DNA from: an uncultured delta proteobacterium | Lineage (GTDB): Bacteria; Desulfobacterota; Binatia; Binatales; Binataceae | DNA length: 64,000 bases | Direction: 5' to 3' | NCBI GenBank assembly: GCA_963724765.1 | Contig: CAVRVY010000004.1 | Location: 928,001-992,000, forward strand | In this document: positions 1 through 64,000 of the stretch, one piece after another | How the letters are laid out: the number at the start of each line of letters is the position of its first letter | Position numbering within the stretch: the stretch's first letter is position 1 | Made by a program: the position numbers and the translations under genes | Notes under the pieces: model-generated | The model's input: only the letters and a program-made list of their open reading frames with translations | Databases searched by the model: none | What the model was told of the DNA's origin: nothing

Positions 1-63
1 CAGGATGCGCCGGCAAGTCTCGGTCATATCGGGTTCGTCGTCGACGATGAGTATTCGCTGCAC
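1..63 (-). CDS. Response regulator receiver domain, N-terminal part (runs off the left edge)
   Basis: Manual translation of the minus strand from GTG at 63 gives MQRILIVDDEPDMTETCRRIL, a typical receiver start (ILIVDDE). In-frame stop at 88-90 upstream. Not in the ORF track. Confidence 0.75.
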   Translation of the reverse strand, partial: MQRILIVDDEPDMTETCRRIL

Positions 64-162
64 GATCGCTTGGAGCGGGAAGCTGCCCTACCGGACTTCG
101 CCCTTCTGATTATGCCCATACAGGGCGGGCCGCTCCAAGCGGGCGGCAGCGTGCCCAAACGG

Positions 163-2319
163 TCACTCGTACCGGAGCGCTTCGATGGGATCGAGCATTG
201 AGGCTTTGCGCGCCGGATACCATCCGAAGAACAAACCAACTGCCGCCGCGAAGGCAAACCCGCCGATCACCGCGGTCGGTGAAATGAGTGTCGGCCAGCC
301 AGCCAGTGCGGACAGTACTTTCGACGCGACTATTCCGAGCGCGGCGCCCGCCAGTCCGCCCACGATGCTGAGCAGCGCGGACTCCACCAGGAACTGAAGA
401 AGTATCTGCAAACGGCGCGCTCCGATCGCCATGCGGATTCCGATCTCTCGCGTTCGCTCAGTAACCGAGACCAGCATGATGTTCATGATTCCAATGCCGC
501 CGACCAGCAGCGATATCGAGGCGACCGCCGCGACCAGCAGCGTCATGGCCTCGCTGGCGCTTTCCGAAGCTTGCGCGATTTCGCTGAGACTGCGGACGGT
601 AAAGTCATCGTCCTGACCGGGGCCGATGTGATGACGCCGATGCAGAAACTGCTGGACCTGGGTTTGCGCCGAATCGACCTCCTGGGCGGTGCGCGCCTTG
701 ATTAGGATCAGGTTCACCACGCCCGAGATTTTTGGCGGGCCACCGAATGGGTTGATGCGCGTGGTGCTCCCTTCATAGACCGGACTGGTCGCACTGGTGC
801 TCGGCGCACCGAGGTAGGGGTCGAGGACAGGATTGCTCGATCCGGTTGAGCTTGCGGGAACGCTCGCCGTTACCTGCGAGGTGCCCAGTACCTTTCGCTC
901 CGCGGTGCTGAAGGGAATGATTACGACGTCGTCCTGATCCTGGCCGTAGTTGGACTGGCCCTTGATGCCGAGCACACCGATCACGCGCAGGGGAAAATTC
1001 TTCACCCGAACGATCGTGCCGATCGGATCCTCACCCGGGCCGAACAGATTGTTCACCACCGTCCGTCCGAGCAAGCACACCGGCGCGGCGCTGCGCTCCT
1101 CGTCGTCGGTAAAGGCGCGGCCATCGACCACCGGCCAGTCGCGAATCATGAGATACGCGGGGGTGGTGCCGTTAATGCTGGTGCTCCAGTTCTGATGTGC
1201 GTACACAACCTGCGCCACCTGGCGGTCGGTGTAACTGGTTGCGGCGACGACGTTTATCTCCTTCCGAATCGCCTCGCCGTCCGCGACGGTCAGGGTCGAG
1301 AGACTGCCGGAACCCGCACGAACTCCGTTGGAAGTGGTGGCGCCGGGCAGCACCACCAGGAGATTGGTGCCGAGACTCTGGATCTGCTGTTGCACCGAAT
1401 AGCGCGCGCCATCACCTACCGCGACCATCGCGATCACCGCGGCGACTCCTATGAAAATGCCGAGCATGGTCAAAGCAGCGCGAGTCTTGTTGCGCCTGAG
1501 CGCTCGTGCCGCGGCACTCAGAGCCATGGGGCCAAATCTACGCGCGCGGGTTCGCCCGGCACTGGCAGTAGCCGGGGTCGGAGACGCGGGCTTCGCCGTG
1601 ACAGGCTCTCTGCTGGCAGCCGCTGCTTCAGCGCGAGCCTTTCGAACGTCGGAGATAATCGCGCCATCGCGGAAGGTCACCACGCGGTCCGTATACGCGG
1701 CGACGTCCGGATCGTGGGTCACCACCAGCACCGTGAGCCCCTGCTCACGGTTAAGCCGACTGATGATCTCCATGATCTCGGCTGAGTTCCTCGAGTCCAG
1801 ATTTCCGGTGGGCTCGTCGGCCAGCAGGATCGTCGGCTGGTTGATCAGCGCGCGCGCTATCGCAACGCGTTGCTGTTGTCCGCCAGAGAGCTGGTTCGGT
1901 TTGTTGTTTTCGCATCCCTGGAGCCCGAGCATTTCGAGCAGCAGCTCGGCGCGTTGCTCGCCCTCGCCGATTTGCTCCGAGTAAAAGAGCGGCAACTCGA
2001 CGTTCTCGAGCGCGGAGGTTCGCGAAAGCAGGTTGAAAGTTTGAAAGATGAAGCCAATTCGACGGCCGCGGATCGCCGCCAGCTCTTGCTCCCGAAGCGA
2101 GGCGACGTCGACTCCTTCCAGCTCGTAGTGGCCATCGGTGGGACGATCGAGGCATCCGATGATGTTCATCAGGGTCGACTTGCCCGAACCCGACGCGCCC
2201 ATGATCGCAATGAACTCGCCACGCTCGACGCAAAGTGAGACGTTCTGCAAGGCGCGCACTTCGACCTCACCCATCCGGTAGGTCTTGTTCAGCCCTTCAA
2301 TATGGATCACCGCCGACAT
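163..2319 (-). CDS. macB: MacB-family ABC transporter, ATP-binding/permease fusion
   Basis: Walker A GASGSGKS, LSGGQQQRVAIARA, DEPTGNLD, MacB permease motifs (IGIMNIMLVSVTERTREIGIR, DPIEALRYE). Start moved to ATG 2319 (MSAVIHIEG). Confidence 0.93.
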   Translation of the reverse strand: MSAVIHIEGLNKTYRMGEVEVRALQNVSLCVERGEFIAIMGASGSGKSTLMNIIGCLDRPTDGHYELEGVDVASLREQELAAIRGRRIGFIFQTFNLLSRTSALENVELPLFYSEQIGEGEQRAELLLEMLGLQGCENNKPNQLSGGQQQRVAIARALINQPTILLADEPTGNLDSRNSAEIMEIISRLNREQGLTVLVVTHDPDVAAYTDRVVTFRDGAIISDVRKARAEAAAASREPVTAKPASPTPATASAGRTRARRFGPMALSAAARALRRNKTRAALTMLGIFIGVAAVIAMVAVGDGARYSVQQQIQSLGTNLLVVLPGATTSNGVRAGSGSLSTLTVADGEAIRKEINVVAATSYTDRQVAQVVYAHQNWSTSINGTTPAYLMIRDWPVVDGRAFTDDEERSAAPVCLLGRTVVNNLFGPGEDPIGTIVRVKNFPLRVIGVLGIKGQSNYGQDQDDVVIIPFSTAERKVLGTSQVTASVPASSTGSSNPVLDPYLGAPSTSATSPVYEGSTTRINPFGGPPKISGVVNLILIKARTAQEVDSAQTQVQQFLHRRHHIGPGQDDDFTVRSLSEIAQASESASEAMTLLVAAVASISLLVGGIGIMNIMLVSVTERTREIGIRMAIGARRLQILLQFLVESALLSIVGGLAGAALGIVASKVLSALAGWPTLISPTAVIGGFAFAAAVGLFFGWYPARKASMLDPIEALRYE

Positions 2320-2326
2320 TGGATGC

Positions 2327-3517
2327 TCAATGCGCGAAGCGGAGCGTGGATGAAGACGCCGCCGGCGATGCCGCGGTGTTCGTGTCATCCGAACGCGCGG
2401 TTACTACCAATTCACCTGGCCTGAGGTCACCGCTCACGACCTCGACATATTGGCCATCGTCGAGTCCGGCTACGATCGACACTGGCCTGATAGCGCTGCC
2501 CTTCGCGACCCAGACCCGCCGCTCGCGCGAACCCGCCGGGTTCGTCGAGTTGTGCATCGCGGAGGTTGGCGAGAACCGCAATGCCTGGATTGGAACGCGA
2601 AGGACATTGTCGCGGCGTGCAGTAGTGATCGTCACGTTTGCGGTCATGCCGGGTTTGAGGAGGAATTCAGGATTGGGCACGTTCACCACGACGTCGTAGG
2701 TTGTAACGTTCTGCACACTGATCGGTACCTGGCGCACCTGCCCAAGAGTGCCCTCGAACACCCGATCCGGGAACGCGTCAACGCCGAAGACGGCGGTTTC
2801 TCCCTCCCGCACGTCGCCGATATCAGACTCGCTCACGTTGGTGTCGACCTGCATTTGCGTCAGGTCCTTCGCGATCAGAAACAGCGTCGGAGTCTCAAAG
2901 CTGGCGGCAACCGTCTGTCCAACATCCACGTTGCGCGAGACCACGGTACCGTCGACCGGCGAAATGATGTTGGTGTAGTCGAGATTGACCTGCGCCTCTT
3001 CGAGGTTGGCTTGCTGCTGTTTGATCATGGCGCGGTCCAGCGCGACTTGGGATACATCCTGTTGAAATGCGCTGCGCGCGTTGTCGAGCGTGTCTTGCGA
3101 GATCACCTTCTCGGCGAGCAGCTTCGTGTCACGCTCGTAGGTGAGGTTCTTGTAGGCGAGATCAGCCTGGTCTTTGCCGAGTTGGGCTTGCGCATTGCCA
3201 AGCGCAGCCGCCGCCTCATGCACTTTGACGGTGAACGGGCGAGGGTCGATTTTCGCGATCAGCTGTCCCGCTCTGACCGGCGAATTGAAATCCGCATAGA
3301 TGGCGATAATCGGCCCGGAGTCATAGGTGCCGACTTGCACGACGATCACGGGATTGACCGTGCCGGTCGCCGTGACCGAGCGGACCACTGAACCGCGGTC
3401 CACCTGCGCCGTGACATATCGAGGCCCGTCCTTGCGCCCGCTCATCCACCACAACGCAACCCCTGCCGTGATTAGCAGCGCGGCGGCAATCGGCCACAGG
3501 CGTTTGATAAGCGGCAC
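2327..3517 (-). CDS. macA: MacA-like periplasmic adaptor (efflux RND MFP subunit)
   Basis: N-terminal TM, lipoyl halves (IISPVDGTVVSRNVDVGQTVAAS), LKPGMTANV. Directly upstream of macB. GTG 3517 preferred because a sigma54 motif overlaps the longer start. Confidence 0.88.
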   Translation of the reverse strand: MPLIKRLWPIAAALLITAGVALWWMSGRKDGPRYVTAQVDRGSVVRSVTATGTVNPVIVVQVGTYDSGPIIAIYADFNSPVRAGQLIAKIDPRPFTVKVHEAAAALGNAQAQLGKDQADLAYKNLTYERDTKLLAEKVISQDTLDNARSAFQQDVSQVALDRAMIKQQQANLEEAQVNLDYTNIISPVDGTVVSRNVDVGQTVAASFETPTLFLIAKDLTQMQVDTNVSESDIGDVREGETAVFGVDAFPDRVFEGTLGQVRQVPISVQNVTTYDVVVNVPNPEFLLKPGMTANVTITTARRDNVLRVPIQALRFSPTSAMHNSTNPAGSRERRVWVAKGSAIRPVSIVAGLDDGQYVEVVSGDLRPGELVVTARSDDTNTAASPAASSSTLRFAH

Positions 3518-3537
3518 CTCTATATTCCGTAGAGTAA

Positions 3538-3552
3538 GCACTGGCTATGCCA
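3538..3552 (-). promoter_or_regulatory. Putative sigma54 promoter for macA-macB
   Basis: Minus strand TGGCATAGCCAGTGC = GG-N10-GC with TGGCA and TGC consensus elements. Confidence 0.65.
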
Positions 3553-3770
3553 CAGAAGATCAGGGGGACCTCGGACTCGGACGCTGACGGGTGTATCCGA
3601 TCGCACCACCGCGTGCCCTTGGTTCCTTTCGAGTCAGTATTCTCACAGCTTTTGGCGATGGGCAGTTGCGGTCCATTGCACCAACGAGCACATGCTGCGC
3701 AAATTGCGCCACCGTCATCGACACGCGGAGCAAACTTTGGTGGGAATAGCGGTGCCGAGACCGGTCGCAA

Positions 3771-3785
3771 CGGCATGGTTCATGC
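3771..3785 (+). promoter_or_regulatory. Putative sigma54 promoter for the DUF2267 gene
   Basis: CGGCATGGTTCATGC = GG-N10-GC, 28 nt before ATG 3814. Confidence 0.6.
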
Positions 3786-3813
3786 GTGTCGCAGATGTAA
3801 GGGAAGTAAGCTC

Positions 3814-4239
3814 ATGGAAGAAGAAAAGTTTGTCCATACAGTCGCCGAGCAATTGACCGTTGACAAGCAGCAAGCGAGGAAGATCGTGGCAGCCGTCTTC
3901 CGCGAGCTGCGCGATCAGCTCACACCAAAGGAAACTGCGGATGCGGCGGCCCAGATGCCGACCGGGCTCAGACGGCTGTGGCTAGCTTCCGAATCCCCCG
4001 GCAGGGAAGTCAGGCGCATTCATAAGTCGGAATTTATCCGGGAGGTATCCGAACGGGCGGAGATTCAGGAGGCTGAGGCGTCGCACGCTGTGAAGGTCGT
4101 CTTCCAGACTTTGCAGGGGCTGTTCCAGAGCCCCACCGGACAAGAGGGGGAAGCCTGGGATATTTTCAGCCAGCTTCCGAAGGACCTTAAGAAACTATGG
4201 ATGGAGGCGGCGCGGCTGCAATCGCAGCGGCCTGTGTAG
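3814..4239 (+). CDS. DUF2267-family protein
   Basis: F..tVAe, A..iv.AVFreLRdqL.pkE..d.AAQmP..l..lW and EFIREV..R...eA...vkvVF.tL......GEa.dIfsQLPkDLk.LW patterns. Start ATG 3814. Confidence 0.82.
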   Translation: MEEEKFVHTVAEQLTVDKQQARKIVAAVFRELRDQLTPKETADAAAQMPTGLRRLWLASESPGREVRRIHKSEFIREVSERAEIQEAEASHAVKVVFQTLQGLFQSPTGQEGEAWDIFSQLPKDLKKLWMEAARLQSQRPV

Positions 4240-4253
4240 CTACGCGTTGCGCC

Positions 4254-4691
4254 TCATTCGGATATTAGTATCCGCGGTTCGAGCCGAACCGGGGCGGAGA
4301 GCGATGCCGAAAGGAAACAAAGCTTGGCGCTTCTCTCCAGCACCTGCAATGCCGCGGCTGAGTCGGATCCGGCGGACAAGCCTAGCACTGGCCTCAGCAC
4401 AACTTCCGTGATTCGTACCACGCCTTCCTGGCGCTGGAGAAGTCCCTCGCCGGTGATATTGATCGACGTGTAGTCGAGCTTGGCCTCTACCGCTACCGCG
4501 CGCAGCGTGAAGAGAAAGCAGCTCTCGACCGACGCCACCAGGAGCTCTTCAGGGCTCCACGCATCGCCGGGGCCATCGAACTCGACCGGTGGCGCCATAC
4601 GTAGCTCGGGCAGGCCGCTGGCGTAGAGGGTCGCATAGCCGCCGGGGCCGTCTTTCAGAGTGACCTCGTAAAGATGCGGGAGCGGTTTCAT
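4254..4691 (-). CDS. OsmC/Ohr-family protein
   Basis: PVEFDGPGDAWSPEELLVASVESC and a second Cys in AKLCFLSASL. GGAGG RBS. Confidence 0.88.
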   Translation of the reverse strand: MKPLPHLYEVTLKDGPGGYATLYASGLPELRMAPPVEFDGPGDAWSPEELLVASVESCFLFTLRAVAVEAKLDYTSINITGEGLLQRQEGVVRITEVVLRPVLGLSAGSDSAAALQVLERSAKLCFLSASLSAPVRLEPRILISE

Positions 4692-4786
4692 AAATACCTC
4701 CGTTCTCGCTCGAACTGACAGACATTCCCGGCCTCGGTCCTAAGCGGCTTAAGCTCCGTTCTGGAGACGCTGGAGGACCGGATGAT

Positions 4787-5245
4787 TCAAGCGTGCGCCA
4801 CCTTTTCGATATGCTCCCGCAGTTTCATCGCCTGGTCCGACGAGCGTTTGCGAGCGTCTTCGCTGGCCTCAAGTTCGGCTTTGACCGCCTCGAGAGACTC
4901 GCCGAGGGTACGGACGCGCGCCCTTAGCTCTTCGCCCTGCTGCGTGGTCTCGCGCTCACGGCGGTCCAGATCCTTGAGCTCGTCTTCGAGGGTCGAAATG
5001 AGAACAGAATCTGCCCGAAGGCGAGCCAGTTCACTTACGTGATCTCGCAGCGCCTTTGCCTCCGCGAAAATCTGTTCGCGTTCGCGGGCGGCTTGCGACT
5101 GTTGCATCATGGCCGTTTCGATCGCCAGTTGCGCTTGCTCCACCTGGTTCCGGAGTTGCGTGATTCTGGTCGCACCATCGATGCCGTTCTCGTTCAGTCT
5201 CCTCATACTTTCCTGCAGGGCTCGGAGCAATGTCTCGTTTCTCAT
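4787..5245 (-). CDS. Hypothetical coiled-coil protein
   Basis: E/R/Q/L-rich heptad pattern throughout. Purine-rich RBS (GGGAGAGAGGG) before ATG 5245. Confidence 0.65.
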   Translation of the reverse strand: MRNETLLRALQESMRRLNENGIDGATRITQLRNQVEQAQLAIETAMMQQSQAAREREQIFAEAKALRDHVSELARLRADSVLISTLEDELKDLDRRERETTQQGEELRARVRTLGESLEAVKAELEASEDARKRSSDQAMKLREHIEKVAHA

Positions 5246-6620
5246 AGTCTTTCCCTCTCTCCCAAGTTGATTCCTCAGCCTTATGCGTGAAGGCTTGATT
5301 CGGTTGAGCGCCTGGCGCAAGAATCCGTTTGACTTCATCGTCGCTGATCTGGTGAAAGTCCCGATAGAATTGTCCTACGGCAAAGAAATTCTCAGGAGTT
5401 TCCAGACAGATGATCTTGTCGGCGTCGTCGCGCAGCGCCTCGAGAGTTTCCGCGGGCGCGACCGGAACCGCCAGTATGACCTGCTTTGGTTTCGCCCGGC
5501 GCACTCCGCGAAGCGCCGCCCGCACCGATGCTCCGGTGGCGATCCCGTCGTCGACGACGATCACGGTCTTGCCTGCCAGTGGCACCGCGGGTTCCGTGCC
5601 GCGGTATTCGAGTTCGCGCCGCTTTGTCTCCTTGAGCTGCCGCTCGATTTCGCGGTTGATGTAGCCGTCCTCGACGCCGAGCGATTCGATCACTTCCTGG
5701 TTGAAGATCGCGTGCGGATGATCGCCATCGACCACCGCGCCGATTCCTAGTTCAGGCTGACCCGGCGCTCCGAGCTTGCGCACGACCACGATATCGAGAG
5801 GCGCCCCGAGGACTTCGGCGACTTCGCGCGCCACGGGCAGACCGCCACGTGGAATGCCAAGCACAACCACCCGCTCGCCCCTGTAAGAGGCCAGCGCGCC
5901 GGCCAGCATCCGCCCGGCCTCTACGCGGTTCGAAAACACGATCGGATTGCCGGTTGAGACGCGGGCTGCCGGCGTGCTTGCCAGATGGCGGACAAACCAT
6001 TCGTTTGCGAGGTTCGCCACCTGCTCCAGCGTTCCCGCTTCCTCAAACAGATGGGTGGCGCGGGGTACGATCTGCAGCGATTTCTCGCAGCGCAGGAGAC
6101 GGTACGCCTTCTCGTTGAGCTCGATTACCCCGTAGTCCCTGCCGCCTACGATAAGCAGAGTGGGCGCCCTGACGTCGGCCAGATGGCGCAGCGCAAGGTC
6201 GGGACGCCCGCCGCGCGAAACCACGGCGCGAATAGTATAGTCCTGGGCGGCGGCCGTCAGCGCGGCCGCGGATCCGGTGCTGGCGCCGAAATATCCCAGT
6301 GCGTAGGCGTTCGTGTCCCGGCCTGCCCTCAGCCACCTCGTCGCGTCGCCAAGCCGATGGGCGAGGAAGTCGATGTCGAAAACGTTCTCGCGGTCGGTCG
6401 CCTCCTCGTCGGTCAGGAGGTCGAACAGCAGTGTGCCGATGCCAGCCTGTTGAAGCGCCTGCGCGACATACTGGTTACGCGGGCTCAGGCGGCTACTGCC
6501 GCTGCCGTGCGCGAATAATACGATCCCGATGGCGCCCTCGGGCATGACCAATTCGCCCTCCAAGCGCACCGAATCGGAAGGTATCAACTCTCGGCTTTGG
6601 CTTATACGTCGCTTCGTCAT
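5031..6620 (-). CDS. Alpha/beta-hydrolase (dienelactone hydrolase-like) - phosphoribosyltransferase fusion
   Basis: FAHGSGSSRLSPRN, GYFGASTG nucleophile elbow, VSRGGRPDL, ATHLFEE; then PRT motifs PRGG, VRKLGAPGQPELGIGA, VVDDGIATGAS, AVGQFYRDF. The C-terminal ~90 aa look like run-on. Confidence 0.9.
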   Translation of the reverse strand: MTKRRISQSRELIPSDSVRLEGELVMPEGAIGIVLFAHGSGSSRLSPRNQYVAQALQQAGIGTLLFDLLTDEEATDRENVFDIDFLAHRLGDATRWLRAGRDTNAYALGYFGASTGSAAALTAAAQDYTIRAVVSRGGRPDLALRHLADVRAPTLLIVGGRDYGVIELNEKAYRLLRCEKSLQIVPRATHLFEEAGTLEQVANLANEWFVRHLASTPAARVSTGNPIVFSNRVEAGRMLAGALASYRGERVVVLGIPRGGLPVAREVAEVLGAPLDIVVVRKLGAPGQPELGIGAVVDGDHPHAIFNQEVIESLGVEDGYINREIERQLKETKRRELEYRGTEPAVPLAGKTVIVVDDGIATGASVRAALRGVRRAKPKQVILAVPVAPAETLEALRDDADKIICLETPENFFAVGQFYRDFHQISDDEVKRILAPGAQPNQAFTHKAEESTWERGKDYEKRDIAPSPAGKYEETERERHRWCDQNHATPEPGGASATGDRNGHDATVASRPRTRTDFRGGKGAARSRK

Positions 6621-6634
6621 ACCCAAGACTGACA

Positions 6635-6649
6635 GCATCAGCTGTGCCA
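6635..6649 (-). promoter_or_regulatory. Putative sigma54 promoter for the hydrolase-PRTase gene
   Basis: Minus strand TGGCACAGCTGATGC = GG-N10-GC. Predicted +1 falls ~3 nt before ATG 6620. Confidence 0.65.
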
Positions 6650-6905
6650 CAGGAGTGACGTCCGACTCGCCGGTTTGGCACCATTTGCTATCGCCCCACT
6701 GGGCAGAAAGGAGACAGGACTGGTCCCGGAGGAGCCATTCTTCTGAACTGCACCGCAGGGATTATCAAGTCAGGGCGCCAGCCTCGGCAAGCGAATCCAT
6801 ACCGGCCGAATTCCCGGCCACGTCTCCGGATTACGCCAGAACTGTATCCGCCACGCCGCGTTTCCGGCATCCGACGATCAGGGCAAGTTTAGAATCAGAT
6901 GCTAG

Positions 6906-6920
6906 TGGCACGGGGACTGC
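6906..6920 (+). promoter_or_regulatory. Putative sigma54 promoter for the hemerythrin-like gene
   Basis: TGGCACGGGGACTGC(A) = TGGCACG-N-TGCA with GG-N10-GC spacing. Confidence 0.7.
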
Positions 6921-6957
6921 ACAAGCTAGTCGCTGGAGCACTTCGAAGGGGCCAATC

Positions 6958-7449
6958 ATGGAGACCAAACAAGTACCGCAAGTAGCGAGCAAAGAGTCGC
7001 AGATGAAGTTCACTCTGGCGAAGCTGGCCGACGAGGATGCCAGGCTGAGGCGGCCGATCCTGGAGGCGGCCTCGGTCGCCGCCCGGCTCTCGCTCGACCC
7101 CGGCAACCTTGAGTTGCGTGAAAGAGCCGCCAAGGCATGGTCGCGGATCGATTCCGTCATCGCGAGACACCTCGACAAGAAGGAACGCACGGTGCTGCCG
7201 TGGGCCGAGTCGCTTGCGGACTTTCCCGGCCAACTGGTCGATCGCGCGCGTAAAAAGCACGAACAGATCACGGCACTGCACGACATCATCGCCACACACT
7301 CCTTTGAAAAGGGGCGCGACGAAGAGGTCGCCGCCGAGGCGCGCAACCTCTGCGTTTACGCGACAACGCTCGACGATCTCATAGCCGGCGAGGAACGCGA
7401 ACTGTTCCCGGTGATGCGCCGGGTGCTCTTTCGTCACCCGCAAACCTGA
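6958..7449 (+). CDS. Hemerythrin-like (HHE) domain protein, degenerate
   Basis: HLDKKERTVLP, KHEQI and IAGEERELFP match the HHE pattern, but some His ligands are missing. Confidence 0.7.
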   Translation: METKQVPQVASKESQMKFTLAKLADEDARLRRPILEAASVAARLSLDPGNLELRERAAKAWSRIDSVIARHLDKKERTVLPWAESLADFPGQLVDRARKKHEQITALHDIIATHSFEKGRDEEVAAEARNLCVYATTLDDLIAGEERELFPVMRRVLFRHPQT

Positions 7450-7624
7450 GCCGGCGGTGCAACGAGGCTCGCGATCGCATGACCTGGAAGACCATCGAGA
7501 AGCCCCGGCGGGCGGGGCCCTTATACCCAACCTGATGGACTATGAGCAGGCCCGCATGAAGTAACCCCGATTTGTCCTGTGCAGCCGTGGGAGAAGATCG
7601 ACAAGCCGCAGTCTCGGCAGATAG

Positions 7625-8812
7625 ATGAGCAGGCAACCCAGGAATCCCCCCATGGCATCAAACGAAACGAAATCCATCGAGCTGTTCAGGGTCGCCGGAG
7701 TACAGATCGAGATCGACTATTCCTGGCTAGTGATTTTTTTCCTCGTGCTGTGGAGTTTATCCGCCGGATATTTTCCGCAAGAATATCCCGGCCAGCGGCC
7801 GCTCGACTACTGGGTCGTCGGCCTCGTGGCGACACTGTTTTTTTTCGCCTCGGTTTTGCTCCATGAGCTTTCCCATGCGGCGATGGCGAACCGGCTCGGG
7901 GAGAACGTCGATCGAATCACGCTTTTCATCTTCGGCGGAATCGCACGTCTCTCGGGCGAGCCGAAAAGCGCCAATAGCGAGATCAAAATAGCGGGCGTCG
8001 GACCACTAACCAGCGTGGCCCTCGCGCTTGCCTTCTGGTTGATTTCGAATGCCATCGGCCCAGCCGCGTCGCTGTGGACTGGGGTCTTTCGCTACCTCGC
8101 CTTCATCAATCTCGCGCTGGCGCTGTTTAATCTTCTGCCGGGGTTTCCGCTCGATGGCGGCCGACTGCTGAGGGCGGTGCTATGGAGGCGATGGGGTGAT
8201 CTGCAACGGGCGACGGCGCGCGCGGCGCAGTGGGGCAGTGGTATCGGCTGGGGGCTGATCGGTCTGGGTTCGATGGAGATTTTCGAGGGTGCGCTGGTCG
8301 GTGGCCTCTGGCTGATTTTCATCGGCCTCTTTTTGCATGGCGCGGCGGCGAGCGGTTACCAGGGCACGGTTATCGAGCAGGCCCTCGAGCACGTCCGCGT
8401 GAGCGACATCATGACTCGCGAGCCGGTGACGCTGTCACCCGAGGTGTCTGTCGGGGAAGCCATCGAACAATACTTTCTGCGCTTCGGTTACGGCGGCTTT
8501 CCCGTGACTTCGGATGGACACGTACTGGGCGTGCTGTCGCTATCGCACGTTCGTCACTGCCAGCCGCAGGAGCGAGCGCATAAGAGAGTGCGGGACATAA
8601 TGCTCCCTCTTAGGCCGGGCCTCGAAATCGCACCTGGGGCGAGCACGCTCGATGCGCTGCACAAGATGAACGAAGCGGACAGCGGCCGTCTGGTCGTCAT
8701 CGATGGCGGCAAGATGGTGGGATTTATCACGCGCACCGGCGTCGCGCGTATCGTGCAGATGAAGGCGCAGCTTGGCGGCAAGGCCAATGTTCCGAAGGAC
8801 AGAGAGACGTGA
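7625..8812 (+). CDS. Site-2 protease (M50) with a CBS pair
   Basis: HELSH zinc motif, FNLLPGFPLDGGR, several TMs, C-terminal tandem CBS. Start may be ATG 7652. Confidence 0.93.
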   Translation: MSRQPRNPPMASNETKSIELFRVAGVQIEIDYSWLVIFFLVLWSLSAGYFPQEYPGQRPLDYWVVGLVATLFFFASVLLHELSHAAMANRLGENVDRITLFIFGGIARLSGEPKSANSEIKIAGVGPLTSVALALAFWLISNAIGPAASLWTGVFRYLAFINLALALFNLLPGFPLDGGRLLRAVLWRRWGDLQRATARAAQWGSGIGWGLIGLGSMEIFEGALVGGLWLIFIGLFLHGAAASGYQGTVIEQALEHVRVSDIMTREPVTLSPEVSVGEAIEQYFLRFGYGGFPVTSDGHVLGVLSLSHVRHCQPQERAHKRVRDIMLPLRPGLEIAPGASTLDALHKMNEADSGRLVVIDGGKMVGFITRTGVARIVQMKAQLGGKANVPKDRET

Positions 8813-8819
8813 GCAGCGT

Positions 8820-8834
8820 TGGCACGACAATAGC
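8820..8834 (+). promoter_or_regulatory. Putative sigma54 promoter for the small protein / PCMT-Ere genes
   Basis: TGGCACGACAATAGC = TGGCACG with GG-N10-GC spacing. Confidence 0.62.
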
Positions 8835-8858
8835 TATCAGACCCAGAGGTCTCAGAAG

Positions 8859-9041
8859 ATGCCCGTAAATGTAGTCAAGACGCCCGCGGAAGAAATCGCG
8901 TGGGAGCGCGCAAAGGCTCGCGCTCGGGAGCAGTATCCGGAGGCTACCGGCGAACGCTTTTATCGGATTGTTATGGCCATCTACAAGAAAATGGTTCATT
9001 ACCAACCCCGATCCGCGCGCTATCGCCAGAGTGCGCGTTAA
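8859..9041 (+). CDS. Small 60-aa helical protein of unknown function
   Basis: MPVNVVKTPAEEIAWERAKARAREQYPEATGERFYRIVMAIYKKM. GAGGT RBS at 8846-8850, just downstream of a sigma54 motif. Confidence 0.72.
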   Translation: MPVNVVKTPAEEIAWERAKARAREQYPEATGERFYRIVMAIYKKMVHYQPRSARYRQSAR

Positions 9042-9105
9042 TCGAGAGGTCGCGGGCGATGCAGAAAAAACAAATGTCCCAGGCACTTATGCGAGGTGGC
9101 GAGTT

Positions 9106-11097
9106 ATGCTTGACCTGACAAGCCAGCGTCTTCTGATGGTTCGCGATCAGATTGCCGCGCGCGGAGTGCGCAATCCGGCAGTGCTCGGGGCGATGCGACG
9201 TGTTCCACGGGAGGCTTTTCTCCCGGAAGAATTAGCTGAGTTCGCATACCAGGACACACCCCTGCCGATCGAGGCCGACCAGACCATCTCGCAGCCGTAT
9301 ATCGTTGCGCTGATGATCGAGAGCGTCGAACCGCGCGCCGGCGATCGCGCTCTCGAGATTGGAACCGGCTCGGGATACGCGGCGGCAGTGCTCTCGGAAG
9401 TGGTGCGCGAGGTCTATACCATCGAGCGGCACGCACAATTGGCCAAGCTGGCAAGCAAGCGCTTAGCTGGCCTGGGATATACGAAAATCAAGGTCCTTCA
9501 CGGCGACGGGACCCTCGGTTGGCCCGCGCATGCTCCGTATGACGTGATCGTGGTGACAGCCGGCGGTCCCCAGGTGCCAAAGCCCCTCCTTGAACAACTG
9601 GCCATCGGGGGCCGTCTCATCATTCCGGTAGGCGATACGTCGCGGCTGCAACGCCTGGTGCGAATTACGCGCACCGCCGAAGATCACTTCGATGACGAGG
9701 ATCTTGGCGATGTTCAGTTCGTTCCATTGATTGGAGCGGAAGGTTGGGATTCCGCGGTCGCCAAACAGGCTCGCCCATCTACCCGGGGCAGCCGTCCAGT
9801 GACGATCGCCAAGCTGATCCGCGAGACGGCTGCGCCTCTCGCTGACATTGAGCAGGCCGAGATCGGCCCTTTGCTGGAGCGGATGGCGGGGGCGCGGGTG
9901 GTTCTGCTAGGCGAGGCGACCCATGGTACGTCGGAGTTCTATCGGATGCGGGCGCGCATCACGAAGGAACTGATCCTGCGGCACGGTTTCAACTTCGTCG
10001 CCGTCGAGGCTGATTGGCCGGATGCCGCCAGAATCAATCAGTATGTGCGTCATGCTCCGCCACGGCAGGAGCAATGGAAGGCTTTCGCCCGCTTCCCGAC
10101 CTGGATGTGGCGAAACCATGAAGCGTTGGCACTGGTTGAGTGGCTGCGCGCGTGGAACGCGGAGGTGCCGGACCCGGAGCGGCGCGTCAGCTTCTATGGA
10201 TTGGATCTCTACAGTCTCTTCACTTCAATCGGGGCCGTTATCGACTATCTGGGCAGCGTTGATCCGGCGATGGCCGCAATCGCGCGCAGCCGGTATGCAT
10301 GCCTGAGTCCTTGGGAACACGATCCTGCGGTGTATGGCCGCGCAGTGCTCAGCGGGCGCTATCGAGACTGCGAAGACGCAGTCGTCGCGATGCTACGCGA
10401 TATGCTCAATCGGCGGATCGAATATTCCCAGCGTGACGGCGATCGCTTCTTCGACGCCGCGCAGAACACTCGCTTGGTCGCCGCAGCGGAGCGGTATTAC
10501 CGCGTGATGTATTACGGCTCTGTCGATTCCTGGAATCTGCGCGATCAGCATATGTTCGACACTCTTGAGCGGTTGTTCGATTTCCACGGCCCTGGCAGCA
10601 AGGGCATAGTCTGGGAGCACAACTCACACGTCGGCGACGCATCGGCCACGGAGATGGGCGCGCGTGGTGAGCACAACGTAGGACAGTTATCTCGCGCGCG
10701 ATTCGCCGAGTCGGCATTTCTGCTTGGCTTCGGTACCGACCACGGTACGGTCGCGGCAGCATCGGACTGGGACGGCCCCATGGAGGTCAAGCGCATACGT
10801 CCATCCCATGAAGCCAGCTATGAGCGGCTATGCCACAACTCTGAGGTCAAAGCGTTCATGTTGCACCTTAGAGACCCGGCCAGACAGACGCTGCGCGACG
10901 AACTGGAGGCAGCCCGCCTGGAACGTGCAATCGGCGTGGTCTATAGGCCCGAATCCGAAATCATGAGTCACTATTTCCAGGCCTGCCTGCCCCGACAGTT
11001 CGACGAGTACATCTGGTTCGACGAAACTCGCGCGGTGTCGCCGCTTCCATCGGTCGCCGCCCCCGGTGTCCCAGAGACGTTTCCATTCGGGGTTTAA
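9106..11097 (+). CDS. pcm: Protein-L-isoaspartate O-methyltransferase fused to an erythromycin esterase-like (Ere) domain
   Basis: QTISQPYIVA, LEIGTGSGY, PYDVIVVTA, FVPLIG; then LGEATHGTSEFY, AVEADWPD, FYGLDLYS, WNLRD, HNSHVGDA, ERAIGVVY, QFDEYIWFD. GAGGT RBS before ATG 9106. Confidence 0.93.
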   Translation: MLDLTSQRLLMVRDQIAARGVRNPAVLGAMRRVPREAFLPEELAEFAYQDTPLPIEADQTISQPYIVALMIESVEPRAGDRALEIGTGSGYAAAVLSEVVREVYTIERHAQLAKLASKRLAGLGYTKIKVLHGDGTLGWPAHAPYDVIVVTAGGPQVPKPLLEQLAIGGRLIIPVGDTSRLQRLVRITRTAEDHFDDEDLGDVQFVPLIGAEGWDSAVAKQARPSTRGSRPVTIAKLIRETAAPLADIEQAEIGPLLERMAGARVVLLGEATHGTSEFYRMRARITKELILRHGFNFVAVEADWPDAARINQYVRHAPPRQEQWKAFARFPTWMWRNHEALALVEWLRAWNAEVPDPERRVSFYGLDLYSLFTSIGAVIDYLGSVDPAMAAIARSRYACLSPWEHDPAVYGRAVLSGRYRDCEDAVVAMLRDMLNRRIEYSQRDGDRFFDAAQNTRLVAAAERYYRVMYYGSVDSWNLRDQHMFDTLERLFDFHGPGSKGIVWEHNSHVGDASATEMGARGEHNVGQLSRARFAESAFLLGFGTDHGTVAAASDWDGPMEVKRIRPSHEASYERLCHNSEVKAFMLHLRDPARQTLRDELEAARLERAIGVVYRPESEIMSHYFQACLPRQFDEYIWFDETRAVSPLPSVAAPGVPETFPFGV

Positions 11098-11121
11098 CTG
11101 CTCAGAGCAATACTCAACGAA

Positions 11122-11223
11122 ATGGACGGGACGATCGCGAAGGTACTGAGGAAGATTGGCTGGATGCGCGAACAGCGCATCTGGCCCATTGGGTTGCGCT
11201 ACCTGTGGACCGACGCATTCGGG
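11122..11223 (+). pseudogene. Truncated 5' fragment of a conserved hypothetical protein (RYLWTDAFG motif)
   Basis: MDGTIAKVLRKIGWMREQRIWPIGLRYLWTDAFG. From recall this motif opens a ~300-400-aa conserved family; here similarity stops after ~34 codons. Confidence 0.5.
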
Positions 11224-11367
11224 GCGAACGTCAGGTCTCTATATGCTGGCAATGCGGGGAAGGCTGTCACTGGGAAATCTGATAGCGGGAGTCTCGGTAA
11301 CCTAATCTTAGGATCAGCAGCGCGTTTTTAGTCAACGGAATCTTGGCGATGCTGATCTACGCCTGGA

Positions 11368-11719
11368 TCATTGACCCATTCTTGGATAAAGGTGAGCGGC
11401 AATGAACACCATGCTCGTGAAAACACCCAGCAGCACGGTGTCATAACGTCAAAGCCGGCAATCCGTGCTTCGCCCGAGGAAGGCGGCAGCAACGTTGTCA
11501 ACATCTTGATGAGAGTGCTCTTGCCGGCGCCGTTTGGTCCGATAAGGCCAAAGACCTCGCCCGGCGAGACCGTAAACGAGACATTCGCTAAGTTGGTCGC
11601 GGTTATTTGGAGACGCCGTGCGCAATTCGGTCAGCGGAATTTCAGCGTCGCCGGATGCCGAGGCGGCTATTGTCACCCGTGACCTGACCCAGCGCCTTGG
11701 CGATCTGCTCGCGGTAAAT
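11368..11719. pseudogene. Rearranged remnant of an ABC-2 (DrrA/DrrB-like) exporter
   Basis: + strand 11618-11719: GGAG RBS, GTG, ...AAIVTRDLTQRLGDLLAVN. - strand 11585-11445: [47 protein letters not shown]. Then, in another frame, [25 protein letters not shown] (permease-like C-terminus, stop 11368-11370). Confidence 0.75.
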
Positions 11720-11812
11720 CCTGAAAGCGCGTCACTCAGGACCTGGGTCGGCAATTGCCGCCCCTTTTGCGCAAGCCGCGTCGCCTAGCGAAGAGAACCT
11801 CGCTTTCTCAGA

Positions 11813-12271
11813 CTAGCTTTTGTCGGCGTGCTCGGTTCGCCCTTCGTTTCGAATCGTGAGAACCGGACAGGTCGCTTTGCGCACCACCGCCTCAGCCACG
11901 CTGCCGAGAAAAAAGTGAGCGAGTCTGCCACGGCCGTGGGTGGCCATCACCAGCAGGTCGGGTTTGAATTGTTCGACGGCCTGCAAGATGCCACCGACGA
12001 CGTCGCCGATGAACACGATCGACTCGTACCCGACCCCGCCGAGCTTCTGTCCTGCGATCTCGCGCAGCTTGACCGTCGCCGCCTTCTCTTGGCCCCTATA
12101 GACGTCAGCGGGCATCGGAAAGTCTCCGAATTGCGCCACCAGCGGGACGGCGTGTACCAAAATGACCGTAGCGCCAAAATGGCGGGCGATTTCAGCCGCC
12201 TTGTCCAGAGCCACCAGTGAATTCTCACTGAAGTCGATCGGACACAGGATTTTGCGGTAGGGAAATGCCAT
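11813..12271 (-). CDS. Universal stress protein (UspA family)
   Basis: KILCPIDFSENS, DLLVMATHGRG, LGSVAEAVVRKATCPVLTI. GGAGG RBS before ATG 12271. Confidence 0.95.
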   Translation of the reverse strand: MAFPYRKILCPIDFSENSLVALDKAAEIARHFGATVILVHAVPLVAQFGDFPMPADVYRGQEKAATVKLREIAGQKLGGVGYESIVFIGDVVGGILQAVEQFKPDLLVMATHGRGRLAHFFLGSVAEAVVRKATCPVLTIRNEGRTEHADKS

Positions 12272-12321
12272 GGCCGTAATCGCCTCCGTTAATATCTTCG
12301 GCACCCTTCCAAGAACATAAC

Positions 12322-12330
12322 ATTGTAACA
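12322..12330 (-). promoter_or_regulatory. Possible extended -10 (TGnTACAAT) promoter for usp
   Basis: Minus strand TGTTACAAT ~50 nt upstream of the start codon. Confidence 0.4.
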
Positions 12331-12542
12331 TCCACGAAGCCTAGCGACCTGGCGAAATCGCGCCGACCCCAGAGCGCATCTCACCGAGAAAGCGACCGCA
12401 AAGTGCGAGACCGAAGTCGTATGCAGAGTATTGCTCGCGGCCGACAGGCGCTTGTAGTCACTGGCGCGCCCGCGCCTCCCGACTGCCTGGATTAAAAAGC
12501 TCGTCTCGACCCGCTCAACAACTCTCCGATTAGAAACTACTG

Positions 12543-12749
12543 AAGGTTCACGCGTACACAAGAACTTACGCTCAAGGTCGCCTGAGCAGTCGCGCCAAGT
12601 ACCTCGTTGATATTGTTCTGGCAAAGCAGCTCCTGACGATGGATGCCGCACGGCTTCGCAGCGCGCTCGCGGGAGTCTTCGAGGGACGGCGCCAGCAGCC
12701 TCTTCCCGATCGGTTCCCTGCCCCGCCGGATGAGTGGGCGGTACCATAA
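12543..12749 (+). pseudogene. AbiEii/AbiGii-type nucleotidyltransferase toxin, C-terminal remnant
   Basis: KVHAYTRTYAQGRLSSRAKYLVDIVLAKQLLTMDAARLRSALAGVFEGRRQQPLPDRFP, then a frameshift to PPDEWAVP*. Matches the EK.HA...STR.KD..D motif. In-frame stop upstream and no start codon. Confidence 0.72.
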
Positions 12750-12854
12750 TTGGTGTTGCGTTTCCGCCACGCGTTTGAGCACGCGGATTTGCCTTCTGGA
12801 ATACATAGATTTGCGCTGAGCATGATTGGTCGCGTAAGCGACTTTTGTCGCAAG

Positions 12855-12869
12855 TGGCATGAAGGTTGC
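12855..12869 (+). promoter_or_regulatory. Putative sigma54 promoter upstream of the ExeA-LysM gene
   Basis: TGGCATGAAGGTTGC = near-consensus TGGCAY-N5-TTGC. Confidence 0.65.
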
Positions 12870-13089
12870 GTCCTACCTCGCGAGCGTGAGCAGCGTCGGG
12901 GGAGAGGGCGCGGGACCTTGGGGTTCTTAGCAGTCGGGAGACCTTAAGCGCTCGGTTTGTGAAAACTCTGCGAGTCCTTTCGCCTTGGCTATAACGGCCT
13001 CGGCACTGGCACCGGAGCCATTGCTGCATCGGCAACAGATATAAGAGTGGTTCCATGAGGGCCGAAGACGCACTGCGAAAGATCGGGTG

Positions 13090-14598
13090 ATGCAATACTA
13101 TCAGTACTTCCGCCTGAAAGGTCCGCCTTTCCAGCCCGCGTCACCTGACAGCGCGGTATATTTCAGCCCAACTCATCTTGAGGGCCTTGCCACGCTCGAA
13201 TCTGGACTGTCGAGCGAGCTGACTGGCTTGACCATGCTGACTGGCGAAGCCGGGACCGGAAAAACCACCCTCATATATTCGCTGCTGCAGCGCGATTTTA
13301 AGCGGGTCCGAATCGCGCATATCGACGATCCCAAGCTCTCGTTCCTGGAAATAATGCAGGTCGTCCTGACGCAGCTGAATCTTTACACCACCGGATCGAC
13401 GAAGCTGGATTATCTCGAGACGCTGGACCGATTGCTGAAGCTTCGCGGCAAGGAAGAACGGATTGCGCTAATCGTCGACGAGTCCCAGCTCCTGAGCGAT
13501 GACGTGTTGGAGGAACTGCGGCTACTGTCGAATCGCGGTGACCGATGCCTTCAGCTTATCCTGGTCGGCCATCCGGAACTCGCTGAGCGGTTGAAGAAGC
13601 CGGAGCTACGTCAACTGAATCAGCGAATTTCCTCCCGCGGGGTACTTCAACCGCTTACCCACGCGCAGGCTATCAAGTACGTCGAGTGCAAGCTGAGCGC
13701 TCAAGGCAGCACCTGCTCGGCGATCTTCGAGCGCGGCGCTTTGAAACGGCTGCTTCGGCGTAGCGATGGAATACCCCGAAAAATCAATATGCTCTGCCAT
13801 AACGCGATGGAAACTGCGTATAACGCGGCGGAAAAAAAGATCAGCTACAAGACCGCGAACAAAATTGCCACCGCGTACCACGACTCGGTTAAAATCAAAA
13901 ATCGGGGATTCGGCTTGCGGCCCCTGCGAGTGCCCGCGCTTGTTGTGGGTACCGCGCTCGCGGCGCTTTTGCTATTGGGCTTGGTCTACCCAAATATCTG
14001 GTCAGGTAGGGTACTCCACCATACCGTCTCATCCGCCGGGGCAACCGAACAGACGGTTCGACCAGTTAAGCCAATTAAAGAAGTTAAGTTAGTCGAGCAA
14101 GTTAAGCCAGCCGAGCAAGCGGGCGTCGACGGACATCCGGACTCTGGCGCAAAGCCCCAAGCCGCCATTCCTCTCGCGCCCCATCCGATCGAATTGCGGG
14201 CATCACTTGCTCCCGCAGCGGAGGCGCCCGCAGCCCCCAAAAGCGAGGTTGCCGGGCCGGGGACGGCGCCCGAAATGCGCACAGTTCCAACCGCTCCTGC
14301 CGCGGCCGCGGTAAGCGACGCGATTCACAAACAGACCGAAGTACCCGCAACTCCGGAGCAGCGAAGTCAAACTACGGTCAGGTTTGGAGATACGCTCGAG
14401 AAAATTGCCGTTCGTTATTCCGGATCGAAGTCTGGAATTAATGAACTCATCGCCGCGAACCCGCAGCTGAACAACATAAATCAGTTGAGTGTCGGACAGA
14501 TCATTAACCTGCCTCCCGGCGTCACTCCAAAAGCCCAGCACGATCAGGCCGCAACCGCAGGGCCAGTCCCGAACGCGGAAGATTCTCCGGAGCGATAA
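13090..14598 (+). CDS. ExeA/GspA-family AAA ATPase with TM and C-terminal LysM domain
   Basis: Walker A GEAGTGKTT, LIVDESQ, LQLILVGHPEL, LRQLNQRI, SDGIPRKINMLC; TM; Pro/Ala linker; LysM VRFGDTLEKIA..ANPQLNNINQLSVGQIINLP. Confidence 0.9.
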   Translation: MQYYQYFRLKGPPFQPASPDSAVYFSPTHLEGLATLESGLSSELTGLTMLTGEAGTGKTTLIYSLLQRDFKRVRIAHIDDPKLSFLEIMQVVLTQLNLYTTGSTKLDYLETLDRLLKLRGKEERIALIVDESQLLSDDVLEELRLLSNRGDRCLQLILVGHPELAERLKKPELRQLNQRISSRGVLQPLTHAQAIKYVECKLSAQGSTCSAIFERGALKRLLRRSDGIPRKINMLCHNAMETAYNAAEKKISYKTANKIATAYHDSVKIKNRGFGLRPLRVPALVVGTALAALLLLGLVYPNIWSGRVLHHTVSSAGATEQTVRPVKPIKEVKLVEQVKPAEQAGVDGHPDSGAKPQAAIPLAPHPIELRASLAPAAEAPAAPKSEVAGPGTAPEMRTVPTAPAAAAVSDAIHKQTEVPATPEQRSQTTVRFGDTLEKIAVRYSGSKSGINELIAANPQLNNINQLSVGQIINLPPGVTPKAQHDQAATAGPVPNAEDSPER

Positions 14599-14804
14599 GC
14601 AACGCCGCACTGCGTGCGGAATGTTCACGTGGTCCAATACCGGTTGGGGCCTGTTGTACTTATAGCCCCGGCGGCGCAGTTGGAACTAGCCAATCGGGGC
14701 ATCTGCCTGCCGACTGCGCTCATTGATGTCCTAACTTCGGGATGCGCGTTGCGCAAATTGCATCAGGCGGCCGACGCTGATAGCGGTTTTACCTTCATTA
14801 CGCC

Positions 14805-15245
14805 CTACGAGCCCGAAGAAATGTAGTTGCGCAGCTCGTTCAGTTCCGACTGGGCTTCCTGGAGACGCTGTTTCACGACGTCGCCGATACTGACAATCCC
14901 CTCGAGCACGCCGTCGCGAATCACTGGCAGGTGACGAATACGCTGCAGCGTCATCACCTCCATGAGTTCGACAATCGCGTCCTCCGGCGAACAGGTCCTG
15001 ACCTCGGCCGTCATCAGACGCTCGACCGGAAGCTCCGATACCATCTCTCCGTACTGGGCCATGCCACGGATCACGTCGCGCTCAGAGATTATTCCGGCCA
15101 GGCGGCCCTCTTCATTGACCACCGGGGCGGCTCCGATTCGATTTACGCTGAGCACCTTGACCAGCGCGGCGACGGTGTCGCGCGGCGCGACGGTGACGAC
15201 CCTATGGCCCTTCAGCTCCAGGACCGCCGAAACCTTCGTTGCCAT
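14805..15245 (-). CDS. CBS-pair protein
   Basis: RIGAAPVV, GIISERDV, MTLQRIRHLPV, GIVSIGDVVK. AGGAG RBS. Confidence 0.93.
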   Translation of the reverse strand: MATKVSAVLELKGHRVVTVAPRDTVAALVKVLSVNRIGAAPVVNEEGRLAGIISERDVIRGMAQYGEMVSELPVERLMTAEVRTCSPEDAIVELMEVMTLQRIRHLPVIRDGVLEGIVSIGDVVKQRLQEAQSELNELRNYISSGS

Positions 15246-15442
15246 TTGCGATCTCCTGGGTCTTGACTTCGTTGGCCTATGGTCAAGTCTGCGCGCGCTG
15301 CAGCTCTAGCGTCAAGCTCGGATTTGAGGCGGTGGAGCATCGGCGATACCGGCCGGAGTCGCAGATTCAAGGCCGCGTCGTCCAAGATAAGACCGGCAGA
15401 CGACCACTGATTATTGCGCCCAGTGTCTGATTAGCCGCCGCC

Positions 15443-17809
15443 TCACTGACGACGCGCGACTTCAAGCACCGCCGCCAAGGCGTCCAGCGTAACCGGCTTG
15501 GCGACGTACTCGTCCATCCCCGACTCCAGGCAACGTTCGCGCGCGCCTTCAAGAGCATGCCCGGTCATCGCGATTATGGTGGTGTGCCGCTGGCCGTTTT
15601 CGCGCCGCCGGATTTCGGCGGTAGTGGCGTAACCGTCCATCTCCGGCATTTCACAGTCGAGCAGCACGACTGGATACGGCGCGCCTGCCATTGCTGCCAA
15701 GGCTGGCTTGCCGCCGTCCACGGTATCGACCAGGTAGCCAAGCCGCTCGAGCTGTTTTTGCGCAACCTTGCGATTCACCAGGTTGTCATCGACGACCAGG
15801 ATTCGCAGCGTATCGGGAGATTTCCCGTAATGCGGCATCGCCACTGCTGACGGAGCCGCCAATTCAGTTTTGTTACAAGACTCTTGAAGGATCGGCGGCC
15901 TTAGGGCGAGCAAGGCACAGAGCGTTGCGTGAAGATAGGACGGCTTGATCGGTTTGCTCAACCAGTGGTCGGAGTCCTCCCTTTCCCGGGCCGTTGGGGC
16001 TTCAGCTTTTCTTACCGCGCCCATCATGATCAGAGGAGTTTTCGCCAGGCCCGGATCCAGTCTGATCGTGCGCGCGAGCGCCGGGCCATCCATGCCGGGC
16101 ATTTGGGCGTCAACCAAAATCACATCGAAGGGCTGCGTACCGGCGGATCGTTGGCGCATCGCGGCCAGCGCTTCGTCGCCGCTTGCGGCGACGTCGGCGA
16201 TCATTCCCCACCCCCGCATCGTATTCGCGAGCGCGGCGCGATTGGTCGCGTTGTCATCGACAACCAGAGCGCAGCGGCCGGCGAGCGGCAAGGTGTCCGG
16301 TATTTCCGCCGGAAGGGAAGCCTGTATGCCAAAGACCGCAGTCAGGTAAAATATCGATCCTTCGCCCGATACGCTTTCGATATCGATCTTGCCCTCCATA
16401 CCCTCGGCCAGTTTCGCCGAGATCGTCAGGCCCAGACCGGTCCCGCCGTATTTGCGCGTGGTTGACGCATCGGCCTGCGAGAAGGGGCTGAAAAGCGCGG
16501 CCTGCAAGGCCTGTGGAATACCGATTCCGGTGTCGCGGATCGCGAATCGAATCGTCACCTTATCGGAGGCTGGCGTCTGCGCCGTAACGCTCACCGCGAC
16601 CTCGCCGGCGCCGGTGAATTTCAAAGCGTTGCCGATCAGATTATTCAACACCTGGCGCAGCCGATTCGGATCGCCCGAAACGATTGTGGGCACGCCGCCA
16701 GCTACGGCCAGGATGAGTTCGAGTCCCTTGCTATGGGCCTTTTCCGCGAACGACTCGATCGTACTTTCGAGCACTCCGCGCAAGTCGAAATCGATTCGTT
16801 CGAATACCACCTTGCCCTCGATCAACTTGGAGAAGTCGAGGATGTCGTTCACGATCGTCATCAGCAGGCCGCCGCATTCCGCGGCCGTCTTCGCGCATTC
16901 AAACTGTTCCACGTTCAGACCCGATTCGAGCAGCAGTTCGTTCATCCCGATGATGCCGTTAAGCGGCGTGCGAATCTCGTGGCTCATGTTGCTCATGAAC
17001 TCCGACTTGATCCGCACGCCCTCGAGTGCCGCGTCGCGCGCGCGGCTCAATTCCTGCTCCGCGCGCTTGCGTTCCGTGATGTCCACCGAGACCCCTTCGT
17101 AGTGGTCGATTTCGCCGGCGGCGTCGTATACCACGTGGGCACTTACCACGCACCAGACGGTCGTTCCATCGGGCCGGCGGAACTCAACCTCGCGGTTTTC
17201 AACCACGCCGTCGCGCGCGAGCAGAGCGTTAAGCTGCGATCGCTCCTGCGGATGCTTCCATAGCTCACCAACATTGACCCGTTTCAGGCTCTCCTCGTCC
17301 TCGAGTCCGAGCATCGCGGCGAATCTCGGATTGGCCTCGATCACTTTTCCCTCGGCAGTGATGAGGAAAACGCCGACCGGCACGCTATTGAACAGATTGC
17401 GATAGCGCGACTCCGCCCGTCTGCGTTCGCGCCGCAATTCGGCGTCACGCAACTCGCGCTCCACCGCGGGCGCCAGCCGCGCCAGGTTGTCCTTCAAAAT
17501 GTAGTGATGCGCACCAGCCTTCATCGCGTCCACCGCGACGTTCTCACCGGCGTTGCCGGAGACCAGGATGAAGGGCAGGTCGAGTTCCCTGTCCTGGAGC
17601 AGCTTCAGCGCGGCGAGCCCGTTGAAATGCGGCATCGAGTAATCCGAAATGACCAGGTCCCAGGGCTCTCGCGCCAGCGCCGCTTCCATTGCCTCGGGCG
17701 TTTCCACTCGCTCGTAGGTCGGGTCGACGCCGGCCCGGCGCAGCGCCCGCACCATCAGCTCGGCGTCATCCGCCGAGTCCTCGACTATTAGGAGGTGCAG
17801 CGCGGTCAT
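15443..17809 (-). CDS. Hybrid sensor histidine kinase (REC-PAS-HisKA-HATPase-REC-REC)
   Basis: N-terminal receiver (LIVEDSADD, DYSMP), PAS/PAC, MSHEIRTPLN, NLIGNALKF, GGTGLGL, two C-terminal receivers. Confidence 0.95.
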   Translation of the reverse strand: MTALHLLIVEDSADDAELMVRALRRAGVDPTYERVETPEAMEAALAREPWDLVISDYSMPHFNGLAALKLLQDRELDLPFILVSGNAGENVAVDAMKAGAHHYILKDNLARLAPAVERELRDAELRRERRRAESRYRNLFNSVPVGVFLITAEGKVIEANPRFAAMLGLEDEESLKRVNVGELWKHPQERSQLNALLARDGVVENREVEFRRPDGTTVWCVVSAHVVYDAAGEIDHYEGVSVDITERKRAEQELSRARDAALEGVRIKSEFMSNMSHEIRTPLNGIIGMNELLLESGLNVEQFECAKTAAECGGLLMTIVNDILDFSKLIEGKVVFERIDFDLRGVLESTIESFAEKAHSKGLELILAVAGGVPTIVSGDPNRLRQVLNNLIGNALKFTGAGEVAVSVTAQTPASDKVTIRFAIRDTGIGIPQALQAALFSPFSQADASTTRKYGGTGLGLTISAKLAEGMEGKIDIESVSGEGSIFYLTAVFGIQASLPAEIPDTLPLAGRCALVVDDNATNRAALANTMRGWGMIADVAASGDEALAAMRQRSAGTQPFDVILVDAQMPGMDGPALARTIRLDPGLAKTPLIMMGAVRKAEAPTAREREDSDHWLSKPIKPSYLHATLCALLALRPPILQESCNKTELAAPSAVAMPHYGKSPDTLRILVVDDNLVNRKVAQKQLERLGYLVDTVDGGKPALAAMAGAPYPVVLLDCEMPEMDGYATTAEIRRRENGQRHTTIIAMTGHALEGARERCLESGMDEYVAKPVTLDALAAVLEVARRQ

Positions 17810-18256
17810 GAACTGTTCGCCGCGCCGTTGGGAGGTTTCTCGTTCAAGACCAGCCAGTAGAGGCCGAGTTGACGAACCGCTTCGACGAACTGCTCGAAGT
17901 CAACCGGCTTGCGCACGTAACTGTTAGCGCCCAAGTCGTAGCCACGCGCTATATCCTGATCCTCCCTGGAGGAGGTAAGGATTACTACGGGGATAAGCTT
18001 AGTCCGCGGGTCCGCGCGCAGCCTGGTCAGCACCTCGAATCCGTCGAGCTTGGGTAGCTTCAGGTCGAGCAGAACGATTTGCGGCAGGTCGTTGGGATCT
18101 CGTCCCGCATACGATCCCGTCCCGAGGAGGTAATCGATCGCCTGGACACCGTCGCGCGCCACCACGACCCTGTTGGTGATATTGTTCTTCTTCAACGCGC
18201 GCAGGGTCAGCGCTTCGTCGTCAGCGTTGTCTTCCACCAACAGGATGACTTGTTGT

Positions 18257-18264
<8 letters not shown>
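17806..18264 (-). CDS. Single-domain response regulator (Rcp1-like)
   Basis: ILLVEDNADD, LLDLKLPKLDG, LTSS, GANSYVRKPVDF. AAGGAG RBS before ATG 18264; overlaps both neighbours. Confidence 0.93.
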
Positions 18265-21250
<2,986 letters not shown>

Positions 21251-21827
21251 AGATTGCGATTGTGGGTTGCCTCGAGGCCGCCATCAGCAGGTTTGGTCCT
21301 CAAGCTCGGCTCCCGAGTTAAGTCTTTAAGTCAGGGTCTCCAGACTTCGGCCCAAGCCAGCAGTTCCAGCGCTTCAGCAGCGGCTTCAGCGATTCAAATG
21401 ATGATCAAGGATCGTACGACTCAAGACCCGTGCCGCCAGGCACGCGTACTTTGGTCTCCTACAATTTGCTGCGACGGCCCACACCCGGCAGGTTGGGCAA
21501 TTGGATGCCGCCCGCGGCATCAATTTGTCGCGACCGGACTTCCGCGATCAGCCCGGCACTGTCGCATTCGCGCTGTGCGCCAGCGCGAAATGAACTTGAT
21601 GAAAATCCGTAGGCTTCGGGACCGCGCTTCCTGTGCTCCGCAGAACCACACGAAGAGGTATTGCCATGGTCTTGGCCTGGCACTCGATGTAAGCTGAGTG
21701 AGTCGGGATCGACATAGGAATCGAGGCCCAACTTGATCCAGCCCTACGGTGGCCCTTTCGCTCGCCTTTGACCACGTTCCGCTAGACCATCCGATTTTCT
21801 CATACGTAAGGCTTGCGGAGGTCCCGA

Positions 21828-22151
21828 ATGGGACTTTCTCGCTTTTGTACAGTCCGGTTCAGGTGGCTCGGCGCGATATTCTTCGCGCCTGCGATTGCGG
21901 CACCCGCCTCGGCGCAGGTAAGGATTGCGTTCGAGCGGCCGCAGGTAGCTTCTCGTATAACTATTCCTCTTCAACGACGTCCCGCAATACCCGAGAACCC
22001 GGCCCGCGTGGCAGGCAAGCCGTCAGCAGGCTCGGCCTCAGCAGGTCGCGCGCGCCAACAAACGCTAATTCCGTGCTGGCGCGATGCGTATCGCGCTGAA
22101 CACATCGTGAAAAGCCGTACCGATCATCGCGACGGTGTGGCTTTTCTTTAA
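21828..22151 (+). CDS. Hypothetical protein, possible signal peptide
   Basis: GGAGG RBS at 21817-21821; basic N-terminus, hydrophobic stretch, AAPASA-Q cleavage-like site. Confidence 0.4.
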   Translation: MGLSRFCTVRFRWLGAIFFAPAIAAPASAQVRIAFERPQVASRITIPLQRRPAIPENPARVAGKPSAGSASAGRARQQTLIPCWRDAYRAEHIVKSRTDHRDGVAFL

Positions 22152-22184
22152 GACAGAGATGGCTTGGAAAAGGACCTGGCTCCG

Positions 22185-22538
22185 ATGAAATGGAATCAGC
22201 TATTGAATCCGCCAAGGGGAGTGGCGAGTTTGAGTTTGCTCGCCGGCTACGTTGCAGGTGAGGCCTGTTCGCTCTACGCGATTTTCATCGCGCATACCAT
22301 GAACCCGGTGAGTTATCGTATGGTCGAGAATAATCTAAAGCTTCGGGCGATATATGGTAGATATCAGGAAATTTATAATCTGCATGGGCTGGCATTCACG
22401 CTGATAGCGTCATTCGCCGTGTTCGCGATGGCATGGTTTGCCGTAAGAGGAATCGCCTGGGCGATTAGCAGGCCGGAAGCAGGATTTAGCCGGCAGACTG
22501 CGCACCAACTTGCATGGGTTTCACAGAGGGATCGTTAA
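22185..22538 (+). CDS. Hypothetical membrane protein (2 TM)
   Basis: AAGGA RBS; two hydrophobic segments. Confidence 0.5.
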   Translation: MKWNQLLNPPRGVASLSLLAGYVAGEACSLYAIFIAHTMNPVSYRMVENNLKLRAIYGRYQEIYNLHGLAFTLIASFAVFAMAWFAVRGIAWAISRPEAGFSRQTAHQLAWVSQRDR

Positions 22539-22764
22539 AACGGCGGGGGCAAATCGTACCGCAACACTTGTTTGAGGAAAAAAAGGACGACGAGGTCCAG
22601 CCGTGCGCGCGGCGGTCCTCCGATGAAAGTTACGCGCGCGACAATTGACCCCGCAGAACGCTCCGCGTAGAGTCGCACGCCAGAAGTTGACAACCGTTGA
22701 GGCAGGCTGCCGGTGCCGATAGCGTACGGTGACCGCGGTTAGGATGCGTATGGCGCGACGCAAG

Positions 22765-23166
22765 ATGGTTGTGGCGTTTGCAAACTGCCCGCGTTGCGGT
22801 GCGACGACGCACATGCCGAACGCCCGCTTCTGTGGCCACTGCGGAGCGAGTCTCGCAGGGGGCGCGAGCAGCCTGCCAACCTGGCAGCGCTCAACCCCTG
22901 CGAAGTACAACCACGTCGCGATGAACCGAATCGCGTTATCGTGCCCGGAATGCGGCGAGCCGATGCGCTTCGGCTTCCGTAAGATTTGCCGGCGCTGCGG
23001 CGCGCGGCTGGTGATGGTGCCGCGCCTGTTTCATCCCAACCACGTGCGGGTTTACACCGCCGGACTGCGCGCGGCGCTGGCGGGGCTGGCGGTCGAGGTG
23101 TTCTGGTTTGCGGTCCTGATAGGCATCCTCGGGCTGATTGGTTTGAGTATGCACTCGGGAAAATAA
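22765..23166 (+). CDS. Double zinc-ribbon membrane protein
   Basis: CPRCG..FCGHCG and CPECG..ICRRCG motifs, C-terminal TM. Start uncertain. Confidence 0.6.
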   Translation: MVVAFANCPRCGATTHMPNARFCGHCGASLAGGASSLPTWQRSTPAKYNHVAMNRIALSCPECGEPMRFGFRKICRRCGARLVMVPRLFHPNHVRVYTAGLRAALAGLAVEVFWFAVLIGILGLIGLSMHSGK

Positions 23167-23355
23167 ACCGGGCGGCCATTTTCTGGAGCGAGGGTCTTCT
23201 CGTCAGCGGTTGGGCGCGCAGTTAAAGATCGCTGTCAACGAAGCCACACTGCCCGCCGTTGGCGAAAGGCGTCTCCGGCATACCGTCTTGACCCAAGAGT
23301 ACGCGGTTCCCACCATCGCGCTTCGAGACTATATTTGGTCCGAAGAGGCCCCCCA

Positions 23356-24240
23356 ATGGCTGACGCACCTGACCTTAACCGGCGTTACCTGACCGACGAA
23401 CAGATCGACGCGTACCGGCGCAACGGCTATGTGGCTCTCGCCGGCATCATCGACGCTCAGCGTATCGGTGAGCTGCGCGCTCTTACCGAGCGGTTCGTCG
23501 ACCGTTCGCGTGCGGTCAGCGCGAGCGACGGACTATTCGACCTCGATCCGCTGCATTCCGCGCAGACTCCGACGCTGCGCCGAATCAAGAATCCCGCTGA
23601 CAACGATCCGCTATATCGTTGGGTCGCCTTCGACTCGCCGATTCCCGACATCGTGGCCGAGTTAATCGGACCCGACGTAAAGTTCCATCACAGCAAGCTC
23701 AATCTCAAAGGCGGCCGAGTTGGAGCACCGGTCGAGTGGCATCAGGACGCCGCTTTTTACCCGCACTCCAACGATGACGTCCTCGCGGTAGGGCTGCTGC
23801 TCGACGATGCGACCGCCGAGAACGGATGCCTCGTGGTGCTGCCGGGAAGCCATCGCGAGGCGGTCCACGAGCATTACGACGAGGCCGGCCGCTTCGTCGG
23901 ACAAATGCGCGAAGAGGACATCCGCCGCTTCGACGGCCGCAAGGGCCAACTGCTCGAACTGCCCGCCGGCAGTATCCACATCCATCACTACCGGCTGATC
24001 CACTGGTCCGCGCCCAACACCTCGCCGGACGACCGCCGGCTGCTGATCAACGCTTACAGCGCGGCGGACGCGATGCCGCTCAGTGCCGACCCGACCAAAA
24101 CGCGATTTTTTGGCGCGATAGTTCGAGGCCGCGCGCCGCTTACCGCCCGGCGGACGGCGGGCGATATCCGCCTGCCTCCCGACTTCAGCAAGGGCTACAG
24201 CTCCATTTACGAGCTCCAGACCCAGGCCGCCGACGGTTAG
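23356..24240 (+). CDS. Phytanoyl-CoA dioxygenase (PhyH)-family Fe(II)/2OG oxygenase
   Basis: HHSKLNLK, WHQD (HxD), ENGCL..LPGSH, IHWSAPN.S...RR. Confidence 0.92.
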   Translation: MADAPDLNRRYLTDEQIDAYRRNGYVALAGIIDAQRIGELRALTERFVDRSRAVSASDGLFDLDPLHSAQTPTLRRIKNPADNDPLYRWVAFDSPIPDIVAELIGPDVKFHHSKLNLKGGRVGAPVEWHQDAAFYPHSNDDVLAVGLLLDDATAENGCLVVLPGSHREAVHEHYDEAGRFVGQMREEDIRRFDGRKGQLLELPAGSIHIHHYRLIHWSAPNTSPDDRRLLINAYSAADAMPLSADPTKTRFFGAIVRGRAPLTARRTAGDIRLPPDFSKGYSSIYELQTQAADG

Positions 24241-24308
24241 ACCGGGCGGCCGCAAGCGGTTTCTTTCTTATCGCGGCGCTCACCACACCTCGCGCCGGCT
24301 CGCTGAGC

Positions 24309-24872
24309 CTATTTGACCTTGGGCAGGTTAACGAACACGGCGGCCGCCACGACCGAAGTCCACAGCCCTTCGCGATCGCCGATCGCCGACTGCGTGACGT
24401 TACGCGTCGTGATGATCTTGTCCGAGACTTTCCAGATGTCCTTGCGCTCGTCGTAACTGGCGTTGGGATCGAAATCGACGCCCAGGATGGTGGCTAGCAT
24501 CGTGGCCGCGAGGTCCTCGGCATAGTCGCCGGCCTTCTGGTCGGTCTCGCCGAAACTTTTGTGCTCCGAGAGGTAGCCGTACTGATCCTTGTCCGCCGGG
24601 ATCGCAAGACCGACGGAGGAGGCCACCAGGCGATGGGGTTCATTGGTGGCGTTGTCGTACATTACGGCGTAAACAATCTGGCCGGGCTTCAGATGCTTAA
24701 GCCCCTCCTGGACCGGGATTACTTTACATCCGGGAGGAAAAATCGAACTCACCCGCACCAGATTGAACTCGGCAATGCGTGCGTCGCGTAGCGCAAGCTC
24801 GAATGAAGTGAGCTTCTCGCTATGCCGTCCCACGCCCTTGGTCAGAAAAATCGCGTCTCCGATCGGCCCCAT
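24309..24872 (-). CDS. pdaD: Pyruvoyl-dependent arginine decarboxylase
   Basis: [25 protein letters not shown] (SS autocleavage site), [22 protein letters not shown]. Confidence 0.9.
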
Positions 24873-25155
24873 CTATTCCTCCCGCTTCGTGCAGCCCCAT
24901 CTCGCAAACCGCACTGTGCGCCAATATTAAAAGTGAGCTGGCGGCGAATCGTAACCGCGCGACCATGGCCGCAGCGTTACATCTGTGTTTCAAGCGGATG
25001 ATCGCGACGCCGCCACTTTGTGGATACATTGCGCCACGCGATCCCGCAACAGGGGCCGCCGATTCGGCTTCGCCATATCGGCAAATTTGCCGCCGCGAGG
25101 CGAAGTGTGGTACGCGGCGTTAGCTCGATCGCGATCTCTGAGGGAGGGCTCGGCG

Positions 25156-26607
25156 ATGATTTCGCTCAACGATTACACTTCGCACGATGCACTTGGATTG
25201 GCTGACCTGGTGGCGCGCAGGGAGGTGACGCCCGACGAACTCGCCGCCGCCGCGTTCGAGGCGGTGGCAAAGGTAAATCCCAGGATCAATGCGGTGCTGC
25301 ATACGCGCCCCAAGGAGCTGGCCGCCGAGATTCGCGCCGGCCTTCCGCGCGGCCCGTTCACCGGCGTCCCGTTCATGATCAAAGAGCTCGTCCTGCACGC
25401 CAGGGGGGTTCGCTGCGAGATGGGCTCGAAGCTCGTGAAGGGTTTCGTCCCCGAGGCGGATAATGAATTGATGGCGCGTTTTCGGCGCGCCGGCCTGATG
25501 CTCACCGGCACCACGCAGACGCCCGAGTTCGGCTACAACCCGACCACCGAGACCCGGGCCTTCGGCCCGGTACATAACCCGTGGGACCTCGGACGCAGCC
25601 CCGGCGGATCCAGTGGCGGCTCGGGAGCGGCGGTCGCGGCCGGTATCGTGCCGATCGCGCATGCCAACGACGGCGGCGGATCGATTCGGATCCCGGCCTC
25701 GTGCAACGGCCTGGTCGGGCTCAAGCCCTCGCGCGACCGCATCCCGTCGGGCCCCGACTACGGCGACCTGCTCTGCGGCCTGGCTTGCGAATTCGTGCTG
25801 ACCCGCAGCGTGCGCGACGCCGCCGCCATGCTCGACGCCGTGGCCGGCCCCGACCCGGGAGCGCCGGGCCATCCTGTGCCTCCGGCCCGCCCCTACCGCG
25901 AGCAAATCGGCACTCCCCCGGGCGGCCTGCGTATCGCATGGACCGCCACGCCGGCCTCAGGAGCCAAGGTCGATCCCGAATGCGAAAAAGCCGTGCATGA
26001 GACGGTGCGCCTGCTTGAAAGTCTCGGCCATACGCTGATCGAGGATCGCCCGCGCTACGATTGGGACGCGTTCCTCGAAAACGTGCACGTCATCTGGGCC
26101 GCCTTCGGCGTTATGTCCATCGATTTCGCCTCGGCTGTGAGCGGCCGCAAGCCGGGGCCCGACAACCTCGAGGCGGTGACGCTCGCCTGCTACGAGGATG
26201 GCAAGCGTTACTCGGCGGCGGATCTGCTCAATGCGATGGCGCACGGCAACCTGGTGTCGCGGCAGGTCGGCGCTTTTTTCGAGAACGTTGACATGCTGAT
26301 GACGCCGACTATCGCGCGCCTGCCCGCGCCGCTGGGCGAACTCGATCAGGATCGCAAAGGCATGACCGCAAGGGAGTGGACGCAGCAGGTCTTCTCCTAC
26401 GTGCCGTTCACGCCGCTCTTCAACACCACCGGTCAGCCGGCCATCTCGCTCCCGCTGCACTGGAGCACGGGCGGGCTTCCAGTCGGAGTGCAGATAGCCG
26501 GACGATTTGGTGATGAGGCGATGCTGCTCCGCCTGGCCGCGCAACTCGAACAGGCGCGTCCGTGGGCTGCAAAACGGCCGCCAGTGCACGCGGCAGCGGC
26601 AATCTGA
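25156..26607 (+). CDS. Amidase-signature family enzyme
   Basis: [44 protein letters not shown] before ATG 25156. Confidence 0.94.
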
Positions 26608-26620
26608 CAACCTCGCGAGG

Positions 26621-26653
26621 GGGGCTGCTGCCGCGACACGCGGCAGCAGCCCC
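26621..26653. terminator. Strong hairpin between convergent amidase and pcaB
   Basis: Perfect 15-bp stem GGGGCTGCTGCCGCG-ACA-CGCGGCAGCAGCCCC. No long U tract. Confidence 0.6.
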
Positions 26654-26665
26654 TGCATAAAATCG

Positions 26666-28021
26666 TCAGCCAAGGCGCGCGATTCGCGCGACCACGCGGT
26701 CGACGAATGCGCCCGCCGACCCCAGGTACGCTGCCGGATCGGTCAGGCGATCGATCTGTTCATCGCTAAGAAGCCGGCGCACCTCGGCGTCGTCGCGTAG
26801 CGCCTGCCCAAGGGTCTTGCCCTCGGCGATTGCGCGATCCGAAACGCGCTGGAGCGCGTGATGCGCCGCCGCACGGCCCATCACCGGCCCGAGCCCCGTG
26901 GACACCGCCTCGGCCATGATCAGTCCGCCGCCAAGCTCCAGGTTGCGGCGCATCCGCGCCGCATCGATCGTCATTCCGCCGGCAATCGTGAGCGCGTGCG
27001 CCATCGCGCCCGCGCAAAGCACGAAGCATTGCGGCAGCGCCAGTGCCTCGCTCTGCCACGGACCGGTTGCGCGCTCGTGATCCTGCGCCATCGCGGTCAG
27101 CATCAGGGGCACCAGCGCGTGCACGCCGCGCGCGGCCGCGATGATGTATTCGGCGGCGACCGGGTTGCGCTTTTGCGGCATCGTGCTCGAACCGCCGCGG
27201 CCCGGCGCGTGCGGCTCGAAAACTTCGGCCACCTCGGTCTGCATCAGGAGGGCCACGTCGAACGCGAACTTGGAGAGAGTGCCGCACACCAGTCCCAGCA
27301 GCGCAACGATTTCGCCCATGGTGTCGCGCGCGACATGCCAGGGCAAATCCGGCGTGCGCAGGCCAAGCTCGTGCGCGAGCGCCTCGGCCACCGCGATTCC
27401 ATTCGCGCCGAGCGCGGCGAGCGTTCCCGCGGCGCCTCCGAATTGCACCACCAGGCTGCGGCGCGCCACCTGATCGAGCCGTTCGACGTGAGCGGCGAGC
27501 GGTGATGCCCATGTCGCACACTTGAGCCCGAAGGTTATCGGCACCGCCTGCTGCAAGTGCGTGCGCCCGGCCATCGGCGTGTCGCGATATTCGCTCGCGC
27601 GACTGGCCAGCGCGCGGGCAAGCGCCATCAGGTCGCGGCGCAGATGTTCGAGCGCGGGGCGCACCTGGAGCACAAGCGCGGAGTCGAGAATATCCTGCGT
27701 GGTTGCTCCCAGATGGACGTAACGGGCGGCCTCTTCGCCCGCGGCGCGGCCAAGTTCGCTCACCAGCGCGGGGACCGGCACGCCGGTCTCACGCGTGCCC
27801 TCGGCGATACGCTCGATCCGCAGATTTTCGAGTCGCGCCGCCTTCGTAATCGCCTCGGCGACCTTCTGCGGCACCAGGCCGAGCCCGGCTTCGGCCCGCG
27901 CTAGCGCGGCCTCGACGTCGAGCATCAATTGAAGATAGGTCGCGTCGGCAAAGAGCGTGCGCATCTCGGCCGTTGCCCACAGCGATCCGAAAATTTCCGA
28001 GTCCGCCGGATGTACACTCAT
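26666..28021 (-). CDS. pcaB: 3-carboxy-cis,cis-muconate cycloisomerase
   Basis: Fumarase-superfamily signature GGSSTMPQKRNP, VHLGATTQDILD, QFGGAAGTL, HERATGPWQSE; directly downstream of pcaG. Confidence 0.9.
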   Translation of the reverse strand: MSVHPADSEIFGSLWATAEMRTLFADATYLQLMLDVEAALARAEAGLGLVPQKVAEAITKAARLENLRIERIAEGTRETGVPVPALVSELGRAAGEEAARYVHLGATTQDILDSALVLQVRPALEHLRRDLMALARALASRASEYRDTPMAGRTHLQQAVPITFGLKCATWASPLAAHVERLDQVARRSLVVQFGGAAGTLAALGANGIAVAEALAHELGLRTPDLPWHVARDTMGEIVALLGLVCGTLSKFAFDVALLMQTEVAEVFEPHAPGRGGSSTMPQKRNPVAAEYIIAAARGVHALVPLMLTAMAQDHERATGPWQSEALALPQCFVLCAGAMAHALTIAGGMTIDAARMRRNLELGGGLIMAEAVSTGLGPVMGRAAAHHALQRVSDRAIAEGKTLGQALRDDAEVRRLLSDEQIDRLTDPAAYLGSAGAFVDRVVARIARLG

Positions 28022-28054
28022 CGATTTTGCCTTCGAAACCGTAAGTGCATCGTC

Positions 28055-28669
28055 TCATACGTCCAGGAACACGGTCTCGTTGTCGCCCTGCAAAACGATA
28101 TCGAAGCGCACGACGCGCTCAGCCGCGCCGGCGTCCGCGACGCGCGCGATCAGCGTCGCCCGGCGTTCGGCAGGAAGCGCCCTCAGCAGAGGATCGGCCT
28201 CGTTGAGCGGCTCGTCAGGAAAATAGATCCGCGTCACCAGCCGCTTCAAAAGTCCGCGCGCGAAGACGGACACGTTGATGTGCGGCGCCTGCGCAACGGC
28301 GCCGCTGCCCGACACCGGTCCCGGCCCTGGCACGGGTCCTGGCTTGATCGTGCGCAGGCGGAAACGCCCGTCCGGGCCGGTGGCGACGCGGCCGAACCCG
28401 TGGAAATTGGAATCGAGCGGTCTTTCCTGCTGATCTTTTTCTTTTTTCTCAAAATCTTCAGGATGGTCATAGCGGCCGGCGGCGTTGGCCTGCCACACCT
28501 CGATCATCGCGTCGGTGACCGGCGCGCCGTCGCCGTCAAGCACGCGCCCGTCGATCGCAACGCGCTCACCAGCCGCGCCGCGCGCGGTCAGATCGTCCCA
28601 TCCTTCGTGCAGCAGCGCGCGGTGAAAAAACGGACCGATGGTTTGTGATGGCGTCACGCCGCGGGTCAT
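28055..28669 (-). CDS. pcaG: Protocatechuate 3,4-dioxygenase alpha subunit
   Basis: TPSQTIGPFF, EVWQANAAGRY, QAPHINVSVFARGLL, ETVFLDV. Confidence 0.95.
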   Translation of the reverse strand: MTRGVTPSQTIGPFFHRALLHEGWDDLTARGAAGERVAIDGRVLDGDGAPVTDAMIEVWQANAAGRYDHPEDFEKKEKDQQERPLDSNFHGFGRVATGPDGRFRLRTIKPGPVPGPGPVSGSGAVAQAPHINVSVFARGLLKRLVTRIYFPDEPLNEADPLLRALPAERRATLIARVADAGAAERVVRFDIVLQGDNETVFLDV

Positions 28670-29391
28670 CTCACGCCTCCACCGGAGTCGCGTTCATGAG
28701 GGATGGCATTGCGGCCGCGCAGCACGATGTCGAAGCGATAGCCCAGCGCACGCTCGGGTATGGTCGTCTCGATATCGAATGCACACACCAGGCGCTCGCG
28801 GGCCGCCGCGTCGGGCACGCTCAGGTAGATCGGATCGAGCTTGAGCAGCGGATCGCCGGGGAAATACATCTGCGTAATGAGCCGGGTCGCGAAGCCAGGG
28901 CCGAAGAGGCTGAAATGGATGTGCTGCGGGCGCCATGCGTTGAAGTGATTTTTCCACGGATAGGCGGCCGGCTTGATGGTGACGAAGCGGTAGACGCCGT
29001 CGGCGCCGCTTGCCACCCGGCCGACCCCGCAAAAATGCGGGTCGAGCGGCGCGTCGTGTTGATCGACGTCGTGCGCGTAGCGGCCGGCCGAGTTCGCCTG
29101 CCAGATCTCGACCAGCGCGTTGGACACCGGGCGGCCGTCCTCGTCGAGCACGCGCCCGGTCACGACGATGCGTTCGCCCAGCGCCTCGCCGCCGGCGAAG
29201 CGCGTGAGGTCGGCATCGCCGGCGGCCACCAACTCCGCGCCGAGACGAGGCCCCGTGATCTCGGAAAGCGTATGCGCGATCCGAATTGGCGGGCGCCTGG
29301 GCGCACGTTTGTGCGTACTCGTATAAGCGCTGTGGTCGTAAGGCGGATCGATTCCCTCCGCGATGCGCCGATAGGCCGGGAGCGTGCTCAT
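28666..29391 (-). CDS. pcaH: Protocatechuate 3,4-dioxygenase beta subunit
   Basis: TLSEITGP, EIWQANSAGRYAH, PAAYPW, WRPQHIHFS (iron ligands Tyr, Tyr, His, His), TQMYFPGDP. Confidence 0.96.
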   Translation of the reverse strand: MSTLPAYRRIAEGIDPPYDHSAYTSTHKRAPRRPPIRIAHTLSEITGPRLGAELVAAGDADLTRFAGGEALGERIVVTGRVLDEDGRPVSNALVEIWQANSAGRYAHDVDQHDAPLDPHFCGVGRVASGADGVYRFVTIKPAAYPWKNHFNAWRPQHIHFSLFGPGFATRLITQMYFPGDPLLKLDPIYLSVPDAAARERLVCAFDIETTIPERALGYRFDIVLRGRNAIPHERDSGGGVR

Positions 29392-29418
29392 GTTACTTAG
29401 CTCCTCCTTGGCTCCTCG

Positions 29419-31143
29419 TTACAGCGGACGGCAGATGAGGTTGAGCACGGCCTGGCGGTGCTCTTCGCGCACCGCGCGGAGGGCGCGTTCCAGCGCCGTC
29501 GGCAGTTCCCTCGGATCGCGTACCGCCTCGCCGTAACCGCCGTAGGCCTGCGCGAACATCTCGTACGCCGGCTGTATCCCAAAGCGCACGAACGGCATTT
29601 CACCGGTGCGCATCGACCATCCTTCCGGATGCACGTCCTGGACGGCGCGATGCACCGCACCCCATCCGCCGTTGTTCGCGATGATCGTCAAGATCGGCAG
29701 GCCTAGCGCTGCCGAGGCCAGATGGCACGCACTCGGCACGCTGAAGATGTAGCTGCCGTCACCGACTACCGCGACCACCGTCTTGTCCGGTGCGCCCAGC
29801 TTGGCGCCCAGCGCCGCACCAACGCCCCATCCGAGATGACCCGCGGTGGAGTGGCCGAACTGTGCGCCGGGGCGGTCGAGCGTGATGTGGCGCAGGCTCA
29901 GATCGTACTCGTTGATGAAAACTGTCTGGTCGTCGCGCACGCGGTCCAGACAGTGGGCGAGCCATGGGAGCGTGACGTGCTCGTGCTTCGCGGCCGCCTC
30001 GATCTCCGCCTGCGCCGCCGCAATCAGGCGTCGATGCTGCTCGGCGATCCTCGCCGCGCGACCCTCGATCGCACCCTGATGGGCGGTGCGCATCGGGGCC
30101 AGCGCCTCGGTCAGCATCGGCAGCGCCACGGCTGAATCGGCTTGCAGCGCGAGATCGGACGGAAATCCCCAGATCGGGTAGCGATCGTAAATCGGGTTGA
30201 CACCGAGATGAACGATCTTCGCGCCGGCGCCGGGACTGCGCAGATGCGGAATCCACGGAACGTCGGTATCGATCACGACGATGAGATCGGCGTCGTCCAG
30301 GTAGGGCGCGGGATCATAGCCGAGATGCAGCGGATGATTGTTGGGAAAGTTGACATATGCGGGATTGGGATGCTCGACCACCGGCAGCGCGAACGACTCG
30401 GCTAGCGCGACCAGACTCGCGACCGCCGCCGTATTGCGCCCCAGCATGCGCGTGATGATGAGCGGCCGCTCGGCCGAGGCAATCAACCGCGCCATCGCGG
30501 CCAGCGCCTGGGGCGACGGCGCCGGCGGCATCACCGGCGCCTCGAGTCCCTTGGGCGAGTAGCTGAATTCGCGATGCGTCTCGGCCAGCACCTCGCGCGG
30601 CAGACTCAGATAGACCGGACCACGCGGCTCCGCCATCGCGACCGCAAACGCCCGGCGCATCACGGTCTCGAGTTGTGCGAAGTTGCGCAGTTCGTAATCC
30701 CACTTGACGAACTCGCGCACTATCGAGCCCTGGTCGAACGACTCCTGGCCCCAATGGATCAGCGTGTCGCGGCTGCCCGGCATCCCGGCCTCGGTAAGCG
30801 GCGTGCGGCCAGCGCACAGCAGCATCGGCACGTTGGAGCGAAACGCATTCATGAGCGCGCCGAGCGCGTTGGCCGTGCCGGGCGTGGTATGGACCATTGC
30901 CACTGCCGGCTCACCGGTGACCAGGTAGTAGCCGTGCGCCATGCTGACGGCGCAGCACTCGTGCGCGACCATCAGCGCGCGCGGCGCGGACTTGCCATCG
31001 ACGGTGCGCCTGGAAAACGCGTCGATGATCGAGGCGAAGTCCGTGCCTGCATTGCCGATCAGGTACCGCGCGCCCAGCGCCTCGAGCATTTCGAGGAAGG
31101 CCTGCGCGGTATTCTCGACCGCGACCGTCTTGCGTGTGCTCAT
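29419..31143 (-). CDS. Thiamine pyrophosphate-dependent enzyme (acetolactate synthase / benzoylformate decarboxylase-like)
   Basis: NAGTDF, HE..AVSMAHGY, GDGSY..N TPP-binding motif. Start ATG 31143. Confidence 0.9.
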   Translation of the reverse strand: MSTRKTVAVENTAQAFLEMLEALGARYLIGNAGTDFASIIDAFSRRTVDGKSAPRALMVAHECCAVSMAHGYYLVTGEPAVAMVHTTPGTANALGALMNAFRSNVPMLLCAGRTPLTEAGMPGSRDTLIHWGQESFDQGSIVREFVKWDYELRNFAQLETVMRRAFAVAMAEPRGPVYLSLPREVLAETHREFSYSPKGLEAPVMPPAPSPQALAAMARLIASAERPLIITRMLGRNTAAVASLVALAESFALPVVEHPNPAYVNFPNNHPLHLGYDPAPYLDDADLIVVIDTDVPWIPHLRSPGAGAKIVHLGVNPIYDRYPIWGFPSDLALQADSAVALPMLTEALAPMRTAHQGAIEGRAARIAEQHRRLIAAAQAEIEAAAKHEHVTLPWLAHCLDRVRDDQTVFINEYDLSLRHITLDRPGAQFGHSTAGHLGWGVGAALGAKLGAPDKTVVAVVGDGSYIFSVPSACHLASAALGLPILTIIANNGGWGAVHRAVQDVHPEGWSMRTGEMPFVRFGIQPAYEMFAQAYGGYGEAVRDPRELPTALERALRAVREEHRQAVLNLICRPL

Positions 31144-31296
31144 CGTGGGTCGCCTGCGTCCCCCGGTATTCGATAGCGCGTCCCGCGCCGGGAAAAAAGC
31201 ATACCCCGGCGCGGCCGTGCTTGCGACCATTGGCGGCCAGTAGCCTTCAATGCGATGTAGCTTTCGATGCGCATGGCTTTCGATAGAAAATGCGCT

Positions 31297-32655
31297 ATGA
31301 GGCGGCGCATCACGGTCCCTCCGCGCGGCTCTCGCGATGCGCGCGCCCGCGCGCGCGCATCCCTGATGGCGCTCGCTCTCGCGGCGGCCTGCATGTTCTG
31401 CCCCGCCGCCCCTGCCCTCGCCAATTCTTTCGGGGCGGTTTGGCGAGTAATCGTGCTCAAGGGCGCGGCGATGCCATCGCTCGTCGGCAGCCCTGAGAGC
31501 CATCTGGAGGTGCTCGCGTTACATGACGGACGCCTGTCGCCGATTCCCTTCCAGATCGATGAAGTCCTGCCCGATGGCCACTACGCGCTGCCCGACGGAC
31601 CCGAGCCGCTCGCCGACGACAGCCCCGGAATTCTCGACCGCGACGATGAAGTCGCGATGATGCTCTCCGACCTGGGCGATCGCGCATCGCCGCCGCTGCG
31701 CGCGCTTCCTGCGGACGCGCTCGAGATCGAAACGCTCGACGCCACAAGCGGAGCGCGTCGCTATGCCTATATCGCGGCCGTGCGGTTGCCGCGTCTCAGC
31801 CACATCTCCTACGTCAACTACGATCCGGCCAACAGCAGTATCGAGGGCGGCAGTTACCGGATGACGTTTCGCGGCGATTTTCCGGTCGGACTCGCGCTCA
31901 AGGACGGCCGCGGCAGTGTCTCGCCGAATCTCATCGAGGGTTCGCAAGTGCGGGTGACGGCGCGGGTGCTGATGCTGTTTAATTTGAGGCTCAGCGCCAA
32001 CGGTGTGACCAACCACGTGCTGGCGTGGCATACCGGGCCGATACGGGTAATTCGGTGCGTGAGCCATTCGGTGAAGTTGATCTTCGGCATCAAAACGCCG
32101 CGCGTGCTCAGCGGAGAGACCTTCTATCGCAACTATGCCGAGGATTCGTTCGTCGCGCAGGCGTTATGGGTGCCGCGCATGTTTTTCGGCAACGTACGAG
32201 TTCGCACATGGCTGGACTTCGTCGGAATCGACGGATTTGCGCTGTCATGGTCCGGGATGCAGCGGCAGCCGCTTGGGCTTGGGGCCGCAAGCGCAGCCGC
32301 TGCGGCGGCGGAAATTTCGCGCGATCCGCCGGAAGTGAAATGGCTCGCCCTCGAGGGCGACGGCAAGATCGTGATGCAGACCTTTACACCGTCACCCGAT
32401 CTGGCGACACTTCGGCGCCAACTTTACTTTTGCGACGGAGCCGCGGCTGCCGACGCATCCGGGCAAGCCTCTGCGGACTGCACCAGCGCCGCGCTTCAAA
32501 TCGGATATTTGGTGACCGGGTGGGAAAATCTCGCGCCCGGAACCCATCGGCTCAATTCGCTGCTGATGGTTCTTCCCGACAGCGCCGAGCCGGACGCGGT
32601 CGCGCATGAGCTCGCGACGGCGCCCCCCGTGAACGTCCGCTCGATACGACGCTAG
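31297..32655 (+). CDS. Hypothetical secreted protein
   Basis: Long ORF with normal codon usage, signal-peptide-like ALALAAACMFCPAAPALA, motifs PIPFQIDE and DRDDEVAMMLSDLG. Start uncertain. Confidence 0.75.
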   Translation: MRRRITVPPRGSRDARARARASLMALALAAACMFCPAAPALANSFGAVWRVIVLKGAAMPSLVGSPESHLEVLALHDGRLSPIPFQIDEVLPDGHYALPDGPEPLADDSPGILDRDDEVAMMLSDLGDRASPPLRALPADALEIETLDATSGARRYAYIAAVRLPRLSHISYVNYDPANSSIEGGSYRMTFRGDFPVGLALKDGRGSVSPNLIEGSQVRVTARVLMLFNLRLSANGVTNHVLAWHTGPIRVIRCVSHSVKLIFGIKTPRVLSGETFYRNYAEDSFVAQALWVPRMFFGNVRVRTWLDFVGIDGFALSWSGMQRQPLGLGAASAAAAAAEISRDPPEVKWLALEGDGKIVMQTFTPSPDLATLRRQLYFCDGAAAADASGQASADCTSAALQIGYLVTGWENLAPGTHRLNSLLMVLPDSAEPDAVAHELATAPPVNVRSIRR

Positions 32656-32666
32656 GCCGGCGGTGC

Positions 32667-33791
32667 TCAGCGGATCGTTCCGAGCTGGCGCAGCAGCGGC
32701 ATGATCTCGCGCTCGAAGCGCAGCGTGTCCTCATAGTACGAGAGCAATACCATGAGCACGCCGTCCATGCCCGAGCGGTAGAGCCGGTCAAGGCTTTCGG
32801 CGACCTGCTCGCGGGTGCCGAAGATCGGCAATGCGCCCGCGCCAAGCGCGAACATCTCGAGCGTGAAGTTGTCGAACGAGCCGCTTTGCGGAAGCAGTCC
32901 GCGCGCCCAGTTCTCGGCCGCCTCGCGATCCACTTGTTCCACGATGCGGCGGCGCTCCTGGTTGGCCTCGCGCTCGGTCTCCCGCCAGACCACGAGCGGG
33001 AAGCAGCAGCACTTGACGCTGCGTCCGTGGCGCGCGGCGCGCGTTTGAAAATCGGCGCTCAGCGCGGCGCTCGCTTCCAGCGAAGGCACGGCGATAAAGG
33101 CCCAATCGCAAAGCCGCGCGACCAGTTCGCGCGCGTCCTCCGATCCGCCGGCGTTGGCGATTGGCGGATGCGGCTTGCGGGTCGGCTGCGGCATCACCCA
33201 TCCGTCGCGAATCCGATACCACTTCGATTCGTGGTTGAAAGTGCCGGGCTCGCAGGTCCATACCCCCTTGACGATTTCGATGTAAGCCGCGGTGCGCTCG
33301 TAGCGTTCGGTGTGCGGCAGTACTTCGATACCCATCATTCCGAACTCACGCTCGCTCCATCCGCTGACCACGTTGAGGCCCCATCGCCCCTTCCCGATAT
33401 GGTCGAGCGTCGCGCCCATCTTGGCCGCGACCAGCGGATGGAAGATCGGCACGTGCACCGTGGAGAAGACCTGGATGCGCTCGGTTATCGCCAGCAACGC
33501 GCCGGCCCAGGTCATGGTTTCGAGCGAGGTGCCGAGGAAGTCGGTCTTGCCCCCGTAGCCCTTCCATTTGGCGACTGGAAAAAGAAAATCGAAGCCGGCG
33601 GCCTCGGCGGCGCGAGCGATCTGCGCGTTCGCCTCGTACGTCCAGTCGTCGGGCACCGGTTTGTAGGTGCTGATCGAGTATGCGTTGCTGCAGTTGGGCA
33701 TGAAGAGTCCCCACCCGAGCGGCGCGCGCTGCTCTCCATCCAATACGGCGCCCGGCGCTCGGGCCGCGGCTCGGCGAACCTCATCCATCAC
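32667..33791 (-). CDS. LLM-class flavin-dependent monooxygenase (RutA/SfnG-like)
   Basis: AEAAGFDFLF..KWKGYGG, STVH..IFHP..AAKM.ATLDHI..GRWGLNVVSGW. Confidence 0.88.
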   Translation of the reverse strand: MMDEVRRAAARAPGAVLDGEQRAPLGWGLFMPNCSNAYSISTYKPVPDDWTYEANAQIARAAEAAGFDFLFPVAKWKGYGGKTDFLGTSLETMTWAGALLAITERIQVFSTVHVPIFHPLVAAKMGATLDHIGKGRWGLNVVSGWSEREFGMMGIEVLPHTERYERTAAYIEIVKGVWTCEPGTFNHESKWYRIRDGWVMPQPTRKPHPPIANAGGSEDARELVARLCDWAFIAVPSLEASAALSADFQTRAARHGRSVKCCCFPLVVWRETEREANQERRRIVEQVDREAAENWARGLLPQSGSFDNFTLEMFALGAGALPIFGTREQVAESLDRLYRSGMDGVLMVLLSYYEDTLRFEREIMPLLRQLGTIR

Positions 33792-33913
33792 TTGATCTCC
33801 ACTCGATTTCCCGCGCGAGCTCCCATGCCACGGTTTCTCTCCAGCGGCTTCCTGGACTGCCGGAAAACTTGCTCCTGCGCGGATTTTGAAATTCGCCGAG
33901 CACTCTCACCTGT

Positions 33914-34477
33914 TTAACCTACCTTGGCGAGCAGGTTGGCCATGTCGTCGGCATGCTCCTCTTCCGTCTTTAGGATGTCTTCCATTAGCCGGCGCGTGGT
34001 CATGTCGTCGTCGCCGAGCCATCGCACGATCTCCGAATACGACTCGATCGCCACGCGCTCGGCTACCAGGTCCTCCTGGATCATCGTGACCAGGGTGTTA
34101 TGCCGCCCATACTCGGAATGGCTGCGCTCCGGAAGCCCCTTGGGATCGAAGTTGGGCTCGCCGCCGAGCTGCGTGATCCGTTCCGCGACCCAGTCCGCAT
34201 GCTGCTGCTCTTCGCCCGCATGCTTGAGAAACTCGGCCCGCGCCGGTTCCGCGTCGAGCCCTTTGGAAAAGTAGAAATGCGACTTGTAGCGCAGGACGCA
34301 AACGATCTCGGTTGCGAGCACGTCGTTGAGCACCTTGATGACCTGTGCGCGGTCAGCGCGATAGCTTTCGGTCACGGCACCGGACTGCATATGCCGGCGC
34401 GCTCGCTCGCGCATCTTCTTGACGTCGGCGACAAAACGTCCCGCCGGAGCGCTGGTCGATTTTTTTCTCTCTGCCAT
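33914..34477 (-). CDS. Ferritin-like / bacterioferritin-family protein
   Basis: Di-iron motifs LATEIVCVLRY, EEQQHAD, EDLVAERVAI, EEEHADD. Confidence 0.9.
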   Translation of the reverse strand: MAERKKSTSAPAGRFVADVKKMRERARRHMQSGAVTESYRADRAQVIKVLNDVLATEIVCVLRYKSHFYFSKGLDAEPARAEFLKHAGEEQQHADWVAERITQLGGEPNFDPKGLPERSHSEYGRHNTLVTMIQEDLVAERVAIESYSEIVRWLGDDDMTTRRLMEDILKTEEEHADDMANLLAKVG

Positions 34478-34531
34478 CGCATTCTCCGTGTGAAACTTGT
34501 CTCTGTGGGTCGCGCTTCCTTAGCTGGTGCG

Positions 34532-35551
34532 CTAGGCGGCGGCGAGACGTTCGATCGCACGCAGGATGCGGGCGCGGCGTTCCTTGGGGTCGGGCGCGAA
34601 CGATTCCGGTTGCAGCGCCGTCGCGGTCACGCCCGCTCTGGCAAATTCGGCCAGTCGCGCGCGGCAATGGTCGACGCTGCCGAAGACGTAAATCTCCTCC
34701 AGCATCCGGTCCGGCACGGCGGCGAGCGCGGCCTTGCGATCGCCGGCGTTCCAGGCCTCGGCGGCGGTCGTGGCCTCGCGATCGAAGCCAATCTCGCGGA
34801 AGAAATTGTTGTACTGCGGCACGGTCATGTAGGCGGTCAGATGGCGGCGCAGCTCGGCGCGCAGCGCGTCGCTATCGTCGTCGACCGCGACGAAAATGCG
34901 GCAGACCACGTCGAGCGGCGCGCTGGCATCTTTGCCGGCGGCGCGCTGGCCCTCGCGCACGTGCGCGATCATCGCAGGCAGCGTCGCCGGCGTGATGAAG
35001 TTGGTGATGAGTCCGTCGGCGATCTCGCCCACCAGGCGGAGCATCTTCTCGCCCTGGGCGCCGAGGTAGATCGGCGGCGGTTTGTCCAGCGTGACGTTCA
35101 TGCGAAAGCCGTTGACCTGCACGGTCTTGCCCTTGAACGTAACCTTCTCGCGGCTGAACGTGCTGCGGATTGCGGCGACGGTCTCGCGCACTCGGGTCAG
35201 CGGATGCTCGAACGGCACCCCCATCCACTGCTGAACGATCACCGGCGACGACGTTCCCAGCCCGAGGATGAGCCGGCCGCCGGAAAGCTGCTGCACGGTC
35301 GCCGCCGACATCGCGATCAAGACCGGCGACCGGGTAAACACCGGCACGATCGCGGTGCCCAGCCGCATATTGGGCGCGAGCATCGCCGCCGCCGCGAGCG
35401 GGGCGAAGGCTTCAGTTGCATACGATTCGAACGACCAGGCGTCGACGTAGCCGCAACGCTCGGCCGTGCGCACCAGGTCGACGAAGTGTTGGTTCTGAAA
35501 GGCTTCGAGCGGGATCGTGATTCCCTGTCGCATCGTGATGTCTATCTCCAT
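34532..35551 (-). CDS. LLM-class (probably F420-dependent) oxidoreductase
   Basis: AERCGY..AW, RLGTAIVPVFTRSP, GGRLILGLGTS, PIYLGAQG.KML. Confidence 0.85.
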   Translation of the reverse strand: MEIDITMRQGITIPLEAFQNQHFVDLVRTAERCGYVDAWSFESYATEAFAPLAAAAMLAPNMRLGTAIVPVFTRSPVLIAMSAATVQQLSGGRLILGLGTSSPVIVQQWMGVPFEHPLTRVRETVAAIRSTFSREKVTFKGKTVQVNGFRMNVTLDKPPPIYLGAQGEKMLRLVGEIADGLITNFITPATLPAMIAHVREGQRAAGKDASAPLDVVCRIFVAVDDDSDALRAELRRHLTAYMTVPQYNNFFREIGFDREATTAAEAWNAGDRKAALAAVPDRMLEEIYVFGSVDHCRARLAEFARAGVTATALQPESFAPDPKERRARILRAIERLAAA

Positions 35552-35776
35552 TGCGCGGCGTCAGACGAAGGCTGGCGCTTCGCGCGTCACGTCTTTATTA
35601 CATGGCGGCGCACCCTGAGGCCAAGCATCAGCGCGAAATGAACGACGCACCTCCCAGGCCTCAATATTTCGGGTTATGTGTCTGAGAGGCGCCCTCAGCC
35701 GGCTTGCCGCCCGCCGGCGGCGTGAATAGGATGCGGCACCTGCGGCGCTCCCTGCCTGGCCGCACCATGCATAACG

Positions 35777-37066
35777 ATGCGCACGAGAGCTGACACCCAG
35801 AACGCATACGCGCCCGCCGGGACTCCAGGCCGGCGCGAGCGAATCTTTGCGTTCGATCGTATTTCGCGCATCTTGCCGACCGAGCCGGACTCGCCGCGGG
35901 CCTGGGTGATCGCGCTGGCCGCGTTTCTCTCGATGTTCACGACCTTCGGGGTCGTCTACAGCTTCGGCGCCTTCGTCAAGCCGATGGCCGCCGAGTTTCA
36001 TTCCGGCCGCGCCGCGATCTCGGCGGTCTTCTCGATAACCGCCTTCATCTACTTTATCTTCGGCGCCGCCGCAGGCCATATTTCGGATCGTATCGGGCCG
36101 CGTCCGGTGATGGTCGCGAGCGCGCTCTTCATGGGCGCCGGCCTCGTGCTGACCTCGCGGATCGATCATCTGTGGCTAAGTTATCTCACCTACGGGATCG
36201 GCGTTGGAATCGGGGTCGCCTGCGGATATGCGCCGATGGTGGCGGTGGTCAGCGGATGGTTCGTGCGCCGGCGCAACACGGCGCTCGGAATCGCGGTCTC
36301 GGGCATCGGCTTCGGCACGATCGTGGGCGCGCCGCTGGCCGCGAAGTGCATCCCGCTCTATGGATGGCGCGCCACGTATGTACTGTTCGGCGTGCTGAGC
36401 GCGGCGCTGCTGCTGCTCGCCGCGGCGCTGGCGAAACGCTCGCCGATCGCGCGCAGCAGGAGCGCACCCAGCACGGGCGAGGCGCTGCGGACGCCGGCCT
36501 TCATGCTGCTCTACGCGTCGTCGTTTCTGTGTTCGGTTCCGCTCTTCGTACCGTTTGTATTTCTGCCGGCGTTCGCGCGCGACCTCGGGGTTAGCGCGGT
36601 CGCGAGCGCCGCGCTGATCGGCGTTATCGGTATCGGGAGCGTCTGCGGACGGCTGGGCCTAGGCACGCTGGCCGACCGGCTGGGCCTGATCGGCCTCTAC
36701 CTGCTCTGCTTCCTGCTGCAGGCGTTGAGCTACGCCATCTGGCTTGGTGCGCACTCCTACCTGATGCTGGTGATCTTCGCGCTGGTGATCGGCATCGGCT
36801 ATGGCGGTTACTCGGCGCTGGCGCCCACGGTGCTGGCGCAGTTCTTCGGGACCAGCAACCTCGGCGCGCTGGTGGGTACGCTGTACACCAGTAACGCGTT
36901 CGGCACGCTTATCGGACCGCCGCTCGCCGGCTTCATCATCGATCGCACTGGAGGCTATCGATGGGCGATCGCGGCCGCGCTCGCGATGGCGACCGCCGCG
37001 TTTTTCGTTTTGCTGCCGCTGCCGAACTGCGAGCTTCCCGACGCCGCGCCTCAGAAGATCGGGTGA
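35777..37066 (+). CDS. MFS transporter (MCT/OFA-like)
   Basis: 12 hydrophobic segments, GHISDRIGPR motif A, WFVRRR..ALGIA.SG.G.G. Confidence 0.92.
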   Translation: MRTRADTQNAYAPAGTPGRRERIFAFDRISRILPTEPDSPRAWVIALAAFLSMFTTFGVVYSFGAFVKPMAAEFHSGRAAISAVFSITAFIYFIFGAAAGHISDRIGPRPVMVASALFMGAGLVLTSRIDHLWLSYLTYGIGVGIGVACGYAPMVAVVSGWFVRRRNTALGIAVSGIGFGTIVGAPLAAKCIPLYGWRATYVLFGVLSAALLLLAAALAKRSPIARSRSAPSTGEALRTPAFMLLYASSFLCSVPLFVPFVFLPAFARDLGVSAVASAALIGVIGIGSVCGRLGLGTLADRLGLIGLYLLCFLLQALSYAIWLGAHSYLMLVIFALVIGIGYGGYSALAPTVLAQFFGTSNLGALVGTLYTSNAFGTLIGPPLAGFIIDRTGGYRWAIAAALAMATAAFFVLLPLPNCELPDAAPQKIG

Positions 37067-38166
37067 TTCTGTATCGATTTGTATTTCGGATACCCGGACG
37101 AGACGCCGTACTCCATCACGCCGTATCCGACCGAATTCCCGTCGCGCACTTCGATCACGTGATCACTCAGCGTGCGCACCAGACGGCGAATCTCCGCATC
37201 GCGCAAATCCCAGCGGTCGTGCTCGACGTGGAGCGGCCCCTTATCGTCGCCCTGCGCCCATCCGCGCAACCCGCCGTACATCCCGGCCTTCAGGTAGTAG
37301 CGGCCGGGCAGCATTTTGATCTGCACGCGCCGTTTGGCGCCGCCCACGAAGGTCATCTCGAACTCGGCGCGGTCGATGCTCTGGCCGAGCGGATCGTCGG
37401 CCCAGGTGATCTCGTGCGCGACGTCGGTGATACGGCGGCGGCGGTCGGCCTGCTGTCCCAGCGGCAGGACCTCTTCGCCGGTAATATAGATGAAGTCGCC
37501 CGGCGCGCGCTCGTTGAAGTACCACTGCAGGCCATGATCGGCGAACTGGATGGTCGACCAGCTGAACAACAGCGGCGGGAAATATGAGAGTGGCGGCTTG
37601 GTCTCGTCGGTATGCAACTCGGCGCGGATGCCCCAGGAGCGGTCGCGCTGTCCCCACCAGGTCTCGGGCTTGAGCTCGTAGCGCTTGCCGCCCACCTTGA
37701 TCCATCCCGAATAGCGCCCGACCTGTTGCGCGCGCGCGATCTGCTCGGCGACCCGGCCGTGGCGGCGGCGGAAATGCGGCTCCTCCTCGTGCGGATTCAG
37801 GGTGGCGTGGAACTCGATATCGAAACTCATCTCCGAATCGTTTTCCGCCAGCACGATTCGATGGCGGCGCAGCCCCTCGAGCACGTGGATCTGTAGCGGC
37901 CCGACGCGGGTCAGCAGCGGGTCAGGCCGCAGCCGGCGCGACATCCGGATATTGTGCTGCACGTTGTCGATGGTCACGCCGGCAAACGCGTCCATCACGT
38001 TCTTGTTGGGGTAATAACCCAAACCGATGTCAAAGATGATGTCGCCGGCGGGCACGGGATGTCCCGTGTACCACATCCGTTCCATCCAGGCCGGATCGCT
38101 GGTGCCGACGTGGTCGAAAGTGGTGGGAAGCTGATGGCCGATGAAATCGTCCTGCGCTGTCAGCAT
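37051..38166 (-). CDS. Conserved hypothetical protein (predicted beta-rich, aromatic-rich)
   Basis: DDF..HQ.P, GLGYYPN.NVMDAF, GQRDRSWGIR; co-transcribed with the APH kinase. Confidence 0.8.
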   Translation of the reverse strand: MLTAQDDFIGHQLPTTFDHVGTSDPAWMERMWYTGHPVPAGDIIFDIGLGYYPNKNVMDAFAGVTIDNVQHNIRMSRRLRPDPLLTRVGPLQIHVLEGLRRHRIVLAENDSEMSFDIEFHATLNPHEEEPHFRRRHGRVAEQIARAQQVGRYSGWIKVGGKRYELKPETWWGQRDRSWGIRAELHTDETKPPLSYFPPLLFSWSTIQFADHGLQWYFNERAPGDFIYITGEEVLPLGQQADRRRRITDVAHEITWADDPLGQSIDRAEFEMTFVGGAKRRVQIKMLPGRYYLKAGMYGGLRGWAQGDDKGPLHVEHDRWDLRDAEIRRLVRTLSDHVIEVRDGNSVGYGVMEYGVSSGYPKYKSIQNHPIF

Positions 38167-38184
38167 ATTCTTGCCCTTGTGCCC

Positions 38185-38676
38185 CTAAGTGTTAGCTCCG
38201 CGCGAGATTTCCGCGAAGAGCGGATTCGCGGTCAGCGCCAGTTCGCGCTTGACCGCCTCGCGCATATAGTTCGTCAACGCGTCCTCGACCGATTGCGCGA
38301 CCGCGGCGTCGAGCGCACCCCGATGCTCCGTCAGCCATTTGAGCACGCCGCAGACCTCGGCCTCCAGCCGATCGCGGCGCGCCTCCAAGTGCTTCGTGTC
38401 GAGCGTGATCGAGGCCGCGGCCGGCGGCGCGTAAGCAGGCGGGCGCTCGACTTGTCCGCGGCACAGATCGTCGATCCGCTTAAGCGCCTCCTCCTGCAGG
38501 CCGACCTGCGCGAGCGTAACCTCGCGCGACCACTCCAGGCGGGGGCGCATGTTGCGCAGCAGATCCATCACCGCAAAAGCCTGGCCGCGAGCGTAGGCGT
38601 CGTCAACGCGCGGAATTATTTCGCGCTCGAGCGCTATGATGATCCCATCGATGAGCCGGTTGAGCGAATTGTTCAT
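38185..38676 (-). CDS. Small helical partner protein of the APH kinase
   Basis: ATG 38676 overlaps the kinase stop (ATGA); all-helical composition. Confidence 0.75.
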   Translation of the reverse strand: MNNSLNRLIDGIIIALEREIIPRVDDAYARGQAFAVMDLLRNMRPRLEWSREVTLAQVGLQEEALKRIDDLCRGQVERPPAYAPPAAASITLDTKHLEARRDRLEAEVCGVLKWLTEHRGALDAAVAQSVEDALTNYMREAVKRELALTANPLFAEISRGANT

Positions 38677-39710
38677 GGTGTCTCGCCCGACAATAGTCTT
38701 TCCAACTGCGCCAGCAGCCGCCATAGCTGCGCGCCCATCGCGGCCATCCGCAGATCGTCGAAATCTCCGCCCTCGAAGCAGTTCGCCGCGCCGACGTGCA
38801 TCACGGCCAGCGTGAAGGTGCCGAATATTTCGTAAAAGGTGACCGCGCGCGGATCAACCACGATTCCGCTCAGCTCCTGGTAGCGCCGGTAAAGCTCCTC
38901 GCGTGCGACCAGATGACACATCAGCGGCGAACGGCCGCGAAACGCCCGCATGCACATCCAGCCCAGGTCTTGATGCGGATCGCCGAGATGAACAAGCTCC
39001 CAATCCAGCATCGCGCTGATGCGCCCGTTGAGCACCAGGAAGTTGCCAATCCGATAATCGCCGTGGATCACGCTGATGCGCGGCGCGCACGGGCTATTGG
39101 CTCGCAGCCACAGGAGCCCCCACTCAAGGATCGGGTAGGGCCGCCGCTCATGCCGCCTCAGATATCGCTCCCAGAAATCGATTTGCGCCGCCGCCGCCTG
39201 CGCTACGTCCCGGGCGCCATCGAGCGCCTCGGCCGGCGTGCCGCGCCACTCGAAACTATGCAGGCGCGCGAGCCCGGCCACGAACTGCTCACCCAGGGCC
39301 GCGCGGGTGGCCTCGTCAAAGGCGGCGCCGCCGCCCGGCACCCATGGCAGCGGCGCCTCACCCTCGACCTTCTCCATCAGAAAGAACGGCGCGCCGAGGA
39401 CCTCGTGCGAATCCGTGTACCAATAGACGCGCGGCACCGGCACGCCGCTGTGCTCGATCGCCTTGAGTGCGACGAATTGGGGAACCGCGCTGTAAGGCGC
39501 GAAAACTCCGTCGGGCGGACCGATGCGAGCGATCAGCTTGCGATGCTGACGCTGGCCGTGCTCCTCCCACGTCGCCTCGAAACCATAGGTGAGCCACGAG
39601 AATCCGACGGAGTAGCGGGTCAATTCGCTAACGCTGACCGGCCCGCCGGTCTGTTTCTCGATGAAGCCGGTCAGACGCGCGCGCAACTCTGTCTCGATCG
39701 GTTGGTACAT
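38673..39710 (-). CDS. APH/ACAD10-11-like phosphotransferase
   Basis: GVPVPRV, GAPFFLMEKVEG, IHGDYRIGNFL, LDWELVHLGDP..DLGW. Confidence 0.92.
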   Translation of the reverse strand: MYQPIETELRARLTGFIEKQTGGPVSVSELTRYSVGFSWLTYGFEATWEEHGQRQHRKLIARIGPPDGVFAPYSAVPQFVALKAIEHSGVPVPRVYWYTDSHEVLGAPFFLMEKVEGEAPLPWVPGGGAAFDEATRAALGEQFVAGLARLHSFEWRGTPAEALDGARDVAQAAAAQIDFWERYLRRHERRPYPILEWGLLWLRANSPCAPRISVIHGDYRIGNFLVLNGRISAMLDWELVHLGDPHQDLGWMCMRAFRGRSPLMCHLVAREELYRRYQELSGIVVDPRAVTFYEIFGTFTLAVMHVGAANCFEGGDFDDLRMAAMGAQLWRLLAQLERLLSGETP

Positions 39711-39957
39711 TAGACGATGTTTCGGAATTTACTCTTTTTTTTCGACTCGCGCGCGCGGGTTGTCGCCGATGGCCGGCGCGGCGAAAACTAGCAAACCGGT
39801 CTGAGCTTGGAAAGCGGCCGCCTTACCCTGAAAAGCGTGCCATTCCTGCCGTGGAAGCGTGCCGCGGATGCCTTGATCGCTGCAGAGTCTCGGCCGAAGG
39901 GATGTTTGCCGGTACTCGGCAGAGACGTTCGTGATCGGCTCCCCTCGCGCTTCAAAG

Positions 39958-40048
39958 TGCAATTTGCGCTCGCGCTTTGCCCGGGTCATTGCGAAATGCA
40001 GTTTCACACCCGTGCAACCTGCAATCGTAAGTGCGATTGCAATATGAA
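39958..40048. promoter_or_regulatory. Putative upstream activator sites (four TGCR-N3-TG(C/A)R boxes) of the kdp promoter
   Basis: TGCAATTTGCG 39958, TGCGAAATGCA 39990, TGCAACCTGCA 40013, TGCAATATGAA 40038, plus inverted repeat TGCAATCG..CGATTGCA. Confidence 0.6.
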
Positions 40049-40077
40049 ATGTTTCCATTTTCCACGATTTATTGATC

Positions 40078-40092
40078 TGGCATGTCTCGTGC
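40078..40092 (+). promoter_or_regulatory. Putative sigma54 promoter of the kdp operon
   Basis: TGGCATGTCTCGTGC = GG-N10-GC; a sigma54 activator gene closes the operon. Confidence 0.72.
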
Positions 40093-40105
40093 GTTGTAAT
40101 AAAAC

Positions 40106-40189
40106 ATGTGGGACTTGATCTTTCTTCTGGCAACGGTCGGCTTCTTCGCCATGAGCTTCGCCTACGTGAAAGGGTGTGAGCGGCTATGA
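40106..40189 (+). CDS. 27-aa hydrophobic peptide upstream of kdpF (KdpZ-like)
   Basis: MWDLIFLLATVGFFAMSFAYVKGCERL; its stop overlaps the kdpF start (ATGA). Not in the ORF track. Confidence 0.7.
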   Translation: MWDLIFLLATVGFFAMSFAYVKGCERL

Positions 40190-40278
40190 GCACTTGGGAA
40201 CTGATCCTGGGGTCCGCCGGCGCCGTCCTCCTGACCGCGTATCTCGTCTACGCATTGCTACGCCCCGAGCGATTCTAG
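40186..40278 (+). CDS. kdpF: K+-transporting ATPase subunit F
   Basis: MSTWELILGSAGAVLLTAYLVYALLRPERF, with the canonical YLVYALLRPERF ending. Confidence 0.9.
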   Translation: MSTWELILGSAGAVLLTAYLVYALLRPERF

Positions 40279-40305
40279 GGGCCATCCTCTCTTCGAGGTC
40301 TCAGA

Positions 40306-42033
40306 ATGTTCTGGAACGCAGTTTTCCAGGTAGGGATTTTTTTAGCCATCGTCACCGCGCTGAGCGTGCCGCTGGGGCTTTACATGGCGCGCGTCTTCGC
40401 GCACGAGCCGACTTTTCTCGACCCGGTGCTCGCGCCGGTCGAGCGGCTCATCTATCGCGTGTGCCGGGTGCGGCCCGGCAGCGAGATGACGTGGGGCGAA
40501 TACGCGGTCGCGATGCTGCTCTTCAGCATGGTCGGAATGCTGGTCCTGTACGCGATGCAGCGGCTGCAGGCGTTCCTGCCGCTCAATCCACAAAAGTTCG
40601 CCGGCGTAGCGCCCGATCTCGCCTTCAACACGGCGGCCAGCTTTACCACCAACACCAACTGGCAAGCCTATGGCGGCGAATCGACCATGAGTTACCTGAC
40701 TCAGATGGCCGGGCTCGCGTTTCATAATTTCGTCTCGGCCGCGACTGGAATCGCGATCGCGATCGCGGTGATTCGCGGCTTCGTGCGCCGCAGCGCCAAG
40801 ACGCTGGGGAATTTCTGGGTCGACCTGACCCGCGCGACGCTGTGGGTGCTGCTGCCGATCTCGTTGGTCTTCGCTCTGGTTTTAGTGTGGCAGGGTGTGC
40901 CGCAGAACTTCAGCCCTTACGTCCACGCCAAGACCGTGGAAGGCGCCGAGCAAGTACTCGCCGAGGGACCGGTCGCTTCGCAAGAGATCATCAAGGAACT
41001 CGGCACCAACGGCGGCGGCTTTTTCAACGCCAACTCGGCGCATCCGTACGAAAATCCCACGCCCCTGACGGATCTGCTCGAGCTCGTCGCGATCTTCGCG
41101 ATCGGCGCCGGGCTGACACATACGTTCGGCCACATGGCAGGCGATCGGCGCCAGGGATGGGCGCTGTTCGGGGTGATGGCGATCATGTTTTTGATGGGCG
41201 TCACGCCCGCTATCTGGGCCGAGCAACGCGGCAATCCGCAGTTCGCCGCGCTCGGCCTCCATCAACATGCCACTGCGGGCCAGTCCGGCGGCAATATGGA
41301 GGGCAAGGAGACACGCTTCGGTACGATCGATTCGGCGCTGTGGGCCACCGTCACCACCGATACCTCGTGCGGCGCGGTCAACTCGATGCATGACAGCTTC
41401 ACGCCGCTGGGCGGCCTCGTTCCGCTGGTCAACATGCAGATCGGCGAGATCATTTACGGCGGCGTCGGATCGGGCCTTTACGGGATGCTCGTGATGGCGG
41501 TGCTGTCGGTGTTCATCGCGGGATTGATGGTAGGGCGAACGCCGGAGTACCTGGGCAAGAAGATCGAAGCCCGCGAGATAAAGCTCGCGATGCTTTTCAT
41601 TCTGATCTTTCCCACGGTGATCCTGCTGCCGGCCGCGATCGCGATTGTGACCAAGGCGGGACTGGCGGGCATCAGCAATCCCGGCCCGCACGGCTTCTCG
41701 CAAATTCTGTACGCCTACACGGAAGCCTCGGCCAACAACGGCTCGGCCTTCGGTGGGCTGAACGCGAACAGTTTCTTCTACAACACGACGCTCGCCTTCG
41801 TGATGCTGTTTGGCCGCTTCTTGATGAAAATTCCGGTACTCGCACTGGCCGGCTCGTTGGCGGGTAAGCGGGTGGCGCCGCCGAGCGCCGGCACCTTTCC
41901 GACCAACGGCGCAATTTTCGTGGTGCTTCTGATCGGGGTGATCCTGATCGTCGCGGCGCTGACCTTCTTCCCGGCCGACGCGCTGGGCCCGATCGTCGAG
42001 CACCTCGCGATGATGCAAGGCAAGCTCTACTAG
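40306..42033 (+). CDS. kdpA: K+-transporting ATPase subunit A
   Basis: [40 protein letters not shown]. Confidence 0.98.
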
Positions 42034-42051
42034 GAAAGGAGTGAATTTTCG

Positions 42052-44094
42052 ATGACCGATCGTAAAGCGGCGGCGCTGTGGGACAGCCAGATCGTGAAGG
42101 GCGCGCTGGTTGATTCGCTGCGCAAGTTCAACCCGCGCATCCAGGCCCGCAACCCGGTCATGTTCGTGGTCGAAGTGACCGCGCTCGCAGTGACCGTGAT
42201 CCTGTGCCGCGACTTCTTCCTCGGGCGAGGCGCGCTCGCCGCCTTCGAGTTTCAAATCGCACTATGGCTGTGGTTCACCGTGCTGTTCGCGAACTTCGCC
42301 GAAGCGATGGCCGAGGGGCGCGGCAAGGCGCAGGCCGATAACCTGCGCAAGACCCGCATCGAAACCCAGGCCAAGCTGGTCACTGCCGCAGGCAGCATCG
42401 GATTGGTCGCAGCCACGAAACTCAAACGCGGCGACGTGGTGCTGGTCGAGGCCGGCGACATCATTCCCGGTGACGGCGAAGTTATCGAGGGCATCGCGGC
42501 GGTCAACGAGGCCGCGATAACCGGCGAGTCCGCCCCGGTCATTCGCGAAAGCGGCGGCGACCGCAGCGCCGTTACCGGCGGCACCACGGTCATCTCCGAC
42601 CACATCAAGGTGCGCATCACCGCCAACCCGGGCGAGACCTTCCTCGACCGCATGATCGCGCTGGTCGAAGGCGCGCAGCGCCAGAAGACGCCCAACGAAA
42701 TCGCGCTCAGCATCCTGCTCGCCGGCCTGACGATCATTTTCATGCTGGTGTGCGTGAGCCTGTACCCATACGCGCGTTATGGCGGCACCATGCTCTCGCT
42801 GCCGGTGCTGGTGGCGTTGCTGGTGTGCTTGATTCCCACCACTATCGGCGGGTTGCTCTCGGCCATCGGGATCGCCGGGATGGATCGGCTGGTTCAGCAC
42901 AACGTGCTCGCAATGTCGGGCCGCGCGGTCGAGGCCGCTGGCGACGTCGACACGCTGCTGCTCGACAAGACCGGCACTATCACGCTGGGCAACCGGATGG
43001 CGACCGAATTCCTGCCGGTCCTTGACGTGCGGGTGGAGACGCTCGCCGACGCGGCGCAACTGGCGTCGCTCGCCGACGAAACACCCGAAGGCCGCTCCAT
43101 CGTGGTGCTGGCCAAGCGCGAGTACAACCTGCGCGGCCGCGAGCTGGCGGAGAAGGACGCGCAATTCATCCCCTTCTCGGCACAGACCCGGATGAGCGGC
43201 GTCGACCTCAATGGGCGGCGGATCCGCAAAGGCGCCGGCGACCAGGTGATCAAGTTCGCGCGCGAAGCCGGCGGCCAGGCGCCGGCCGAACTGGCGGGCA
43301 TCATCGAGCGCATCGCGCACAGCGGCGGAACACCGCTGGTGGTCGCCGACAACGCGCAGATCCTCGGCGTGATCCATCTCAAAGACATCATCAAGGAAGG
43401 CATCCGCGAGCGTTTCGCGCGGCTGCGCGCGATGGGGCTGCGCACGGTGATGATCACCGGCGACAATCCGCTGACCGCCGCGGCGATTGCGCACGAGGCC
43501 GGCGTCGACGATTTTCGCGCCGAGGCCACGCCGGAAACCAAGCTCGCGTTGATTCGCGAGGAGCAGGCGCAGGGCAAGCTGGTGGCGATGATCGGCGACG
43601 GCACCAACGACGCGCCGGCGCTGGCCCAGGCCGACGTCGGAATCGCGATGAACGCGGGCACCCAGGCCGCCCGCGAGGCCGGCAACATGGTCGATCTCGA
43701 CTCGAATCCGACCAAGATCATGGAGGTGGTGGAGATCGGCAAGCAACTGTTGATCACCCGTGGCGCGCTGACCACCTTTTCGATCGCCAACGACGTCGCC
43801 AAGTACTTCGCGATCATCCCGGCGATGTTCGTGATCGGCTATCCCGAACTGCAGGCGCTCAACATCATGCATCTGGCCACTCCCGAGAGCGCGATCCTCT
43901 CGGCCGTCATCTTCAACGCGCTGATCATCGTCGCGCTGATTCCGCTGGCCCTGCGCGGCGTCGCCTACCGGCCGCTGGGCGCCGCCGCGATCCTGACCCG
44001 CAACCTGTTCATCTATGGCCTCGGCGGCGTGATCGTGCCGTTCATCGGAATCAAGGTCATCGATCTCTTTGTTACCGCGTTCCATCTCGCGTGA
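42052..44094 (+). CDS. kdpB: K+-transporting P-type ATPase subunit B
   Basis: [33 protein letters not shown]. Confidence 0.98.
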
Positions 44095-44107
44095 GGAAGT
44101 GAAATCA

Positions 44108-44692
44108 ATGCGCACGCTCATAACCGCAATCACGATGACCATCGCGCTGACTTTGCTGACCGGAATTGTCTATCCGCTGGTGGTCTGGGGAATCGCGCAG
44201 GTGCTGTTCCCCTGGCAGGCGAACGGGAGCCTGGTGATGCGCGACGGACACGTCGTCGGCGCCGACCTTATCGGACAGAATTTCGCCGCCGCGAAATATT
44301 TTCACCCCCGTCCCTCGGCCGCCGGCGATAAGGGCTACGACGCAAGTAACTCGAGCGGCTCCAACCTCGGCCCCACCAACCGCAAGCTGGTCGATACGAC
44401 CAAGGCCGCGCTGCACAAGGTGCTCGAGGAAAACCCCAGCGCCTCGCCCGCGCAGGTGCCGATGGACCTGGTAACGGCGTCGGGCAGCGGACTGGACCCG
44501 GAAATATCACCGGCGGCGGCGGAGCTCCAGGTGACGCGGGTCGCGAAGGCGCGCGGGCTCAGCGAGGCTGCAGTGCGCGACCTGCTGCATGACAACGAGC
44601 GGGCGCGCTTTGCCGGAATTTTCGGCGAACCGCGCGTCAATGTCCTCGACCTCAACCTGGCCCTGGACCAGAGGGCCACGCCGGCGCGCTGA
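44108..44692 (+). CDS. kdpC: K+-transporting ATPase subunit C
   Basis: QANGSL, YFHPRPSAAG, SNLGP, VTASGSGLDPEIS, VNVLDLNLALD. Confidence 0.97.
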   Translation: MRTLITAITMTIALTLLTGIVYPLVVWGIAQVLFPWQANGSLVMRDGHVVGADLIGQNFAAAKYFHPRPSAAGDKGYDASNSSGSNLGPTNRKLVDTTKAALHKVLEENPSASPAQVPMDLVTASGSGLDPEISPAAAELQVTRVAKARGLSEAAVRDLLHDNERARFAGIFGEPRVNVLDLNLALDQRATPAR

Positions 44693-44728
44693 GACCGGGC
44701 GGCAGCTGGCGTATATACTCTTGCCGGT

Positions 44729-45895
44729 ATGACTGAGGAGCGCCCCGCGCCCGAATCATTTCTCGACCTGGTCGCTGAGCAGCGCAAGGGCCGGCTCAAG
44801 ATCTACGTCGGCGCCGCGGCCGGCGTCGGCAAGACCTGGCGGATGCTCGAAGAGGCGCACGAGCTTCGCGACAAAGGCGTCGACGTGGTGCTCGGCTTCA
44901 TCGAAACGCACGGGCGTGCCGACACCGTGGCCAAGGTGGGAGACCTGGAAGTAGTCCCGCGCCGCAAGCTCGACTACCGCAGCGTGGCGTTGGAAGAGAT
45001 GGACGTCGACGCGATCCTGGCGCGCAAACCCGAACTCGCGGTGGTCGACGAACTCGCGCATACCAATGTCGCCGGCTCCAAGCATGAGAAACGCTACCAG
45101 GACATCGAGGAACTGCTCGCGGCGGGAATCAACGTGATCAGCGCGATGAATATTCAGCACGTCGAGAGCCTCAACCCGATGATGAAGCGGCTGACCGGCG
45201 TGGACGTGCGCGAAACGGTGCCGGACTCTTTTCTCGCCCGCGCCGACCAGATCGTTAACGTCGACGTCACCGTCGAGGCGCTGCGCGAGCGCCTGCGCGA
45301 AGGCAAAATCTATCCGCCGATGCAGATCGAGCATGCGCTGAAAAACTTTTTCAAGCCGGCCAACCTGGCCTCGCTGCGCGAAGTGGCGCTGCGCGAGGTC
45401 GCGCGCGGGCTCAGCCGCCAGCGCGAGGACCGCGAAGCGCTCCAGCGCGAAGGCGGGCGGCGCACGCAGCCGACCGAGCGCGTGATGGTTGGCCTGTCCT
45501 CGAATGCGCACGATCGAGGGATGCTCCTGCGCAAGACCTGCCGTATCGCGGGACAGCTCGGCGCCGACTGGTACGCGGTGCACGTCGAAACGCCGTCCGA
45601 GGCGGTCAGCCGGGTCAGCACCCGCGACTTCGTCAAGCTGCTCGACAACATCAACCTGGCCGGCGACCTCGGCGCCGAAACCGTGTGGCTGAAATCGGAC
45701 GACATCGTCGGCGCATTGCTGGACTTCGCGCGCGAGCACGGAGTCACCAAGATCGTGCTCGGCCGCACGCATCAGCCACTGTGGCGCCGCCTGCTCAAGG
45801 GCGACGTGACCAAACGGTTGCTCACGGCCGCGACCGATTTTGACGTCGAGGTCGTCGGCGGTAACGACTCCGGCGAGGCGGATAAAGAGTCATGA
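44729..45895 (+). CDS. kdpD: Stand-alone KdpD N-terminal sensor domain plus Usp domain (no kinase)
   Basis: GAAAGVGKT, ETHGR, VDELAHTN, KRYQDIEELL, NIQHVESLN, followed by a Usp-like domain. No TM or HisKA. Confidence 0.92.
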   Translation: MTEERPAPESFLDLVAEQRKGRLKIYVGAAAGVGKTWRMLEEAHELRDKGVDVVLGFIETHGRADTVAKVGDLEVVPRRKLDYRSVALEEMDVDAILARKPELAVVDELAHTNVAGSKHEKRYQDIEELLAAGINVISAMNIQHVESLNPMMKRLTGVDVRETVPDSFLARADQIVNVDVTVEALRERLREGKIYPPMQIEHALKNFFKPANLASLREVALREVARGLSRQREDREALQREGGRRTQPTERVMVGLSSNAHDRGMLLRKTCRIAGQLGADWYAVHVETPSEAVSRVSTRDFVKLLDNINLAGDLGAETVWLKSDDIVGALLDFAREHGVTKIVLGRTHQPLWRRLLKGDVTKRLLTAATDFDVEVVGGNDSGEADKES

Positions 45896-47672
45896 GCACG
45901 CCTTCGCTGCGCACGCGCATCCGCAACGTCAGCCTGCTGCTGGTCGTCGTTGTGATAGGACTCGGCCTGTATGCCCTGCCCCGCGTCTATCGGCTCGGCA
46001 CCGCGACTCGCGAGACGCTCCATCGCAACTACATCAGTATCGAGGCGGCGCAGCACATGCACCAGGCGCTGTGGGTCCTGCAGCTGGCCGAGCGCGACGG
46101 CCACGCACGCGATGCGCTCGCGAGTTCCCGCGCTACTTTCATGCACTGGATGGATATCGAGGATCATGACTTTACCGAACTGGGCGAACCCGAACTGGCG
46201 CACGATATCGAGCGCCGCGGCCAGCAACTCTTCGATGAATTAGCGTCCGCGCCGCAGAACGCGCGCCACGATCGCGAATTCGACGAACTGCATGCACGTC
46301 TGAACGATCTGGCCGCGATGAACCAGGCCGCGATGTGGCGTGCGGATAGCCGCGCAGCCGGGCTCGGCAGGCGCCTCACTTACGAATTCGCCGCCGGCCT
46401 CCTCGCCCTGCTGGTCACGGGTGTCGCGCTTTCGTGGGGACTTGGATGGGTCCTGGCGCGGCCGCTCACCGAGCTGGCCGAGCGGCTGCGCGGGCTCAGC
46501 CAGCGCCACACTCAGGTGCGCCTGGGACCGCAGCCGCTGGCCGAGCTGGACGCGGTGGCGCGCGAGTTCAACCAGATGGCCGAGCAGCTCGAGCAGTACG
46601 AAAAGCTCAACGTCGAGCGCCTGCTTTACGAGAAGCGCAAGACCGAGGCGATCATCGAAAGCCTCGAGGACGGCGTAGTGCTGATCGATTCGGCGGGAAT
46701 TGTTACTCATATCAATGAGATCGCCGCGTTGATCATGGACATCGAGCCCACCGAGGCGCTGGGCAGCCCGTTCGACGACCTCAGCAGCAATTCGCCGCAC
46801 TACCGCCGCGTGCGCGACGCGCTGCGCGGACTGCGGCGCGCGGCCCCCGATGGCCCGCGCACCGAGGTGCAACTGCACGTGCGCGGGCGCGACCATTCCT
46901 ACGTACTGAAGCCGATCGCGCTCCATCGCACCGAGGGCGCCGCGCTCGGCACCTTGCTCATCCTGCAGGATGTTACCTATCTGCGCGACCAGGACCGCGC
47001 GCGCAGCAACCTGGTCGAAACACTGTCGCACGAGCTGCGTACCCCGCTCACCTCGCTGGCGCTCTCCGCGCAACTGCTGCAGCGCGAGGAGGCGGGACTG
47101 GACCCGCGGCAGCGCGAGTTTTTGCGCACGATTCTCGAAGAATGCGCGCGGATGAAGCAGCTCACCGACAACCTGCTCAACCTCGCACGCGGCGAACTGG
47201 CCTCGATCTCGCTCGCGCGCGAGCGCCTGGACCTCGCGCGTGTTACCGAGGAAGTCGCGGGACGCTTCCGCCTCCAGGCCGAGGAAAAGCACGTCACGCT
47301 GGAGCGCCACATCGCGGAAGTCCCGCCGGTCAGCGGCGATCCGGTCAAGCTTTCGTGGGTGGTGTCGAACCTGATCGGCAATGCGCTGCGCTATACTCCT
47401 CAAGGTGGGCGGATCGAAGTCATGACCGGATCGTCGGATGACACAGTGCGGCTGGAGATCGCCGACTCCGGCCCAGGCATCGCGCCGGAGCTGCGCGACT
47501 ACGTCTTCGAGCGCTTCGCGCAGTATGGCGACGGTGCGGAGAGAGGATCGGCGGGACTGGGGCTGGCGATCGTCAAGGACATCGTGGTGGCGCATGGCGG
47601 GCGGATTTTCGTGACCGGCAACGTTCCGACGGGCAGCCGTTTCGTGGTCCAGCTGCCGGCCGCGCGGGAGGC

Positions 47673-47676
<4 letters not shown>
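45892..47676 (+). CDS. Sensor histidine kinase (TM-4HB-TM-HAMP-PAS-HisKA-HATPase)
   Basis: LSHELRTPLT, NLIGNALRY, DSGPGI, GLGLAI; ATGA overlaps on both sides. Confidence 0.94.
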
Positions 47677-49010
<1,334 letters not shown>

Positions 49011-49055
49011 GCGCGCCAGTGCGCCACCACACCGCGGCGCCCGGCGGAATGCCGG

Positions 49056-50138
49056 CTAGCGGAATGCCGGCATGACCATCTCCGCGATGTCACGGAAGAC
49101 CTTGCGCTGGTAGTCCGCGGGCGGCAGCATCGCGACCTCTTTGATTCCGGCCTTTTCCAGCTCACGCACGCGATGAATGATCTCTTCGGGCGTGCCAACG
49201 ATACAGACTCCCGCGATCGCTTCAGGCGTGATAAACCGTCGCTCCTCGGGCACCAGGAACGTGCAGTGGCCTTCATGGATCTGGCGGAAGCGCGCGTTCT
49301 CGGGCAAGCTGTAGTTCTTCACCCGCTTCACGTAGTCGTCCCAGATGTTGGCGAAGAACGGCGGAATCAGTTCGTCTTTCTCGCCGCGCTGCTTCCATAT
49401 CTCATAAGCGAAATGGATCGTGCACGCCACCTGCGAGCCGGTCTCGTTGACGACCCGCTCGTCGGTGAGTTTTTCACCGGGCCGCAGCACGCACGCGGTG
49501 GTCAGGCAACTGGTATAAAAATCCGGGCCGATTTTGCGTCCGGCCTCCTTGGCGCCGGCCTCGACCAGTTGCATCGAGCGATGGAAATCCTCGGGACTGC
49601 CAGTCACCGTGATCCATCCGTCGCCGAATTCGCCGGTCGCGCGCAACGCCTTGGGGCCGTTGGCCGCGATATAGATCGGGATGGGATGGTCAAGGTTGAT
49701 GAAGTAGCGGTCGCGATGCAGAAACTTTATCTCGCGCGTCTTGCCCGCGTAGGTATAGTCGACTTCTTTGCCCTGGAGCAGCGTGCGCACCACGCGCAGG
49801 TATTCGCGGAACTCGCGCGGCGGCATCGGGTCCTGCCCCATCACGCGCATCGCGGTATGGCCGGTGCCGATGCCGAGGAAGACCCGGCCGGGCGCGAGCT
49901 GCGCGACGCTGGCGATGGAGTGCGCGGTGACCGGAGCGATCCGGGTCCCGGGAATTGCGACCCCGGTGCCGATCCTGATGCGCTTGGTGTTGACCGCCGC
50001 CAGCGCCAGCGTGGCGTAGCAATCCGACCAGATCATCTGTGAATCGGGAACCCAGGCGGTGTCGTAGCCAAGCTCTTCCGCGTAGCGAATCAGCTCCCAC
50101 TTGTCGATGTGGGTGTCGAACATGATTCCGAATTTCAT
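49056..50138 (-). CDS. LLM-class flavin-dependent oxidoreductase (Mer-like)
   Basis: AEELGYDTAWVPDSQ, IRIGTGV, APGRVFLGIGTG, PIYIAANGPK. Confidence 0.9.
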   Translation of the reverse strand: MKFGIMFDTHIDKWELIRYAEELGYDTAWVPDSQMIWSDCYATLALAAVNTKRIRIGTGVAIPGTRIAPVTAHSIASVAQLAPGRVFLGIGTGHTAMRVMGQDPMPPREFREYLRVVRTLLQGKEVDYTYAGKTREIKFLHRDRYFINLDHPIPIYIAANGPKALRATGEFGDGWITVTGSPEDFHRSMQLVEAGAKEAGRKIGPDFYTSCLTTACVLRPGEKLTDERVVNETGSQVACTIHFAYEIWKQRGEKDELIPPFFANIWDDYVKRVKNYSLPENARFRQIHEGHCTFLVPEERRFITPEAIAGVCIVGTPEEIIHRVRELEKAGIKEVAMLPPADYQRKVFRDIAEMVMPAFR

Positions 50139-50261
50139 CGACGCACCTCTCTTTCATTTTGTGCGACCGGCAAGAGCCGACCGGCACGAGCCCTATGTAC
50201 AATGTTTCCGCGCAGGCGCAAACCCCGCGGCGCTTCACGAAGGCTCCTGGATGCGGAGGTG

Positions 50262-50858
50262 CTAACGCGGGATCGGCAATCCGGCCTCGATGAGCCGCTG
50301 CTCGAGTATCGGCAGCCGATCGTGGCCCCAAAACGGTTCGCGCTCAAAGAAGAACAAGGGTACGCCGAACACGTTGTCCGCCGCCGCCTCCTCCTGCGCC
50401 GCCGCGTAGGCTCGCGCGCCCTCACCGCTTAAGTATTCGCGGTACTCTGCGACGGAAAGCCCGATGCTCGCGAGCAGCGTGGCAACCGCCTCGGGATTGT
50501 CAGCCTCGAACTCGCGGCGGAAAAACAATTCGTAGACCTTGCGGCTATATTCCAGCAGCAGGCCCTTGGATTCGGCAAACAGGCCGCCGATGAGCGCGGG
50601 AGCCGTATCGTAAACCTTCTGCGGCGCGCGGATCAGAATTCCGCGCGGCTTGGCCCAGCGGCGCGCGTCGAGGTAGGAGTACTTCGCCTTGTAATCGGAA
50701 TAGGCGCTGCGCTGGCCGCGATCCTTGATTCTGAGCTGGAACGGAATCCATCGCACGCGCACGGCGAAGCGCTCCTGGAGCGCGAACGCGGGATCGAAGG
50801 CCAGATACGCGAACGGACTCTTGTAGTCCGAGTACATCTTAACTTCCTTGCGTTCCAC
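50262..50858 (-). CDS. 2-hydroxychromene-2-carboxylate isomerase / DsbA-family (GST kappa-like) protein
   Basis: DYKSPFAYL, VFGVPLF..EPFWGHDRL. GGAG RBS before GTG 50858. Confidence 0.88.
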   Translation of the reverse strand: MERKEVKMYSDYKSPFAYLAFDPAFALQERFAVRVRWIPFQLRIKDRGQRSAYSDYKAKYSYLDARRWAKPRGILIRAPQKVYDTAPALIGGLFAESKGLLLEYSRKVYELFFRREFEADNPEAVATLLASIGLSVAEYREYLSGEGARAYAAAQEEAAADNVFGVPLFFFEREPFWGHDRLPILEQRLIEAGLPIPR

Positions 50859-50890
50859 GGCAGATCTCCAGTTTCGCTTTTCACTACCTT

Positions 50891-53779
50891 CTACGGTTTC
50901 AGATTGAGCAACTGTGCGAGATGGAGCGGCCGGCGCTTGGGGCAGAAATGATGAATCTGGGTACGGCAGGCAAACCCGTCGGCGACGATCATCGTGTCGG
51001 GCGCACTTTGGCGAACCGCCGGAATCAGTACGCGCTCCGCAATCGCGCGGGAGACGTCGAAGCGGTCGGCGCCGTAACCGAATGGCCCCGCCATCCCGCA
51101 GCATCCGGCATCCGGCGCCTCCACTTTGAGCCCGCCGATCCCGCCCAGGATAGCCATTTCGCCCTTCATCCCGGCGAGCGACTTCTGATGACAATGCCCG
51201 TGCACCAGCGCGCGTCCCTTAAGCGCCGGCGCGGCGAATCCCGGGGCCTCGCGGGAGAGAAACTCGTCGAGCAGCATCGCGCGAGCCGAGAGTGCGGCGG
51301 CGCGCGGGTCGGCGGGAAAGAGACTCGGCAACTCGTCGCGAAATGTGAGCAAACAGCTCGGCTCCAGCCCGACCAGCGCCGCTCCGCGTTCGAGCATCGG
51401 CGCCAGCGCGTCCATCGCCTGCCCCAGACGCCATCGCGCGCGATCGAACATCCCAGCGTCGTACAACGGCCGTCCACAGCATAGATCGCCCGGCGGAATC
51501 ACGACCCTGAAGCCTGCGCGCTCCAGCACCTCGGTCGCCGCGATCGCGACCTCGGGCTCGAAAAAATTGTTGAAGGTATCGGGAAAGAGCACGACCTCGC
51601 GCACGGTCGTATTAGCAGCGCCGCCGCGCCCGTCAATCGCGCCGCTGCGTCGGTCGAACCACGAACGAAACGTCCGCGCCGCGAAACGCGGCAGCTCGCG
51701 AGTGTGATGAACGTGCAGGATGCGCCGCGCGATCGCTCCAAGCCCGGGCGCGTGCGAGAGCGCGTTGGCTAGATGCGGCGCGACGGCGCCGAGGCTGGCG
51801 AGCTCGTGGATACGAGCGAAGAAGCGCACGTCGCGCGGGCGGCGGTTGTAGCGATAGTACTGTGCGAAAAATTCCGCCTTGTATGCCGCCATATCGATCG
51901 CGGCGGGGCACTCGGTCTTGCACGCCTTGCACGAAAGACAAAGTTCAAGTGCTTCTTTAAGTGCCGATTCGGCAAGCCGGCCCTCGAGCAAACCATTGCC
52001 GCTCAGCGCCTCCCACAGCAGATGAGCGCGGCCGCGCGTCGAATGCATCTCCTCGCGCGTCGCCATGTACGACGGGCACATCGTGCCGGCATCGCTCTTG
52101 CGGCATTTGCCGATTCCGACGCATTTGAGCGCGGCGCCCGCAAGTCCGCCCTCGGCGGCGAAATCGAAATGCGTCTCGGCCCGCTCCGGATGATAGGACG
52201 GCGTCACCCGCAGATGGGAATCGAGCGGATGGGGCGCCACGATCACGCCCGGGTTCATCATCGAGTCCGGATCGAAGATGCGCTTGAACTCGGCGAAGGT
52301 CTCGATCATCTCCGCCCCGAACATCCGGGGCAAAAGCTCCGAGCGCGCAAGCCCGTCGCCATGCTCGCCCGAGAGGGAGCCGCCAAACTCGGTCACCAGG
52401 TCGCCAATCTCGAGCATCGCGGCGCGAAACGTCGCAACCCCTTTGGCGGTGGTGAAATCGAAATTCACGCGGCAGTGAACGCAGCCCTCGCCGAAGTGGC
52501 CGTAGTAAGTCGCCGCCGCGAGATTGTGTCCTTCGAGCAGCCGCACGAAGCGGCGCAGATAATCGCCCAGGCGCGCCGGCGGCACCGCGGTGTCCTCTGC
52601 GCCTGGCCAGGTGCGCGGATGGCCCGGGATGAGCGCGCCGGCGCCGAGCCCGGACTCGCGCAGACTCCAAACGGCGCGCTGCTCTGCGGCGGCGAAGAGC
52701 TGCGCGACTCCCGCGCAGGCGCGCACCCGCCGCGCCTCGGTCGTCAGCCGCTCGGCCGCAGCCAGCGCGTCGTCGGCGCTGTCGGCGCCAAGCTCGACGA
52801 GGAGGAACGCGCGTCCGTCGGGCAGCAGGCGCACTGCGTCGAGTCCCTTGGCGCGCGCGAAGTCCGGCAGATGATGGTCGAAGCCCTCGAGCGCCTGCGG
52901 GCGATGCTCCAAAATCCACGGCACCTGGTCGGCGGCGAGGTAGACATCGTCGAAGCCGAGCACCACCAGCGCGAGGCGTCGCGGACGGGGCACCAGCCGC
53001 AGCGTCGCCGCGAGCGTGACCCCGAGCGTCCCTTCCGAGCCGACCAGCGCGCGCGCCAGGTTGCGCCCGCGCTCAGGCAAAAGCTCGTCGAGGTTGTAGC
53101 CGGAGACGCGGCGCGGAATTTTCGGATAACGCCGCCGAATCTCATCAGCCGAGCGCTCTATGAGCGCGCGCGTCGCGGCGTAAATCTCGCCCTCGCGGCT
53201 GCCGCGCACGGCAGCGGCGAAGGCTTCGCCCTCGCCGCTTGCACCGAGCGACAGCCGCGTGCCGTCGTAGAGCGCGACTTCGAGCGCCTCGACGTTGTCC
53301 ACAGTCTTGCCGTGAGCGGCGGAGTGAGCGCCGCACGAATTGTTGCCGATCATCCCGCCGATCGTGCAGCGGTCCTTGGTAGAAGGATCGGGCGCGAAGA
53401 ACATGCCAGCCGGCTCGACCGCCGCGTTGAGCTGGGCCTGCACCACGCCCGGTTCGACCACTGCGAGGCCGCGCTTGGCGTCGATACGGCGAATCGAATT
53501 CATGTACTTGGAGAAATCGAGCACGATCGCCGCGTTGCAGGCCTGGCCGGCAAGCGCGGTGCCGCCGCCGCGCGCGAGAATCGGAAGGCGGTTCTCGCGG
53601 GCCAGCCCGAGCGTGCGCATCACGTCACCCTCGTGGCGCGGAATCACGACCCCCAGCGGGACCTGCCGGTAGACCGAGGCGTCGGCGGCATAGAGCGCGA
53701 GCGAGGCGTTGTCGGCGCGCACCTCGCCGTCGATGGAGCGGCGGAGTTTATCCCATAGCGTGCGCGGCACGGTCATCAT
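50891..53779 (-). CDS. FAD-binding, Fe-S-containing oxidoreductase (YdiJ / GlcD-GlcF fusion-like)
   Basis: RGGGTALAGQ, TIGGMIGNNSCG, GSEGTL, SGEHGDG, CVGIGKC, CLSCKACKTECP, CCG motifs. Confidence 0.92.
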   Translation of the reverse strand: MMTVPRTLWDKLRRSIDGEVRADNASLALYAADASVYRQVPLGVVIPRHEGDVMRTLGLARENRLPILARGGGTALAGQACNAAIVLDFSKYMNSIRRIDAKRGLAVVEPGVVQAQLNAAVEPAGMFFAPDPSTKDRCTIGGMIGNNSCGAHSAAHGKTVDNVEALEVALYDGTRLSLGASGEGEAFAAAVRGSREGEIYAATRALIERSADEIRRRYPKIPRRVSGYNLDELLPERGRNLARALVGSEGTLGVTLAATLRLVPRPRRLALVVLGFDDVYLAADQVPWILEHRPQALEGFDHHLPDFARAKGLDAVRLLPDGRAFLLVELGADSADDALAAAERLTTEARRVRACAGVAQLFAAAEQRAVWSLRESGLGAGALIPGHPRTWPGAEDTAVPPARLGDYLRRFVRLLEGHNLAAATYYGHFGEGCVHCRVNFDFTTAKGVATFRAAMLEIGDLVTEFGGSLSGEHGDGLARSELLPRMFGAEMIETFAEFKRIFDPDSMMNPGVIVAPHPLDSHLRVTPSYHPERAETHFDFAAEGGLAGAALKCVGIGKCRKSDAGTMCPSYMATREEMHSTRGRAHLLWEALSGNGLLEGRLAESALKEALELCLSCKACKTECPAAIDMAAYKAEFFAQYYRYNRRPRDVRFFARIHELASLGAVAPHLANALSHAPGLGAIARRILHVHHTRELPRFAARTFRSWFDRRSGAIDGRGGAANTTVREVVLFPDTFNNFFEPEVAIAATEVLERAGFRVVIPPGDLCCGRPLYDAGMFDRARWRLGQAMDALAPMLERGAALVGLEPSCLLTFRDELPSLFPADPRAAALSARAMLLDEFLSREAPGFAAPALKGRALVHGHCHQKSLAGMKGEMAILGGIGGLKVEAPDAGCCGMAGPFGYGADRFDVSRAIAERVLIPAVRQSAPDTMIVADGFACRTQIHHFCPKRRPLHLAQLLNLKP

Positions 53780-53983
53780 GAAAGAGCGCCGGACCTGCGA
53801 GCCCGCGCCGTCGCAATTGTAGTTGATCGTGCGGGTCGGCAGGTAGCGCGCCGCGCGTGCCGGCGCGAGAGATAGCCTGCGGCCGCCAGCGCCGCTTGGC
53901 GCTCGCGGCCGCACTCACGGATTCGCATCTCGGATCGTCGCGGTTCGGACGCTTCTCGCGACCGGTCCGCGACGCGTCTTTCC

Positions 53984-55027
53984 TCATGCAGCAGGCAGCA
54001 TCACGATCTTGCCGGCCACGGCGTTGGTCTCCATCAGATCTTGCGCGCGGCCGAGTTCCTTGAGCTCCATCGTGCGGTCGATGACCGGCTTGATCAGGCC
54101 GCGCTCCACGAAGCGCATCGCCTCGATCAATTCACCCTTGTTGCCCAGATGCGAGCCGAGGTAATTCTGCTGCTTGTTCCACAGAAGCCGGATGTCCATG
54201 TGAGCGTCAAAGCCGGAAGTGGCGCCGCAGGTTACAATCGTGCCGCCCCACTTCAGACACTGCATCGAAAGCGGCCAGGTTTCGGCCCCGGTATGTTCGA
54301 ACACGATGTCGGCGCGCCGGCCGTCGGTGATACGCCGGACCTCGGCGAAGATGTCATCGCGCATGCGATTGAGCACGAACTCGGCGCCGAGTTTGCGCGC
54401 CAGTTCGAGTTTTTCGTCGCTGGAGGCGATCGCGATCGGCCGCGCATTGAACAGCTTCGCGATCTGGATCGCCATCACGCCCAGCCCGCCGCTCGCACCC
54501 CATACCAGCACGAAGTCTCCCGCCTGCACCCGCGCCCGCGACACCAGCATCCGCCACACCGTGACCAGCACCAGCGGCATCGAGGCCGCCTCTTCCCAGC
54601 TCAGGTTCCTGGGCTTGGCCAGCACGTTAACCGCCGGCAGCTTGCAATACTCGCCGTGCGCGCCGTCGAGTGGACCGGTCTGAAAGCCCCAGATTTTGAA
54701 GTCGTGGCAGAAAAATTCCTCGCCGCGGGTGCAGTAGTAACAGTGACGGCACGCGATGCCGCAATGGACCACCACCTCGTCGCCGATTGCGACGTCGTGC
54801 ACCTCGCTCCCGCGATCGACCACCACTCCAGCCGCGTCCGAGCCCGAGATATGCGGCATCAGAATCTTCATCCCGGGCAATCCGCGGCGCGCCCAGATGT
54901 CATTGAAATTGCAGGCCGAAGCCTTGACCTTGAGTACGACCTCGTTGGGGCCAGGCTTGGGTTCGGCAATATCCTTGTATTGTAAGACTTCTGGACCCCC
55001 GTTGCGCTCGAAAACAATGGCTTTCAT
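53984..55027 (-). CDS. Zinc-binding MDR dehydrogenase/reductase
   Basis: PHISGSDAAG, structural-Zn CRHCYYC..C, VLVWGASGGLG, GTIVTCGATSG. Confidence 0.9.
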   Translation of the reverse strand: MKAIVFERNGGPEVLQYKDIAEPKPGPNEVVLKVKASACNFNDIWARRGLPGMKILMPHISGSDAAGVVVDRGSEVHDVAIGDEVVVHCGIACRHCYYCTRGEEFFCHDFKIWGFQTGPLDGAHGEYCKLPAVNVLAKPRNLSWEEAASMPLVLVTVWRMLVSRARVQAGDFVLVWGASGGLGVMAIQIAKLFNARPIAIASSDEKLELARKLGAEFVLNRMRDDIFAEVRRITDGRRADIVFEHTGAETWPLSMQCLKWGGTIVTCGATSGFDAHMDIRLLWNKQQNYLGSHLGNKGELIEAMRFVERGLIKPVIDRTMELKELGRAQDLMETNAVAGKIVMLPAA

Positions 55028-55485
55028 TAAATTTTCCGTGTTCCGACGTTCCGTGTTTCCTGTGGGCGTCTCTCGCGTGTGCGAGCGTGCGCATTTAGGT
55101 ATATGTTTGAGGCATCCTTAGCAACGGGGAACGCGCTTCGCGCGATCCGCTCCGAGTTCGGTTGACGACCGTTTATCATTCCCGTAAAACCCATCCGCGA
55201 ATCGGGCCAGATTGTGCCGGTCGCTTGCGAAGACTGCCCGCTTTTTTTGCGAGGTCCGTCTCCGGCCGGTCAAATCGCACTGTTGGGCGCGACACTGCGC
55301 GAACCCATTCGCGAACCGATTGCGCTCATCCGTTGCGCCCGCTAGGTGGATCAGCAATTGCGATGCCAAACGGAAGCGACGTCTCGCGACGCCAAAACAT
55401 CGAGACTCTGTGCCGATATGGACCAGCGTCGCTCCGGCATCAACGGTAAGAATGTAAAAATGTCTGTCGATGGAGAAAACTGACG

Positions 55486-56523
55486 ATGTACGTACTCGAT
55501 AATGGCACCCGTTTCATCATCCCGCGCACGGAGATGACTTATCCCGGCCACAACATGAAGCTCCATCAGACTGCCGCCGACGCGGTGAAAGCTCCGGTGG
55601 ACCATGTGATGGCGGATTTCGAGGATGCCTGCCCGTACGAGTTCAAGGGCCCCAAGAGCCACAAGGTGATGGTTGAGGCGCTCAACACGCTCGACTTCGG
55701 CCGCAAGGTGGTCACGGTGCGGCCCAACAATATCCATTCACCGTTCTTCAAGGGCGACATGGAAGCGATCGTGTTGGGCGCGCCCAACCGCTTCCACGGC
55801 ATCATGCTACCCAAGACGCGCGGCCCTGAGGAAATCCGCGAGGTCGCGCGTCTGCTCGACGACCTCGAACAGCGCGGCGGATGGAAATACAGGATCCAGA
55901 TCGAGTCGCTGGTCGAGACGCCGCAGGCGCTGATCAAGGCCTTCGAGATCGCGACCGCCTCCGACCGCATGTGCGGTCTGGTCTTCGGCATCGCTGACTT
56001 CGCCGCCAACCTCGGTGTGCGCGAGATCGTCGAGAACCAGAACCAGAACTTCCACTACGCCAAGCAATCGATGGTGGTCGCGGCCAAAGCTGCCGGGCTG
56101 CACGCAATCGACAACGTCTACCTCCGGCTGTGGCGCAAAGATGATTCGCCCGCAAAAGTCGCCGAACTGCAGCGCGGCCTGCGCGAGAAAAACGTCGGCG
56201 CTGCCAACCTCGGGATGGACGGCACCTGGGTTATCCATCCGCAGCAGGCCGAGATCGCCAACGCCTGCTACACGCCGAGCGCCGAGCAGGTCGAGGACGC
56301 GCGCCGCGTGGTTACACTCTATCATGAAAAGGGCGGCGGCTCGATGGCGGATCCCAAGAGCGGCGAGATGATCGACGAGGCGACGATCAAGATTGCCCTG
56401 ATGGACCTGGCCAAGGGAGCACAGGCCGGGATCGTCAGCGAAAAAGAGCTCAAGGAATGGTCCGAGAAGAGCCGCTCGATCACCGGCTACGACATCCTGG
56501 AGTTCATGCGCCGCGTGGTGTAA
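55486..56523 (+). CDS. CitE/HpcH-family CoA-ester lyase (malyl-CoA lyase-like)
   Basis: DFEDAC, VTVRPN, MLPK, LVET, FGIADFAA, GMDGTWVIHPQQ, MIDEA. GGAG RBS. Confidence 0.85.
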   Translation: MYVLDNGTRFIIPRTEMTYPGHNMKLHQTAADAVKAPVDHVMADFEDACPYEFKGPKSHKVMVEALNTLDFGRKVVTVRPNNIHSPFFKGDMEAIVLGAPNRFHGIMLPKTRGPEEIREVARLLDDLEQRGGWKYRIQIESLVETPQALIKAFEIATASDRMCGLVFGIADFAANLGVREIVENQNQNFHYAKQSMVVAAKAAGLHAIDNVYLRLWRKDDSPAKVAELQRGLREKNVGAANLGMDGTWVIHPQQAEIANACYTPSAEQVEDARRVVTLYHEKGGGSMADPKSGEMIDEATIKIALMDLAKGAQAGIVSEKELKEWSEKSRSITGYDILEFMRRVV

Positions 56524-56589
56524 CCGCGCGCGTCCCGACACGCTACTGAAAGAAGTCTCGCGCGCGTGACACTCGCCTCTTGGGAGAGG

Positions 56590-57027
56590 TTACTGCGAAA
56601 CGAGCATCCGCGCAGTAGCGGTAAGGGGCAGTGATTTTGACGGCAGAAAAGGTATGCGCAAGCTGTAATTCAAGGCGACGGTGCACTGCGCATCGTCGGA
56701 TGACGGCAGATTGGGATCGGCCGGCCAGGTTACCGTTACATCAGACGCTACTAGTTGGTTGGGCGAGGGCAGATCCGCATAAGCAACCGTGACAGCCTTG
56801 ATCTGAGCGGTCGTCGCCGGGCTGGGACCGGTCGGCGAGTGTACGATGGCATAGCGCACGCATTCGCGGGCGGCGTTGCTGATGGTGTTGTAGGAGTACA
56901 CCGCGAGCGCCATCTCGATTATCGTGAAGGTGAGCAGAAGGAAGATCGTCGCCGCAAGGCCGAATTCAACGCCTCCTTCGCCGACAAAAAAGCGCGTTCC
57001 GAAGCGTGAAGTGGCAGATGCTTTCAT
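56590..57027 (-). CDS. tadE: TadE/TadG-family pseudopilin
   Basis: G.GGVEFGL hydrophobic pilin helix, NAARECVRYA. Confidence 0.85.
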   Translation of the reverse strand: MKASATSRFGTRFFVGEGGVEFGLAATIFLLLTFTIIEMALAVYSYNTISNAARECVRYAIVHSPTGPSPATTAQIKAVTVAYADLPSPNQLVASDVTVTWPADPNLPSSDDAQCTVALNYSLRIPFLPSKSLPLTATARMLVSQ

Positions 57028-57506
57028 TGCTGCTCCACCTGCATCACCGCCTGACTCTTGAGTGTGATCGAGGAAGGAAGTCCTGGGTACTTTACGATGG
57101 TATTGAAGGGAGTTTGGGCGTCGACGACGACATAGTTTCCCTGCGGGTCATCGGTACAGTAATTCGACGAACAGGAGGGATCAGCCGAAGTCGCGGTTCC
57201 GCACGTGCATTGGCTGGCGGTCACCGTCAGATTGGCAACGTTGACGCCATCCTGTTTGGCCGCCGCAACCATCCCGGTTGAGTCGGCGGCGGTAATGACA
57301 CTGGTCGATCCGTATTGCGCTGCCGCACGCGCGGCATTGATCACCTCGATATAAGTATAGAAGAGCCGTGCGAAGTCGGCCGCCACCACCAAAATCATCG
57401 CAATTACAGGAAGTGCGAAGGCCAGTTCGACATAGCTCTGGCCGCGCATGGCCCAAAAGCGCCGGCGCCCCGTGCAAACTTTTCTGTTTGAGCGATGGTT
57501 ATTCAT
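57024..57506 (-). CDS. tadE: TadE/TadG-family pseudopilin
   Basis: RGQSYVELAFALP, AARAAAQYG. Confidence 0.88.
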   Translation of the reverse strand: MNNHRSNRKVCTGRRRFWAMRGQSYVELAFALPVIAMILVVAADFARLFYTYIEVINAARAAAQYGSTSVITAADSTGMVAAAKQDGVNVANLTVTASQCTCGTATSADPSCSSNYCTDDPQGNYVVVDAQTPFNTIVKYPGLPSSITLKSQAVMQVEQQ

Positions 57507-59004
57507 ATAGCGCGCTCGATTCTATCGGCGATCCCTCGCTGAGCGAAGAGTAATTATCGCCAACTTTCGAATTGCCGGTAATCGTAATCTTGTCGGCGAT
57601 CAAGAAGGTATATCCCGAAAGACTGGAATTGCCCAGGTAGGTGAGATTGGTTGTAGGAAAATAGACCGCCCCGTCGAAGGTGGAACTGGAGTTGCCCTCA
57701 ATTGTACTGCCGTTGGAGCTGCTATAGGCTACCGACCGATCCTGAAAAAAGAGTATCCCTTTGAGTGAACCCGAGGTCGGAGCGCTAAAATTCGCGGTCT
57801 CGTTGCCCGAAAGGTTGATCGGTGCGTAGGCGTAGCTGGAACTGCTTGTATTGTAAAAGGTTACGCCAGTCCCAGAGAGCGTGGAGTTGCCGGAAACCGA
57901 TAAGCCGCCACCCGCCAGGATATAAGTGCCCGGACTAAAGGTGACGTTTGCGTTGCTGTTCCCGAGCGAGATCCCGCCGACGTATAAACCGGGCTGGAGT
58001 GTTACTGTGGTGTTCCCCGTGATCGAGACCGGGCCGCAAAACGTATACGTCCCTGCGGCAAACTTGGCAGCGGTGTTTCCTTGCAGAGTGATACTGTTGC
58101 CGGTGCCACCATTTTGATACTGGCCAGGGGCGAAGTTTGCAGTAGTTAGATTTCCAACAAAGGAAATACCATTACCGTAAGTTCCGGTGGCGAAGTTCAG
58201 GGTGGTAATATTTCCACCGATGCTGAAACCGCTCGAGTAAACTGCGGGACCAAGGTCTAGGGTCGTGTAATTGCCTGAAATTGAATCGGTTCCGCTGTTG
58301 GTCTTGGCCGCCTGAGTGCACGTAGGGACAGTGGGCGCCTGAACGTAACTAAGCGGATCGGGAAGCGCCGCGATGTTAACTTTCGGGGTCGGCGAAAAAG
58401 TGATATTACCGGAAGATGAGTAGTTGCCAGTGATCCCCGTGGAGGGAGTTTGCACAGTAATATTGCCGCTCGCAGTGAGCGCGGATGAACTATTCGAATC
58501 GTCGATCAGGCCGCACGCGGAATTTAGATCGATGTTGCCGGTCAGAGCTACAGCCCCGGAGGCCGAAGGGTCGAGAGCGTAGATACAAGCGGGTCCATTG
58601 ACCGCGCCGCTTACTGCCCGCGCGGCCACATTCATCGATTTGTAACCCAATGCGCGCAGGAAATATGTCGGTACCGATTGACTGATGTCGACCTCGACAT
58701 AGGTCACACCGCTCGGATACGGGGAGGAGAGCCCGGGTTCGCTAACCGTCACCGCCACATTGTTCTGCGAATTGGTGAAGCCGTTGAATGAAGTAACGTC
58801 ATCAGCGGCCTGGGTATAGTTTTGGCCGTCGCGCAGTGCATTGGCTCCCGCGATTGCCGCGGCGTCGGCCGCCGTCTGCATGCGGCGCCGTGTGGAATAC
58901 AGAAGGCCGATATCGACCGCCAGGCCGCTAAAGCCGAGCAGTACGAACAACACTCCGGCCGCGAGCAACACAATCTGACCGCGTCTGTTTCGAAATGCCT
59001 TCAT
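57499..59004 (-). CDS. TadG-like pilus protein with a Gly/Ser/Thr/Asn-rich repetitive C-terminal domain
   Basis: RRGQ..LL, LAVDIG, MQTAADAAAIAGA; repeated G.(S/T)I.GN and PG.Y units; GILFFQDR. AGAAGGA RBS before ATG 59004. Confidence 0.85.
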   Translation of the reverse strand: MKAFRNRRGQIVLLAAGVLFVLLGFSGLAVDIGLLYSTRRRMQTAADAAAIAGANALRDGQNYTQAADDVTSFNGFTNSQNNVAVTVSEPGLSSPYPSGVTYVEVDISQSVPTYFLRALGYKSMNVAARAVSGAVNGPACIYALDPSASGAVALTGNIDLNSACGLIDDSNSSSALTASGNITVQTPSTGITGNYSSSGNITFSPTPKVNIAALPDPLSYVQAPTVPTCTQAAKTNSGTDSISGNYTTLDLGPAVYSSGFSIGGNITTLNFATGTYGNGISFVGNLTTANFAPGQYQNGGTGNSITLQGNTAAKFAAGTYTFCGPVSITGNTTVTLQPGLYVGGISLGNSNANVTFSPGTYILAGGGLSVSGNSTLSGTGVTFYNTSSSSYAYAPINLSGNETANFSAPTSGSLKGILFFQDRSVAYSSSNGSTIEGNSSSTFDGAVYFPTTNLTYLGNSSLSGYTFLIADKITITGNSKVGDNYSSLSEGSPIESSALYE

Positions 59005-59548
59005 CGCAAAGATCCTTCTTGTGTATTCCCGCTTTACCATCGTGTGAAAGTGCGCCATGACCTTAAATGGCTTCTATAGTTGCCTCTAACAAGAAGATAG
59101 TTAAAAGAAAACTTCAACAAGTCAAGCGGAAGCTTTTTAGCATTATGAAATGATAAGCTTTATTGACTTTTGATTCTCAAATTTATCAAGCGTCTCTGCG
59201 CTATCAAAAGTGGCCTTAGAAGCACGCGAGACCTCAACGCCCAAGGCTAAGTCCGGATGCCGTCTCTTCACATCAGCGATTTCAGCGGGACCAAAGTGAA
59301 ACAAGATAGCGCCGGTGGCCGAATTGATGCGCCCCGATCGACCTTGCGCCCTTCGGCGTAGCTAAATGGCCTTATCGAATTGACGCGCTCGATGGCGTTT
59401 GGAGCTTGCTGATTATGGGATCACGGCCAAGGCGATCGCGCCGGGACAAGGCCGGCCAGGGATGACTATCGGCGTGCGCAGAGTCTCCCTTGCAGCCGCA
59501 GGCCCACGCGAGCTAGGCGCCGAATCCGAAAAGGAGGCGCGCTGAACC

Positions 59549-60403
59549 TCAGTGCCGATCGACGGCGCGGTAGCGCGCCGCCACCACGTTCCAATCGATG
59601 TGCTCCAGGAACCGCGCCACGTATTTCGCGCGATCAGGATAGTTGAGCAGATAGGCGTGCGAGGCCACGTCGCATACCACCAGCGGATTGCCGCCCGTCC
59701 ATCCCGCAGCGTCGTCCTCGCCCGCCGGCAAATTGTGCCATCGATCGTCGTAGGGATCGTACTCGAGGATCGCCCAGGCCGGCGCGATCCGCGCGCACTC
59801 GATAAAGTCCGCGCGCCAGCTATCGAACGAACCCAAGTGCTCATTTAAGTTGCCGAGCACGTAGCCCGAGGGCTTCATCGGTTTGACCGCGAGGTTGCGG
59901 AAATAGAATTCGTGCAGCAGCACCGAGTTCGCCGCTTCGATCTGCTGGCGGCGGATCAGGCCGTAGTCATTGCCGTGCGCGGCGTCGCGCGGCATCGTCG
60001 CGAGCACGCGCTCGGCCACCACCAGGCGCTCGAAGTCGCGGCGGTACGCCCGGTAGCTTTGCGCGAGCTGATCGTGCGAGAGGAAACCGAAGATCTCCTG
60101 ATACGGCAGCGCCATCGGCGTGCGCGGCTGAAATCCGGTCTCGCCCTTGAGCAGGCCTTCGTGGCTGAGCCCGCTCTCAGGCGGAGGCGCCGGCAGTGCG
60201 GCAGCGGCGCGCGCGACCCCGCGCATCGCGGCCGCTACGCCGAGCGTCAGCGCGGCGCTCAAAAGCTCGCGCCGCCCGACCCGGCGCTCGCCGCCACGGT
60301 TTGTTAGATGACGGGCCTCGCCCTCTTGTTGGTGACGGGCTCCGCCGATTTGTTCGTAACGGGCTTCGCCCTTTTGCAGATAACCCGCGGCGCCTTTTTT
60401 CAC
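59549..60403 (-). CDS. Tat-exported Fe/Mn superoxide dismutase-like protein (atypical ligands)
   Basis: GRRELL twin-arginine signal, LLHEFYFRNL, GSFDSWRADF, PLVVCDVASHAY, FLEHIDWNVV. GTG start overlaps the argC stop. Confidence 0.8.
   Translation of the reverse strand: MKKGAAGYLQKGEARYEQIGGARHQQEGEARHLTNRGGERRVGRRELLSAALTLGVAAAMRGVARAAAALPAPPPESGLSHEGLLKGETGFQPRTPMALPYQEIFGFLSHDQLAQSYRAYRRDFERLVVAERVLATMPRDAAHGNDYGLIRRQQIEAANSVLLHEFYFRNLAVKPMKPSGYVLGNLNEHLGSFDSWRADFIECARIAPAWAILEYDPYDDRWHNLPAGEDDAAGWTGGNPLVVCDVASHAYLLNYPDRAKYVARFLEHIDWNVVAARYRAVDRH
60301..60375. repeat. Three imperfect 24-nt tandem repeats
   Basis: ACGGGC recurs at 60311, 60335 and 60359; encodes QxGxAR(Y/H) units. Confidence 0.6.
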
Positions 60404-61455
60404 GGCACAGGCGCCACGCCCAGCAGCCCCGCCGCCTCGTCATGTCCCAGCATCAGGTTGAGATCCTGTACCGCCTGACCAGCCGCGCCCTTGCCGAGGT
60501 TGTCGATCGCGGTCAGCACCAGCAGAGTTTGCGAACGGCGCTCGAGCACGAAGCCGAGTTCGCAGAAATTGGTGGCGCGGACGTTTTTCAACTCGGGCAG
60601 TTCGCCCGACTTGAGCAGCCGCACGAAGCGCGACTTGGCAAACGACGCCTCGAACGCCGCGCGCACGTCCTCCTCGGTTGTGCCGGCGCGCGGACGCATG
60701 AAGATCGAGCTTAAGATGCCGCGCGTGACCGGCAGCAGATGCGGCACGAACATCACCGCGACCTCGCGTCCCAGCGCGACTCCGATCTCCTGTTCCATCT
60801 CGGGCACGTGGCGATGGTTGCCGACCTTGTAGGCGCGAAAGTTTTCGTTAACCTCGGCGAAGAGCTGCTCGATTTGCGCGGCGCGCCGCGCCCCGGTGGT
60901 GCCCGACTTGGAGTCGATCACGATCGAGGCCGGGTCGACCAGGTCGCGCCGAATAAGCGGCAGAATTCCGAGCAGCGCGGCCGTCGGAAAGCATCCCGGC
61001 ACCGCCACCAGCCGCGCCTCGCGCAGTTCATGGCGATGGAACTCGGCGAGGCCGTAGACCGCTTCCTTGAGCAGCGCGGGCGCCGGATGCTCGGCGCCGT
61101 AGGTCTGCCGGTACTGCGCGGGGTCCTTCAAGCGGAAGTCGGCCGAGAGGTCGATGATCTTGAGCCCGGCCGCAGCCAGTTCGGCGAGCAGCGGTGCGCC
61201 GACCCGCTCCGGCAGACACGACATCACGACTTCGGCGCGTCCGGCGATAAGATCGGCGCGCAGTTCCTCGAACGGCGGCAAATCGATCCCGGCCAGGTGG
61301 CGATAAACGTCGGTCACTTCGCGCCCGGCGTAGTGCTCGGAGGTGAGCACGCTCAGCTCGACGAACGGGTGCCCGGCGAGAATGCGGACGGCCTCGATGC
61401 CCGAATAGCCGGACGCTCCCAGCACCGCTACCCTGACCTTGTTGCGCGACGCCAT
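60400..61455 (-). CDS. argC: N-acetyl-gamma-glutamyl-phosphate reductase
   Basis: GASGYSG, IDLSADFRL, VPGCFPT, HRHVPE, IDNLGKGAAGQAVQ. Confidence 0.97.
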   Translation of the reverse strand: MASRNKVRVAVLGASGYSGIEAVRILAGHPFVELSVLTSEHYAGREVTDVYRHLAGIDLPPFEELRADLIAGRAEVVMSCLPERVGAPLLAELAAAGLKIIDLSADFRLKDPAQYRQTYGAEHPAPALLKEAVYGLAEFHRHELREARLVAVPGCFPTAALLGILPLIRRDLVDPASIVIDSKSGTTGARRAAQIEQLFAEVNENFRAYKVGNHRHVPEMEQEIGVALGREVAVMFVPHLLPVTRGILSSIFMRPRAGTTEEDVRAAFEASFAKSRFVRLLKSGELPELKNVRATNFCELGFVLERRSQTLLVLTAIDNLGKGAAGQAVQDLNLMLGHDEAAGLLGVAPVP

Positions 61456-61637
61456 CGGAATTCCCTTCATCCTCTCTGCCGTGTGTGAATGACGCCCGGC
61501 CGACGGGACATGCTGCTGTCTAACGACCTAGCACTAACGCGCGATGCGGGCCAGTTCGGTCCCCACCCACGCAGCCGAAGGCCGCGATGCGCCCGGCCTG
61601 GAAAACCATATCCCGCGCGGGCGCGCCGGCGCGCGAT

Positions 61638-62036
61638 TTAGCGCTTGGAGTATTGCGGACGCTTGCGGGCCTTGTGGCGGCCGTACTTTTTACGCTCGAC
61701 CTCGCGCGGGTCGCGCGTCAGCATCCCGCCCTTGCGCAGCGCCGGGCGCAGCGCTTCGGAGGCGACGACCAACGCGCGAGAGATTCCGTGACGCACGGCC
61801 TCGGCTTGCGCCGCGATTCCGCCGCCGCGGACGCTGACGATCACGTCGTAATGGCCCTTGGTCTCGGTGAGTTCGAAGGGTTCGAGGATCTTCATGCGAG
61901 AGGTGTCACGCGGAAAATAGACCTCGAGCGCGCGTTCGTTGACGCTAATGGTGCCGGTGCCGGGCGCGAGCCGCACCCGCGCGATCGCGCTCTTGCGTTT
62001 ACCGACCGTCCAGATTTCCGCCTTCTTGTCTGCCAT
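61638..62036 (-). CDS. rpsI: 30S ribosomal protein S9
   Basis: [37 protein letters not shown]. Confidence 0.99.
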
Positions 62037-62081
62037 CTCGCCTCGTTTCCTCCGGAGCTTTGCCGTTGCGTGCCCGCCTGC

Positions 62082-62528
62082 TTAGAGCTCGAGCTGCTGG
62101 GGCTGCTGGGCGGCATGCGGATGATCCGCCCCGCGATAAATCTTGAGCTTGGTGAAAAGCCGCCGTCCAAGCCGATTCTTAGGCAACATCCCGCGCACCG
62201 CCGCCTCGAGCAGCCGCTCGGGCCGCGTCTCCATCAGGCGCGCCGCGGTGGTTTTGCGCACGCCCCCGGGATAACCGGTGTGGCGGCTGTAGACTTTGCC
62301 CTCGAGCTTGGCTCCCGTAAGGCGGACCTTGCCGGCATTGATGATGATGACGAAATCGCCGGCGTCCTGGTGTGGCGTGAAGTCGGGGCGATGCTTGCCG
62401 CGGAGCACGCTGGCCGCGCGCGTCGCGACCCGGCCGAGCGGCCGTTCGCTGGCGTCGATCAGCACCCAACGCCGATCGCGCAGCGCGTTCTCGTGCGAAA
62501 CGCTTCTGGTCTGTTCGCTCAGTTTCAA
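62082..62528 (-). CDS. rplM: 50S ribosomal protein L13
   Basis: LRGKHRPDFTPHQDAGD, HTGYPGG, AVRGMLPKNRLGR, HPHAAQQP. Confidence 0.99.
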   Translation of the reverse strand: MKLSEQTRSVSHENALRDRRWVLIDASERPLGRVATRAASVLRGKHRPDFTPHQDAGDFVIIINAGKVRLTGAKLEGKVYSRHTGYPGGVRKTTAARLMETRPERLLEAAVRGMLPKNRLGRRLFTKLKIYRGADHPHAAQQPQQLEL

Positions 62529-62591
62529 CTCTTCAACCCTCGTGCCCGACGCCCACGCCCGTGATGGCGGAGCGGCGGGCGCAACAAATTT

Positions 62592-62669
62592 TGGCGGGGC
62601 CGATGGGATTTGAACCCACGACTTCCGACGTGACAGGCCGGCGTTCTAACCGGGCTGAACTACGACCCC
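62592..62669 (-). tRNA. tRNA-Asp (GTC)
   Basis: Cloverleaf: GGGGTCG/CGGCCCC acceptor stem, anticodon loop CTGTCAC, TTCAAAT T-loop, encoded CCA. Confidence 0.97.
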
Positions 62670-62953
62670 GCCCGAACCATCTTTTTTGACACTTTCCGGC
62701 CCCCGGAGCAACCAAGCCCACGCGGCGGGAACCTTATTGTAGCGGGCTGGAGCGCCTAAGCGCCATTGCCCGGTTGAAGAAGCATCGGCGGCTTGAAGCG
62801 ACATCGGCCGCCGATACACCTGCCGCGCATGACGCCGCTTGCCAGCCTGCCACGCTGTACTTTATTCTTAGAACCAGCGTTGAGCGCAGACGCCCGCCGA
62901 GGGCGCAGCATTTTTAAAACCGCCCGGATTGGTCGTAGTAGTTCCTTGCCCCT

Positions 62954-64000
62954 ATGTGGATAGTCCGCCTCGCCCTACGCCGGCCTCTCTCGGTTGCGGT
63001 GATGGCGCTTCTGATGCTCGTGCTCGGCACGCTGTCGTTCGAGCTGATGAACGTCGACATCTTTCCAGCCATCAACCTGCCGGTCGTGCTGGTGGTGTGG
63101 AATTATCCGGGCCTGTCGGCCTTCGATGTCGAACGGCGGATGGTGTTTATCAGCGAACGCGCTTACTCAACCACCGTCAACGGCATCGAGCATATCGAGT
63201 CGGAATCGATCAATGGGCTTGGAATTTTAAAGGTCTATTTCCAGCCCGGCACCGATCTCGGCTCGGCAATCGCGCAGATGGACTCGGTCTCCGAGACCAT
63301 CCTGACGATTTTGCCGCGCGGTACCGAACCGCCGCAAATCATTTCCTACAACGCGAGCAACGTTCCGGTCGCCCAGTTGAACATCTTCAGCGATACGCTC
63401 TCGACCGGCCGGCTGTTCGATTATGGGCTCAACTTCATCCGGATTCAGCTCTTCACTATTCCAGGCTTCTCATCGCCCGCGCCGCTGGGCGGCGTGCAGC
63501 GCTCGGTCATGGTCAATATCGATCCGACCGTGCTCTACGCCAACGGGATGTCCGCCAACGACCTCGGCAACGCGCTGACCGCGACCAACGTGGTTATCCC
63601 GTCGGGCACCGAAAAGATCGGCAACTACGAGTACAACGTCGATCTCAACATGAGTGTCCCCAAGGTCAAGGATTTCGACCGGTTGCCGATAAAGTATGTC
63701 AATGGCTCCCCGGTTTTCCTCGGCGATATCGCGCCGGCGACCGACACTCATCAACCACAAACCAACGTGGTACGGGTCGATGGCCGGCAGGCCACCTACC
63801 TGATGGTCATCAAGCACGCCGACGCCTCAACCCTGACCGTGGTTGACGCGGTCAAGGCCAAGATTCCGCTCATCCGCGCCACCGCGCCCAAGGGCTTGAA
63901 TGTCTCGCTCAGCTTCGATCAATCGCAGTTCGTGCGGGCCGCATTGTGGGACGTGGTGCAAGAGGCCGTCATCGCCGCCACCCTGGTCGCGCTGATGGTC
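62954..64000 (+). CDS. RND efflux permease (AcrB/CusA family), 5' part
   Basis: MWIVRLALRRP.., DIFPAINLPVV, TTVNGIEHIES; open to the window end. Confidence 0.92.
   Translation, partial: MWIVRLALRRPLSVAVMALLMLVLGTLSFELMNVDIFPAINLPVVLVVWNYPGLSAFDVERRMVFISERAYSTTVNGIEHIESESINGLGILKVYFQPGTDLGSAIAQMDSVSETILTILPRGTEPPQIISYNASNVPVAQLNIFSDTLSTGRLFDYGLNFIRIQLFTIPGFSSPAPLGGVQRSVMVNIDPTVLYANGMSANDLGNALTATNVVIPSGTEKIGNYEYNVDLNMSVPKVKDFDRLPIKYVNGSPVFLGDIAPATDTHQPQTNVVRVDGRQATYLMVIKHADASTLTVVDAVKAKIPLIRATAPKGLNVSLSFDQSQFVRAALWDVVQEAVIAATLVALMV

Follow-up and report, generated by a model that had tools for sequence, protein, structure and literature searches.

Do the genes between 3.8 and 15.2 kb of this DNA form a jointly regulated set and, if so, what would switch them on and how new would such a set be? 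The window, that is, the whole 64,000-nt stretch analyzed here, comes from an uncultured soil bacterium with a Candidatus Binataceae-like genome (G000). A sequence-only reading had described eight protein families at this locus as an undescribed, sigma-54-driven dormancy or low-oxygen system resembling the mycobacterial DosR gene set. Pfam searches recovered all eight in place, namely DUF2267, OsmC, hydrolase-PRTase (hydPRT; its hydrolase half falls below the Pfam cut-off), hemerythrin-like protein (Hr), M50-CBS, PCMT-Ere, universal stress protein (USP), and CBS pair. Four further genes or remnants had escaped that reading, namely a gene for a coiled-coil protein, one of 60 aa (sORF60), an ABC-ATPase remnant, and an ExeA-like gene. 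The DUF2267 start previously placed at 3538/3547 belongs to an over-long ORF and moves to 3814 in the gene call. The features of the locus, island 1, are as follows:

3771-3786, plus strand: weak -24/-12-like site CGGCATGGTTCATGCG, 27 nt before the DUF2267 start
3814-4239, plus strand: DUF2267 protein, 141 aa (Pfam E value 8.9e-22; start codon and ribosome-binding site from the gene call)
4254-4691, minus strand: OsmC-family protein, peroxiredoxin-type (Pfam 5.3e-15), final gene of the hydPRT unit
4787-5245, minus strand: coiled-coil protein, 152 aa, without a family (gene call)
5031-6620, minus strand: hydPRT, with DLH-like and type I PRTase-like domains (Pribosyltran 2.5e-22)
6634-6649, minus strand: -24/-12 site TGGCACAGCTGATGCT for hydPRT, at most 1 mismatch, 13 nt before the ATG at 6620
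6706-6740, no strand given: conserved block GAAAGGAGACAGGACTGGTCCCGGAGGAG, ~60-110 nt upstream of the hydPRT promoter
6906-6921, plus strand: -24/-12 site TGGCACGGGGACTGCA, at most 1 mismatch, 37 nt before the Hr start
6958-7449, plus strand: Hr, 163 aa (Pfam 3.9e-6)
7625/7652-8812, plus strand: M50 site-2-type metalloprotease with a C-terminal CBS pair (Pfam; HELSH and LPGFPLDG motifs)
8820-8835, plus strand: -24/-12 site TGGCACGACAATAGCT, at most 1 mismatch, 24 nt before sORF60
8859-9041, plus strand: sORF60, conserved 60-aa protein, no Pfam family
9106-11097, plus strand: PCMT-Ere fusion, 663 aa (PCMT 9.3e-61, Erythro_esteras 2.4e-132)
11415-11591, minus strand: ABC-ATPase gene remnant, 59 aa (blastx, 71% identity to the island-2 gene C4:652854-653693)
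11813-12271, minus strand: USP, 152 aa (Pfam 3.6e-35)
13090-14598, plus strand: ExeA-like AAA_22 and LysM gene (Pfam)
14805-15245, minus strand: CBS-pair protein, 146 aa (Pfam 7.6e-23)

Although the hydrolase half of hydPRT is below the Pfam cut-off, the solved structure 2o2g, a dienelactone hydrolase, matches it at 3.9e-66; for the PRTase half, the match is to TT1426 (1wd5) at 4e-42. Across 17 homologues, residues Ser114, Asp141, and His190 and the DDG.ATG loop show no or almost no variation. Homology of hydPRT stops near 5290, with the open frame continuing over the coiled-coil gene, which always lies between hydPRT and OsmC, encodes a protein with a sub-threshold DUF3958 match, and has a 63% paralogue adjoining hydPRT2. 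OsmC paralogues are present in islands 2 and 3. Hr, the weakest family assignment of the island (27.8 bits vs. a Pfam cut-off of 25.3), occurs as three 79-83% copies in G000 and G001. The sORF60 gene, whose nearest Atlas clusters occur most often in Binatota, lies upstream of PCMT-Ere at five loci and of FtsH in locus L031. The ExeA-like gene has four paralogues elsewhere in the genome, one of them with a sigma-54-like site, and probably stands outside the set. A stretch of ~750 nt (12340-13086) is gene-free.

The clustering at island 1 exceeds chance. Set-family genes number 80 among the 5286 called genes of the 5.4-Mb genome, a density that predicts ~0.17 in 11.4 kb where 9-10 are observed, figures obtained with family models trained on G000 paralogues and with set membership partly fixed after the islands had been seen. 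The island is one of at least three same-family clusters in G000. In our judgment, these probably belong to a stress-survival or dormancy-type set, read by sigma-54 RNA polymerase and served by an NtrC-type activator, with the regulator exchanged between bacterial groups. This reading draws on the genes present, on promoter motifs that are conserved, on the synteny of the activator, on neighborhoods compared across phyla, and on domain fusions.

Promoters were sought with the motif TGGCAC-N5-TTGCW, at most one mismatch being taken as near-consensus. The genome contains 127 near-consensus sites, of which three fall inside a 2.2-kb part of the island, all intergenic and each facing a gene start. 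Conservation of these sites was observed as well: the hydPRT2 paralogue retains a -24/-12 site (TGGCACGTCTGATGCT), the Hr site is kept before Hr2, Hr3, and the G001 orthologue, and the sORF60 promoter TGGCAYGRCNNTMGCT stands at 24-26 nt in all six copies despite divergent flanks and is found in L031 too. The DUF2267 site has four mismatches to the consensus, with GG and GC retained; three of the five homologues examined have a site in the same place, including those of island 2 (TGGCATGTTCCATGCT) and L015 (TGGCACGGGTGATGCT). Comparable sites are located upstream of Hr1/2/3, hydPRT1/2, and sORF60-1/2, as well as of two genes for Hsp20, two for USP-CBS fusions, and one for a DksA-like protein. 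Overall, sites occur at 10/80 set genes vs. 45/5206 others (odds ratio 16, Fisher p 6e-9, the paralogues not being independent). Since the genome, which encodes rpoN, has 31 Sigma54_activat matches, sigma-54 use is not specific to the set genes. Counting against the hydPRT1 site is its distance of only 13 nt from the start codon, which would leave the mRNA almost leaderless.

Sigma-54 control is well supported by these motifs as a prediction for four units spanning 3.77-11.1 kb (DUF2267; hydPRT-coiled coil-OsmC; Hr-M50-CBS; sORF60-PCMT-Ere). The motif scan found no promoter in the Hr/M50-CBS gap (7450-7624), and M50-CBS is probably co-transcribed with Hr; the sole RNA evidence, a 269-nt metatranscriptome contig for which a DNA origin is possible, is identical to the window over 7297-7565. 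The sigma-54 wiring originally proposed for the whole island is supported for the four units but not for its USP and CBS pair, before which the scan found no -24/-12 site, and the accompanying phrase "rather than DosR" agrees with the finding of no Dev-box core in the window. Block GAAAGGAGACAGGACTGGTCCCGGAGGAG, kept upstream of hydPRT1 and hydPRT2 and inverted upstream of Hr3, is a candidate activator-binding region, a function assigned by inference because it contains no clean palindrome; no clean activator-binding dyad was found either. A conserved ATGTTAC(A/G)ATGTTATG block lies upstream of USP.

It could be argued that the genes are neighbors by chance, or through duplication and decay in an accessory region, with no common regulation or function and with motifs that are noise. 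Consistent with this, sites with up to two mismatches are at chance level across the window (24 vs. 26.4 expected), gene order differs among close relatives so that synteny is loose, remnants and frameshifts occur, and full-length PCMT-Ere is patchy (9/41 genomes). However, the sigma-54 signal resides in the 1-mismatch sites, in where they lie, and in how they are conserved, with motifs at fixed distances amid divergent flanks and enriched at set genes. In 80 loci from many phyla around hydrolase/PRTase homologues, set-family matches amount to 1.49 per 10 kb at a distance of 0-2 kb and thin to 0.24 by 8-10 kb, even though 38 of these loci, many of them short contigs, have none next to the query. 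Among relatives' PCMT-Ere loci, 6/8 carry one or more other set families and 5/8 two or more. Domain fusions further link the enzymes: both domains are present in 120/120 of the PCMT-Ere homologues listed, and PRT-DLH-Ere triple fusions exist. The families therefore occur together beyond chance in G000, in its relatives, and across phyla, in keeping with the conserved module that had been suggested, and the chance explanation, already disfavored, appears highly improbable.

The -24/-12 promoters would need an ATP-driven activator, for which the best candidate lies at the left edge of the window, with possible sensors to the right of the island:

1-63, minus strand: 5' end of an NtrC-type enhancer-binding protein gene, the remainder lying left of the window
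15443-21250, minus strand: PAS hybrid kinase (three receiver domains), receiver protein, and CHASE3 and 4xPAS kinase (Pfam)

The full activator gene (G000:C4:926684-928063, 459 aa by gene call) has a REC, sigma-54 AAA+, and HTH_8 architecture (Sigma54_activat 1.3e-72, Response_reg 3.3e-32). It may instead serve the HlyD-MacB pump or an acyl-ligase gene, the island being driven by another activator, such as a homologue of the sensor-less one in island 2. Indeed, the HlyD-MacB operon lies between the activator gene and the island, with the activator downstream on the same strand, the acyl-ligase/acyltransferase gene to the left of the activator is preceded by a sigma-54-like site, and island 2 and L031 each contain a second activator of another type. 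We nevertheless regard this alternative as unlikely, given that activator orthologues are syntenic with Hr, M50-CBS, USP, Hsp20, or DLH-PRT in 7/9 relatives (set genes within 10 kb; Hr or M50-CBS immediately adjacent in two) and in L031, whereas HlyD-MacB homologues of at least 90% accompany the orthologue at 1/9 loci, with a 28% HlyD match at one more. Island 2, too, has an activator gene of its own, adjoining OsmC. No kinase gene stands alongside the activator in G000; in the stress island of L031, a 75% identical orthologue directly follows a PAS kinase, to which the PAS units of 15443-21250 are 41-43% identical, and these kinases are possible sensors.

Under the favored reading of a sigma-54-read survival set, with its acting activator, signal, operon structure, and all enzymology predicted, a PAS-type histidine kinase would phosphorylate the NtrC-type regulator upon the trigger, enabling sigma-54 RNA polymerase to read the four units, whose products would maintain the non-growing cell. 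PCMT would repair isoaspartyl damage, coupled to the Ere-type hydrolase; the PRTase and DLH hydrolase might catalyze a PRPP-linked reaction, functionally tied to Ere via the gene fusions; OsmC would remove peroxide; and M50-CBS may carry out nucleotide-gated membrane proteolysis. USP and the CBS pair would act as small nucleotide-binding regulators, transcribed here from other promoters.

What the trigger might be is suggested by orthologues, low oxygen or energy limitation being most likely. A general sigma-54 proteostasis regulon (heat, desiccation, starvation, oxidative, or envelope stress) with no particular oxygen or dormancy link would account for the Hsp20, GroEL, RtcB, DksA-like, hibernation factor, and PolX genes of the sister clusters and the FtsH of L031. 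The island's own content includes nothing oxygen-specific: Pfam annotation of island 1 found no oxidase, nitrate-reductase, or anaerobic ribonucleotide-reductase genes. Moreover, enterobacteria such as Escherichia coli place stress-repair genes (psp/PspF, rtcBA/RtcR, and ibpB) behind -24/-12 promoters with dedicated AAA+ activators, and the sigma-54 targets in Binataceae include RtcB and Hsp20. Those, however, are single operons, whereas here at least 14 promoters of the same type are spread over several clusters, and the activator is of the phosphorylation-dependent NtrC type, unlike the enterobacterial ones. The two readings shade into one another, dormancy regulons being stress regulons themselves, and we consider one devoid of an oxygen link doubtful but worth serious attention. 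Against it, 7/12 alphaproteobacterial PCMT-Ere genes have a perfect TTGAY-N4-RTCAA (FixK/FNR-type) box 57-143 nt upstream, genomes of the family of G041 carry full-length PCMT-Ere behind such boxes, and bll4651 (PCMT) of Bradyrhizobium diazoefficiens is microoxia-induced and a listed FixK2 target (PMC6515984, Table 2). Hypoxia also induces these families in the DosR and lxa sets, as described in PMC5309233 and PMC3721108. Clustered sigma-54 sites were found only at the Binatia-like loci L031 and L062; Dev-box-like cores lie near actinobacterial copies. With DosR controlling the families in actinobacteria and FixK/FNR-type regulators doing so in alphaproteobacteria, the set appears old and widespread, only the regulator being exchanged. 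A low-oxygen trigger for the island itself would be an extrapolation from the orthologue boxes and bll4651 induction, and the earlier low-oxygen claim is to that extent unsupported for this organism.

The designation as an undescribed system was too strong, since published work already covers both the overlap between DosR and low-oxygen loci of proteobacteria (Sass 2013, PMC3721108) and a microoxia-induced USP/CBS/PCMT/nitroreductase cluster of B. diazoefficiens (PMC6515984); the island is thus a variant of something already known. The DosR list in PMC5309233 includes Rv2625c (the Rip3 metalloprotease), Rv2626c, Rv0571c (putative PRTase), Rv2631 (RtcB), and uncharacterized Rv2030c, which PMC4410610 describes as PRT plus an erythromycin-esterase superfamily domain. 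The island shares with this Mycobacterium tuberculosis set USPs, the CBS pair, M50, PRTase, and Ere families, and the sister clusters add Hsp20, nitroreductase, RtcB, and P-type ATPase. Rv0571c presumably has a hydrolase half in addition to its PRTase. The claimed resemblance is broad in families but stays at that level, the CBS pair matching Rv2626c at 1.2e-8 vs. 1.5e-24 for its best solved relative, the Agrobacterium protein 3fhm. DosR acts through a NarL-type response regulator and Dev boxes, in contrast to sigma-54 and an enhancer-binding protein here; Ere is fused to PRT there and to PCMT here, where the hydrolase-PRTase has the domain order DLH-PRT; and hypoxic induction, a feature of the DosR set, would be an extrapolation here. 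The lxa locus of Burkholderia cenocepacia is likewise a large island of co-located genes; it is rich in USPs and encodes Hsp20, nitroreductase, P-type ATPase, and a BON-type "phospholipid-binding" protein, and its authors point out the overlap with the DosR regulon (PMC3721108). PCMT-Ere, DLH-PRT, and M50-CBS are not named in the main-text lxa list, and the terms "CBS," "erythromycin," and "sigma-54" were not found in the main text. In the FixLJ-FixK2 genes bll4644-blr4659 of B. diazoefficiens, USP, CBS, PCMT (bll4651), nitroreductase, and PfkB-type kinase genes are induced together at 0.5% O2 (PMC6515984), there by a CRP/FNR-type activator at sigma-70-type promoters, with bll4651 likened to the present gene by its PCMT annotation.

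The gene set at 3.8-15.2 kb of the window, a putative stress-survival cluster referred to here as island 1, is real and recurrent. All of the families that the sequence-only reading had named in it were confirmed by Pfam, and further genes were added, including a conserved 60-aa gene, sORF60.

Genes of island 1 (window coordinates, strand, product, Pfam E-value; entries from the coiled-coil gene onwards were absent from the sequence-only reading)
3814-4239, +, DUF2267 protein (8.9e-22)
4254-4691, -, OsmC protein (5.3e-15)
5031-6620, -, hydPRT, a fusion of DLH-like hydrolase and PRTase (Pribosyltran 2.5e-22)
6958-7449, +, hemerythrin-like protein, Hr (3.9e-6, barely above the cut-off)
7625/7652-8812, +, M50 with a CBS pair (M50 2.5e-20, CBS 3.1e-19)
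9106-11097, +, PCMT-Ere (PCMT 9.3e-61, Ere 2.4e-132)
11813-12271, -, USP (3.6e-35)
14805-15245, -, CBS pair (7.6e-23)
between hydPRT and OsmC, coiled-coil gene, 152 aa
8859-9041, +, sORF60, 60 aa, immediately 5' of PCMT-Ere
11415-11591, -, ABC-ATPase remnant, 59 aa (blastx)
13090-14598, +, ExeA-like AAA_22/LysM gene (Pfam)

Island 1 belongs to a genome (G000) assembled into 4 contigs (5.4 Mb), of which the window covers C4:928001-992000. To its left are the HlyD-MacB pump operon and, at window 1-63, the 5' end of a gene for an enhancer-binding protein; to its right are three PAS-rich two-component genes. In the gaps at 11.1-11.8 kb and 12.3-13.1 kb, Pfam searches of the ORFs found no family, the ABC remnant having been recovered by blastx alone, and an Rfam scan gave no match inside the island. 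The possibility that the cluster is a mobile island was rejected, given that GC (0.56-0.62) shows no composition break and that no confirmed tRNA lies at the borders; the tRNA-Val called by ARAGORN (89 nt, 3320-3408, minus strand) falls within the HlyD coding region, is not confirmed by Rfam and is probably a false positive. To the left of the window, an 821-aa acyl-ligase/carrier/acyltransferase fusion (Aas-like; G000:C4:923490-925955, minus strand) lies behind TGGCACGGCACATGCG; further left are genes for a USP, an isoamylase-like protein, DUF2950 and DUF992, because of which the island may continue past the window edge.

The host genome encodes RpoN (Sigma54_DBD, 4.3e-60, at G000:C3:568723-569199) and contains 31 matches to the sigma-54 activator domain. 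When mismatches to the promoter consensus TGGCAC-N5-TTGCW were counted, sites with up to 2 mismatches were not above chance in the window (24 found versus 26.4 expected). Sites with at most 1 mismatch number four, and three of them, at 6649-6634 (-), 6906-6921 (+) and 8820-8835 (+), are all intergenic and point at hydPRT, Hr and sORF60, respectively. Because only 127 such sites occur across the genome (0.023 per kb), three within 2.2 kb constitute a strong cluster. Relative to a gene set from a home-made caller (5286 genes), 55 of the 127 lie between genes and no more than 200 nt from a gene start, and sites of this quality are found 5' of each of the three close copies of Hr, of both copies of hydPRT, of two Hsp20 genes, of a DksA-like gene and of two genes for USP-CBS fusions; 2-mismatch sites are found 5' of the second sORF60 copy (sORF60-2), DUF2267-2 and a nitroreductase gene. 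Overall, 10 of 80 genes of the island families carry a site with at most 1 mismatch, versus 45 of 5206 others (odds ratio 16, p 6e-9), an enrichment in which paralogues are not independent and for which the set was partly picked after looking; hydPRT1, the island 1 copy, was left out of this count because the caller extended its ORF across the promoter.

The sites are also conserved in position. In all six sORF60 upstream regions compared (window, the second G000 copy and four relatives), TGGCAYGRCNNTMGCT is kept 24-26 nt from the ATG and the remainder diverges; it is likewise kept upstream of sORF60 in L031, a Binatia-like contig from a public metagenome-assembled genome. TGGCATGGGGAATGCA is kept in front of the Hr orthologue of a further genome, G001, and a site occupies the corresponding position in 3 of 5 DUF2267 homologues. 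The proposed sigma-54 wiring of the island is borne out by site position and conservation for four units (DUF2267; hydPRT, coiled-coil gene and OsmC; Hr and M50-CBS; sORF60 and PCMT-Ere), which are very probably sigma-54-dependent in this lineage, and does not extend to the USP gene and the CBS pair, upstream of which no -24/-12 site was found. The weak point is the hydPRT1 site, which ends 13 nt upstream of the homology-supported ATG, so that the mRNA would be nearly leaderless; a 10-nt insertion widens this gap to 24 nt in hydPRT2. A scan of 3.4-15.5 kb for sigma-70 promoters and terminators was uninformative (one promoter-like site versus 3.8 expected). Among metatranscriptomes, fragments were detected in one peat run alone, with 5% of the sampled words; a single contig is identical to the window, other pieces come from relatives at 85-90% identity, and the uncovered parts are uninformative.

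Upstream of the USP gene (within 12272-12340, minus strand), a direct-repeat-like block, ATGTTAC(A/G)ATGTTATG, lies ~35-55 nt before the start codon and is shared with an 80% identical orthologue in another genome (G011); it may be a binding site or a promoter of another kind. The adjacent ~750 nt (12340-13086) hold no convincing gene or Rfam match. A 2-mismatch sigma-54-like site, TGGCATGAAGGTTGCG, is located there at 12855-12870, 220 nt upstream of the ExeA-like gene, and TGGCATGGTGTTTGCT precedes the paralogue at C4:1474289 by 32 nt.

The protein encoded at the left edge of the window (1-63) combines REC, sigma-54 AAA+ and HTH_8 domains, as in NtrC-type enhancer-binding proteins. In L031, the hydPRT of which is 75% identical, an activator orthologue (also 75% identical) stands between hydPRT and an Hr-like gene and immediately follows a PAS-HisKA-HATPase kinase gene. 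A search of 41 genomes (G000 and 40 relatives) at a threshold of at least 65% identity yielded nine orthologues outside G000, with genes of the island families within 10 kb in seven cases and Hr or M50-CBS immediately adjacent in two; in one relative (G016), DUF2267, DLH-PRT, Hsp20 and CBS genes follow downstream. By synteny, the gene at window 1-63 is the candidate cognate activator; a sister cluster in the same genome (island 2) has a second, sensor-less activator gene beside OsmC. A palindrome and k-mer search upstream of 15 promoters found no dyad in four or more sequences. A ~35-nt block (6706-6740) is kept upstream of hydPRT1, hydPRT2 and, inverted, Hr3; we retain it only as a conserved block because the enriched words CTGTATCC and GGAGACAG come mostly from paralogous intergenic regions. 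Another sigma-54 node, at G000:C1:339543-346445, comprises an activator, a PAS kinase (47% identical to the L031 kinase), an Hsp20, a CBS protein and a receiver protein behind TGGCATGCAGCTTGCT.

The genome contains two sister clusters. Island 2 (C4:635-692 kb) encodes USPs, four CBS proteins, a four-BON protein, GroEL, two Hsp20 proteins, the activator, a frameshifted OsmC, PolX, the coiled-coil protein, hydPRT2 (83%), Hr2 (83%), DUF2267-2, a hibernation factor fused to a cold-shock domain, a DksA-like protein and P-type ATPase pieces, as well as sORF60-2, next to it a 48-aa remnant of PCMT-Ere, and then RtcB. Island 3 (C4:1650-1703 kb) encodes a USP, OsmC, M50-CBS (61%), a nitroreductase, a CBS protein, a hibernation factor and a USP-CBS fusion. 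A single layout seems to have decayed reciprocally in islands 1 and 2: PCMT-Ere survives in island 1, where RtcB and the ABC genes are gone, and the opposite holds for island 2. The ABC-ATPase is a 59-aa remnant in island 1 versus an intact gene after RtcB in island 2, and PCMT-Ere is intact in island 1 versus a 48-aa remnant in island 2 (G000:C4:649747-649890).

sORF60 has no Pfam family and, in every copy (window 8859-9041, plus strand; G000:C4:649516-649698; the loci L015-L018 of other genomes; L031:19693), a sigma-54-type promoter directly 5'. Its downstream neighbour is PCMT-Ere in 5 loci, the PCMT-Ere remnant and then RtcB in island 2, and FtsH in L031, that is, different protein-quality-control genes. 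Because FtsH is its neighbour in L031, we do not propose that sORF60 binds PCMT-Ere. Its nearest Atlas clusters (81 and 66 members, 63 aa) occur most often in Binatota.

Full-length PCMT-Ere was found in 9 of the 41 genomes, one copy being split. Gene order around it is not conserved among relatives; in profile searches of their PCMT-Ere loci, at least one other family of the set was present in 6 of 8 and at least two in 5 of 8, and an Hsp20-DksA-like pair stands beside sORF60-PCMT-Ere in 4 loci. The hydPRT family is large, with 5031 representatives of clusters at an E-value no worse than 1e-30, the commoner domain order being PRT-DLH. We scanned 80 hydPRT loci from Proteobacteria, Actinomycetota, Planctomycetota, Verrucomicrobiota, Gemmatimonadota, Cyanobacteria, CPR and Archaea with in-house family models, which detected CBS in 16, Hsp20 and USP in 10 each, RtcB and Ere in 8 each, P-type ATPase in 5, and DUF2267 and M50 in 4 each; 38 of the 80, many on short contigs, had none of these families. 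As an internal control, matches per 10 kb were counted by distance from the central gene and fall from 1.49 (0-2 kb) through 0.73, 0.48 and 0.59 to 0.24 (8-10 kb), with a density across G000 of ~0.15. The expected co-occurrence across phyla was accordingly found, the set families being densest near hydPRT homologues. The association spans the domain boundary, as seen in an archaeal locus (L104, Nitrosotalea sp.), where a DLH-PRT gene is accompanied by approximately nine CBS-domain matches, three USPs and one Hsp20 in 20 kb.

The resemblance to the mycobacterial DosR gene set holds for the families: USP, CBS, M50, PRTase, Ere, Hsp20, nitroreductase and RtcB, all of the DosR regulon, were matched by Pfam in island 1 and its sister clusters. 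Similarity to the DosR proteins themselves is at the family level only, the CBS pair matching Rv2626c at 1.2e-8 and an Agrobacterium protein at 1.5e-24. The resemblance does not extend to regulation. The Dev-box core, which we take to be GGGAC-N4-GTCCC, is absent from the window at up to 1 mismatch, and instead of a DosR-type regulator, an NtrC-type enhancer-binding-protein gene adjoins the island. Among the cross-phylum loci, sigma-54-like sites cluster solely in Binatia-like L031 (6 sites) and L062 (5 sites), and Dev-box-like cores occur 58 nt upstream of PRT-DLH in a locus from Acidimicrobiaceae and close to another two loci from actinobacteria.

A third regulator is suggested by 81 alphaproteobacterial genomes (the family of G041, entered via a Xanthobacter locus). 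Twelve encode full-length PCMT-Ere (56-62% identity), and in 7 of the 12 a perfect TTGAY-N4-RTCAA box stands 57-143 nt 5' of the gene; together these loci contain 21 such boxes in 202 kb versus 12 in the whole of G000. A Bradyrhizobium diazoefficiens study (PMC6515984, Table 2) lists bll4651, likened here to PCMT-Ere via its PCMT annotation, as a FixK2 target, induced at 0.5% O2 (protein log2 4.6, transcript 28.7-fold) and adjoining microoxia-induced USP, CBS, nitroreductase and PfkB-type genes. Orthology supports a link of the gene family to low oxygen, and by analogy low oxygen may also trigger the Binataceae island, in which no FNR box was found. Hypoxia is our best single guess for the signal, held at somewhat less than even confidence, with general growth-arrest stress close behind.

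[quoted passage not shown] Judging from the genes alone, the contiguity and USP richness of an lxa-type island are also seen here. What is new is the wiring to sigma-54/NtrC, the organisation in several copies in Binatia, sORF60 as a leader gene specific to the lineage, and the fusion evidence connecting PRTase, DLH and Ere, none of which was described in the main texts covered by a limited literature search; nor did that literature include a paper on this arrangement for Binatia/Binatota dormancy, USP and sigma-54, for DosR homologues with erythromycin esterase, or for sigma-54 with Hsp20, USP and enhancer-binding protein. To our knowledge, Rv0571c, Rv2030c, Rv2625c and Rv2626c have been without a biochemical function for some twenty years. 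The families of DosR proteins co-occur in distant phyla and archaea, some lineages have the enzymes physically joined in one protein, and the same genes stand behind three unrelated oxygen or stress regulators. Taken together, this makes a portable module, open to study in harmless organisms or in vitro, of what had been a species-specific list. For the uncultured class Binatia, it amounts to a first concrete regulon prediction, comprising a named activator, a 60-aa leader gene specific to the lineage and approximately fourteen promoters of the sigma-54 type.

The hydrolase half of hydPRT matches a solved dienelactone hydrolase (2o2g, 3.9e-66) and the PRTase half matches Thermus TT1426 (4e-42); across 17 aligned homologues with the same domain order, Ser114, Asp141 and the DD..T loop never vary, and His190 hardly does. 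The PCMT domain has the PCMT fold (1jg1, 2e-49) with the SAM-binding motif LEIGTGSGY, and methyltransferase activity is predicted; PCMT-Ere homologues at 87-90% identity are Candidatus Binataceae by source label. The Ere domain is full-length (2.4e-132, positions 3-358 of 358), and among solved structures it is closest to Bacillus proteins labelled 'succinoglycan biosynthesis', namely 2qgm (2.9e-24) and 2rad, the match to EreC being weaker (2.2e-6). That Ere is fused to PCMT, and elsewhere to PRT-DLH, speaks for a cellular substrate, and we do not designate it a resistance gene. Among eight hydPRT-family representatives picked for length, three are PRT-DLH-Ere triple fusions by Pfam and a fourth is PRT-DLH-Ere with a cut Ere domain.

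An unlikely reading of these fusions is that PRTase, the DLH-type and Ere-type hydrolases and PCMT form one ancient pathway of Bacteria and Archaea, with the regulator swapped by lineage. If so, the fusions (DLH-PRT, PRT-DLH, PRT-Ere, PCMT-Ere and PRT-DLH-Ere) would serve as Rosetta stones for a pathway acting on one shared substrate when cells are not growing, for example a protein carboxyl group that has been damaged or modified, or an intermediate that carries a phosphoribosyl group, and the 'stop growing' regulator would be sigma-54/NtrC in Binatia, DosR in actinobacteria and FixK/FNR in alphaproteobacteria. If true, it would give one biochemical meaning to several long-uncharacterised DosR-regulon proteins.

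In L031, a PRPP synthetase gene (13342-14316) lies between hydPRT and RtcB, which hints that the PRTase domain really uses PRPP. The hydPRT frame of island 1 stays open for ~86 codons past the end of homology (5031-5290, minus strand), overlapping the coiled-coil gene in another frame, and this tail looks non-coding.
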